Part shown: positions 1 through 64,000 of the stretch, one piece after another
How the letters are laid out: every line of letters starts with the position of its first letter
Numbering within the stretch: position 1 is the first letter of the stretch
Origin: Takakia lepidozioides
Taxonomy: Eukaryota; Plantae; Bryophyta
NCBI GenBank assembly: GCA_030704615.1
Contig: CM060731.1
Span: forward strand, 55,614,001 to 55,678,000
Direction: 5' to 3'
DNA length: 64,000 bases
Position numbers and translations under genes: made by a program
The notes under the pieces: generated by a model
Told to the model about the DNA's origin: nothing
The model's input: only the letters and a program-made list of their open reading frames with translations
Databases searched by the model: none

Positions 1-61
1 GCTGTATCAAGCAATCAATCGAATTGCCCAGGAGACAGGAAACACAGACCTGAACAGCAAG

Positions 62-3000
62 GTGACCAGTTATAATGTGAAGCCGGAAGGGCGAGAAACA
101 GTCATGGACTTTGATGATTCTATGCCAGTAATCCAATTGAGAATTGGGAGCACAGAACTAACTGATGTACTGATAGATGGAGGTTCTGGAGTAAATATCA
201 TGACAGACCAATTAAGGAAGAAGCTTGGTCTAAGTAACATGAAACCAGCCCCATTTACAGTAACAATGGCAGATCAAAGAAGTGTACAGCCATTGGGATT
301 AATAAGAGGAGTTAAGATACAGATACAGAAGATGATCTTTATGATCACAGTAACTGTGTTGAAGATGGATGAAGTCATGGAGGCTTACTCCTTATTATTG
401 GGACGTCCGTGGCTGAAACAGGCCAGGGTATTCCATGACTGGAATTCTCAGTTACTAACCGTGCATAATGGGATACACGAGATACAAATTACCACAAAGA
501 AATCTAGTAGATTACCTGCTACAAGAAGACCTCGAGGAGTCAGAGAGTATGACTGGAGAGGAGGACTGGATGAGGAGCAGGAAGCTACCCTATTTGCTGC
601 ACACCCAGAGTGGGAGCAGGTTGCAGAGATGCGGCTGGAAAGCCTAAGTTGTTTAAGAGGTATCTGCTGTGGTGTAGTGACAGCAACACCAACTGAAGAG
701 GAAACCAACAGTTACCCATCACATTTCTATGAAGAAAGAGAAGGAGAAATGGAAATCCTAGAAGAACCAGCCACTGTGAGCTTACAGGATGAAGTGGTGA
801 CTGGTTGGACAATCACAGCTGATGAGCAAGTGAGGGAAGTGAATGTGGGAACTAAAGAGGAACCGAGGATGGTGAAAGTAGGAGCTGATTTGGAGCCGGA
901 GTTCTTTGAAGAAGCTAAAAGCTTGTTCATCAAATACAGAGATGTATTTGCTTGGAGTTATGAGGATTTAAAAGGGATACCACCTGAAGTCTGTCAGCAT
1001 AAGATTGAACTGGAACCAGGGTCAGTACCAATCAAGCAGGCGAGGTACAGAATGAATCCCAACTACGCACAGAAGGTTGGAGAAGAGATTAAGAAGTTGG
1101 ATGAGGCTAAGTTTATATACCCAATAGAGTATACAACTTGGTTGTCACCCATTGTTATAGTTCCCAAGAAGAATGGCAAACTAAGAGTATGTGTGAACTA
1201 CAAGAAGCTGAATGCTTGTACGAAGAAAGATCCTTTCCCTTTGCCATTCACAGAAGCAGTATTAGACACTGTGGCAGGCCATGAGATGTACTCATTCATG
1301 GATGGCTTCAGTGGTTATAATCAAGTGCAAGTGGCAGAAGAAGACCAAGGGAAAACAGCTTTCATCATAGACTGGGGGGCTTATGCATACAAAGTCATGC
1401 CCTTTGGACTTTGTAATGCACCAGCGACCTTTCAGAGAGTGATAAGTGAATCTTTTCATGAGTATCTGGATGATTTCATGTAGGTATTCTTGGATGATTT
1501 CAGTGTGTACAGCTCTAAGAATGAGCACTTGCATAAATTGGAGTTATGTCTGGCCAGATGCAGGATGAGAGGTCTGGGCCTGAATCCAGAGAAGTGTACT
1601 TTCTGTGTGAACTCAGGGGTGCTTCTGGGACACATTGTGTGTAAGAAGGGACTTCTTGTGGATCCCAGAAACACAGAGTCCATTAAAGCCTCTCCACCAC
1701 CAGTGAATGTTAAAAGTCTAAGGAGATTCCTTGGGCAAACACGTTATTACAGAAGATTTGTCAAAAGGTATGCACAAATAGCAGCACCATTGAGCAAGCT
1801 ATTGAAGAAAGATGCAGTGTTTGCCTGGACAGCTGAATGTCAGCAGGCGTTTGAGGAACTTACCCTGTCAGTAACAACTACACCTGTGCTGATTAACCCT
1901 CACTGGCATGTAGTATTTCATGTTCACTGCGATGCATCAGGAGAAGCGTTGGGAGCGGTGTTAGCCCAGAATGTTACAGGAAATATAGATTCACCTGTGT
2001 ACTATGCTAGCAGGATGATGAACAGTGCTGAAAGGAACTATAGCACAACGGAAAGAGAAGCGTTGGCAATGATCTATGCAGTGAAGAAATTCAGGCATTA
2101 CCTACTGGGCAAGAAGTTGATGTTCTATGTGGATCACCGGGCTCTGATATACCTGGTAAACAAACCTCTGATAAGCGGAAGAATAGCAAGATGGTTGATA
2201 ATCTTGCACGAGTTTGAGTTCGAGGTTGTTTACAAGCCTGGGAGACTGCATCTTGTGGCGGATCACTTGTCACGGTTATCAACAGGAGAACCAGCCACAG
2301 GAATAGATGATCAATTACCAGATGCGAGTCTATTTGCAGTGGAGGTGCAGAGAAGTGCAGATGACTGGTTAGATTGGAAGTGGCCAATCAGATACTACCT
2401 TGCTCATGGTCAATGCCCACCTAGTTATGGTAAGGAGCAGAGGAAGAGAATCGCTATCAAAGCTTTACCTTATACTATGGTAGGAAGCAGAATGTATAAG
2501 CTAGGACCTGATGGAGTACTAAAACGATGCTTGTACCACCATGAAGTAAATAAAGTTTTGGAGGAAGTTCATAAAGGAGTGGCTGGAGGTCATTTTGGAG
2601 AAGAGACTACCAGTAGGAAGATACTACTCGCAGGTTACTGGTGGCCTACTTTGTTCAAAGATGTACACGAGTATTGTCAGAGTTGTGATGAATGTCAGAG
2701 GCTAGGACCTTTGCAGAGATCTGGAAGGATGGCATTGCATCCTACAATGCCTACAGAACCATTTCAGAAATGAGGACTAGACTTTGTTGGACCAATTAAC
2801 CCACCAGCCAAGAATACACAAAACAGGTACATAATTACAGCCACTGATTATACTACGAAGTGGGTGGAAGCTAAAGCTTTGAGGGACAACACAGCCAAGT
2901 CCACAGCAAGGTTCCTGTATGAGAACATATTTACACGATTTGGCTGTCCCTTAGAATTTATCAGTGATCAGGGAAGCCACTTCATGAATGAGACCATAGA

Positions 3001-3610
3001 GTTGTTGACTAAAGAGTTCATGATTGTGCATAGAAAGAGTACAACATATTACCCACAGGGTAATGGGCAGGCAGAGGCTACCAACAAAATACTATGTACT
3101 ATCTTGGCTAAGATAGTCAATGCAAACAGAACGGATTGGGATACAAAGCTACTGACAGCTTTGTGGTCATACAGGACTTCCTATAAAGTCACCACTAAGT
3201 ATACACCATTCCAATTAGTTTATGGTATGGAAGCCTTACTTCCAGTGGAATTCATGTTACCTACCATGAGAACGGAGTGGGGAAAGATAATGGAATTGCA
3301 AGATTCCATTAAGGTCAGGAAACATAAATTATACCATGTGGAAGAAGTACGTGCTGATGCAGCTGATAATATGACCAGAATTCAGATGAAGAGAAAGGAA
3401 CAGTTTGATGAAGGCAAGTTAAAGACTTTTAAGACGGGGGATTTGGTTCTATGGTTGCAGAAGAAAGGAAAGATTAAAGCTTCTAAGCTTAAATCACCAT
3501 GGAAAGGACCTTATGTCATACAAAAGATGTATGATAACAACACCGCCATGTTACAAACCATTAACAAGGAAATCCTGGGAAGAGTCAATGCCAATAAGTT
3601 AAAGGGATAC
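62..3610 (+). pseudogene. pol: pol polyprotein (protease-RT-RNaseH-integrase) with in-frame stops at 1481 and 2771
   Basis: ORFs 62-1483, 1490-2773 and 2864- share one frame. The stops correspond to CAG and TGG codons in the copy at 22123-24438. Confidence 0.93.
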
Positions 3611-3754
3611 AGTGGTATCCATGACAAACCATTGCAGCATGATTTGCATGTTGAAACGCAAGAGCAGTCACGGGCTGCACCAGTGTTACCAACGGAGTAT
3701 GGAGCACTTGTCGCTAGGCCAAGCATATATGACCAGAGCGGGCGGACAAGGCGA

Positions 3755-3995
3755 AACACAGCCTATCACAGCCCATCACAACGTGACACAGCCTATCACA
3801 GCCCAGCACGGCGCAACACAGCCTATCACAGCCCATCACAACGTGACACAGCCTATCACAGCCCAGCATGGCGCAACACAGCCTATCACAACCTACCACC
3901 GCGTGTCACAGCCTATCACAGCTTACCACAGTGCATCACAGCCTATCAAAGCGTACCACAGTATGACACAGCCTGTCACAGCTCAACACAGCCTA
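3755..3995 (+). repeat. 30-bp tandem repeat (~8 units, CACAGCCTATCACAGCCC...) encoding TAYHSPSQRD-like decapeptides downstream of integrase
   Basis: Directly visible periodicity. Also present at ~36295-36570 and ~53820-54080 on the - strand. Confidence 0.9.
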
Positions 3996-4489
3996 CTAGG
4001 GTTACACGATCCATAGAATCAGTGACAGGTGGACGCACAATAACTTCAGGAAAATGGCTGACAGAAGAAAAGACGGGAACTAGTTTAAAAATAGACACGT
4101 GGAAGTCAGGGTGCGACACACAGCTGAGAAGGAAGTGCAAGAACAGGTGTCATCAAGAAAGAGGACAAGAATGGCCGTCAAAATACCTAATGAGCGCGTC
4201 AAATTGGATGAAAGGCGGGCCCATTGATGAATACGGAGAAAGGGGAACGGAACAAACGGCAAGTACAGAAAAACAAAATTCTTGTCACATGTGTGATCCT
4301 AGTGGACTATCCAGCAGGGAAAGTCCACTAAGGAAAATGAAATCTAAAATCCAGTCACAGCGGTTACAGCCAATAGAAAGCCAGAGAAAGGATCAAGAAA
4401 TTGGAAGGAAATTAAGCGCAAGAGGCGGCGTCGTTCTGAGTAACGGGCGTCTCGACGGGACAGACCATCAATGCTATAGCTTGGAAACT

Positions 4490-6878
4490 ATGGAGGAACT
4501 AACAGACTATACGCTCGCAATATTACTTACGCAGTGGCATAGACACGAAAGAACAGAGCGGAGCTTTTCTCTTGAACGATGCTTGCAAGCTCCACAGGCT
4601 TACAAGAAATTACCCATAGCTTTTTGTGGCAACCATACGTTTATGCTTTGTGCACTAAGGGCATTTCTGCAGTTGTTACAGCCAAAATATTTCTGTGGGT
4701 CTAAAATGAAGAGAGTGAGAGGAATGGAGGAAATCAGGGTGAAGAGCACCACAATTCTGTAGAAACAAACGATTGCTACCCCACAGGCGATACATATACT
4801 GAAGGAGCTGAGATTGCAAGGATTGCAAAGCATAGATTGGACATTACACCATAGACAGTACATATTACAATTTTTGCAGAACTTTGAGCCAAGGACAGGA
4901 ACAACAACGGTGAAGGGAGTTGAATTAGTAATTACTCCCCTATACCTCCAGCAATTGTTTCGATTGCCAGCAGGTCAGGTGCATGTGGAGGAGCACAGGG
5001 CAAGACTGCAAATAGGGGACTTATTCCAAGAAGGGAGTTTCTTTAAAACTCAGGGTTATGCTTGTATCAAGGCCGTGTACCCAGGGCTAAAGGAGGTAGG
5101 CCAGGTATCGAACGTTTTGATTGCCATGAAACAGAACCAACAGTATTTGAGCAGATCCTTCACGGAGGAAATACTCAAAGCTTTGAAAGGACAAGAGGTA
5201 GAATGGGCGGACATAATGTACAACGCACTGGTAGAGGAGATGAAAAGATTACAAGGTACTACCGCAAAGTCTCCTATCATAGTGTCTGGCCCAATCATTG
5301 CTCAAATAATTCTTGATTCTAGCATACTTGATGCGCAAGAAAGAAAGGAGATGGGAGTGTTTGAGCCAGAAACCACTGCAATGGAAGAGCAAGGCTCTTC
5401 ACACAGTGAGGGTGGACTAGCAGGGCAACCCGAGACTAAGAGGCATAGACGGGGAAAGACTATAGTGGCGGATCCACTGGCTTCACAGATTCCGCATGAT
5501 AATGTTTCCCAAGCTCATGTGCAGGAAGGGGCACAGCAGCACAGAGAACTGCTATTACTGGAAGCAGGACCTTCAGAGAGGGAGGAGGAAGTTACTTCAA
5601 TATCACAACCATCACAGCTAGCTGATCGGCTTGTCACAAGGTTACAAGTTGTCCATGCAGCTCAACCAGAAATAATTGATTTGGAAAGAGAAGGGTTAGA
5701 TATTCCAACTACAGAACAGATAGTGGCAGAAATTGAGAAGGGGGACCTTCTCTATGAATGTTCTGGTCTGGTCAAGGAGACAGAGATTCCAGAGGTGCAA
5801 CAGTTGCCCAAGAAAAATCTTGAGGTGCATATAATACACACACCTGTGTCGGAGGTACCACAGGCAGAAGGTCATGACACTGTAGCACCGGTGATAGATG
5901 AAGTGGTTCAGGAAGAAAATCCGGTGGGACAATGGCCTGAGTGGTTCGTGAGACATCACATTGTTGAGGATCAGGAGGAACAGCAGCAACCTCACCATGA
6001 TGACCCTCAACAGGCAATGCTGATGAGTTCCATAGGCAAGACACTTAATTTGTTGGGGACTTATGTCAAATCCCATGTTCCAACTACCCAATTGACAGCC
6101 TTGAGAGAAGAACTCAGGAAGGAGTTTGAGGCTCGACTAGCCACTGAGTGTGCAAACAAGGTCGATGAAGAGGTCACTCTCAAGATGCAGCAGGACTTGG
6201 GAAATACAGAAGCGGCTTTGCAATTGGCCAAGGAACAATTGATTGAGGCAGGCCTCGCGCAAGACCAGTTGCACGAAGCACATAAGCAACAGCTATACCA
6301 AATGCAGGTGCAGCATGAAAGCAAGTTGCAAGAAGTGAGTGCACTACATACGGAGTTGCAGACAGTGCATGACAGGATGGTCATACAATGTGCTACATTC
6401 ACAACTATGCTTGACCAATCTACAAAAGAAATAAATAGTCAAGCGGAAAAATGTACGAAGGCAGAAGAAGAGAATGTTGAGCAAATAAAACTCATTGTCG
6501 ATATGAAAAATACAATCTGTCGCAATGAGGATACTTTCAAGCGATACAGGCAGGTTGAAGCTGATCAAGAGAAGCACATCGTGGAGTTGCAACAAACGCT
6601 CATGGCCAATAGAACTGAAATCACGGTCACTAACAAGGCTTGGAAGGAAGCTAATAATCTACTTGCTGCCTATGCGAAATTGGTTGAACCTCATGCGAAG
6701 CGCATGGAGGCTTTACAACAGCAGTTAGAAGTGTACAAACTCAAAGAGGAGCACACTCTCAGAGGAATCACAAGCAACTTGGTGGATAACAGCCTTATGC
6801 AGGTCTGGTTAGCACAAGGGCCAGTGGAGGGCAAAGCACCACGAAAGCTCACCCAAAGCGAGATGAATGAGCTCAGGC
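4490..6878 (+). pseudogene. Extra 3' retroelement ORF (Athila-ORF/env-like N-terminal domain plus Glu/Gln-rich coiled coil), stop at 4760, 3'-truncated
   Basis: MEELTDYTLAILL start. QFLQNF...TVKGVELVITP..LQQLFRLP resembles the plant transposon/Athila extra-ORF motif. Long heptad-rich region. The TAG at 4760 is CAG in the copy at 35367-36161. Confidence 0.75.
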
Positions 6879-6900
6879 CCTTACCACCGCAGGATTTCAG

Positions 6901-7401
6901 ATGGTGCAGCGCACTGACGTCCCCAGACAACCATTTCCGCTTCCACAGCCTCCACCACCGACCCCTATGAGAGCAAGAACAATGGGACACAACAGCTCTA
7001 AGCATCCTACACACCGTTGGGGGAAACCGAAGAGGCGGCGACCTCCCTCAAAAGTGAACGAGACAAGGATGGGGAATGCACTTCGGATGAACTGTACAAT
7101 CCAGAGCTCGACAGAAGTGCCCCCACCAGGATTTGGGCGTGTGTATCAGATGGCCACGGCAGGCTCAGCTGTTCGCAATGAGGTGTACACCATCACCATT
7201 TCAGAATTACCCACCTGCAATTGCACCGACTTCCAGATCATAGCGAACAAGGGGGCATCATACTGCCCTTGCAAGCATTTGTACTACGTGTACCTAAAGA
7301 GACTCCGTTGTAATTCCACAACTCATCACTTCATACATGCACCAAGGTTGAGCCCCCAGGAGGTTCACACTCTTCTGAATATGGATCCAGGGGACCAGTG
7401 A
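6901..7401 (+). CDS. SWIM zinc-finger protein, C-terminal fragment (frame open back to the 6879 junction, so 5'-truncated)
   Basis: YTITISELPTCNCTDF...CPCKHLYYV matches CxC-xn-CxH. The following L..L.....L...EV..LL tail resembles MEKK1/ZSWIM2-type SWIM domains. Confidence 0.75.
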   Translation: MVQRTDVPRQPFPLPQPPPPTPMRARTMGHNSSKHPTHRWGKPKRRRPPSKVNETRMGNALRMNCTIQSSTEVPPPGFGRVYQMATAGSAVRNEVYTITISELPTCNCTDFQIIANKGASYCPCKHLYYVYLKRLRCNSTTHHFIHAPRLSPQEVHTLLNMDPGDQ

Positions 7402-8146
7402 GCTTGGCTTGCGGTCCCAATACAATGGTACGCCCATCCTTTTCGGATAGTACAACTGTACTGCTGCCAGTACCTCAGACTCTGGCCACAGAAAGGTCTG
7501 ACATATGTCTTGCCTACCAGTAACCTGTTTTGCTCGAACTAAGATATTACTATATCGTTCACTTGTTTCCACGTGCATGTATTTTTGTATGTTGGAGGGT
7601 TCATGTTTTTCTGCTTTCCGAAAACTTGCTTTCCTCATTCGACCTCCGACAAGGAAATGCGGCGCCGCATTTCCAAGTATCGTCGTAGGTACTGGTAGAG
7701 GCGGCCTTCACCAACACCAAACCGCTCCAAAATTTCGCACGTGCGAACCCTAATGCGGCACCTTATTTCCCAGTTCAGTTGCAAACCTTTCTCGCCGAAT
7801 ACCCGAAGAAGACAGAATTGTGAAGTACTGCAGACTCTATTGGTGCAGACTCCATTGGTTCAATCGCGGCAAAAGGGTCAGCTTCATTCCAATGTTAAGG
7901 CATGTAAAACCGCGGAATACTCTATACATGCCAGTATGCGACGTCCTTTTGCAGTGGTATACGGATTTCCCGTTGCACGGTCACTTATTTCCATGAGCGG
8001 ATCTAAAAAACCATGAGCGGACTTGTTACTGACGACATATCTTCGCCGCATTACATGATCTGGAACGTCCAAAAACGGCAAGGTCAAATAAAAAACTATT
8101 ATTTTAATACTTGTTGAATCTGCCGCATTTCCAAATTTGGAGGAGT

Positions 8147-8252
8147 CCGCTCATGAAATCCGCGTATCTTAGACTTTGGCTCACCGCTCATGCGGCTCAT
8201 GCGGCTCATGGCTCATGGCTCATGGTTTCTGCTCATGAAATAGTAAACCTCC
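8147..8252 (+). repeat. Subterminal (GCTCATG)n repeats and terminus variant ...GCTCATGAAATAGTAAACCTCC
   Basis: About 7 GCTCATG units. Inverted CATGAGCGG copies at ~7992 and ~8012. The core GCTCATGAAATAG is shared with the termini at 9355, 33784, 39321, 51324 and 56831. Confidence 0.8.
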
Positions 8253-9134
8253 GGCACGGGTAAGCCTTCACGTGCTCAGTTTGTCCCCTGGCCCGATTGC
8301 AATTGCATGCCGCAAGCTATTATTAACCGCCCGCTTTGTTCCTCAGGTGCTTCAATGTGGGCAGGGACGTTGTCCGACAGGCATGTGTTCGCCTTCGAGC
8401 CAGATACTGCCCTCCACAACTCGGAACTTGCAGCGGCTGAACGTCTGCCGAAAGAGGAAGAGGCATCCTCGGATGATGAGGAAAAATCCGAGAAGGAGTA
8501 GGGGGAGGAAGTTGGGATCGAGGCCGAGGAGCCCCCGGTTTATGAGTGAGTGGTGGCATTGTAAGTTGCCTCCAGATTTCGTGAGGCACCTCCCTCCGCT
8601 CTCTTATTTCATTGAAAACCCTTTCTGGTTGTGCTGGTATTGACATTCTTGAAGTGGATTTGTTCTTACTGTAGGATGCCAAGTACTGCCGGAGGGACGT
8701 CTACACCGGAGTTCATGGGCAGGAGGAACGTGCCTTTTTTTGCCAGGGGGGATTTCATGCCTAGTCCAGAAAGGGAGTACATCCTTCCTACTTATGCTGT
8801 CCGGCTTGCTTCGGTGTCCATTAGGAGGTGTTCCGAACGTAGTCGTGTACAACAGATTTTAGACGAGGCAAGCCTCAAGAAAATGAAGATGAGGGAGGAG
8901 GCAGCAGCTATCAGAGCTCGTCGGGCTCGTAGATTTGTCTTGGATTCTGCTGAGGAAAGTGGGGGAGAAGACGCAGAAGATTCCCAGGAGGTGAGGTGGA
9001 CAGTCCCCCAAGGAGAGGACGGGATTTTTGAGAGGCATAGTGGAACTGATGCATCACAGAGCTTGGAGGATGAGGGGGATGAGGGGGATGAGGAAGAAGG
9101 TGGGGCAAGTTCCTCGGAGGGTGTAGGAGAGTAG
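8253..9134 (+). pseudogene. 3' remnant of a diverged paralog of the ParB-methyltransferase gene (last exons)
   Basis: GGC ACG G|GTAAGC donor at 8260 and acceptor at 8346 give G-T-GASMWAGTLSDRHVFAFE. The last exon RRNVPFFARGDFM...EVRWTVPQGEDGIFE matches 29976-30443. Confidence 0.8.
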
Positions 9135-9298
9135 TGCCCATTCCGGCTATGACAGTTAGAACACACTTGTATAGACGTGGCTTGCCACAAAATTTGCAAT
9201 AAAATGTTGCATTTCAAGTCCACTTGTGCCACATTCCAACTTCACATGACCCTATTTCCGTGCCTCCTAACCCTATTTCCGTGGACTCACAATGGTCT

Positions 9299-9355
9299 GC
9301 TCATGCTTTTTTTTTTTCCGCTCATGCTCATGCCGCTCATGAAATAGCAGCCCCC
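9299..9355 (+). repeat. Element X terminus (GCTCATG repeats + AAATAGCAGCCCCC)
   Basis: Abuts gypsy RT sequence (CATCTCATGGCC) at a sharp junction. Confidence 0.85.
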
Positions 9356-9985
9356 CATCTCATGGCCTGCCACAGTGTCCAATACCGCTTCTGTGAATGG
9401 CAAAGGGAAAAGATCTTTCTTCGTGCAAACATTCAACTTCTTATAGTTCACACAAACTCTCAGTTTACCATTCATCTTGGGAACTATCACAATGGGTGAC
9501 AACCAAGTTGTATACTCTATCGGGTATATAAACTTAGCCTCAGCCAACTTCTTGATCTCTTCTCCAACCTTCTGTGCATAGTTGGGATTCATTCTGTACC
9601 TTGCATGTTTAATTGGTACTGACCCTTGTTCCAGTTCAATCTTATGCTGACAGATCTCAGGTGGTATCCCTTTTAGATCCTCGTAGCTCCAAGCAAATAC
9701 ATCTCTGTATTTGATGAACAAACTCTTAGCTTCCTCAAAGAATTCTCGTTCCAAATCAGCTCCTACCTTCACCATCCTCGGTTCTTCTTCAGTTCCCACA
9801 TTCACTTCTCTCACCTGCTCATCAGCTGTGATTGTCCATCCAGTCATCACTTCATCCTGTAAACTCACAGTGGCTGGTTCCTCTAGGATTTCCATTTCTC
9901 TTTCTCTTTCTTCATAGAAATGTGGTGGGTAACTGCTGGTTTCCTCTTCAATTGGTGTTGTTGTCACTACACCACAACAGATACC
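9356..9985 (-). pseudogene. pol: Gypsy pol fragment (pre-RT and RT N-terminus)
   Basis: GICCGVVT...WLSPIVIVPK..GKLRVCVNYKKLN...VAGHEM, near-identical to ~659-1287. Confidence 0.92.
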
Positions 9986-10992
9986 TGTCGCGCGGCATTT
10001 ACTCACCCATCCCTTCGCTATTCGAGGCGGAAACTCCAAGATAGAAGAGTTGGAAATCTCTAAGTACTCAGCCCGCGCAGAACAATCAGTCATGACCTAC
10101 AGCTAGTGTATCATGGGGGTGTTTCCTATTTGTTTCCCTTTTGGCATTCATGTTAACTACCTTACCATTGATAAGTAAGTATCAGTTTGCTTTATCAATC
10201 TATTGGATTCCGTCAACTCATCTATTCATTCCACAGCTTCACTCAGATCTCTCTACACAGTGTGATTGTATCGTAAAAGTATCCGATTATGATTTATTAG
10301 GTATCAGGCCGAAGCCATTGTGTCTCTAATCTGCTCTGCAATATCATTACAGCCTTGCATATAACAAGCATCTACTCATCATCTCTCTATCTTCACTTCC
10401 GTTCTTCATCTCTGCCCCATCCCCTCTCCTCCATGACCAAGAAGTAGTCGTCCTCTCCATCCTCTCCCGAAATTCCCCGTTTCTCCCTTTATCTTCCTAT
10501 CCGTGGTTCTAACCGTTTCCCTCACTAACCGTCGTCTGTGAACTAACATGTTCCCTTCGCAGGTGTTGTTCCCCACAGTCGTTCCCTGTCCTACTCTTCG
10601 TTCCCTATGATCGTGACAGCTGTGTCAAGCTGTGACTGGCTGTGTGAAACTGTGACGGGCTGTGGACTGGCTGTGCGACTGTGTTTGGCTGTGTCGGGCT
10701 GTGACTGGCTGTGTGGCTGTGCCGGGCTGTGTTGGCTGTGTCGGCTGTGTCTACTGTGACGACTGTGACGGGCTGTGTTGGCTGTGTCGGTTGTGTCTGA
10801 TGTGACGACTGTGACGGGCTGTGTCGGCTGTGTCTGCTGTGTCTGCTGTGACAACTGTGACGGGCTGTGTAACCCCCCTCTACAGTGCGCTGCTGTCACC
10901 CCTAAGGCTCCTGTTGGTCTCAGTCTGTGCAAAAATTAAGGGTACCCTACAGATCCCGTATAAGTGTCTAAGTCCCCGACAGTCCTCTAACA
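9986..10992 (-). repeat. LTR (3' LTR of a minus-strand copy, inserted into pol of the same family)
   Basis: On the - strand it begins TGTTAGAGG and ends GCGCGACA. Homologous to 17284-18327 and preceded by a PPT. Confidence 0.92.
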
Positions 10993-10995
10993 TTA

Positions 10996-11008
10996 CCCCT
11001 TCCCCCTC
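10996..11008 (-). promoter_or_regulatory. Polypurine tract
   Basis: GAGGGGGAAGGGG, 3 nt before the LTR TG. Confidence 0.85.
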
Positions 11009-11022
11009 AAAAAGCCGTGTCC

Positions 11023-12826
11023 TCACGGTTTACTGATTTCGATTAGCAAACCTTTGTGAGTGATCACCTTTTGACGTTGAGAGTTTCGTGGCGGACTGTG
11101 TGTACGAGCCCTAGGTTTGTCTCTGTTTGATGGAGATGGTTGGTCACTACCTGGATAAGTGAGGCCCTCTGGAGGCTGATATCGAGGTAACCTTTCTGGC
11201 ATAGGAGACCCCCGTCGCTTCTTCTCTGCCATCTGAACTGCATAGTCTTCTCCCATGTCAAAAGAATTCGGTGAAGAAACAGTTGTATCAGAATCCTCAT
11301 CGCCTCTCAGGTGTTTTAATTTTCGAACTTTTTGTGGAATCATCTGGGGCATACAATGCTGTCCTACCATGTCTGGAAGTTTGTATTTTACAACTTGGTG
11401 TAACCGCTGAACAACAAAATTGGTGTAGACACTGAGCTCCTTGTCTGTCCAGGGGAGTGGGGTACCAATTACTGGTGCAGCGTGCAAGTATTTCCATGCC
11501 ACATGTCCCTTATAGAAAATATCATCAATGCCGAATTTCTGTGTTGACAAATTGTTCCAGGCCGCATGAAACCATGAACGAATTTGAGAATCCTTTGCAT
11601 CATAACTTTTGGGTCATATAGGTACATATGAGGTGGCACCGAAGGTAATACCCAATGATCTCCACTGGAATAACTCAGAAAGCGTGTTTGCATCTTTTGT
11701 TGCTCAATGTGGTAACGTACCAGAAAACAAGCACCGTAGTATAACCCGCATCCCATGACAATACTTGCTACCTCCTTGGTCTTGGTATAAATGGGTCCAT
11801 GTACAACCTGGAAAGCAATCAATTCCCTCAACATGGTACCTGCCTCGTGCCAGTATTGTGCAAAGTGATGATCTTCAATATGTCGATTGTTCGGAAAAAC
11901 TTTAGTCCTAGTTGCCACCGGCAGCCAAATACGCATGATTTGGTAGTAATGTGCGAATGACTGCGGAGGACTAAATTCTTTCCAAGCCAAATCCAACATG
12001 ATGGGAATTTGGTTGAAGGGCATAATCATAGCCCTACTGTACTCCCTTGCAGGTGGAGTTTTAGGTGGGTTAAAAGCAGCATTGCCCCATACCTCAGGCT
12101 GTGGTGGCTGTGGTGTGGTTGTAGTAACCACAGGTTCAGCTACTGGTACAGTGACTTGTTGTGGTGGTGGTGGTACTGGCTCTTGTATCATTGGCATCTC
12201 CTGCACCTCCTGTGAAGACTGAAAAGCCAAAGTTTTGGCTTGTAAATAAGAAGCCATTAGCTGTTCCTGAGGGATATAGACTCTTTTGTCGATGTTTGAA
12301 GTGAGGTCCTCCACTTGAGTCTGCAGTCCGTCTACATCCTCTTGTAACTCTGCTATCCTACTATAGACATTGTCTATAGTAGTTGTGGCAATGTTCTGCA
12401 CCTGCAGCCTGAGCTCATTCATCTCGCTTTGGGTGAGCTTTCGTGGTGCTTTGCCCTCTACTGGCCCTTGTGTTAACCAGACCTGCATAAGGCTGTTATC
12501 CACCAAGTTGCTTGTGGTTCTCCTGAGAGTTTGCTCCTCTCTTAGCTTGTACACTTCTAACTACTGTTGTAAAGCCTCCATGCGCTTTGCCTGAGGTTCA
12601 ACCAACTTCGCATAGGCAGCAGCCAGATTATTAGCTTCCCTCCAAGCCTTGTTATTGACCGCGATTTCATTTCTATTGGCCATGATCGTTTGGTGCAACT
12701 CCACGATGTGCTTCTCTTGATCAGCTTCAACCTCCTTGTATTGCTTGAAAGCATCCTCATTGCGACAGATTGTATTCTTTATATCGACAATGAGTTTCAA
12801 TTGCTCAACATTCTCCTCTTCTGCCT
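11023..12826 (-). pseudogene. C-terminal half of the gypsy extra 3' ORF
   Basis: ORFs 11469-12554 and 11023-11550 overlap the end of the 4814-6970 protein and continue to the PPT. Confidence 0.85.
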
Positions 12827-13326
12827 NNNNNNNNNNNNNNNNNNNNNNNNNNNNNNNNNNNNNNNNNNNNNNNNNNNNNNNNNNNNNNNNNNNNNNNNNN
12901 NNNNNNNNNNNNNNNNNNNNNNNNNNNNNNNNNNNNNNNNNNNNNNNNNNNNNNNNNNNNNNNNNNNNNNNNNNNNNNNNNNNNNNNNNNNNNNNNNNNN
13001 NNNNNNNNNNNNNNNNNNNNNNNNNNNNNNNNNNNNNNNNNNNNNNNNNNNNNNNNNNNNNNNNNNNNNNNNNNNNNNNNNNNNNNNNNNNNNNNNNNNN
13101 NNNNNNNNNNNNNNNNNNNNNNNNNNNNNNNNNNNNNNNNNNNNNNNNNNNNNNNNNNNNNNNNNNNNNNNNNNNNNNNNNNNNNNNNNNNNNNNNNNNN
13201 NNNNNNNNNNNNNNNNNNNNNNNNNNNNNNNNNNNNNNNNNNNNNNNNNNNNNNNNNNNNNNNNNNNNNNNNNNNNNNNNNNNNNNNNNNNNNNNNNNNN
13301 NNNNNNNNNNNNNNNNNNNNNNNNNN
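12827..13326. other. Assembly gap (500 N)
   Basis: Run of N. Confidence 1.
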
Positions 13327-16300
13327 CACTTGGAGGTCAAGGGTGCGACACACAGCAGAGAATGAAGTGCCAAGGAAAGGTGTCAAAAGAAAGAGGACAA
13401 GAACGGGCGTCCAAAAGGGATGAAAGGCGGGGCCCAGTTATGAATACGGGGGACAAAGGGAAACAGAACGAACGGCAAGTACAGAAAAACTGAATTCATG
13501 TCGCATGTGTGATCCTAGTGGACTATCCAACAGGGAAAGTCCACTAAAGAAGATAAAAGTTAAAATCCAGTCACAGCGGATACAGCCAATAGAAAACCAG
13601 AGAAATGATCAGAAAAATGGAGGGAAATTAAGCGTAAGAGGCGCGTCGTTCTGAGTAACGGCGTCTCGACAGGACAGGCCATTAAATGCTATAACTTGGA
13701 AACTATGGAGGAACTAACAGACTATACGCTCGCAATATTACTTACGCAATGGCAGAGACACGAAACGAAAGAGCAGAGCTTTTCTCTTGAACAATGCTTG
13801 CAAGCCCCGCAGGCTTACAAGAGATTACCCATAGCTTTTGCGGCAACCATACGTTTCTGCTTTGTGCACTACAGGCATTCCTGCAGTTGTTACAGCCAAA
13901 GCAGTTCTGTGAGTCTAAGATGAAGAGAGTGAGAGGAATGGAGGAAATCAGGGTGAAGAGCACCACAATCTGCAGAAAACAAACGATGGCTACCCCACAG
14001 GCGATAAAGAACTGAAGGAGCTGAGATTGGAAGGATTGCAAAGCATGGATTGGACATACACCATAGACAGTATATGTTACAATTTTTGCAGAACTTTGAG
14101 CCAAAGACAGGAACAACAACGGTGAAGGGAGTTGAATTAATGATTACTCCCCTATACCTCCAGCAATTGTTTCGATTGCCAGCAGGTCATGTGTATGTGG
14201 AGGAACACGGAAAGACTGAAATAGGGGATTTATTCCAAGAAGGGAGTTTCTTTAAAACTCAGGGTTATGCTTGTACCAAAGCTGTGTACCCAGGGTTAAA
14301 AGACATAGGCCAAGTATTGAACGTTCTGATTGCCCTGAAACAGAACCAACAATATTTGAGCAGATCCTTCACAGAGGAAATCCTCAAAGGCTTGAAGGGA
14401 CAAGAGGTACCATGGGCGGACATAATGTACAACGCACTGGTAGAGGAGATGAAAAGATTACAAGGTACTACCGCAAAATCTCCTATCATAGTGTCTGGCC
14501 CAATCATGCTCAAATAATCCTTGATTCTCGCATACTTAATGCACAAGAAAGGAAGAAATGGGAGTGTTTGAGCAGCAGAAACAACTGCAATGGAAGACCA
14601 AGGCTCTTCACACAGTGAGGGTGGACTAGCAGCACAACCCGAGACTAAGAGGCAGAGAAGGGGAAAGACGTAGTGGCAGATCCACTGGCTCACGGATTCC
14701 GCATGATAATGTTTCCAAGCTCATGACCAGGAAGGGGCACAGCAGCACAAAAGAATGTTATTACTGGAAGCAGGACCTTCAGAGAGGAGGAAGAAGTTAC
14801 TTCTGCATCACAACCAATACAGCCACTTGAACGACTTGTCACAAGGTCACAAGTTATCCATGCAGCTCAACCCGAAATAATTGATTTGGAAAGTGAAGGG
14901 ATAGATATTCAACTACAGAACAGATAGTGGCAGAAATGGAGAAAGGGGACCTTCTCTATGAATATTCTGGTCTGGTCAAGCAGACAGAAATCCCAGAGGT
15001 GCAACAGTTGCCCAAGAGAAATCCTGAGGTACATATAATGCACACAACCTGTGTCGGAGGTACCACAGGCGGAAGGCCATGACACTGTAGCACCGGCCAT
15101 AAATGAAGTAGTTCAGGAAGAAAATCCGGTGGGACAATGGTCTGAATGGTTAGTGAGACATCATACTGTTGAAGATCAGGAGGAACAGCAGCAACCTCAC
15201 CATGATGACCCTCAACAGGCAATGCTGATGAGTTCCATAGGCAGGACACTTAATTTGTTGGGATTATGTCAAAACCCATGTTCCAATTACCCAATTGACA
15301 GCTTTGCAGCATGAAAGCAAGTTGCAAGAACTGAATGCACTACTACGGAGTAGTTGCCAGACAGTGCATAACAGGATGGCGATACAATGCGCTACATTTA
15401 CAACTATGCTTGACCAATCAACAAAAAGAAATAAACAGTCAAGCGGAAAAATGTACGAAGGCAGAAGAAGAGAATGTGGAGCACATGAAGCTCATTGTCG
15501 ATATGAAGAATACAATCTGTCGCAATGAAGATACTTTCAAGCAATACAGGCAGATGGAAGCTGAGCAAGAGAAATACATCGTGGAGTTGCAACAAACCAT
15601 CGTGCCCAATAGAAATGAAATCGCGGTCAGTAACAAGGCTTCGAAAGAAGCCAATAATCTACTTGCTGCCTATGCGCAATTGGTTGAGCCACAGGCGAAG
15701 CGCATGAAGGCTTTACAACAGCAGTTGGAATTGTATAAGCTAAGAGAGGAGCAAACTCTCAGGGGAACCACAAGCAGCTTGGTGGGAAAGCCTTATGCAG
15801 GTCTGGTTAGCACAAGGGCCAGTAGAAGGCAAAGCCCCACGGAAGCTCGCCAAAAGCGAGATGAATGAGCTTAGACTGCAGGTGCAGAACATTGCCACAA
15901 CTACTATAGACAATGTCTATAGTAGGATAGCAGAGTTACAAGAGGATGTAGACGGACTCCAGACTCAAGTGGAAGACCTCACTTCAAACATCGACCAAAG
16001 AGTCTATATCCCTCAGGAACAGCTAATGGCTTCTTATTTGCAAGCCAGAACTCTGGCTTTTCAGTCTTCACAGGAGGTGCAGGAGATGCCAATGGTACAG
16101 GAACCAGTACCACCACCACCACAACAGGTCAGTGTACCAGTAGCTGAACCTGTGGTTACTACAACCACACCACAGCCACCACAGCGGAGGTATGGGGCAA
16201 TGCAGCTTTTAACCACCTAAAACTCCAGCTGCCAGGGAGTACAGTAGGGCTATGATTATGCCCTTCAACCAAATTCCCATCATGTTGGATTTGGCTTGGA

Positions 16301-17283
16301 AAGAATTAGTCCTCCGCAGTCATTCGCACATTACTACCAAATCATGCGTATTTGGCTGCCAGTGGCAACCAGGACTAAAGTTCTTCCAAACAATCGACAT
16401 ATTGAAGATCATCACTTTGCACAATACTGGCACGAGGCAGGTACCATGTTGAGGGAATTGGTTGCTTTCCAGGTTGTACATGGACTCATTTATACCAAGA
16501 CCAAGGAAATAGCAAGTATTGTCATGGGGTGCGGGCTATACTACGCTGCTTGTTTTCTGATACGTTACCACATTGAGCAACAAAAGATGCAAGCACGCTT
16601 TCAAAGTTACTCCAGTGGAGATCATTGGGTATTACCTTCGGTGCCACCTCATATGTACCTATATGACCCAAAAGTTATGATACAGAAGGATTCTCAAATT
16701 CGTTCATGGTTTCAAGCAGCCTGCAACAATTTGTCAACACAGAAATTCGGACTTGATGACATTTTCTATAAGGGACATATCGCATGGAAATACTTGCACG
16801 CTGCACCAGTAATTGGTACCCCACTCATTTGGACAGACAAGGAGCTCAGTGTCTACACCAATTTTGCTGTTCAACGGTTACACCAGGTCGTAAAATGCAA
16901 CTTCCAGACATGGTAGGACAGCATTGTATGCCCAAGATGATTCCACCAAAAGTTCGAAAATTAAAACACCTGAGAGGCGATGAGGATTCTGATACAACTG
17001 TTTCTTCACAGAATTCTTTGACATGGGGAAGACTATGCAATTCAGATGGAAGAGAAGAAACAAGGGGATCTCCTATGCCGGAAAGATTACCTCGATATCA
17101 GCCTCCAGAAGGCCTCACTTATCCAGGTAGTGATCACCATCTCCATCAACCAGAGACAGACCTCGGCTCGTACACACAGCCCGCCACGAAACTCTCAACG
17201 TCAAAAAGGAGCTCACTCACAAAGGGTGCTACTCGGAAACAGTAAACCGTGAGGACACGGCTTTTTGAGGGAGGAAGGGGTAA
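13327..17283 (+). mobile_element. Gypsy 3' internal region: nearly complete but frameshifted extra ORF followed by PPT (17267-17280)
   Basis: Fragments METMEELTDY..., QFLQNFEPK..., MQVWLAQGP..., PPQSFAHYYQ.... PPT GAGGGAGGAAGGGG. ~200-bp internal deletion near 15305. Confidence 0.9.
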
Positions 17284-18327
17284 TGTTAGAGGACTGTAGG
17301 GGACTTAGACACTTATACGGGATCTGTAGGGTACCCTTAATTTTTGCACAGACTGAGACAAACAGGAACCTTAGGGGTGACAGCAGCGCACTGTAGAGGG
17401 GGGTTACATAGCCCACACTCCGACACAGCAGTCACAGCCCACACAGCAAACACAGCCCGTCACAGCCCACACAGCCAACACAGCCGTCACAGTCGTCACA
17501 GCCCACACAGCCGTCACACACAGCCCACACAGCCCACACAGCCGTCACAGCCCACACAGCCCGTCACAGTTGTCACAGCCGTCACAGCCACACAGCCCCA
17601 CACAGCCCGTCACAGTCGTCACAGCAGACACAGCCCACACAGCCAGTCACAGCCCGACACAGCCAAACACAGCCAGTCACACCGCTTGACACAGCTGTCA
17701 CGATAATAGGGAACGAAGAGTAGGACAGGGAACGAACTGTGGGGAACAATACCTGTGAAGGGAACATGTTAGTTCACATACGACGGTTAGAGAGGGAAAC
17801 GGTTAGAACCGCGGATAGGAGGATAAAGGGAAGAACGGGGAATGATGAGGGACCATATTATCATTATTCGGGGAAGGGGGATTTCGGAGTGAGACGGGAG
17901 CGGAAGTCGGTGAGCACGATGAAGGAGGAAAGAGGATTAGTAGATGCTTGTTATATGCAAAGCTGTAGGGATATTGTAGAGGAGAATAGAGACACAATGG
18001 CTTCGGCCTGATACCTGATAAATCATAATCTGATACTTATACGATACAATCACACTGTGTAGAGAGATCTGAGTGAAGCTGTGGATTGAATGGAGGAGTG
18101 AAGGAAACCGATAAATTGATGAAGCAAACTGATACTTAATTATCAATGGTAAGGTAGCTAAGATGAATGCGAAAAGGAAACAAATAGGAAACACCCCCAT
18201 GATACACTAGCTGTAGGTCATGACTGATTGTTCTGCGCGGGCTGAGTACTTAGAGATTTCCAACTCTTCTATCTTGGAGTTTCCGCCTCGGATAGCGAAG
18301 GGATGGGTGAGTAAAAGCCGCGCGACA
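17284..18327 (+). repeat. LTR (~1044 bp) shared between upstream and downstream internal regions
   Basis: TGTTAGAGG...GCGCGACA, with a PPT immediately 5' and a PBS immediately 3'. Confidence 0.93.
17410..17700 (+). repeat. CACAGCC/GTCACAG degenerate micro-repeat block inside the LTR
   Basis: Visible in sequence. The length differs between LTR copies (10615-10870, 33785-33960). Confidence 0.9.
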
Positions 18328-19757
18328 TTTGGCGACCATACTGGGGACCTGGGACATGAACAACCAGATGTGACAGGCATCTGGTGGGATCATGGTGGTT
18401 GGACCATTAGAGAATTTGAAGTGAATCAAATTCCCTGTGGAACGAAGGAAGAAAGATTGTCCAAACAATTCTTTCAAAGGTTCTTGGAATTGCCAGACGG
18501 ATGTAAAGAAAATATTCTTAAACGAGTGCATGATGCTGATCCAGAATGGGGTCTGGAGAAAGGAGTGATAAAGATTTATCAGGTAGCCTGTAGAGGAAGA
18601 GCACGTTGGTTACCAACATTAGTTTATGTGATAGCGTTGCTATCCATTAAACGAGTAGAGTTTGAAGGCTGGGAAGAAAGAAAGGTGAATGTTTATACTC
18701 ATATGCATGAAGAGCTTGTACTGGTAAAGAATTGGATTCCAAAGGATATTTTGTGGATCAAACTCACACCAAGAACAGCTTTTCAGACTTGTTTGCCATA
18801 TGGTTATATGGTAACGGAGACTTCAAGTATAGCCAAGGGTGCATTGAAGCTTGAAAGAAATCCAGGCATATACGAGAGATATTACAGAAGAGAGTTTTGG
18901 TTATTGCCACATTAAAAGAAATGAAAGACATGGGACATGAGTGATGAAAGAGAAGCTAGACGACAAGATATTCATCAAAAAGAGAAAGCTATCTGAAAGC
19001 TAATTATCCATATCTTTGGGAGAGAGGAATAGACATAGGGGAATCATCTGGACCTCTCACACCATCAAGATCAAAAAGTGCATCACTTATACCGGAAGAA
19101 CTAAAGTTGGATGCCACTCCTTCTGTTTCTTTGCAAGAAAGATTAAGGGAATTGGTACAGGAAGAAGATCAATCACGAGGTGAAAGATCTGAGGTACATC
19201 CTTGGATAAAAGACTTGACAGAAATCTTTGATAAGAGTTGGCATGGAACACCAAAAGCAGGAACTCCAGTTTCTGAAGCAGAAGATGAAGAAGGAGATGA
19301 GGATGTGGCAGAGCCAACGGAGAGTTCAGACTCTCCAACACCATTACAGTTGAGTTACATGAGTGAAGAAGAAACCCAAGGGCAGAACTTGGAGGATGAA
19401 AACAGAGAGAAGAAATTGGAAGAGGAAGAATATGAAGAAGTAGACCCAACAGCTGAGGTTGAGACTACAACCAGGACATCCCAACCCGTTGGACCTGGAT
19501 CAAGTGGAGCACTTGGATCACAGGCCAACGAAGGTGTCGGCTCAGGGGGATCAGGCGGGCTGCCTGGATCTGGCTCTGGGGGGACAGGGAGTGTGGGAAG
19601 TAGTGCAACTGAAGCTGGGAATACTGTGAATATCGTGGGGCCAGAAGCAGGGAGTGCTCAAGGCCACCACTTGGTGGAAGATCCACCACAAAAACAACAG
19701 GTCCAGAAGGACCAGCACCAACAAGGGTGCCAGCACCTGTCAGTGGGCAGAAGGTAG
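18220..19757 (+). pseudogene. 5' ORF / Gag N-terminal extension (Trp-rich domain, then acidic and Gly/Ser-rich linker), frameshifted
   Basis: ORFs 18220-18915 and 19107-19757 lie between the PBS and the gag core. Confidence 0.5.
18330..18347 (+). promoter_or_regulatory. Primer-binding site
   Basis: TGGCGACCATACTGGGGA, 2 nt after the LTR CA. The TGGCG..GGGGA pattern is typical of non-chromovirus gypsy PBS. tRNA identity not determined. Confidence 0.75.
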
Positions 19758-21260
19758 GGCCACAGATGGCGTTACAACCAACACGGGCAAAACCACCCTT
19801 TCCAATATATTCAGGAAAAGGGGATCCCGATGTACACATTAGCCAATTTGAGCACATGTGTATAGTGAACAATGAGAATGGCGATGATGCCAAGATGAGA
19901 CTGTTTCCTTGTTCACTTATCAAGAAAGCAAGTGAATGGTATGCAAGATTCCCTGATAATCATTTCCTAACCTGGAATGGCTTGAATACAGCATTTCGAA
20001 ATAGGTTCAGGACAAGTAAAACTGAGGATGAAGTGTATGGAAGTTTACAACAGCTGAAGCAGAAGAAGCATGAAACTGTTGAAGAGTATATGGAGAAGAT
20101 GGAATTGATGATGAAAAAGCTGGCTGCAGTACCAGCACCCGGTTTACAGAAGACTTGGTTTGTGAGTGGACTAAGACCAGAGTTGCAAGAAGAAAGTGGA
20201 TATGTTACCCCATAATACAGTGGAGGAGGCATTTGAAACTGCAAACAGAATTGAGCAATTGGGAATGCTCAGGAGAGAGAAAAAGGAAGATGAGGACTCT
20301 GAAGATGAGTCAGATGAAGAAGAAGAGCAAGAACTAAAAAGAAAGAGTAAGAGAAAGGAAAGTTGAAGAGGGATAACTATGAGAAAAGATTGGAAGAAAT
20401 CTTGAAGAAGTATGCCACAGAGGCTGCAACACATTGGAGGAAGGGTGTATGGTGTGCAAAGTGCCAGAATGAAGGCCATACCACTGCAGAATGCCACATG
20501 AAGGGAGAAACACTGTACTATCTGTAAAATGGATAACCATTCTACTGAGAATTGTTACTACAAAGAGAAGGACAGCTGCAAGAGAACCTAGGCAAGTGAG
20601 GGTGCATCAGGTGCAGCCCAGCCAAGAAGAAGCAATGATCAGGACCACTATGGTAGGTCTGGTGGTTATAACAATGGCATGGAAGGGAGAGGTAATTCAA
20701 GAGGGAATTACCAAGGAAATTCCAGAGGCAACTATCAGGGTAATCCAAGGGGGAATTACCAGCCCGGGAATCAGGATTATAGAAATAATCCAAGACCAGA
20801 CCAAGGGCGAGGACCCAATGGTGAAGAGCTATGTTACTATCGTAATCAGCCAGGACATCGCAAGGCAGCCTGTTCATTCTGGATAAGACACCAGAATGAG
20901 ATGAGAGCTCCTGTGAATGAGGGCCCAGTGGTGGCAGCTCACATGGTTAGGCCATGTGTTTGTACCAGAAGTAGTAGTACAATGATAGTAACAAGAAGTA
21001 AAGCCAAACTAATATCTCCAGTAGAAGAGGAAGAAGATGAGACTGGAAGTGGCAATGATATGCCTGAAGATGAAGAGACTTGGAAGGATGAGAAGGAACT
21101 GCACAAGGAAGTGGCAGATACTATAGGGAAATGCAAAAGAGTACTGATATTCCTGTGGCAGATTCCTCTGATTCGGATGCAGAAAAAGAGGGGAGTGAGG
21201 AAGAAAGGAAAAAAGAAGATGCAGACATGCAAAGTAATGAAGAGACTTTGGCTGAAGTAA
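19727..21260 (+). pseudogene. gag: gag (retrotransposon capsid domain and three CCHC knuckles), frameshifted
   Basis: FPIYSGKGDPDVHISQF...LFPCSL..ASEWY...LKQKKHETVEEY. Knuckles CAKCQNEGHTTAEC, CTICKMDNHSTENC and degenerate CYYRNQPGHRKAAC. Confidence 0.88.
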
Positions 21261-24200
21261 TATGTCAGACCAAAGCAGAAATTACCATTGGACAGCTATT
21301 AGCTGTGGCACCTTATTGTAGGCGCAGGCTGTATCAGGCAATCAATCGAATTGCCCAAGAGACAGGAAACACAGACCTGAACAGCAAGGTGACCAGTTAT
21401 AATGTGAAGCCGGAAGGGCGAGAACCAGTCATGGACTTTGATGATTCTATGCCAGTAATCCAATTGAGAATTGGAGGCACAGAACTAACTGATGTACTGA
21501 TAGATGGTGGTTCTGGAGTAAATATCATGACAGACCAATTAAGGAAGAAGCTTGGTCTCTAAGTAACATGAAACCAGCCCCATTTACAGTAACAATGGCA
21601 GATCAAAGAAGTGTACAGCCATTGGGATTAATAAGAGGAGTTAAGATACAGATACAGAAAATGATCTTTATGATCACAGTAACTGTATTAAAAATGGATG
21701 AAGTCATGGAGGCTTACTCCTTATTATTGGGACGTCCGTGGCTGAAACAGGCCAGGGTATTCCATGACTGGAATTCTCAGTTACTAACTGTGCATAATGG
21801 GATGCACGAGATACAAATTACCACAAAGAAATCTAGTAGATTACCTGCTACAAGAAGACCTCGAGGAGTCAGAGAGTATGACTGGAGGGGAGGACTGGAT
21901 GAGGAGCAGGAAGCTACCCTATTTGCTGCACACCCAGAATGGGAGCAGGTTGCAGAGATGCGGCTGGAAAGCCTAAGTTGTTTGAGAGGTATCTGCTGTG
22001 GTGTAGTGACAGCAACACCAACTGAAGAAGAAACCAGCATTTACCCATCACATTTCTATGAAGAAAGAGAAGGAGAAATAGAAATCTTAGAAGAACCAGC
22101 CACTGTGAGCTTATAGGATGAAGTGGTGACCGGTTGGACAATCACAGCTGATGAGCAGGTGAGAGAAGTAAATGTGGGAACTCAGGAGGAACCGAGGATG
22201 GTGAAAGTAGGAGCTGATTTGGAGCCGGAATTCTTCGAAGAAACAAAAAGCTTGTTCATCAAATACAGAGATGTATTTGCTTGGAGCTATGAGGATCTAA
22301 AAGGGATACCACCTGAAGTCTGTCAGCATAAAATTGAACTGGAACCAGGGTCAGTACCAATCAAGCAGGCGAGGTATAGAATGAATCCCAACTACGCACA
22401 GAAGGTTGGAGAAGAGATAAAGAAGTTGGCTGAGGCTAAGTTTATATACCCAATAGAATATATAACTTGGTTGTCACCCATTGTTATAGTTCCCAAGAAG
22501 AATGGCAAACTAAGAGTATGTGTGAACTATAAGAAGCTGAATGCTTGTACGAAGAAAGATCCTTTCCCTTTGCCATTCACAGAAGCAATATTAGACACTG
22601 TGGCAGGCCATGAGATGTACTCATTCATGGATGGCTTCAGTGGTTATAATCAAGTGCAAGTGGCAGAAGAAGACCAAGGGAAAACAGCTTTCATCACAGA
22701 CTGGGGGGCTTATGCATACAAAGTCATGCCCTTTGGACTTTGTAATGCACCAGCGACCTTTCAGAGAGTGATAAGTGAATCTTTTCAAGAGTATCTGGAT
22801 GATTTCATGCAGGTGTTTTTGGATGATTTCAGTGTGTACAGCTCTAAGAATGAGCACTTGCATAAATTGGAGTTATGCCTGGCCAGATGCAGGATGAGAG
22901 GTCTGGGCTTGAATCCAGAGAAGTGTACTTTCTGTGTGAACTCAGGGGTGCTTCTGGGACACATAGTGTGTAAGAAGGGACTCCTTGTGGATCCCAGGAA
23001 GACAGAGTCCATTAAAGCCTCTCCACCACCAGTGAATGTTAAGAGTTTAAGGAGATTCCTTGGGCAAACCAGTTATTACAGAAGATTTGTCAAAAGGTAT
23101 GCACAAATAGCAGCACCATTGAGCAAGCTTCTGAAGAAAGATGCAGTGTTTGCATGGACAGCTGAATGTCAACAGGCGTTTGAGGAACTTACATTGTCAG
23201 TAACAACTACACCTGTGCTGATTAACCCTCACTGGCATGTAGTATTTCATGTTCACTGCGATGCATCAGGAGAAGCGTTGGGAGCGGTGTTAGCCCAGAA
23301 TGTTACAGGGAATATAGATTCACCTGTGTACTATGCTAGCCGGTTGATGAACAGTGCTGAGAGGAACTATAGCACAACGGAAAGAGAAGCATTGGCAATG
23401 ATCTATGCAGTGAAGAAATTCAGGCATTACCTATTGGGAAGAAAGTTTATGTTTTATGTGGATCACCAGGCTCTGATATATCTGGTGAACAAACCTTTGA
23501 TAAGTGGAAGGATAGCGAGGTGGTTAATAATCTTGCATGAGTTTGAGTTCGAGGTTATTTACAAGCCTGGCCGTTTGCATCTTGTGGCAGATCATTTGTC
23601 ACGACTAACAACAGGAGAGGCTGCCACAGGAGTGGAAGATCAGTTACCTGATGCGAGTTTATTTGTAATGGAGGTGCAAGGAAGTGCAGATGAATGGTTA
23701 GATTGGCAGTGGCCAATCAGATACTACCTTGCTCATGGTCAGTGCCCACCTAGTTATGGTAAGGAGCAGAGGAAGAGAATCGCTATCAAAGCTTTACCTT
23801 ATACTATGGTAGGAAGCAGAATGTATAAGTTAGGACCAGATGGGGTACTAAAACGATGCTTGTACCACCATGAAGTAAATAAAGTCTTGGAGGAAGTTCA
23901 TAAAGGAGTGGCTGGAGGTCATTTTGGAGAAGAGAGTACCAGTAGAAAGATACTACTCGCAGGATACTGGTGGCCTACTTTGTTCAAAGATGTACATGAG
24001 TATTGTCAGAAGTGTGATGAATGTCAGAGGCTAGGACCTTTGCAGAGATCTGGAAGAATGGCCTTGCATCCTACAATGCCTACGGAACCATTTCAGAAAT
24101 GGGGACTAAACTTTGTTGGACCAATTAATCCACCATCCAAGAATACACGAAACAGGTACATAATTACAGCCACTGATTATACTACAAAGTGGGTGGAAGC

Positions 24201-24876
24201 TAAAGCTTTGAGGGACAACACAGCCAAGTCCACAGCAAGGTTCCTGTACGAGAACATACTTACACGATTTGGATGTCCCTTAGAATTTATCAGTGATCAA
24301 GGAAGTCACTTCATGAATGAGACCATTGAGTTATTGACTAAAGAGTTTATGATTGTGCATAGAAAGAGTACAACATATTACCCACAGGGTAATGGACAGG
24401 CAGAGGCTACCAACAAAATACTATGTACTATTGGCTAAGATAGTCAATGCAAACAGAACGGATTGGGATACAAAGCTGCTGACAGCTTTATGGTCATACA
24501 GGACTTCGTATAAAGTCACCACAAAGTATACACCATTCCAATTAGTTTATGGTATGGAAGCCTTACTTCCAGTGGAATTCCTGTTACCTACCATGAGAAC
24601 GGAGTGGGGAAAAAGAATGGAATTGCAAGACTCCATCAAAGTCAGGAAACATGAATTATACCATGTGGAAGAAATACGTGCTGATGCAGCTGATAATATG
24701 ACCAGAATTCAGATGAAGAGAAAGGAACAGTTTGATGAAGGCAAGTTAAAGACTTTTAAGACGGGGGATTTGGTTCTATGGTTGCAGAAGAAGGAAAGAT
24801 TCAAGCTTCTAAGCTTAAATCACCATGGAAAGGACCTTATGTCATACAAAAGATGTATGATAACAACACAGCCATG
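21131..24876 (+). pseudogene. pol: pol (PR-RT-RH-INT), frameshifts and stop, truncated at 24876 by element X
   Basis: 771-aa ORF with VFLDD, CDASG and integrase core. Identity to 3530-3550 ends at GCCATG. Confidence 0.93.
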
Positions 24877-25323
24877 CGCCGCATTCGCATTTTCGCTCCA
24901 ACTCATCAGACGCTGGACGGAAATACCTTGAAATGTGAACACGTGGAGCAACGGAATTGCTGCACATGTCGGCACTCTATCTGACTGAAGGGGCATGAGG
25001 CGGCGCGGCCTGACTGTTCGATAATGATGTTTTTTTTTCGGACGGCAGGCCTACCCTCAACGATTCGAATTTCGTAATGACGCAAACTCCCCGAGGAGAC
25101 ACTTTCGTCCAACCCTTTCGAACCCAAGTGGTGCATCACCGCCGTTTCATCTACTTTTGTAGTGTCTCCTCAGTCACCCCTCTCGCGCCCTTTCCATCTG
25201 CACTCTTTGGCCCTTTTTCCTCTCTCTGTTCTTCTTATGCTCGAACCTGAGAGGGGGGGAGTTCGTGCACCAGCCAGGAGACCTCGTCGCAAGCTCCGGA
25301 AATTATACTTCGGACGTAGGCCA

Positions 25324-28300
25324 ATGCCGAAGGGGAGGAAGCAGATGCGTCTACAGGAGGAGATTGCCATCTCCGAGCAGCAGGCCACTCAGGCAACCCA
25401 GCCACCAGTGAGAGCTCCATGCGATCGGGCTGCGCGCAGCTGATCGAGCACCGAACCCCCCATTTTGCTTCTGTAATTCTTAGACTGAATGCTAGGAGAC
25501 TTGAATGCAGAACATGTTTGCATGCCTAACAGGAAAGGTGGACGTGCTGGAGGGATCGCAGGAATCCGAAGAGCCGCAGGAAGAGTCCGAGGAGCTAGCT
25601 GCAGCACGTACACCCACCCGATCCCCGAGCGCGGGTATTCCTGCCGGGCCTAGCCCTCTGCGATTCAAAGACGCGTCTTCGAAGGGCAAGTTCAAAGTCC
25701 CAGAGATCGACTCGCGTTCTTCGGTCATGGAGAATCGCCAGCAGGGGTCGGGCCCTTCTCCAGCAAAGTCGAAGAAGAAGAGCCCGTCCCTCTACTGGCT
25801 TCTGAACCGGCTCAGGCCGATTCACCCCCCCCAACGCGAATGAAGCAGCAGGGTAAAAGACAGATTCAATTGCAGCAGACACCTTCACCTGCAAGGATGA
25901 GGAAGCAGAAGGCAATCAGGGCGACGGGCGAACAATCTCCCGCAAAACCGCTTCCACGAGCTGAAGCTCAGTTCCTGGAGGATTTCCCGCCTGCAGATGT
26001 TGGGGCCGACTCTGCTGCAGCGAAGGCAATGGGATCGACCGTTGATCTCGATTTGGTACCGGAGGAGGGTGCTGCCGCTCAACTTTCGCAGCAAGACCTC
26101 ACCACCGATGAGCAAGCAGGCCCGGAGAAGGCCTCTGCAATGGCAGAATTGCCCGCAGACAGGCCCCAGAGTGCAGCTCCAGTTGAGGATGCTCCAGCTG
26201 CTCAGCCACTACTGGCACCTACAGACATGTCTCCGGAGGATTTCAAAAGTGCAGCGGATAAAATGTTGGAGGAGACACACAGTAGCATTGGCAGAGTTCT
26301 GGGCAGCAGGGTATTCCAGCGGACTCTTCGAATCCCACTCTGTCGCATGGTCTCCCTTCCCATCGTCAGGCAGGCCCTTCCCGGAGATGTGGATAAGCTC
26401 AAGTTCGCATTTTGAGAAGGGTACCGTCTGGGATCGGCAGCGTTTTACGTTTCCATTGAGAATGAGGACGGCGAAACTCGTGGACCCACTGCTGATGAAT
26501 TGTCAACGTGGGATACCCACTGGCACACTCGCAACCACGAATTCGAGGCGACGCTGAAGGGTGATCCCGACTTCGGCCATATGTCGGGTAAAATGTTCTT
26601 TGTGTGGGACGGGAATCACCGACTTCTCGCCTGGTGGGAGTACATCAAGCAGAACCATGCCAAGCACATTGGCTGGCATTACATGGTGGAGTGTGTCATC
26701 CTCAAGGTGAAGGCGGCAGACTCCTCCCTGCTCAAGAATGCCATGGCGGACCTCAACTCGTAAGATACTCATACCCTCCCTAGCACGTTCGAAATGCGGT
26801 GCCGCATTTCGGTTTCCATTCTGGTTTGTTTCCGTGCTTCCGTGTACTGAACTGGAGAGTGTGCCTTGCAGGGTCACTGAAAATGCGTACGTGCATACCC
26901 ACATGGCACACATGCTGTACAGGGTGAGGAAAATGGTCTCACTGATCCGCAGATGTTTGCGGAAATGCTGGAGCCCGAGCTCATTCAGAAAGCCGTTGCA
27001 AAAACAGACCGGACATGGTATCGTCTCACTATGGATGGAATGGTGGAGGTGATATACGAAGTAAGTCGTCCTCCAATTTCCCTCTGCTCATCCTTCCCCA
27101 ATTTTCAGTAATGTTTCCACATGAATCGAATGTAACGCTTCTGCATGTTTTTGTTGGCAGTCAAACATCAAGCTGGATTTGGCCCATGCCAAACGCTTCT
27201 TCATGGAAAGTGAGGGGCAGGTGAAAACGTTGCAGTCATTGACTGAGCACTTGAAGGAAGCCGGTGTCAAGTCCAGAACCAAATACAAGTCAAAGCTTGT
27301 GAAGCTGGTGGCAATTGCAGATCCGACACTTGGAAAGGACTTCATCCCCGAGATTGCAAAACACTATTCTCGGGCCATGCAGCCGACCATGCAATTGGAG
27401 AAACTGCATCACCTCTCAACGGCATGTGTGGAGGCGAAAGAGAAGGTGAGGTTTCAATGCACTGAAGTTCCTTCCTAGCAATAGCCACTCTCTTCCAGCT
27501 CCTGACATTGGATCGGAAATGGCAGACACGGTGGCTGTCGATCTGGAATGCATCCGAGAGCATAAGGACAATGTGGTCTTTTCCACTCGAAGTTTCCGAC
27601 CCTGCAGTGGATGTGTGGCTCAACCGCATGACTTGGTGGTTCCAGGTAATTCAAGGTACTTCCCCAGATTTGCTTTTCTGAAATGAATTCCCTGAACTGC
27701 TACGTGACAATGCATTTGGGAATCGCAGGTAATGTCGAATGCGAAGGAGCAAGTCGTAATGCACACAAATTTGTTCGGCTTGTACGTCAAATGGGATGGA
27801 ACACAGACATTGGAAGACTACGTGACACGTTTCAGATGTGCGTACAAGGACAACCTTTTCGCCAGAGAGCTACAGACAGCAAGAAGGAGCGTGGAGTTTA
27901 CACATCAGGAGGGAGCGGGGAAAGCTGCAATGCGAATTGTTTACAGGTGAAGCACAGCTGCCCTTGTATGCGAAGCCTGGTTACGAGGTTTGTCTCGGAA
28001 ATGCGGCACCGCATTCGCATTTTATGTTTTCGGTGGCACTCTGCCAGTAGGTTGGTCTCAAGTTTTGCTCACGCATGCTGACTGCCTTGCAGGTATATGA
28101 AATACGTGCTCCTTCAGACAGGGGCCCTGGCTCAAGAGCCCCCTTCTTCATGGCTTGGACCGTGGCGGGCCCAAGCTGTGTCTACACACCCGAGATGCAG
28201 AAACAATGGCATCCCGCGCATCTCGTTGGATGCCCGTGGTACCTGGACATGTCTGGCGGTATTGTTGACGAGTCTGAGAAAGATCTGCACGCCTTGGCAG

Positions 28301-30443
28301 AAGAGAAGAGAAAGGAAAGACGTGTCCCTGCTGGGCCAAAGTCGGCAAAGGAATCTGCTGCTCTGGAAGAATCCAGAAAGGCAGCTGAGATGGCACAAAA
28401 GACGGTGGATGCAGCTGTGCAGGCCCAACAGAAGGGGTCGAAGAAGAGGACTCGCCAGCAAGGAGCAGCTGTTGTGACACCCGCCAAAACGAAGAAGCAG
28501 AAACAGCCTGTTCAGGAAGAGGGTGAGGAAGAGGACTCCGATGGAGACTTTGCAACCAGCCCACCCCCCAAACGCAGGCTGCCTCCCCTGTGCCCACCGT
28601 TGTCACGAGAGGCACGAGAACTGGCTCGGCAAAGAAGGCACTCTTCAACCCCCCAGGGGGGCACCCTTTCGAGCCGGTGGAAATGAAGAGGCCGAAAGTG
28701 GCTCCCGAAACAGTAGTCCAGTGTGTAAATGAGAGTTTCTTGGCGGCTTTGGATGGACGGGCAGCCAAGTTGGCATACATGAAGACCATGGAGGGTCTGA
28801 AGGGCAGAGCACTGAAGAAGGCGACTGCCGAAGAGCCTTCCGACACCCCAGGATTTCAGAATATGGTCTCGTTCTTTGAGAGGGTGTGTGCAGACAAGGA
28901 TTGTAGGAGGGGCGGAAATGCCACCGAGTGGTCTTGCGATATGATCATCTTGGATATTCCGGACGGAGAGCCTGTGGAAGGACTGCAAGCTTTGCCATCT
29001 TGGAACAGGTACTCGGAGGACTTTTGGAAGAAAGGATTCGGGCTTGCCCGCATGGTGTTGGACGACAGAGGCTGTGTGGTTGTCCTGGCGAGCAGAGGAA
29101 AAAACACTCAGACAGGAATTGCGAAGTGGACCCGCAAGAGCGCCGTCCCGATTCTGAAAAAGAAGTGGACGTGCATCAACACACTGGGCCTTCGGTCGGA
29201 AGGGAAGAAGGTGATTACGACACTGGCACTCGTCCATTCATTTGCTTGGGTGTTTTCAAATGCGGTGCCGCATTCGGTTTCTAATCGTTTTCCCCCTGTG
29301 TATGCAGACGAAGCAGTTCGATGCATACTGCTTTGTGAAGGAGAACTCCACCTTTGCTTTCCGGAAGGAGGGAGGAAAGGTTGACCCGAACTGCGACCCA
29401 CTCGATTACGACGTTCTGTTCAACAACGTTCCCAAGGAACTTCTCCCTCATAGCCTCACTTCAACGGAACCCCTGCGGTACTCACGGACTCGGAGCCCTG
29501 CCTTCATTCAGACAATTATGGAGACATGCACAGACGTGGAGGGCACAGTGCTCGACCTCATCTGTGGGACAGGTATGCAGAATCTTGATCTATGCTGTTC
29601 TGCAAATTCTCGTTAGGATGTAGTTCGCAACATCTGAAGCGCCATGTGGTAATGTGTGGATGGCATTGTAACAGGTGCCTCAATGTGGGCTGGGCGGTTT
29701 TCCGACCGGCACCTCTTTGCCTACGAGGAGGATTCATCCGTGTGGGGATCCCATCTGGAGGGGCTGCAACGGAATGTGAAGGCTCCCGACAGAGCGGAAG
29801 TCTCCTCGGATTCGTCGGAGTCCGAGGAAGACACAGTGGACATTGATGCGGAGGAGAACCCGGAATACGAGTGAGTGCAAACATTGTAAGTTTGCAAAGC
29901 CTTCTGGGTCATTTATGTCAAACGAATTTCCCGACTGTGGTTCTCATTAGTCTCGTTGATGATTGTCATGTGCAGGATTGCAGGGTCCGGGTCGAAACAT
30001 GTAGGGCCTACACTTCCTGCCAGGAAGAATGTCCCGTTCTTTGCGAGGGCCGATTCATGACGAGCCCGGTGAGGGACTACTCCCTTCCTAGTTATGCAGC
30101 TAAACTCGCAAATACAGCGATTAGAAGAAGTGAGAATCCCAGTAAAGTAGAGCAGATTTTGGAGAGGGCTAGGGAGGACAGAAGGATAAGGAAAGAGTTG
30201 GCAGCAGCTCAGACAGGTAGACGGGTACGAAAGTACATATGTGATTCAGCGGATGAGAGCGACGCAGACAGGGAGGAAGACGACCCAACGGAGGTGAGAT
30301 GGACAGTTCCGCAAGGGGAAGATGGGATTTTCGAAAGCCTGGCCAACGAGCAGTCCGCTGGAGATGAGAGAGGCACTGAGGGGGTGGAGGAGGAGCAGGA
30401 CAGTCTAGAACAGGATGAGGATTCGGATGATTTTCAAGATTAA
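25324..30443 (+). CDS. Spliced ~1,400-aa ParB/Srx-like domain + N6A/N4C DNA methyltransferase-fold protein (this copy has a few 1-bp indels and a CGA>TGA at 26413)
   Basis: Exons ~25324-25400 (uncertain), ~25535-26759, 26872-27060, 27161-27445, 27499-27645, 27729-27946, 28093-29210, 29308-29572, 29675-29870, 29976-30443, with GT-AG sites in compatible phases. Motifs FFVWDGNHRLLAW; CDMIILDIPDG; LARMVLDDRG; TDVEGTVLDLICGT^GASMWAGRFSDRHLFAYE. Confidence 0.75.
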
Positions 30444-30578
30444 TAGAATTTTAATGAAGTCTCTGTAAATGTAAATTCTCTTCCAGAGTATATAAAGGAA
30501 ATTCTGCCCGACATTCGTGACCCCTCTCCAGTGTGCATTCCAGCCACACAATCGCCCAAACCACGACGCTCCAAAATC

Positions 30579-31371
30579 GAAATGGGGCACCGCATTTCCA
30601 AAATTTTGGGGAACTCTAAGAACCTCTTTTGAAATGCGGCACCGCATTTCCAAAACAGGGGAGGGACTAAATTTTCCATTTCAATGTTGGCATAGTAAAA
30701 AGTAATCTGAATTGGAAATGCGGTGCCGCATTTCCAAAATTTCCTTTGTCCACACGCCAGTTTTGGCCTCTCCCACTCATTGCATGGATGCCACCACGCT
30801 TACAGAGGTCGAACAACGAGGTCGAACAAGGAGGTCGACATGGCGGGATTGAAAATGCGGTGCCGCATTTCATATTGGGGATGGTCGTTGTTCGAACTGC
30901 AGGCCCATCAGCAAAAATTGGCACCGCATTCCATTGTTAAAAAAAAGTCGATGACGGACATGGAAATGCGGCGCCGCATTTCCAGAACGGACATCGCAAT
31001 TTGTCCATTTGCAGACCCTCTCTCGGAAATGCGGTAACGCATTCCATCGCGCTGGTCGGAAATGTCACACTTTTCGAAGTGTTGTACGGAAATGCGGCAC
31101 CGCATTCCCTTGTCCAAAAAGAAGTTTCCATTGCCAAGCTGGAAATGCGTCGCCGCATTTGCAATGCCAACCTCGTTTTCTGATCAATTTATAGACCCGT
31201 GTTGGTATTTCGTGTACCTGGACGGAAATGATGCACCGCATTTTCTTGTCCCACATGGAAATGCATGCCGCATTTCGGTCCCGACATGGAAATGCGGCGC
31301 CGCATTTCGGTGCCGACATGGAAATGCGGCCCGCATTTCGATGGCGACATGGAAATGCGGTGCCACATTTC
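30579..31371. repeat. Array of ~15 palindromes GAAATGCGG-NN-CCGCATTTC
   Basis: Starts at 30579, 30631, 30715, 30852, 30963, 31026, 31089, 31142, 31225, 31258, 31289, 31321 and 31352, plus degenerate copies. Confidence 0.92.
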
Positions 31372-31628
31372 GATGTCCGACATGGCGTTACTCTGGTATA
31401 TTCTTGACACATGACTCACATACCGGTTACTCTGCTATATTCATCCGGACAGACACATTGTAGAAATGAGACATCAAATTGTAAACAGTGGGCCAATTCC
31501 GACAGTTATTCAACACAATGAAGCACAATCATACAGAAGTGAGGTACGATGGGTTTATTGATCGGACACGATGTCTCACATTTACCAACTGCAGACAAAA
31601 CTAAGCCCTTCCTCCTTCTACATGGGCT

Positions 31629-32207
31629 TCACCAAGTCGACGGAACTTCGATACCCCTCAAAACAAGCTCATCACTGCTGCGGCACCTCGAGGTAAACTG
31701 CAATTCGGTCGTTCTGCTGCCCTTGCTGGAGCCGACGACAATGTCATGTCCATCAATGATACCACCATCATACATTGACAAGGTCACTGTGGGCCTCATG
31801 TGCCCGTGCGATTCGTCTTCGCAACGCAGCCGAATGTCTCCATACACTGGAAGAGCGGAGTGATCTGCACGTATATAGTTTTCCCCGGTGCCGTCCTCCC
31901 TGGTCCACTGGCAGCAGTTCCAGCGCCAAAGCGAGGCCGTGCGTGATCTATCCGGCATCCCTTTCCAGCTTGGTATATCGAGGTCAACAATTTTCAGGAC
32001 CCACGGACCGCATTGACCCTCGCCCTCACCTCGCTCAAAGCGGTAATAGCCCTCCAGATACTCCATTGCGCGCAAAGACTCTTGCTTGATTCCAGCAGCG
32101 TCTGTGAAAACAGAGAGCCAGACAATGATGTCTCCTGATTCTGGTTTGAACATAGCATAATCGTGGCCATGATAAGGGCAGTCGGCTGGATTTCGGCGGC
32201 ACGGCAT
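31629..32207 (-). CDS. Orphan ~192-aa beta-rich protein A (MPCRRNPADCP...), intronless
   Basis: Aligns end to end with its paralog at 32758-33321 (DYAM, SGDI, FERG, RWNCC.WT, YGDIR, DGG.I.G.DIVV, ELVLR..EVP). Confidence 0.75.
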   Translation of the reverse strand: MPCRRNPADCPYHGHDYAMFKPESGDIIVWLSVFTDAAGIKQESLRAMEYLEGYYRFERGEGEGQCGPWVLKIVDLDIPSWKGMPDRSRTASLWRWNCCQWTREDGTGENYIRADHSALPVYGDIRLRCEDESHGHMRPTVTLSMYDGGIIDGHDIVVGSSKGSRTTELQFTSRCRSSDELVLRGIEVPSTW

Positions 32208-32464
32208 CCTTGAAAAAGAGTAGCGGAGTACGCTCAATGACAGCAGCTCCCGGATGGAGGAGGAGCAGCGCGGTGGCTGGAAAAAGTTCAAGCTAACGCT
32301 GCAATTCCTCACAAACACTCCAGGGCACATTTAAATTTCCCCCCTACAGGATCCTGGACCGATGAAGATTGGCTGCTGCATGAATGTAGCCGTTTCAGTT
32401 TCCTACCCTGCCATGCAAACTATGGGCAGTCACTGCCAGGTGGGCCGATAGCCACTGGACACGA

Positions 32465-32528
32465 CGAAGTCCATCCCCTCTTCGATGTAAATGCGGCGCC
32501 GAATTTCCATCCGGGGGGATGGACTTCG
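32465..32528. promoter_or_regulatory. 64-bp hairpin centred on a palindrome copy in the bidirectional intergenic region
   Basis: CGAAGTCCATCCCC (32465-32478) pairs with GGGGATGGACTTCG (32515-32528) around AAATGCGGCGCCGAATTT. Confidence 0.75.
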
Positions 32529-32757
32529 GTGGCAGATCTCAAACTATAACTTGTTGATGAGAAAGATGTATGGCTTCATCCACCGCTGGCGTGATGAACA
32601 CGTTCCACCTCCGTCGGTGGGTACGTGTGACCCAGATGCTCCATTATTGGAGGCCGGACTGCTCTTCCGCTTCGTATCATTTCCAAAATCTAAGGGCTTC
32701 GTAGCTGTCCGCAAGGTCATCGGCATCCAAGTCGTCCTCAGGTCCTCCTTTGCAAGG

Positions 32758-33321
32758 ATGCCGTGCTTCCGGAACCGGGACGACTGCCCCTTTGGAGGCA
32801 TCGATTATGCAATGTATTCGGCCACATCGGGAGACATTGTTATCTGGTACACAGATTACACAGAAGATACTGGTTCGATTGTGGAAACATTGGTGGCTTT
32901 TGAGTATATCGTAGGCCACTACGCCTTCGAGCGGGGTGACGATCTTGGTTTGAGGAGTCCGTGGCTCCTGCGCATCCTCGATTCCGATTTTCCCAGCTAC
33001 GACGGTCACCCATGCAGAAGAAGGCGCACTGCTATGCTGTTGCGGTGGAACTGCTGCCACTGGACGTGGGTGGACTCCATCGGAGAGACCTATTCTCCTC
33101 GAGGAGTGCGCTCCTCTTCTCCATTGTATGGGGACATTCGCATTGGTGTGGACGACGAAAACGTGAAGATTTCCATATTCGATGGTGGTATGATTGAAGG
33201 GCAGGACATTGTGGTGAACATCACTAGGGGCGGTACAACGGCTGCAATCGACTTTACATGGAGGAGCCCCATGACTCATGAGCTAGTTCTGAGAGCAGTC
33301 GAAGTCCCATTGACAACGTGA
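32758..33321 (+). CDS. Orphan ~187-aa beta-rich protein B (MPCFRNRDDCP...), intronless
   Basis: Paralog of 31629-32207 with the same CAAGG-ATGCCGTGC start context. Retained in all four X copies. Confidence 0.75.
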   Translation: MPCFRNRDDCPFGGIDYAMYSATSGDIVIWYTDYTEDTGSIVETLVAFEYIVGHYAFERGDDLGLRSPWLLRILDSDFPSYDGHPCRRRRTAMLLRWNCCHWTWVDSIGETYSPRGVRSSSPLYGDIRIGVDDENVKISIFDGGMIEGQDIVVNITRGGTTAAIDFTWRSPMTHELVLRAVEVPLTT

Positions 33322-33701
33322 CTTGTATTCAGTAGGCACAGGGCTCAAGATTTGAGGGCACAATCAGCACAGTAGACGTGCTTCAAATGCAATTCATGTG
33401 GATCAATAAAAACCTCATTGTGCCCTCTTTTTATTCTATTCTGTGTCCATCGTTCCGAGAATGCGTCATTGCTCATTTCGTTTGGGATTGGGAGTGTGGG
33501 TGATTTTGCAAATGGCTGGTAGGCTGAAATGGGCCCCCATTGTACAGAGCAGTACCACCCTACCATTCGCGAAACATTGCCTTTCAATATATAATTCTAA
33601 ATAACATTGTCGAACCTCCTTCATCGGGAGGTCCTTCTCCCCCTATGACCGTGGCACCCTAAACCCTATTCCCGCGGACACTCATTTCTGGAAAATAGTG
33701 C

Positions 33702-33784
33702 TGCTCATGTTTTTTTTCCACACTTACGACTCTGCTCATGGCTCATGCCGCTCATGGCTCATGGCTCATGAAATAGCAGCCCCC
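33702..33784 (+). repeat. Element X terminus
   Basis: (GCTCATG)n-AAATAGCAGCCCCC abutting LTR sequence. Confidence 0.88.
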
Positions 33785-34082
33785 GTGACAGCTGTGTCAA
33801 GCTGTGACTGGCTGTGTGAAACTGTGACGGGCTGTGACTGGCTGTGCGACTGTGTTTGGCTGTGTCGGGCTGTGACTGGTGTGTCGACTGTGGACGGGCT
33901 GTGTTGGCTGTGTCGGCTGTGACGACCGTGACGGGCTGTGTTGGCTGTGACGGACTGTGTAACCCCCCTCTACAGTACGCTGCTGTCACCCCTAAGGTTC
34001 CTGTTGGTCTCAGTCTGTGCAAAAATTAAGGGTACCCTACAGATCCCGTATAAGTGTCTAAGTCCCAGACAGTCCTCTAACA
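33785..34082 (-). repeat. Truncated LTR (5' ~300 bp) inserted in the extra ORF of another copy
   Basis: The TGTTAGAGG start at 34082 is preceded by coding sequence, not a PPT. Cut by the X terminus. Confidence 0.88.
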
Positions 34083-37000
34083 CTGTTGTATCCTCTAACT
34101 CTTGCTGTAATTTGAGAGTGACCTCCTCATCGACCTTGTTTGCACACTCAGTGGCAAGTCGAGCCTCAAACTCCTTCCTGAGTTCCTCCCTCAAAGCTGC
34201 CAATTGGGTAGTTGGAACATGGGATTTGACATAAGTGCCCAACAAATTAAGTGTCCTGCTTATGGAACTCATAAGCATGGCCTGTTGAGGGTCATCATCG
34301 TGAGCTTGCTGCTGTTCTCCCTGATCCTCAACAGTGTGATGCCTCACGAACCATTCAGGCCATTGCCCTACCAGATTTTCTTCCTGAACCACCTCATCCA
34401 CCACAGGTGCTGCAGTGTCTTGATATTCTTCCCCTTGTACCTCCATCACAAGTGTGGTTATTACCTGCACAGCAGGGTTTCCCTTGGACACTCGCTGCAC
34501 CTCTGGAATCATTGTTTCCCTTATCAAGCCAGAATTTTCATAGAGAAGGTCACCCTTCTCAATTTCGGCCACGACCTGCTCTGTAGTGGGAATGTCTAAT
34601 CTTTCTCCTTCCTGAGCAATTGGGGTTGATGTCACATCATATACTAACTGTGGAACCTCTAAAACAACAGAGTCATTTGGTTGTGGTGGCTGTGACATCG
34701 AAGTGACTTCCTCCTCCCTCTCTGAAGGCCCTGCTTCCAATAATAGCAGCTCTCTGTGCTGCCGTGCCCCTTCCTGCACAAGAGTTTGGGAACATTATCA
34801 TGCGGTTTCCGTGAAGCCAGTGGATCCGCCACTACAGTCTTTCCCCGCCTCTGTCTCTTAGACTGGGGTTGCACTGCCAGTCCACCCTCACTGTGTGAAG
34901 AGCCTTGCTCTTCAATTGCAGTGGTTTCTGTTTCAAACACTCCCATCTCCTTTCTTTCCCGAGTATCAAGTATGCAAGAATCAAGAATTATTTGAGCAAT
35001 GATTGGACCAGACACAACGATCGGAGACTTTGCAGTAGTGCCCTGTAACCTCTTCATCTCGTCCACCAAGCCGTTGTACATTAACTCCGCCCAAGCGACA
35101 TCCTCTCCCCTCAAAGCTTTCAGGATCTCCTCTGTGAAGGACCTGCTCAAATACTGTTGGTTCTGTTTCATGGCAAACAGAACGTTCAAGATTTGGCCAA
35201 CCTCCCTAAGCCCTGGGTACTCGGCTTTGGTACAAGCAAAACCTTGAGTTTTAAAGAAACTCCCTTCTTGGAACAAATTCCCTATCTGCAATCTTGCCCT
35301 GTGCTCATCCACCTCCACATGTCCTGATGGCAAATCAAATAGTTGCTGCAGGTACTGGGGAGTAATTTATATATCTACTCCCCTCACCTGAGTAACTCCT
35401 GTCCGAGGCTCAAAGTTTTGAAGGAATTGTATCATGAACTGCCGATGATGCAACGACCAGTCCTTGCGTAACAATCCCTCCAAACGCAGCTCCTTCAGTA
35501 GCTGCACCGCCTGTGGTGCAGCGATCGTTTGCTTCTGTAAGATTGTGGTGCTTTTCACCCTGCTATCTTCCATTCCTCTCACTCTCTTCATTCTGGACAA
35601 ACAGAAAGGTTTTGGCTGTAACAATTGAAGAAATGCCTGCAGGGCACAAAGCATAAACGTATGGTTGCCACAAAATGATATGGGTAATTTCTTGTAAGCC
35701 TGCGGGGCTTGCAAGCATCGATTAAGAGAAAAGATACTCTCTGTTCTTCTATCTTCGTGCCACTGCGTAAGTAGTATCGCGAGCGTATAGTCTGTTAGTT
35801 CCTCCATAGATTCAAAGCTATAGCATTGATGGTCTGTCCCGTCGAGACGCCCGTTACTTGGAACGATACCGACTCTTGCGCTTAAAATCCCTCCAATTTC
35901 TTGATCCTGCTTCTGGCTTATGATTGGCTGTAACTGCTGTGACTGGATTTTAGATTTAATTTCCTTCCATAGATTTTCCACTCTGGACTGTCCACTAGGA
36001 TAGCACATGTGACATGGATTTCGCTTTTTGGTACTTCTAAAGGGTTTCGTTACCCTTTCCCCGTATGCATTAATGGGCCCATAATAAGTTAATGTGTCGG
36101 GTAGATACTTTGACGGCCAATTTTGTCTTCTTCCTTGATGACACTTGCCTTTGCAATCCATGTCCGGCTATGTGTCTCGCCCTGGCGTCCACGTGTCCAT
36201 TTCTAAACGTGCCTCCGTCTACTTTTCCGCCGGCCACTCTCCGAATGTTAACCCACGTCCACCTGTCACTGATCCTATGGATTGTGTAACCCCAGTAGGC
36301 TGTGTTGAGCTGTGACAGGCTGTGTCATACTGTGGTACGTTGTGATAGGCTGTGTTGCACTGTGGTAAGCTGTGATAGGCTGTGACACGCTGTGGTAGGT
36401 TGTGATAGGCTGTGTGATACTGTGATGGGCTATGATAGGCTGTGTCGCGCCTTGATGGGCTGTGATAGACTGTGTCGCGCCGTGATGGGTTGTGATAGGC
36501 TGTGCCACACAATGATGGGCTGTGATAGGCTATGCCACACTGTGATGGGCTGTGATAGGCTGTGTTGCGCCTGTACTGCCCGCCCTGGTCATATACGCTC
36601 GGCCTAGCGACAAGTGCTCCATACTCCATTGGTATCAATGGCGCAGCCCGTGACTGCTTCTGCGTTTCAACATGCAAATCATGTTGCAATGGTTTGTCAT
36701 GGATACCACTGTACCCCTTCAACTTATTGGCATTGACTCTTCACGGTTTGTAACATGGCGGTGTTGTTATCATACATCTTCTGTATGACATAAGGTCCTT
36801 TCCATGGTGATTTAAGTTTAGAAGCTTTAATCTTTCCCTTCTTCTGCAACCAGAGAACCAAATCTCCCGTCTTAAAAGTCTTTAACTTGCCTTCATCAAA
36901 CTGTTCCTTTCTCTTCATCTGAATTCTGGTCATGTTATCAGCTGCATCAGCACGTACTTCTTCCACATGGTATAATTCATGTTTCCTGACCTTAATTGAA

Positions 37001-39320
37001 TCTTGCAATTCCATTCTCTTTCCCCATTCCGTTCTCATGGTAGGTAACAGGAATTCTACTGGAAGTAAAGCTTCCATACCATAAACTAATTGGAATGGTG
37101 TATACTTAGTGGTGACTTTATATGAAGTCCTGTATGACCACAAAGCTGTCAGCAGCTTTGTATCCCAATCCGTTCTGTTTGCATTGACTATCTTAGCCAA
37201 GATAGTACATAGTATTTTGTTGGTAGCCTCTGCCTGCCCATTACCCTGTGGGTAATATGTTGTACTCTTCCTATGCACAATCATGAACTCTTTAGTCAAT
37301 AGTTCAATGGTCTCGTTAATGAAGTGACTTCCCTGATCACTGATAAATTCCAAGGGACAGCCAAATCGTGTAAGTATGTTCTCATACAGGAACCTTGCTG
37401 TGGACTTGGCTGTGTTGTCCCTCAAGCTTTAGCTTCCACCCACTTCGTAGTATAATCAGTGGCTGTAATTATGTACCTGTTCTGTGTATTCTTGGCTGGT
37501 GGGTTAATTGGTCCAACAAAGTCTAGTCCCCATTTCTGAAATGGTTTCGTAGGCATTGTAGGATGCAAAGCCATCTTCCCAGATCTCTGCAAAGGTCCTA
37601 GCCTCTGACATTCATCACAACTCTGACAACACTTGTGTACATCTTTGAACAAAGTAGGCCACCAGTAACCTGCAAGTAGTATCTTCCTACTGGTAGTCTC
37701 TTCTCCAAAATGACCTCCAGCCACTCCTTTATGAATTTCCTCCAAAACTTTATTTACTTCATGGTGGTACAAGCATCGTTTAAGTACTCCATCAGGTCTT
37801 AGCTTATACATTCTGCTTCCTACCATAGTATAAGGTAAAGCCTTGATAGCGATTCTCTTCCTCTGCTCCTTACCATAACTAGGTGGGCACTGACCATGAG
37901 TAAGGTAGTATCTGATTGGCCACTGCCAATCTAACCATACATCTGCACTTCCTTGCACCTCCATTACAAACAAACTCGCATCAGGTAACTGATCGTCTAC
38001 TCCTGTGGCGGCCTCCTGTTGTTAGTCGTGACAAATGATCTGCCACAAGATGCAAACAGCCAGGCTTGTAAGCAACTTCGAACTCAAACTCGTGCGAGAT
38101 TATTAACCACCTCGCTATCCTTCCACTTATCAAAGGTTTGTTCACCAGATATATCAGAGCCTGGTAATCCACATAAAACATAAACTTTCTTCCCAATAGG
38201 TAATGCCTGAATTTCTTGACAGCATAAATCATTGCCAATGCTTTTCTTTCTGTTGTGCTATAGTTCCTTTCAGCACTGTTAATCAACCTGTTAGCATAGT
38301 ACACAGGTGAATCTATATTTCCTGTAACATTCAGGGCTAACACCGCTCCCAACGCTTCTCCTGAGGCATCACAGTGAACATGAAATACTACATGCCAGTG
38401 AGGGTTAATCAGCACAGGTGTAGTTGTTACTGACAATGTAAGTTCCTCAAAAGCCTGTTGACATTTAGCTGTCCATGCAAACACTGCATCTTTCTTCAGA
38501 AGCTTGCTCAATGGTGCTGCTATTTGTGCATACCTTTTGACAAATCTTCTGTAATAACTGGTTTGCCCAAGGAATCTCCTTAGACTCTTAACATTTACTG
38601 GTGGTGGAGAGGCTTTAATGGCCTCTGTCTTCCTGGGATCCACAAGAAGTCCCCTCTTACACACAATGTGTCCCAGAAGCACCCCTGAGTTCACACAGAA
38701 AGTACATTTATCTGGATTCAGGCCCAAACCTCTCATCCTGCATCTGGCCAGACATAACTCCAATTTATGCAAGTGCTCATTCTTAGAGCTGTACACACTG
38801 AAATCATCCGAGAACACCTGCATGAAATCATCCAGATACTCATGAAAAGATTCACTTATCACTCTCTGAAAGGTTGCTGGTGCATTACAAAGTCCAAAGG
38901 GCATGACTTTGTATGCATAAGCACCCCAGTCTGTGATGAAAGCTGTGTTTCCCTGGTCTTCTTCTGCACTTGCACTTGATTATAACCACTGAAGCCATCC
39001 ATGAATGAGTACATCTCATGGCCTGCCACAGTGTCCAATACTGCTTCTGTGAATGGCAAGGGGAATGGATCCTTCTTCGTGCAAGCATTCAACTTCTTAT
39101 AGTTCACACAAACTCTTAGTTTACCATTCTTCTTGGGAACTATCACAATGGGTGACAACCAAGTTGTATACTCTATTGGGTATATAAACTTAGCCTCAGC
39201 CAACTTCTTGATCTCTTCTCCAACCTTCTGTGCATAGTTGGGATTCATTCTGTACCTTGCCTGCTTGATTGGTACTGATCCTGGTTCCAGTTCAATCTTA
39301 TGCTGACAGATCTCAGGTGG
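34083..39320 (-). mobile_element. Gypsy internal fragment (RT-RH-INT, 30-bp repeat, extra ORF), diverged subfamily
   Basis: ORFs 38859-39371, 37981-38904, 37422-37973, 36724-37425, 35367-36161, 34659-35333 and 33970-34779. Confidence 0.93.
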
Positions 39321-42300
39321 GGGGGCTGCTATTTCATGAGCCATGAGCAGAGTCGTAAGTGTGAAAAACACATGAGCAGCACTATTTTCCGGAAATGAGT
39401 GTCCGCGGGAATAGGGTTTAGGGTGCCACGGTCATAGGGGGAGAAGGACCTCCCGATGAAGGAGGTTCGGCAATGTTATTTAGAATTATATATTGAAAGG
39501 CAATGTTTCGCGAATGGAAGGGTGGTACTGCTCTGTACAATGGGGGCCCATTTCAGCCTACCAGCCACTTGCAAAATCCACCCACACTCCCAATCCCAAA
39601 CAAAATGAGCAATGACGCATTCTCGGAACGATGGACACAGAATAGAATAAAAAGAGGGCACAATGAGGTTTTTATTGATCCACATGAATTGCATTTGAAG
39701 CACGTCTACTGTGCTGATTGTGCAATCAAATCTTTAGCCCTGTGCCTACTGAATACAAGTCACGTTGTCAATGGGACTTCGACTGCTCTCACAACTAGCT
39801 CATGAGTCATGGGGTCCTCCAGGTAAAGTCGATTGCAGCCGTTGTACCGCCCCTAGTGATGTTCACCACAATGTCCTGCCTTTCAATCATACCACCATCG
39901 AATATGGAAATCTTCACGTTTTCGTCGTCCACACCAATGCGAATGTCCCCATACAATGGAGAAGAGGAGCGCACTCCTTCAGGAGAATAGGTCTCTCCGA
40001 TGGGAGTCCACCCATGTCCAGTGGCAGCAGTTCCACCGCAACAGCATAGCAGTGCGCCTTCTTCTGCATGGGTGACCGTCGTAGCTGGGAAAATCGGAAT
40101 CGAGGATGCGCAGGAGCCACGGACTCCTCAGACCAAGATCGTCACCCCGCTCGAAGGCGTAGTGGCCTAGGATATACTCAAAAGCCACCAATGTTTCCAC
40201 AATCGAACCAGTATCTTCTGTGTAATCTGTGTACCAGATAACAATGTCTCCCGATGTGGCCAAATACATTGCATAATTGATGCCTCCAAATGGGCAGTCG
40301 TCCCGGTTCCGGAAGCACGGCATCCTTGCAAAGGAGGACCTGAGGACGACTTGGATGCAGATGACAATGACCTTGCGGACAGCTACGAAGCCCTTAGATT
40401 TTCGAAATGATGCGAAGCGGAAGAGCAGTCCGGCCTCCAATAATGGAGCATCTGGGTCCCACGTACCCACCGACGGAGGTGGAACGTGTTCATCACGCCA
40501 GCGGTGGATGAACCCATACATCTTTCTCAACAACAAGTTATAGTTTCAGATCTGCCACCGAAGTCCATCTCCCCGAATGGAAATTCGGCGCCACATTTAC
40601 ATCGAAGAGGGGATGGACTTCGTCGGTCCAGTGGCTATCGGCCCACCTGGTAGTGAGTGCCCATAGTTTGCATGGCAGGGTAGGAAACTGAAATGGCTAC
40701 ATTCATGCAGCAGCCAATCTTCATCGGTCCAGGATCCTGTAGGGGGGAAATTTAAATGTGCCCTGGAGTGTTTGTGAGGAATTGCAGCGTTAGCTTGAAC
40801 TTTTTCCAGCCACCGCGCTGCTCATTTCTACAATTTGTCTGTCCGGATGAATATACCAGAGTAACCAGTATGAGAGTCATGTGTCAAGAGTATACCAGAG
40901 TAACGCCATGTCGGCATTGAAATGCGGCACCGCATTTCCATGCCGGACAAGGAAATGTGGTGCCGCATTTCAATGCCGACATGGAAATGTATGAACCGCA
41001 TTTCAGTGTCGGACAATGGGATGCGGTGCATCATTTCCGTCCAGGTACACGAAATACCAACACGGGTCTATAAATTGGACAGACAACGAGGTTGGCATTG
41101 CAATGCGGCGACGCATTTCCAGCTTGGCAATGGAAACTTCTTTTTGGACAAGGGAATGCGGTGCCGCATTTCCGTCCAACACTTCGAAAAGTGTGACATT
41201 TCCGACCAACGCGATGGAATGCGTTACCGCATTTCCGTGAGTGGGTCTGCAAATGGACAAATTGCGATGTCCGTTCTGGAAATGCGGCGCCGCATTTCCA
41301 TGTCCGTCATCGACTTTTTTTTGACAATGGAATGCGGTGCCAATATTTTGCTGACCTGCCTGCAGAAAGACCATCCCCAATATGGAAATGCGGCACCGCA
41401 TTTCCAATTCCACCATCTCGACCTCCTTGTTCGACCTCTGTAAGCGTGGTGGCATCCATGCAATGAGCGGGAGAGGCCAAAACTGGCGTGTGGACAAAGG
41501 AAATTTTGGAAATGCGGCACCGCATTTCCAATCGGCCGATTACTTTTTACTATGCCAACATTGAAATGGAAAATTGAGTTGCCAAAATTTTGGAAATGCG
41601 GTGCCCCATTTCTGATTTTGGAGCGTCGTGGTTTGGGCGATTGTGTGGCTGGAATGCACACTGGAGAGGGGTCACGAATGTCGGGGAGAATTTCCTTATA
41701 TACTCTGGAAGAGAATTTACATTTACAGAGACTTCATTAAAATTCTATTAATCTTGAAAATCATCCGAATCCTCATCCTGTTCTAGACTGTCCTGCTCCG
41801 CCTCCACCCCCTCATTGCCTTTCTCATCTCCAGCGGACCTCTCGTTGGCCAGGCTTTCGAAAATCCCATCTTCCCCTTGCGGAACTGTCCATCTCACCTC
41901 CGTTGGGTCGTCTTCCTCCCTGTCTGCGTCGCTCTCATCCGCTGAATCACATATGTACTTTCGTACCCGTCTACCTGTCTGAGCTGCTGCCAACTCTTTC
42001 CTTATCCTTCTGTCCTCCCTAGCCCTCTCCAAAATCTGCTCTACTTTACTGGGATTCTCACTTCTTCTAATCGCTGTATTTGCGAGTTTAGCTGCATAAC
42101 TAGGAAGGGAGTAGTCCCTCACCGGGCTCGTCATGAAGTCGGCCCTCGCAAAGAACGGGACATTCTTCCTGGCAGGAAGTGTAGGCCCTACATGTTTCGA
42201 CCCGGACCCTGCAATCCTGCACATGACAATCATCAACGAGACTAATGAGAACCACAGTCGGGAAATTCGTTTGACAAAAATGACCCAGAAGGCTTTGCAA

Positions 42301-45300
42301 ACTTACAATGTTTGCACTCACTCGTATTCCGGGTTCTCCTCCGCATCAATGTCCACTGTGTCTTCCTCGGACTCCGACGAATCCGAGGAGACTTCCGCTC
42401 TGTCGGGAGCCTTAACATGTCCGTGAGTACCGCAGGGGTTCCGTTGAAGTGAGGCTATGAGGGAGAAGTTCCTTGGGAACGTTGTTGAACAGAACGTCGT
42501 AATCGAGGGGGTCACAGTTCGGGTCAACCTTTCCTCCCTCCTTCCGGAAAGCAAAGGTGGAGTTCTCCTTCACAAAGCAGTATGCATCGAACTGGTTCGT
42601 CTGCATACACAGGGGGGAACGATTAGAAACCGAATGCGGCACCGCATTCGAAAACACCCAAGCAAATGAATGGACGAGTGCCAGTGTCGTAATCACCTTC
42701 TTCCCTTCCGACCAAAGGCCCAGTGTGTTGATGCACGTCCACTTCTTTTTCAGAATCGGGACGGCGCTCTTGCGGGTCCACTTCGCAATTCCTGTCTGAG
42801 TGTTTTTTCCTCTGCTCGCCAGGACAACCACACAGCCTCTGTCGTCCAACACCATGCGGGCAAGCCCGAATCCTTTCTTCCAAAAGTCCTCCGAGTACCT
42901 GTTCCAGATGGCAAAGCTTGCAGTCCTTCCACAGGCTCTCCGTCCGGAATATCCAAGATGATCATATCGCAAGACCACTCGGTGGCATTCCGCCCCTCCT
43001 ACAATCCTTGTCTGCACACACCCTCTCAAAGAACGAGACCATATTCTGAAATCCTGGGGTGTCGGAAGGCCTCTTCGGCAGTCGCCTTCTTCAGTGCTCT
43101 GCCCTTCAGACCCTCCATGTCTTCATGTATGCCAACTTGGCTGCCCATCCATCCAAAGCCGCCAAGAAACTCTCATTTACACACTGGACTACTGTTTCGG
43201 AGCCACTTTGGCCTCTTCATTTCCACCGGCTCGAAAGGGTGCCCCCCTGGGGTTGAAGAGTGCCTTCTTTGCCGAGCCAGTTCTCGTGCCTCTCGTGACA
43301 ACGGTGGGCACAGGGGAGCAGCCTGCGTTTGGGGGGGTGGGCTGGTTGCAAAGTCTCCATCGGAGTCCTCTTCCTCACCCTCTTCCTGAACAGGCTGTTT
43401 CTGTTTCTTCGTTTGGCGGGTGTCACAACAGCTGCTCCTTGCTGGCGAGTCCTCTTTCTTCGACCCTTCTGTTGGGCCTGCACAGCTGCATCCACCGTCT
43501 TTTGTGCCATCTCAGCTGCCTTTCTGGATTCTTCCAGAGCAGCAGATTCCTTTGCCGACTCTGGCCGAGCAGGGACCGTCTTTCCTTTCTCTTCTCTTCT
43601 GCTTTCGCGTGCAGATCTTTCTTAGAGTCGTAAACAATTCCGCCAGACATGTCCAGGTACCATGGGCATCCAACCAGATGCGCGCATGCCATTGTTTCTG
43701 CAGCTCGGTGTATATAGACACAGCTGGGGCCCGCCAGGTCCAAGCCATGAAGAACGGGGGCTCTTGGCCAGGGACCCCTGTCTGAAGAAGCACGTATTTC
43801 ATATAGTGCATGGCAGTCAGCATTGCGTGAGCAAAAGTTGAGACCAACGTACTCGCAGAGTGCAACCAAAAAACATAAAATGCGAATGCGGTGCCGCATT
43901 TCCCAGACAAACCTCATTATCAGGCTTTGCGTACAAGGACAGCGGCTTCACCTGTAAACAATTCGCATTGCAGCTTTTCCCGCTCCCTCCTGATGTGTAA
44001 ACTCCACGCTCCTTCTTGCTGTCTGTAGCTCCCTCTGGCGAAGAGGTTGTCTTTGTAAGCACCATCTGAAACGTGTCACGTAGTCTTCCAATGTCTGTGT
44101 TCCATCCCATTTGACGTACAAGCCGAACGAATTTGTAATGCATTACGACTTGCTCCTTCGCATTCGTCATTACCTGCATTCCCACATGCATTGTCACGTA
44201 GCAGTTCAGGGAATTCATTTCAGAAAAGCAACTCTGGGAAGTACCCTTGCATTTACCTGGAACCACCAAGTCATGCGGTTGAGCCACACATCCACTGCAG
44301 GGTCGGAAACTTCCAGTGGAAAAGACCACATTGTCCTTTATGCTCTCGGATGCAATTCCAGATCGACAGCCACCGTGTCTGCCATTTCCGATCCAATGTC
44401 AGGAGCTGGAGAGAGTGGCTATGCTAGGAAGGAACTTCAGTGCATTGAAACCTCACCTTCTCTTTCGCCTCAACACATGCCGTTTGAGAGGTGATGCAGT
44501 TTCTCCAATTGCATGGTCGGCTGCATGGCCCGAGAATAGTGTTTTGCAATCTCGGGGATGAAGTCCTTTCAAGTGCCGGATCTGCAATTGCCACCAGCTT
44601 CACAAGCTTGACTTGTATTTGGTTCTGGACTTGACACGCTTCCTTCAAGTGCTCAGTCAATGACTGCAACGTTTTGACCTGCCCCTCACTTTCCATTAAG
44701 AAGCGTTTGCATGGGCCAAATCCAGCTTGATGTTTGACTGCCAACAGAAACATGCAGAAGCGTTACATTCGATTCATGTGGAAAGATATTATTGAAATTG
44801 GGGAAGGATGAGCAGAGGGAAATTGGAGGACGACTTACTTCGTATATCACCTCCACCATTCCAATCCATAGTGAGACGATACCATGTCCGGTCTGTTTTG
44901 CAACGGCTTTCTGAATGAGCTCGGGCTTCCAGCATTTCCGCAAACATCTGCGGATCAGTGAGACCAGTTTTCCTCACCCTGTACAGCATATGTCCATGTG
45001 GGATGCACGTACGCATTCTCAGTGACCCTCAAGCACACTCTTCAGTTCAGTACACGAAGCACGGAAACAAACCATAATGGAAACCGAAATGCGCACCGCA
45101 TTTCGAACGTGCTAGGGAGGGTATGAGTATCTTACGAGTTGAGGTCCGCCATGGCATTCTTGAGCAGGGAGGAGTCTGCCGCCTTCACCTTCAGGATGAC
45201 ACACTCCACCATGTAATGCCAGCCAATTGCTTGGCATGGTTCTGCTTGATGTACTCCCACCAGGCAAGAAGTCGGTGATTCCCGTCCCACACAAAGAACA

Positions 45301-46304
45301 TTTTTACCAGACATATGGCCGAAGTCTGGATCACCCTTCAGCGTCGCCTCGAATTCATCGTTGCGAGCGTGTGCCCATGGGTATCCCACGTTGACAATTC
45401 ATCGGGCAGTTGGGTCCACAGTTTCGCCGTCCTCATTCTCAATGGAAACGTAAAACGCTGCCGATCCCAGACGTAGGGTTACCCTTCTCGAAATGCGAAC
45501 TTGAGCTTATCCACATCTCCGGGAAGGGCCTGCCTGACATGGAAGGGAGGACCATGCGACAGAGTGGGATTCGAAGAGTCCGCTGGAATACCCTGCTGCC
45601 CAGAACTCTGCCAATGCTACTGTGTGTGTCTCCTCCAACATTTTATCCGCTGCACTTTTGAAATCCTCCGAGAGACATGTCTGTAGGTGCCGGTAGTGGC
45701 TGAGCAGCTGGAGCATCCTCAACTGGAGCTGCACTCTGGGGCCTGTTTGCGGGAATTCTGCCATTACAGAGGCCTCCTCCGGGCCTGTTTGTGGGCAATT
45801 CTGCCATTACAGAGGCCTCCTTCGGGCCTGCTTGCTCATCGGTGGTGAGGTCTTGCTGCGAACGTTCAGCGGCAGCACCCTCCTCCGGTACCAAATCGAC
45901 AAAAACGGTCGATCCCATTGCCTTCGCTGCAGCAGAGACGGCCCCAACATCTGCAGGCGGGAAATCCTCCAGGAACTGAGCTTCAGCTCGTGGAAGCGGT
46001 TTTGCGGGAGATTGTTCGGCCGTCGCCCTGATTGCCTTCTGCTTCCTCATCCTTGCAGGTGAAGGTGTCTGCTGCAATTGAATCTGTCTTTTACCCTGCT
46101 GCTTCATTCGCGTTGGGGGGGGTGAATCGGCCTGAGCCGGTTCAGAAACCAGTAGAGGGACGGGCTGCTTCTTCTTCGACTTTGTTGGAGAAGGGCCCGA
46201 CCCCTGCTGGCGATTCTCCATGACCGAAGAACGCGAGTCGATCTCTGGGGCTTTGAACTTGCCATTCGAAGCCGCGTCTTTGAAACGCACAGGGCTAGGC
46301 CCGG
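39321..46304 (-). mobile_element. Element X copy 2 (inverted, deletion derivative lacking orphan gene A and the SAM-binding motif)
   Basis: Begins GGGGGCTGCTATTTCATGAGC. Collinear with copy 1 except for deletions at ~40822 and ~42420. Confidence 0.85.
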
Positions 46305-46804
46305 NNNNNNNNNNNNNNNNNNNNNNNNNNNNNNNNNNNNNNNNNNNNNNNNNNNNNNNNNNNNNNNNNNNNNNNNNNNNNNNNNNNNNNNNNNNNNNNN
46401 NNNNNNNNNNNNNNNNNNNNNNNNNNNNNNNNNNNNNNNNNNNNNNNNNNNNNNNNNNNNNNNNNNNNNNNNNNNNNNNNNNNNNNNNNNNNNNNNNNNN
46501 NNNNNNNNNNNNNNNNNNNNNNNNNNNNNNNNNNNNNNNNNNNNNNNNNNNNNNNNNNNNNNNNNNNNNNNNNNNNNNNNNNNNNNNNNNNNNNNNNNNN
46601 NNNNNNNNNNNNNNNNNNNNNNNNNNNNNNNNNNNNNNNNNNNNNNNNNNNNNNNNNNNNNNNNNNNNNNNNNNNNNNNNNNNNNNNNNNNNNNNNNNNN
46701 NNNNNNNNNNNNNNNNNNNNNNNNNNNNNNNNNNNNNNNNNNNNNNNNNNNNNNNNNNNNNNNNNNNNNNNNNNNNNNNNNNNNNNNNNNNNNNNNNNNN
46801 NNNN
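46305..46804. other. Assembly gap (500 N)
   Basis: Run of N. Confidence 1.
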
Positions 46805-49800
46805 CACACTGGGCCTTCGGTCGGAAGGGAAGAAGGTGATTACGACACTGGCACTCGTCCATTCATTTGCTTGGGTGTTTTCAAATGCGGTGCCGCATTC
46901 GGTTTCTAATCGTTTTCCCCCTGTGTATGCAGACGAACCAGTTCGATGCATACTGCTTTGTGAAGGAGAACTCCACCTTGCTTTCCGGAAGGAGGGAGGA
47001 AAGGTTGACCCGAACTGCGACCCACTCGATTACGACGTTCTGTTCAACAACGTTCCCAAGGAACTTCTCCCTCATAGCCTCACTTCAACGGAACCCCTGC
47101 GGTACTCACGGACTCGGAGCCCTGCCTTCATTCAGACAATTATGGAGACATGCACAGACGTGGAGGGCACAGTGCTCGACCTCATCTGTGGGACAGGTAT
47201 GCAGAATCTTGATCCATGCTGTTCTGCAAATTCTCGTTAGGATGTAGTTCGCAACATCTGAAGCGCCATGTGGTAATGTGTGGATGGCATTGTAATAGGT
47301 GCCTCAATGTGGGCTGGGCGGTTTTCCGACCGGCACCTCTTTGCCTACGAGGAGGATTCATCCGTGTGGGGATCCCATCTGGAGGGGCTGCAACGGAATG
47401 TGAAGGCTCCCGACAGAGCGGAAGTCTCCTCGGATTCGTCGGAGTCCGAGGAAGACACAGTGGACATTGATGCGGAGGAGAACCCGGAATACGAGTGAGT
47501 GCAAACATTGTAAGTTTGCAAAGCCTTCTGGGTCATTTATGTCAAACGAATTTTCCCGACTGTGGTTCTCATTAGTCTCGTTGATGATTGTCATGTGCAG
47601 GATTGCAGGGTCCGGGTCGAAACATGTAGGGCCTACACTTCCTGCCAGGAAGAATGTCCCGTTCTTTGCGAGGGCCGATTTCATGACGAGCCCGGTGAGG
47701 ACTACTCCCTTCCTAGTTATGCAGCTAAACTCGCAAATACAGCGATTAGAAGAAGTGAGAATCCCAGTAAAGTAGAGCAGATTTGGAGAGGGCTAGGGAG
47801 GACAGAAGGATAAGGAAAGAGTTGGCAGCAGCTCAGACAGGTAGACGGGTACGAAAGTACATATGTGATTCAGCGGATGAGAGCGACGCAGACAGGGAGG
47901 AAGACGACCCAACGGAGGTGAGATGGACAGTTCCGCAAGGGGAAGATGGGATTTTCGAAAGCCTGGCCAACGAGCAGTCCGCTGGAGATGAGAGAGGCAC
48001 TGAGGGGGTGGAGGAGGAGCAGGACAGTCTAGAACAGGATGAGGATTCGGATGATTTTCAAGATTAATAGAATTTTAATGAAGTCTCTGTAAATGTAAAT
48101 TCTCTTCCAGAGTATATAAGGAATTCTGCCCGACATTCGTGACCCCTCTCCAGTGTGCATTCCAGCCACACAATCGCCCAAACCACGACGCTCCAAAATC
48201 GGAAATGGGGCACCGCATTTCCAAAACAGGGGAACTCTAAGAACCTCTTTTCGAAATGCGGCACCGCATTTCCAAAACAGGGGAGGGACTAAATTTCCAT
48301 TTCAATGTTGGCATAGTAAAAAGTAATCTGAATTGGAAATGCGGTGCCGCATTTCCAAAATTTCCTTTGTCCACACGCCAGTTTTGGCCTCTCCCACTCA
48401 TTGCATGGATGCCACCACGCTTACAGAGGTCGAACAACGAGGTCGAACAAGGAGGTCGACATGGCGGGATTGAAAATGCGGTGCCGCATTTCAGTATTGG
48501 GGATGGTCGTTGTTCGAACTGCAGGCCCATCAGCAAAAATTGGCACCGCATTCCATTGTTAAAAAAAAGTCGATGACGGACATGGAAATGCGGCGCCGCA
48601 TTTCCAGAACGGACATCGCAATTTGTCCATCTGCAGACCCTCTCTCGAAATGCGGTAACGCATTCCATCGCGCTGGACGGAAATGTCACACTTTTCGAAG
48701 TGTTGTACGGAAATGCGGCACCGCATTCCCTTGTCCAAAAAGAAGTTTCCATTGCCAAGCTGGAAATGCGTCGCCGCATTTGCAATGCCAACCTCGTTTT
48801 CTGATCAATTTATAGACCCGTGTTGGTATTTCGTGTACCTGACGGAAATGATGCACCGCATCCCACATTTGCCGCATTTCGTCCGACATGGAAATCAAAT
48901 CAATGCATTTTTTTTTCAATGTCCGACATGGCGTTACTCTGGTATATTCTTGACACATGACTCACATACCGGTTACTCTGCTATATTCATCCGGACAGAC
49001 ACATTGTAGAAATGAGACATCAAATTGTAAACAGTGGGCCAATTCCGACAGTTATTCAACACAATGAAACACAATCATACAGAAGTGAGGTACGATGGGT
49101 TTATTGATCGGACACGATGTCTCACATTTACCAACTGCAGACAAAACTAAGCCCTTCCTCCTTCTACATGGGCTTCACCAAGTCGACGGAACTTCGATAC
49201 CCCTCAAAACAAGCTCATCACTGCTGCGGCACCTCGAGGTAAACTGCAATTCGGTCGTTCTGCTGCCCTTGCTGGAGCCGACGACAATGTCATGTCCATC
49301 AATGATACCACCATCATACATTGACAAGGTCACTGTGGGCCTCATGTGCCCGTGCGATTCGTCTTCGCAACTCAGCCGAATGTCTCCATACACTGGAAGA
49401 GCGGAGTGATCTGCACGTATATAGTTCCCCGGTGCCGTCCTCCCTGGTCCACTGGCAGCAGTTCCAGCGCCAAAAGCGAGGCCGTGCGTGATCTGTCCGG
49501 CATCCCTTTCCAGCTTGGTATATCGAGGTCAACAATTTTCAGGACCCACGGACCGCATTGACCCTCGCCCTCACCTCGCTCAAAGCGGTAATAGCCCTCC
49601 AGATACTCCATTGCGCGCAAAGACTCTTGCTTGATTCCAGCAGCGTCTGTGAAAACAGAGAGCCAGACAATGATGTCTCCTGATTCTGGTTTGAACATAG
49701 CATAATCGTGGCCATGATAAGGGCAGTCGGCTGGATTTCGGCGGCACGGCATCCTTGAAAAAGAGTAGCGGAGTACGCTCAATGACAGCAGCTCCCGGAT

Positions 49801-51324
49801 GGAGGAGGAGCAGCGCGGTGGCTGGAAAAAGTTCAAGCTAACGCTGCAATTCCTCACAAACACTCCAGGGCACATTTAAATTTCCCCCCTACAGGATCCT
49901 GGACCGATGAAGATTGGCTGCTGCATGAATGTAGCCGTTTCAGTTTCCTACCCTGCCATGCAAACTATGGGCAGTCACTGCCAGGTGGGCCGATAGCCAC
50001 TGGACACGACGAAGTCCATCCCCTCTCGATGTAAATGCGGCGCCGAATTTCCATCCGGGGGGATGGACTTCGGTGGCAGATCTCAAACTATAACTTGTTG
50101 ATGAGAAAGATGTATGGTTCATCCACCGCTGGCGTGATGAACACGTTCCACCTCCGTCGGTGGGTACGTGTGACCCAGATGCTCCATTATTGGAGGCCGG
50201 ACTGCTCTTCCGCTTCGTATCATTTCCAAAATCTAAGGGCTTCGTAGCTGTCCGCAAGGTCATCGGCATCCAAGTCGTCCTCAGGTCCTCCTTTGCAAGG
50301 ATGCCGTGCTTCCGGAACCGGGACGACTGCCCCTTTGGAGGCATCGATTATGCAATGTATTCGGCCACATCGGGAGACATTGTTATCTGGTACACAGATT
50401 ACACAGAAGATACTGGTTCGATTGTGGAAACATTGGTGGCTTTTGAGTATATCGTAGGCCACTACGCCTTCGAGGGGTGACGATCTTGGTCTGAGGAGTC
50501 CGTGGCTCCTGCGCATCCTCGATTCCGATTTTCCCAGCTACGACGGTCACCCATGCAGAAGAAGGCGCACTGCTATGCTGTTGCGGTGGAACTGCTGCCA
50601 CTGGACGTGGGTGGACTCCATCGGAGAGACCTATTCTCCTCGAGGAGTGCGCTCCTCTTCTCCATTGTATGGGGACATTCGCATTGGTGTGGACGACGAA
50701 AACGTGAAGATTTCCATATTCGATGGTGGTATGATTGAAGGGCAGGACATTGTGGTGAACATCACTAGGGGCGGTACAACGGCTGCAATCGACTTTACAT
50801 GGAGGAGCCCCAGGACTCATGAGCTAGTTCTGAGAGCAGTCGAAGTCCCATTGACAACGTGACTTGTATTCAGTAGGCACAGGGCTCAAGATTTGATGGC
50901 ACAATCAGCACAGTAGACGTGCTTCAAATGCAATTCATGTGGATCAATAAAAACCTCATTGTGCCCTCTTTTTATTCTATTCTGTGTCCATCGTTCCGAG
51001 AATGCGTCATTGCTCATTTCGTTTGGGATTGGGAGTGTGGGTGATTTTGCAAATGGCTGGTAGGCTGAAATGGGCCCCCATTGTACAGAGCAGTACCACC
51101 CTACCATTCGCGAAACATTGCCTTTCAATATATAATTCTAAATAACATTGCCGAACCTCCTTCATCGGGAGGTCCTTCTCCCCCTATGACCGTGGCACCC
51201 TAAACCCTATTCCCGCGGACACTCATTTCCGGAAAATAGTGCTGCTCATGTTTTTTTCCACACTTACGACTCTGCTCATGGCTCATGCCGCTCATGGCTC
51301 ATGGCTCATGAAATAGCAGCCCCC
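46805..51324 (+). mobile_element. Element X copy 3 (3' half; duplicate of 29180-33784)
   Basis: MTase exons, palindrome array ~48202-48890, orphan pair 49175-49752 and 50301-50862, and terminus. Confidence 0.85.
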
Positions 51325-54300
51325 GTGACAGCTGTGTCAAGCTGTGACTGGCTGTGTGAAACTGTGACGGGCTGTGACTGGCTGTGCGACTGTTTGGCTG
51401 TGTCGGGCTGTGACTGGCTGTGTCGACTGTGACGGGCTGTGTTGGCTGTGTCGGCTGTGACGACCGTGACGGGCTGTGTTGGCTGTGACGGACTGTTAAC
51501 CCCCTCTACAGTACGCTGCTGTCACCCCTAAGGTTCCTGTTGGTCTCAGTCTGTGCAAAAATTAAGGGTACCCTACAGATCCCGTATAAGTGTCTAAGTC
51601 CCAGACAGTCCTCTAACACTGTTGTATCCTCTAACTCTTGCTGTAATTTGAGAGTGACCTCCTCATCGACCTTGTTATGCACACTCAGTGGCAAGTCGAG
51701 CCTCAACTCCTTCTGAGTTCCTCCCTCAAAGCTGCCAATTGGGTAGTTGGGACAGGTATTTGACATAGTGTGCCCACAAATTAAGTGTCCTGTTATGGAA
51801 CTCATAAGCAGGCCTGTTGAGGGTCATCATCGTGAGCTTGCTGCTGTTCTCCCTGATCCTCAACAGTTGTGATGCCTCACGAACCATTCAGCCATTGCCC
51901 TACCCACATTTTCTTCCTGAACACACCTCATCCCACCACAGGTGCTGCAGTGTCTTGATATTCTTCCCCCCTTGTACCTCCATCACAAGTGTGGTTATTA
52001 CCTGCACAGCAGGGTTTCCCTTGGACACTCGCTGCACCTCTGGAATCATTGTTTCCCCTTATCAAGCCAGAATTTTCATAGAGAAGGTCACCCTTCTCAA
52101 TTTCGGCCACGACCTGCTCTGTAGTGGGAATGTCTAATCTTTTCTCCTTCCTGAGCAATTTGGGGTTGATGTCACTCATATACTAACTGTGGAACCTCTA
52201 AAACACAGAGTCATTTGGTTGTGGTGGCTTGACATCGAAGTGACTTCCTCCTCCCTCTCTGAAGGCCCTGCTTCCAATAATAGCAGCTCTCTGTGCTGCC
52301 GTGCCCCTTCCTGCACAAGAGTTTGGGGAACATTATCATGCGGTTTCCGTGAAGCCAGTGGATCCGCCACTACACAGTCTTTCCCCGCCTCTGTCTCTTA
52401 GACTGGGGTTGCACTGCCAGTCCACCCTCACTGTGTGAAGAGCCTTGCTCTTCAATTGCAGTGGTTTCTGTTTCAAACACTCCCATCTCCTTTCTTTCCC
52501 GAGTATCAAGTATGCAAGAATCAAGAATTATTTGAGCAATGATTGGACCAGACACAACGATCGGAGACTTTGCAGTAGTGCCCTGTAACCTCTTCATCTC
52601 GTCCACCAAGCCGTTGTACATTAACTCCGCCCAAGCGACATCCTCTCCCCTCAAAGCTTTCAGATCTCCTCTGTGAAGGACCTGCTCAAATACTGTTGGT
52701 TCTGTTTCATGGCAAACAGAACGTTCAAGATTTGGCCAACCTCCCTAAGCCCTGGGTACTCGGCTTTGGTACAAGCAAAACCTTGAGTTTTAAGAAACTC
52801 CCTTCTTGGAACAAATTCCCTATCTGCAATCTTGCCCTGTGCTCATCCACTCCACATGTCCTGATGGCAAATCAAATAGTTGCTGCAGGTACTGGGGAGT
52901 AATTTATATATCTACTCCCCTCACCTGAGTAACTCCTGTCCGAGGCTCAAAGTTTTTGAAGAATTGTATCATGAACTGCCGATGATGCAACGACCAGTCC
53001 TTTCGTACAATCCTCCAACGCAGCTCCTTCAGTAGCTGCACCGCCTGTGGTGCAGCGATCGTTTGCTTCTGTAAGATTGTGGTGCTTTTCACCCTGCTAT
53101 CTTCCATTCCTCTCACTCTCTTCATTCTGGACAAACAGAAAGGTTTTGGCTGTAACAATTGAAGAAATGCCTGCAGGCACAAAGCATAAACGTATGGTTG
53201 CCACAAAAATGTATGGGTAATTTCTTGTAAGCCTGCGGGGCTTGCAAGCATCGATTAAGAGAAAAGATACTCTCTGTTCTTCTATATCTTCGTGCCACTG
53301 CGTAAGTAGTATCGCGAGCGTAAGTCTGTTAGTTCCTCCATAGTTCAAAGCTATAGCATTGATGGTCTGTCCCGTCGAGACCCCGTTACTTGAACGATAC
53401 GACTCTTGCGCTTAAATCCCTCCAATTTCTTGATCCCTGCTTCTGGCTTATGATTGGCTGTACTGCTGTGACTGGATTTTAGATTTAATTTCCTTCCATA
53501 GATTTTCCACTCTGGACTGTCCACTAGGATAGCACATGTGACATGGATTTCGCTTTTTGGTACTTCTAAAGGGTTCGTTACCCTTTCCCCGTATGCATTA
53601 GGGCCCATAATAGTTAATGTGTCGGGTAGATACTTTGACGGCCAATTTTTGTCTTCTTTTTTTGATGACACTTGCCTTTGCAATCCATGTCCGGCTATGT
53701 GTCTCGCCCTGGCGTCCACGTGTCCATTTCTAAACGGCCTCCGTCTACTTTTCCGCCGGCCACTCTCCGAATGTTAACCCACGTCCACCTGTCACTGATC
53801 CTATGGATGTGTAACCCCAGTAGGCTGTGTTGAGCTGTGACAGGCTGTGTCATACTGTGGTACGTTGTGATAGGCTGTGTTGCACTGTGGTAAGCTGTGA
53901 TAGGCTGTGACACGCTGTGGTAGGTTGTGATAGGCTGTGTGAACTGTGATGGGCTATGATAGGTGTCGCGTTGATGGGCTGATAGACTGTGTCGCGCCTG
54001 AGGGTTGTGATAGGCTGTGCCACACAATGATGGCTGTGATAGGCTATGCTGTGATGGGCTGTGATAGGCTGTGTTGCGCCTGTACTGCCCGCCTGGTCAT
54101 ATACGCTCGGCCTAGCGACAAGTGCTTCCATACTCCCATTGGTATCATGGCGCAGCCCGTGACTGCTTCTGCGTTTCAACATGCAAATCATGTTGCAATG
54201 GTTTGTCATGGATACCACTGTACCCCTTCAACTTATTGCATTGACTCTTCACGGTTTGTAACATGGCGGTGTTGTTATCATACATCTTCTGTATGAATAA

Positions 54301-56830
54301 GGTCCTTTCCATGGTGATTTAAGTTAAGAAGCTTTAATCTTTCCCTTCTCTGCAACCAGAGAACCAAATCTCCCGTCTTAAAAGTCTTTTAACTTGCCTT
54401 CATCAAACTGTTCCTTCTTCTCTTCATCTGAATTCTGGTCATGTTATCAGCTGCATCAGCACGTACTTCTTCCACATGGTATAATTCATGTTTCCTGACC
54501 TTAATTGAATCTTGCAATCCATTCTCTTTTTCCCCATTCCGTTCTCATGGTAGGTAACAGGAATTCTACTGGAAGTAAGCTTCCATACCATAAACTAATT
54601 GGAATGGTGTATACTTAGTGGTGACTTTATATGAAGTCCTGTATACCACAAAGCTGTCAGCAGCTTTGTATCCCAATCCGTTCTGTTTGCATTGACTATC
54701 TTAGCCAAGATAGTACATAGTATTTTGTTGGTAGCCTCTCTGCCTGCCCATTACCTGTGGGTAATATGTTTGTACTCTTCCTATGCACAATCATGAACTC
54801 TTTAGTCAATAGTTCAATGGTCTCGTTAATGAAGTGACTTCCCTGATCACTGATAAATTCCAAGGGACAGCCAAATCGTGTAAGTATGTTCTCATACAGG
54901 AACCTTGCTGTGGACTTGGCTGTGTTGTCCCTCAAAGCTTTAGCTTCCACCCACTTCGTAGTATAATCAGTGGCTGTAATTATGTACCTGTTCTGTGTAT
55001 TTCTTGGCTGGTGGGTTAATTGGTCCAACAAAGTCTAGTCCCCATTTCTGAATGGTTTCGTAGGCATTGTAGGATGCAAAGCCATCTTCCCAGATCTCTG
55101 CAAAGGTCCTAGCCTCTGACATTCATCACAACTCTGACAACACTTGTGTACATCTTTGAACAAAGTAGGCCACCAGTAACCTGCAAGTAGTATCTTCCCT
55201 ACTGGTAGTCTCTTCTCCAAAATGACCTCCAGCCACTCCTTTATGAATTTCCTTCCAAACTTTATTACTTCATGGTGGTACAAGCATCGTTTTAGTACTC
55301 TCCATCAGGTCTTAGCTTATACATTCTGCTTCCTACCATAGTATAAGGTAAAGCCTTGATAGCGATTCTCTTCCTCTGCTCCTTACCATAACTAGGTGGC
55401 ACTGACCATGAGTAAGGTAGTATCTGATTGGCCACTGCCAATCTAACCATACATCTGCACTTCCTTGCACCTCCATTACAAACAAACTCGCATCAGGTAA
55501 CTGATCGTCTACTCCTGTGGCGGCCTCTCCTGTTGTTAGTCGTGACAAATGATCTGCCACAAGATGCAAACAGCCAGGCTTGTAAGCAACTTCGAACTCA
55601 AACTCGTGCGAGATTATTAACCACCTCGCTATCCTTCCACTTATCAAAGGTTTGTTCACCAGATATATCAGAGCCTGGTAATCCATAAAACATAAACTTT
55701 CTTCCCCAATAGGTAATGCCTGAATTTCTTGACAGCATAAATCATTGCCAATGCTTTTCTTTCTGTTGTGCTATAGTTCCTTTCAGCACTGTTATCAACC
55801 TGTTAGCATAGTACACAGGTGAATCTATATTTCCTGTAACATTCAGGGCTAACACCGCTCCCAACGCTTCTCCTGAGGCATCACAGTGAACATGAAATAC
55901 TACATGCCAGTGAGGGTTAATCAGCACAGGTGTAGTTGTTACTGACAATGTAAGTTCCTCAAAAGCCTGTTGACATTTAGCTGTCCATGCAAACACTGCA
56001 TCTTTCTTCAGAAGCTTGCTCAATGGTGCTGCTATTTGTGCATACCTTTTGACAAATCTTCTGTAATAACTGGTTTGCCCAAGGAATCTCCTTAGACTCT
56101 TAACATTTACTGGTGGTGGAGAGGCTTTAATGGCCTCTGTCTTCCTGGGATCCACAAGAAGTCCCCTCTTACACACAATGTGTCCCAGAAGCACCCCTGA
56201 GTTCACACAGAAAGTACATTTATCTGGATTCAGGCCCAAACCTCTCATCCTGCATCTGGCCAGACATAACTCCAATTTATGCAAGTGCTCATTCTTAGAG
56301 CTGTACACACTGAAATCATCCGAGAACACCTGCATGAAATCATCCAGATACTCATGAAAAGATTCACTTATCACTCTCTGAAAGGTTGCTGGTGCATTAC
56401 AAAGTCCAAAGGGCATGACTTTGTATGCATAAGCACCCCAGTCTGTGATGAAAGCTGTGTTTCCCTGGTCTTCTTCTGTCACTTGCACTTGATTATAACC
56501 ACTGAAGCCATCCATGAATGAGTACATCTCATGGCCTGCCACAGTGTCCAATACTGCTTCTGTGAATGGCAAGGGGAATGGATCCTTCTTCGTGCAAGCA
56601 TTCAACTTCTTATAGTTCACACAAACTCTTAGTTTACCATTCTTCTTGGAACTATCACAATGGGTGACAACCAAGTTGTATACCTCATTGGGTATATAAA
56701 CTTAGCCTCAGCCAACTTCTTGATCTCTTCTCCAACCTTCTGTGCATAGTTGGGATTCATTCTGTACCTTGCCTGCTTGATTGGTACTGATCCTGGTTCC
56801 AGTTCAATCTTATGCTGACATCTCAGGTGG
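51325..56830 (-). mobile_element. Gypsy LTR fragment (51325-51618) and internal fragment; duplicate of 33785-39320
   Basis: Identical junctions and shared derived variants (VFSDDF). Many 1-bp indels. Confidence 0.9.
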
Positions 56831-59800
56831 GGGGGCTGCTATTTCATGAGCCATGAGCAGAGTCGTAAGTGTGAAAAAACATGAGCAGCACTATTTTCCG
56901 GAAATGAGTGTCCGCGGGAATAGGGTTTAGGGTGCCACGGTCATAGGGGGAGAAGGACCTCCCGATGAAGGAGGTTCGGCAATGTTATTTAGAATTATAT
57001 ATTGAAAGGCAATGTTTCGCGAATGGTAGGGTGGTACTGCTCTGTACAATGGGGGCCCATTTCAGCCTACCAGCCACTTGCAAAATCCACCCACACTCCC
57101 AATCCCAAACAAAATGAGCAATGACGCATTCTCGGAACGATGGACACAGAATAGAATAAAAAGAGGGCACAATGAGGTTTTTATTGATCCACATGAATTG
57201 CATTTGAAGCACGTCTACTGTGCTGATTGTGCCAAAATCTTTAGCCCTGTGCCTACTGAATACAAGTCACGTTGTCAATGGGACTTCGACTGCTCTCAGA
57301 ACTAGCTCATGAGTCATGGGGCTCCTCCAGGTAAAGTCGATTGCAGCCGTTGTACCGCCCCTAGTGATGTTCACCACAATGTCCTGCCTTTCAATCATAC
57401 CACCATCGAATATGGAAATCTTCACGTTTTCGTCGTCCACACCAATGCGAATGTCCCCATACAATGGAGAAGAGGAGCGCACTCCTTCAGGAGAATAGGT
57501 CTCTCCGATGGAGTCCACCCACGTCCAGTGGCAGCAGTTCCACCGCAACAGCATAGCAGTGCGCCTTCTTCTGCATGGGTGACCGTCGTAGCTGGGAAAA
57601 TCGGAATCGAGGATGCGCAGGAGCCACGGACTCCTCAGACCAAGATCGTCACCCCGCTCGAAGGCGTAGTGGCCTAGGATATACTCAAAAGCCACCAATG
57701 TTTCCACAATCGAACCAGTATCTTCTGTGTAATCTGTGTACCAGATAACAATGTCTCCCGATGTGGCCAAATACATTGCATAATTGATGCCTCCAAATGG
57801 GCAGTCGTCCCGGTTCCGGAAGCACGGCATCCCTTGCAAAGGAGGACCTGAGGACGACTTGGATGCAGATGACAATGACCTTGCGGACAGCTACGAAGCC
57901 CTTAGATTTTGAAATGATGCGAAGCGGAAGAGCAGTCCGGCCTCCAATAATGGAGCATCTGGGTCCCACGTACCCACCGACGGAGGTGGAACGTGTTCAT
58001 CACGCCAGCGGTGGATGAACCCATACATCTTTCTCAACAACAAGTTATAGTTTCAGATCTGCCACCGAAGTCCATCCCCCCGATGGAAATTCGGCGCCGC
58101 ATTTACATCGAAGAGGGGATGGACTTCGTCGTGTCCAGTGGCTATCGGCCCACCTGGTAGTGAGTGCCCATAGTTTGCATGGCAGGGTAGGAAACTGAAA
58201 TGGCTACATTCATGCAGCAGCCAATCTTCATCGGTCCAGGATCCTGTAGGGGGGAAATTTAAATGTGCCCTGGAGTGTTTGTGAGGAATTGCAGCGTTAG
58301 CTTGAACTTTTTCCAGCCACCGCGCTGCTCATTTCTACAATTTGTCTGTCCGGATGAATATACCAGAGTAACCAGTATGAGAGTCATGTGTCAAGAGTAT
58401 ACCAGAGTAACGCCATGTCGATGAATGCGGCACCGCATTTCCATGCGGACAAGGAAATGTGGTGCCGCATTTCAATGCGACATGGAAATGCCGCATTTCG
58501 TGTCGGACAATGGATGCGGTGCATCATTTCCGTCCAGGTACACGAAATACCAACACGGGTCTATAAATTGGACAGACAACGAGGTTGGCATTGCAATGCG
58601 GCGACGCATTTCCAGCTTGGCAATGGAAACTTCTTTTTGGACAAGGGAATGCGGTGCCGCATTTCCGTCCAACACACTTCGAAAAGTGTGACATTTCCGA
58701 CCAGCGCGATGGAATGCGTTACCGCATTTCCGTGAGTGGGTCTGCAAATGGACAAATTGCGATGTCCGTTCTGGAAATGCGGCGCCGCATTTCCATGTCC
58801 GTCATCGACTTTTTTTTTACAATGGAATGCGGTGCCAATTTTTGCTGATGGGCCTGCAGTTCGAAAGGACCATCCCCAATATGGAAATGCGGCACCGCAT
58901 TTTCCAATTCCCCATCTCGACCTCCTTGTTCGACCTCTGTAAGCGTGGTGGCATCCATGCAATGAGCGGGAGAGGCCAAAACTGGCGTGTGGACAAAGGA
59001 AATTTTTGGAAATGCGGCACCGCATTTCCAATCGGCCGATTACTTTTTACTATGCCAACATTGAAATGGAAAATTGAGTTGCCAAAATTTTGGAAATGCG
59101 GTGCCCCATTTCTGATTTTGGGAGCGTCGTGGTTTGGGCGATTGTGTGGCTGGAATGCACACTGGAGAGGGGTCACGAATGTCGGGCAGAATTTCCTTTA
59201 TATACTCTGGAAGAGAAATTTACATTTACAGAGACTTCATTAAAATTCTATTAATCTTGAAAATCATCCGAATCCTCATCCTTCTAGACTGTCCTGCTCC
59301 GCCTCCACCCCCTCAGTGCCTTTCTCATCTCCAGCGGACTGCTCGTTGGCCAGGCTTTCGAAAATCCCATCTTCCCCTTGCGGAACTGTCCATCTCACCT
59401 CCGTTGGGTCGTCTTCCTCCCTGTCTGCGTCGCTCTCATCCGCTGAATCACATATGTACTTTCGTACCCGTCTACCTGTCTGAGCTGCTGCCAACTCTTT
59501 CCTTATCCTTCTGTCCTCCCTAGCCCTCTCCAAAATCTGCTCTACTTTACTGGGATTCTCACTTCTTCTAATCGCTGTATTTGCGAGTTTAGCTGCATAA
59601 CTAGGAAGGGAGTAGTCCCTCACCGGGCTCGTCATGAAGTCGGCCCTCGCAAAGAACGGGACATTCTTCCTGGCAGGAAGTGTAGGCCCTACATGTTTCG
59701 ACCCGGACCCTGCAATCCTGCACATGACAATCATCAACGAGACTAATGAGAACCACAGTCGGGAAATTCGTTTGACAAAATGACCCAGAAGGCTTTGCAA

Positions 59801-62800
59801 ACTTACAATGTTTGCACTCACTCGTATTCCGGGTTCTCCTCCGCATCAATGTCCACTGTGTCTTCCTCGGACTCCGACGAATCCGAGGAGACTTCCGCTC
59901 TGTCGGGAGCCTTACATGCCGTGAGTACCGCAGGGTTTCCGTTGAAGTGAGGCTATGAGGGAGAGTTCCTTGGAACGTTGTTGAACAGAACGTCGTAATC
60001 GAGGGGTCGCAGTTCGGGTCAACCTTTCCTCCCTCCTCCTTCCGGAAAGCAAAGGTGGAGTTCTCCTTCACAAAGCAGTATGCATCGAACTGCTTCGTCT
60101 GCATACACAGGGGGAACGATTAGAAACCGAATGCGGCACCGCATTTGAAAACACCCAAGCAAATGAATGGACGAGTGCCAGTGTCGTAATCACCTTCTTC
60201 CCTTCCGACCAAAGGCCCAGTGTGTTGATGCACGTCCACTTCTTTTTCAGAATCGGGACGGCGCTCTTGCGGGTCCACTTCGCAATTCCTGTCTGAGTGT
60301 TTTTTCCTCTGCTCGCCAGGACAACCACACAGCCTCTGTCGTCCAAACACATGCGGGCAAGCCCGAATCCTTTCTTCCAAAAGTCCTCCGAGTACCTGTT
60401 CCAAGATGGCAAAGCTTGCAGTCCTTCCACAGGCTCTCCGTCCGGAATATCCAAGATGATCATATCGCAAGACCACTCGGTGGCATTTTCCGCCCCTCCT
60501 ACAATCCTTGTCTGCACACACCCTCTCAAAGAACGAGACCATATTCTGAAATCCTGGGGTGTCGGAAGGCTCTTCGGCAGTCGCCTTCTTCAGTGCTCTG
60601 CCCTTCAGACCCTCCATGGTCTTCATGTATGCCAACTTGGCTGCCCGTCCATCCAAAGCCGCCAAGAAACTCTCATTTACACACTGGACTACTGTTTCGG
60701 GAGCCACTTTCGGCCTCTTCATTTCCACCGGCTCGAAAGGGTGCCCCCCTGGGGGGTTGAAGAGTGCCTTCTTTGCCGAGCCAGTTCTCGTGCCTCTCGT
60801 GACAACGGTGGGCACAGGGGAGGCAGCCTGCGTTTGGGGGGGTGGGCTGGTTGCAAAGTCTCCATCGGAGTCCTCTTCCTCACCCTCTTCCTGAACAGGC
60901 TGTTTCTGCTTCTTCGTTTTGGCGGGTGTCACAACAGCTGCTCCTTGCTGGCGAGTCCTCTTCTTCGACCCCTTCTGTTGGGCCTGCACAGCTGCATCCA
61001 CCGTCTTTTGTGCCATCTCAGCTGCCTTTCTGGATTCTTCCAGAGCAGCAGATTCCTTTGCCGACTTTGGCCCAGCAGGGACACGTCTTTCCTTTCTCTT
61101 CTCTTCTGCCGCGTGCAGATCTTCTCAGACTCGTCAAAATACCGCCAGACATGTCCAGGTACCACGGGCATCCAACCAGATGCGCGGGATGCCATTGTTT
61201 CTGCATCTCGGGTGTGTAGACACAGCTTGGGCCCGCCACGGTCCAAGCCATGAAGAACGGGGGCTCTTGAGCCAGGGCCCCTGTCTGAAGGAGCACGTAT
61301 TTCATATACCTGCAAGGCAGTCAGCATGCGTGAGCAAAGTTGAGACCAACCTACTCGCAGAGTGCCACCAAAAAACATAAAATGCGAATGCGGTGCCGCA
61401 TTTCCAGACAAACCTCGTAACCAGGCTTTGCATACAAGGCAGCTGTGCTTCACCTGTAAACAATTCGCATTGCAGCTTTCCCGCTCCCTCCTGATGTGTA
61501 AACTCCACGCTCCTTCTTGCTGTCTGTAGCTCCTGGCGAAAAGGTTGTCTTTTGTACGCACATCTGAAACGTGTCACGTAGTCTTCCAATGTCTGTGTTC
61601 CATCCCATTTGACGTACAAGCCGAACGAATTTGTGTGCATTACGACTTGCTCCTTCGCATTCGACATTACCTGCGATTCCCAATGCATTGTCACGTAGCA
61701 GTTCAGGGAATTCATTTCAGAAAAGCAAATCTGGGGAAGTACCTTGAATTACCTGGAACCACCAAGTCATGCGGTTGAGCCACACATCCACTGCAGGGTC
61801 GGAAACTTCCAGTGGAAAAGACCACATTGTCCTTATGCTCTCGGATGCATTCCAGATCGACAGCCACCGTGTCTGCCATTTCCGATCCAATGTCAGGAGC
61901 TGGAAGAGAGTGGCTATTGCTAGGAAGGAACTTCAGTGCATTGAAACCTCACCTTCTCTTTCGCCTCAACACATGCCGTTGAGAGGTGATGCAGTTTCTC
62001 CAATTGCATGGTCGGCTGCATGGCCCGAGAATAGTGTTTTGCAATCTCGGGGATGAAGTCCTTTCCAAGTGCCGGATCTGCAATTGCCACCAGCTTCACA
62101 AGCTTTGACTTGTATTTGGTTCTGGACTTGACACCGGCTTCCTTCAAGTGCTCAGTCAATGACTGCAACGTTTTGACCTGCCCCTCACTTTCCATGAAGA
62201 AGCGTTTGGCATGGGCCAAATCCAGCTTGATGTTTGACTGCCAACAAAACATGCAGAAGCGTTACATTCGATTCATGTGGAAAGATTACTGGAAATTGGG
62301 GAAGGATGAGCAGAGGGAAATTGGAGGACGACTTACTTCGTATATCACCTCCACCATTCCATCCATAGTGAGACGATACCATGTCCGGTCTGTTTTTGCA
62401 ACGGCTTTCTGAATGAGCTCGGGCTCCAGCATTTCCGCAAACATCTGCGGATCAGTGAGACCAGTTTTCTCACCCTGTACAGCATATGTGCCATGTGGGT
62501 ATGCACGTACGCATTCTCAGTGACCCTGCAAGGCACACTCTCAGTTCAGTACACAGAAGCACGGAAACAAACCAGAATGGAAACCAAAATGCGGCACCGC
62601 ATTTCGAACGTGCTAGGGAGGGTATGAGTATCTTACGAGTTGAGGTCCGCCATGGCATTCTTGAGCAGGGAGGAGTCTGCCGCCTTCACCTTCAGGATGA
62701 CACACTCCACCATGTAATGCCAGCCAATGTGCTTGGCATGGTTCTGCTTGATGTACTCCCCACCAGGCAAGAAGTCGGTGATTCCCGTCCCACACAAAGA

Positions 62801-64000
62801 ACATTTTACCAGACATATGGCCGAAGTCTGGATCACCCTTCAGCGTCGCCTCGAATTCATCGTTGCGAGTGTGCCAGTGGGTATCCCACGTTGACAATTC
62901 ATCGGCAGTGGGTCCACGAGTTTCGCCGTCCTCATTCTCAATGGAAACGTAAAACGCTGCCGATCCCAGACGGTACCCTTCTCGAAATGCGAACTTGAGC
63001 TTATCCACATCTCCGGGAAGGGCCTGCCTGACGATGGGAAGGGAGACCATGCGACAGAGTGGGATTCGAAGAGTCCGCTGAATACCCTGCTGCCCAGAAC
63101 TCTGCCAATGCTACTGTGTCTCCTCCAACATTTTATCCGCTGCACTTTTGAAATCCTCCGGAGACATGTCTGTAGGTGCCGGTAGTGGCTGAGCAGCTGG
63201 AGCATCCTCAACTGGAGCTGCACTCTGGGGCCTGTTTGCGGGCAATTCTGCCATTACAGAGGCCTCCTCCGGGCCTGTTTGTGGGCAATTCTGCCATTAC
63301 AGAGGCCTCCTTCGGGCCTGCTTGCTCATCGGTGGTGAGGTCTTGCTGCGAACGTTCAGCGGCAGCACCCTCCTCCGGTACCAAATCGACAAAAACGGTC
63401 GATCCCATTGCCTTCGCTGCAGCAGAGACGGCCCCAACATCTGCAGGCGGGAAATCCTCCAGGAACTGAGCTTCAGCTCGTGGAAGCGGTTTTGCGGGAG
63501 ATTGTTCGGCCGTCGCCCTGATTGCCTTCTGCTTCCTCATCCTTGCAGGTGAAGGTGTCTGCTGCAATTGAATCTGTCTTTTACCCTGCTGCTTCATTCG
63601 CGTTGGGGGGGGTGAATCGGCCTGAGCCGGTTCAGAAACCAGTAGAGGGACGGGCTGCTTCTTCTTCGACTTTGTTGGAGAAGGGCCCGACCCCTGCTGG
63701 CGATTCTCCATGACCGAAGAACGCGAGTCGATCTCTGGGGCTTTGAACTTGCCCTTCGAAGCCGCGTCTTTGAAACGCACAGGGCTAGGCCCGGCAGGAA
63801 TACCCGCGCTCGGGGATCGGGTGGGTGTACGTGCTGCAGCTAGCTCCTCGGACTCTTCCTGCGGCTCTTCGGATTCCTGCGATCCCTCCAGCACGTCCAC
63901 CTTTCCTGTTAGGCATGCAAACATGTTCTGCATTCAAGTCTCCTAGCATTCAGTCTAAGAATTACAGAAGCAAAATGGGGGTTCGGTGCTCGATCAGCTG
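56831..64000 (-). mobile_element. Element X copy 4 (inverted; duplicate of copy 2), runs off the window
   Basis: Same terminus and deletions. The ParB exon is open through FAFREGY...DGNHR (62613-63050). Confidence 0.85.
63228..63311. repeat. ~42-bp tandem duplication in the low-complexity exon of X copies 2/4
   Basis: GGGCCTGTTTGYGGGCAATTCTGCCATTACAGAGGCCTCCT occurs twice. Also at ~45740-45820. Single in copy 1. Confidence 0.8.

Follow-up and report, generated by a model that had tools for sequence, protein, structure and literature searches.

The 64-kb window, the whole stretch of Takakia DNA analyzed here, contains four copies of one element (X1-X4), which were delineated by self-comparison and are located among pieces of Gypsy retrotransposons (Table 1). 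Copy X1 carries an intron-containing gene that combines a ParB-like domain with a beta-class methyltransferase fold, an array of 20-bp palindromes beside this gene, two divergent open reading frames (ORFs A and B) and a right terminus with short repeats.

Table 1. Coordinates of the element copies, genes and palindromic motifs in the 64-kb window
Feature	Position	Strand	Details
Element copy X1	24877-33784	+	self-comparison
Element copy X2	39320-46304	-	self-comparison; array at 40919..41612 (-)
Element copy X3	46805-51324	+	self-comparison; array at 48202..48864 (+)
Element copy X4	56830-64000	-	self-comparison; array at 58422..59112 (-)
Left junction of X1 with Gypsy DNA	24877..24895	+	starts with half motif
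ParB-like + beta-class methyltransferase-fold gene	25505..30443	+	contains introns; start uncertain
ParB/Srx-like domain	26317..26759	+	DGNHRLLA motif at 26608
Single motif copy	26791..26810	.	predicted intron 26760-26871; relatives' ORFs end at the same position
Single motif copy	27998..28017	.	predicted intron 27947-28092, GT-AG call only
Methyltransferase-fold exons	28899..29575	+	motif IV DIPDG at 28953; motif I VLDLICGTG at 29548
Single motif copy	29257..29276	.	predicted intron 29211-29307; Riccia model with extra sequence at the matching place
Array of 20-bp palindrome GAAATGCGG-YR-CCGCATTTC	30579..31371	.	14 copies: 13 clear and one decayed (30913)
ORF A	31629..32330	-	233 aa; paralogue of ORF B, 63% nucleotide identity
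Single motif copy	32488..32507	.	between divergent ORFs A and B
ORF B	32491..33321	+	276 aa, divergent to ORF A
Right terminus	33700..33784	+	7-bp GCTCATG repeats and 20-bp end common to X1-X4 and sister element Y
Two motif copies 96 bp apart, fragment Z	7654..7769	.	downstream of SWIM-domain ORF, ~570 bp from Z end

Element X is likely to be a DNA transposon, as judged from its sequence, because it occurs in high copy in the read contigs of organism A and its conserved terminus is found at several insertion sites, joined to different Gypsy positions. Neither a target duplication nor, in a Pfam scan of 12 X1 ORFs, a transposase for X was found in the window, and no inverted copy of the right terminus was found at the left end in the 64 kb. 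The block at 31368-46304 is repeated at 48914-63794 over 15 kb with 97.7% identity across a 500-N gap, and X3 and X4 may thus be a segmental, haplotype or assembly duplicate. The assembly contains many 1-bp indels. ORF A is absent from X2 and X4, a deletion that also occurs in read contigs (joint 31547-32315). Neither ORF A nor ORF B has known relatives; ORF B gave no Pfam match and an empty word-index homologue search, and its predicted fold is poor (pLDDT 36).

The boundaries of the element family show several further features. At three junctions (9356, 33784 and 39320), the C-run end of the element meets the target at a C. No matching left end for these C-run ends was found in the 64 kb, where X1 and the related fragment Z begin abruptly within Gypsy DNA. 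At the left junction of X1, the sequence opens with the right-hand half of the palindrome, a pattern suggestive of a break or recombination event within the motif. Between 33784 and 39320, a Gypsy fragment of 5.5 kb separates two copies whose tails face each other and which form a large inverted repeat. The Gypsy elements carry CTGTG-rich minisatellites of 9-10 bp at 3750-3995, 10637-10870, 17420-17674, 33791-33960 and 36300-36565.

The array lies directly downstream of the ParB-like/methyltransferase-fold gene, as the preliminary description of this DNA had stated, and begins 136 bp past the predicted stop codon. When the motif starts were derived anew, the 20-bp palindrome and all twelve spacings came out exactly as that description had given them. 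The clear copies start at 30579, 30631, 30715, 30852, 30963, 31026, 31089, 31142, 31225, 31258 (19 bp), 31289, 31321 (19 bp) and 31352, and additional decayed palindrome units are found near 30995 and 31059. The palindrome has 50 matches in the window at three or fewer mismatches, against 0.03 expected from shuffled sequence. At four or fewer mismatches, 54 matches are found, 52 of which are in X1-X4 and two in fragment Z, and the ~33 kb of window sequence outside the element family, consisting of flanking retrotransposon DNA, contains none. The motif is thereby tied to the element family in 54 of 54 cases.

The two halves of the motif and its center differ in their variability. The preliminary description left the 2-bp center as NN, and it instead proves to be pyrimidine-purine in every copy (54/54: CG 14, CA 19, TG 17 and TA 4), counts that are inflated because the copies descend from one another and because CA and TG represent one change in opposite orientations. 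In a non-redundant motif set, 12 of 17 central CGs are altered, compared with 4 of 34 arm CGs (Fisher p=4e-5, a value inflated by shared descent among the copies). The conserved arms fit base-specific contacts. The variable pyrimidine-purine center fits either deamination of host 5-methylcytosine or restriction to a bendable step.

Outside the window, read contigs of organisms B and C carry the motif itself amid array sequence that fails to align. Public collections contained no array: viral contigs gave no match to the motif, prokaryote genomes gave three isolated matches and metagenome contigs gave 13, with mixed centers that are pyrimidine-purine in 4 of 13. None of these 13 metagenome contigs matched the ParB-like protein family. 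We read the isolated matches in metagenomes and prokaryote genomes as chance.

The spacing of the palindromes follows the DNA helix. Neighboring copies in the X1 array are 52, 84, 137, 111, 63, 63, 53, 83, 33, 31, 32 and 31 bp apart and, measured center to center, 11 of these 12 spacings deviate by at most 2 bp from a multiple of 10.5, which bears out the phasing originally described. Against a null in which every spacing was jittered by half a turn, the phasing is significant at a period fixed to 10.5 (p<1e-4) and with the period left free over 6-20 bp (p=0.0014, best period 10.5), and it persists after spacings below 40 bp, that is, the terminal tandem, are dropped (p=0.0013). The sole off-phase interval, 111 bp, contains the decayed site at 30913 and divides into 61 and 50 bp; when this site is counted in, 12 of 13 spacings are in phase.

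Loss of phasing in other copies had been named at the outset as evidence that would speak against the reading, and such a loss was not found. The spacings are in phase in 8 of 8 cases in X2, 6 of 7 in X3 and 6 of 8 in X4, of which X4 is weak by itself (p=0.02 at the fixed period and 0.44 at the free period), and the phasing of X2-X4 is not independent of that of X1 because the copies are close relatives in an indel-rich assembly. X1 has one site more than X2 and X4, which is located 52 bp from its neighbor, and the 84-bp interval is retained. A 13-bp tandem duplication at 30805-30838 within the array shifts one spacing from 124-125 bp (~12 turns) to 137 bp (13 turns).

Could a host transcription factor or nucleosome geometry have selected the sites and their spacing? 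A periodicity of ~10 bp is typical of nucleosomal DNA, and the copy at 32488 sits between divergent ORFs. However, the best period of 10.4-10.5 is closer to that of free DNA than to the nucleosomal period of ~10.2, and the motif has no match in the window outside the element family. We consider a host origin of the pattern very improbable.

Tandem duplication accounts for part of the array. The right part is a tandem of an extended palindrome with a unit of 32-33 bp, and each 63-bp interval corresponds to two tandem units with a decayed middle unit. The preliminary statement that the spacers mostly differ in sequence therefore holds outside the tandem and fails for the right part and for the 63-bp intervals, which contain decayed middle units. 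The spacings 52, 84, 137, 50, 53 and 83 are not multiples of 31.5 and are offset by 10-13 bp from such multiples. Nevertheless, these six spacings lie near whole turns (p=5e-4 under a null of tandem growth plus random indels, and p=0.007 when 53 and 83 are taken to be duplicates of 52 and 84). Tandem ancestry thus explains the phasing only in part: plain ancestry from a ~31-bp unit, raised beforehand as a possible trivial cause, covers the right part and the 63-bp intervals (with a unit of 32-33 bp) and does not cover the six other spacings. A 136-bp higher-order duplication (52+84 versus 53+83) was also considered and rejected; the matching spacer pairs were absent from the 25 of 156 spacer comparisons that reached p<0.05. 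The strong single-strand folding of the region (z -12) is attributable to the repetition of palindromes and does not count as evidence for a structured RNA; an Rfam search of 24800-34000 gave no match.

Read contigs provide a second set of spacings. When they were mapped onto the array, 55 joints with intervening letters were obtained, and the motif-to-motif distances at the best 12 of these 55, by depth, are 33, 33, 53, 63, 63, 63, 43, 33, 53, 33, 54 and 64 bp. None of these 12 deviates by more than 2 bp from a multiple of 10.5 (p ~1e-5 for all rows and ~1e-3 for the six distinct values). The distances away from the tandem unit in the same best 12 of 55 (53, 43, 53 and 54) are also whole turns (p=0.004); a 53 and the 43 seem to occupy one position, one turn apart, and one 63-bp spacing is retained despite a diverged spacer. 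Several of the 12 rows correspond to one another by homology across diverged subfamilies and so indicate that spacer length is kept while sequence drifts, not that the spacings arose independently. In one contig of organism C, two motifs, judged from their positions alone, are 164 bp apart, which corresponds to 15.6 turns and is off phase.

These data bear on the possibility that the array arose neutrally from a palindromic minisatellite with a 32-33-bp unit, in which case phasing would follow from the unit and from biased indel lengths. The tandem right part, the composite 63-bp intervals and the frequency of 33 and 63 among the spacings from the best 12 of 55 read joints are in keeping with such an origin. 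The six native and four read-derived spacings that are off the unit yet amount to whole turns argue against it, as do the conservation of the arms while the spacers diverge, which extends across organisms, and the presence of isolated motif copies in predicted introns. We therefore regard a purely neutral minisatellite as improbable.

The gene beside the array encodes a member of a land-plant protein family. It is frameshifted in X1, where many of the breaks are probably assembly indels, and its motif IV precedes motif I, which is the beta-class order. A search with the ParB-like exon returned 395 clusters at E values up to 0.001, and the named family members are from the liverwort Riccia and from Adiantum ferns. 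The ParB exon of the window gene and its methyltransferase exons both have matches in a single Riccia protein of 1207 aa, and 33 Riccia paralogues were returned in the homologue search. The ParB-like and methyltransferase-fold gene of the preliminary description is thus real as to its exons, and its folds are supported by the model of a Riccia relative described below. Profile annotation is sparse. Pfam gave no ParB match for the window protein or its relatives, PF01555 was found in 6 of 102 aligned family members, and ParB_N occurs on 11% of members among Atlas neighbors, which we take as a lead. A word-index homologue search with the ParB exon and a sequence-profile search of the PDB were both empty, and protein-based locus searches of prokaryote genomes and viral contigs yielded no relative.

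Structural comparison was performed with the predicted structure of a 1104-aa Riccia relative (mean pLDDT 70), not of the window protein itself. The C-terminal domain of this model is clearly a beta-class amino-methyltransferase fold, as it matches M1.HpyAVI (Foldseek E 2.7e-6) and MboIIA (Z 15.5, rmsd 3.2, 193 aligned residues). An N-terminal ParB/Srx fold has moderate support in the model: residues 110-448 align to KorB 52-245 (Z 7.1, rmsd 6.0, 178 aligned), the model also aligns to PadC (Z 6.4, rmsd 4.2, 132 aligned), with Z scores in a range that may reflect a common arrangement, and it aligns to phage ParB-like models. At this Z and rmsd, the span of the KorB alignment may include a putative site-binding helix-turn-helix domain after the predicted ParB fold.

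Two motifs of the family have drifted from their bacterial counterparts. The nucleotide box reads [DE]GNHR rather than GxRR in 103 of the 121 proteins with a readable box (203 scanned), and the window copies have DGNHRLLA. The canonical catalytic motif IV is [DNS]PP[YFW], which is found in none of the 19 readable rows of 34 aligned; the aromatic residue is kept in one. In the window, motif IV is present in three copies and reads DIPDG in each. GxRR is described as the CTP-binding motif of the ParB family in the accessible text of PMC10770331, and the Marchantia enzymes have TSPPY as motif IV (bioRxiv 2021.02.12.428880, accessible text). The term ParB is absent from the accessible text of that preprint and of bioRxiv 2026.08.24.746577, and the ParB-HTH methyltransferases of chlorophytes and fungi form a different group according to the available portion of PMC4738411. 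A ParA-like gene gave no Pfam match among the 12 X1 ORFs, and the left part of the element may be missing. Given the GNHR box, the lack of a detected ParA and a motif IV that is neither DPPY nor SPPY, the array is suggested to be a sopC/parS-like docking array and not part of a ParABS system. Of the ParB/parS-like platform that was first suggested, the phased sites beside a ParB-like gene and the sopC-like design are retained, and ParABS membership is not. The accompanying idea of methylation sites becomes doubtful.

According to the methylation idea, the methyltransferase encoded by the element would modify the palindromes with 4mC or 6mA and thereby mark the element's DNA. Such a role is compatible with the predicted beta-class amino-methyltransferase fold, the motif I-like stretch and the fact that the motif center changes solely by C-to-T type steps. 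However, the pattern at the center is that expected from host 5mCpG decay, and motif IV is non-canonical in all 19 readable relatives as well as in the window. Moreover, methyltransferase sites are typically far shorter than 20 bp, and phasing is not required for methylation alone. Although a role of this type has been proposed for an Ectocarpus protein (PMC12477816, accessible text), we consider it a poor prospect here.

The motif is not confined to the array. The predicted introns of the gene, which together occupy at least ~13% of its span, contain all three intragenic copies. Additional copies lie between ORFs A and B and beside the SWIM-domain gene of fragment Z, so the motif is not tied only to the 3' side of the gene. 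The region 6879-9356 comprises nested relatives of X, namely fragment Z and sister element Y. Fragment Z carries the end of a SWIM-domain gene, two palindromes and GCTCATG repeats in both orientations. It abuts the motif I exon of Y. The ParB-methyltransferase tail of Y is 42-63% identical to that of X in protein, and the terminal 20 bp of Y are identical to those of X, but no array was found between the ParB-methyltransferase gene of Y and the end of the element. The motif beside the SWIM gene in Z and the lack of an array after the Y gene indicate that the link between motif and gene is not exclusive.

The main rival to a ParB-like binder is accordingly a transposition protein supplied in trans. 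The palindromes may bind the family transposase or another such protein, for example the product of the SWIM gene, and function as an internal synapsis enhancer. The Z motif next to the SWIM ORF at ~570 bp from an end and the array-free Y gene are consistent with this possibility, and phased sites would suit an ordered transpososome. On the other hand, the X array is located 2.4 kb from the end of the element and predicted introns as deep as 7 kb within the element contain single copies, the Pfam scan of the 12 X1 ORFs revealed no transposase in X, and the terminal GCTCATG repeats resemble what we take to be the more usual transposase-binding repeats. We consider this explanation unlikely, although it is the most serious competitor.

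What, then, would the phased array be used for? We lean toward the view that the ParB-like protein of the element itself binds these sites on one face, probably in self-regulation or anti-silencing. The adjacency of its gene, the intronic copies within that gene and the precedent in the protein family make the ParB-like protein the strongest candidate for binding the palindromes, and we give this assignment a slight preference. In the proposed mechanism, a dimer would read the two 9-bp arms, probably via the helical domain that follows the ParB fold, and the pyrimidine-purine step would be the bend point of the bound palindrome. Adjacent dimers on one face would assemble cooperatively into a complex in which the DNA is wrapped or looped, following the proposal made for SopB on sopC, and such an interaction would be the reason that whole-turn spacing is kept. 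The methyltransferase-fold domain, probably inactive as a catalyst or altered, would serve as a DNA- or base-binding module. The purpose would be self-recognition, through which the element's own non-coding DNA is marked and is kept expressed or shielded from host silencing.

The last step, in which marking keeps the element expressed or protects it from silencing in the manner of VANC and VirB, is the weakest of the proposal and is advanced only tentatively. The ratio of observed to expected CpG, as a proxy, is 0.56-1.20 across X versus 0.25-0.38 in the flanking Gypsy DNA. CpG-to-GpC transition ratios are 1.8-2.1 in X versus 0.8-5.1 in four Gypsy pairs and give no clear sign of protection from methylation. 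A more elaborate version, in which a nucleotide-gated ParB-type clamp loads at the phased array and spreads, and the dead methyltransferase fold reads bases and blocks silencing, seems unlikely. If this clamp version were true, a bacterial centromere device would have been reused as an anti-silencer in eukaryotic chromatin. More generally, if the preferred self-binding reading is true, the element would represent a second route to plant transposon self-recognition, unrelated to VANC, and a ParB-family protein would act on nuclear chromatin.

The pairing of a ParB-like accessory gene with an adjacent inverted-repeat array has already been published for algal transposons. In the red alga Bostrychia, the ParB-like PAG3 accessory genes of Plavaka elements lie beside tandem inverted-repeat arrays, and binding and modification of the element by its own protein have been proposed (bioRxiv 10.1101/2025.02.11.637652, accessible text). 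In the brown alga Ectocarpus, Sola1-1_Ec32 encodes an accessory protein with ParB and N4C/N6A methyltransferase domains that was proposed to bind and modify its own element (PMC12477816, accessible text). Features of the PAG3/Sola1-1_Ec32 type are present in Takakia as well, namely a ParB-like domain fused to a DNA-modifying fold and an adjacent inverted-repeat array. Compared by description only and within the available portions of the two papers, PAG3 resembles the Takakia gene as an accessory gene of a DNA transposon with an N-terminal ParB-like domain and adjoining arrays, but is fused to a 2OG-oxygenase instead of a methyltransferase fold; Sola1-1_Ec32 shares the ParB-like and methyltransferase domains in a DNA transposon, but has a transposase, whereas the plant family lacks a canonical motif IV. 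Neither algal paper gives a motif or a binding test in its accessible text; that on PAG3 describes no phasing, and its supplements may give spacings, and the string "palindrom" does not occur in the main text of the Ectocarpus paper. The literature covered, largely without subscription papers, contains no report of such arrays in land plants, of their phasing or of a binding test. What appears new is the occurrence in a land plant, the phasing to the helix and the precise motif. The Takakia element offers an exact 20-bp candidate site, a whole-turn rule and natural one-turn variants, together with a land-plant protein family with a drifted catalytic motif. This combination of exact site, geometric rule and variants makes the self-binding proposal from algae directly testable.

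Among better characterized systems, sopC of the F plasmid is the model for the design. As described in the accessible text of PMC3177203, it consists of 16-bp inverted repeats with a constrained 2-bp center that are spaced 43 bp, or four turns, apart, such that SopB dimers are placed on the same face. The Takakia array shares the inverted repeats, the constrained center, the whole-turn spacing and the position beside a ParB-family gene. However, sopC has 16-bp sites with a purine-pyrimidine center and a uniform 43-bp spacing, acts with SopA and serves plasmid segregation, whereas the Takakia sites are 20 bp long with a pyrimidine-purine center, are spaced by a mixture of 3-13 turns, have no ParA found with them and reside in a nuclear mobile element. 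VirB of Shigella provides a precedent for anti-silencing, because this ParB-family protein acts against H-NS and is loaded at the parS-like palindromes virS (PMC10770331, accessible text). It differs in being bacterial, in retaining GxRR and binding CTP, and in having no methyltransferase-fold domain. The VANC proteins of Arabidopsis VANDAL elements recognize 8-9-bp non-palindromic motifs in introns and intergenic DNA that have spread by tandem repeats, and demethylation has been shown for them (accessible text of PMC5735166 and PMC10398659). No VANC-family protein or Mutator transposase was matched by Pfam among the 12 X1 ORFs. VANDAL elements and the Takakia element are alike in a transposon-specific motif that occupies introns and intergenic DNA, in growth by tandem repeats and in accessory genes on a DNA transposon, but VANC has no ParB domain and its motif is not palindromic, in contrast to the palindromic motif of Takakia.
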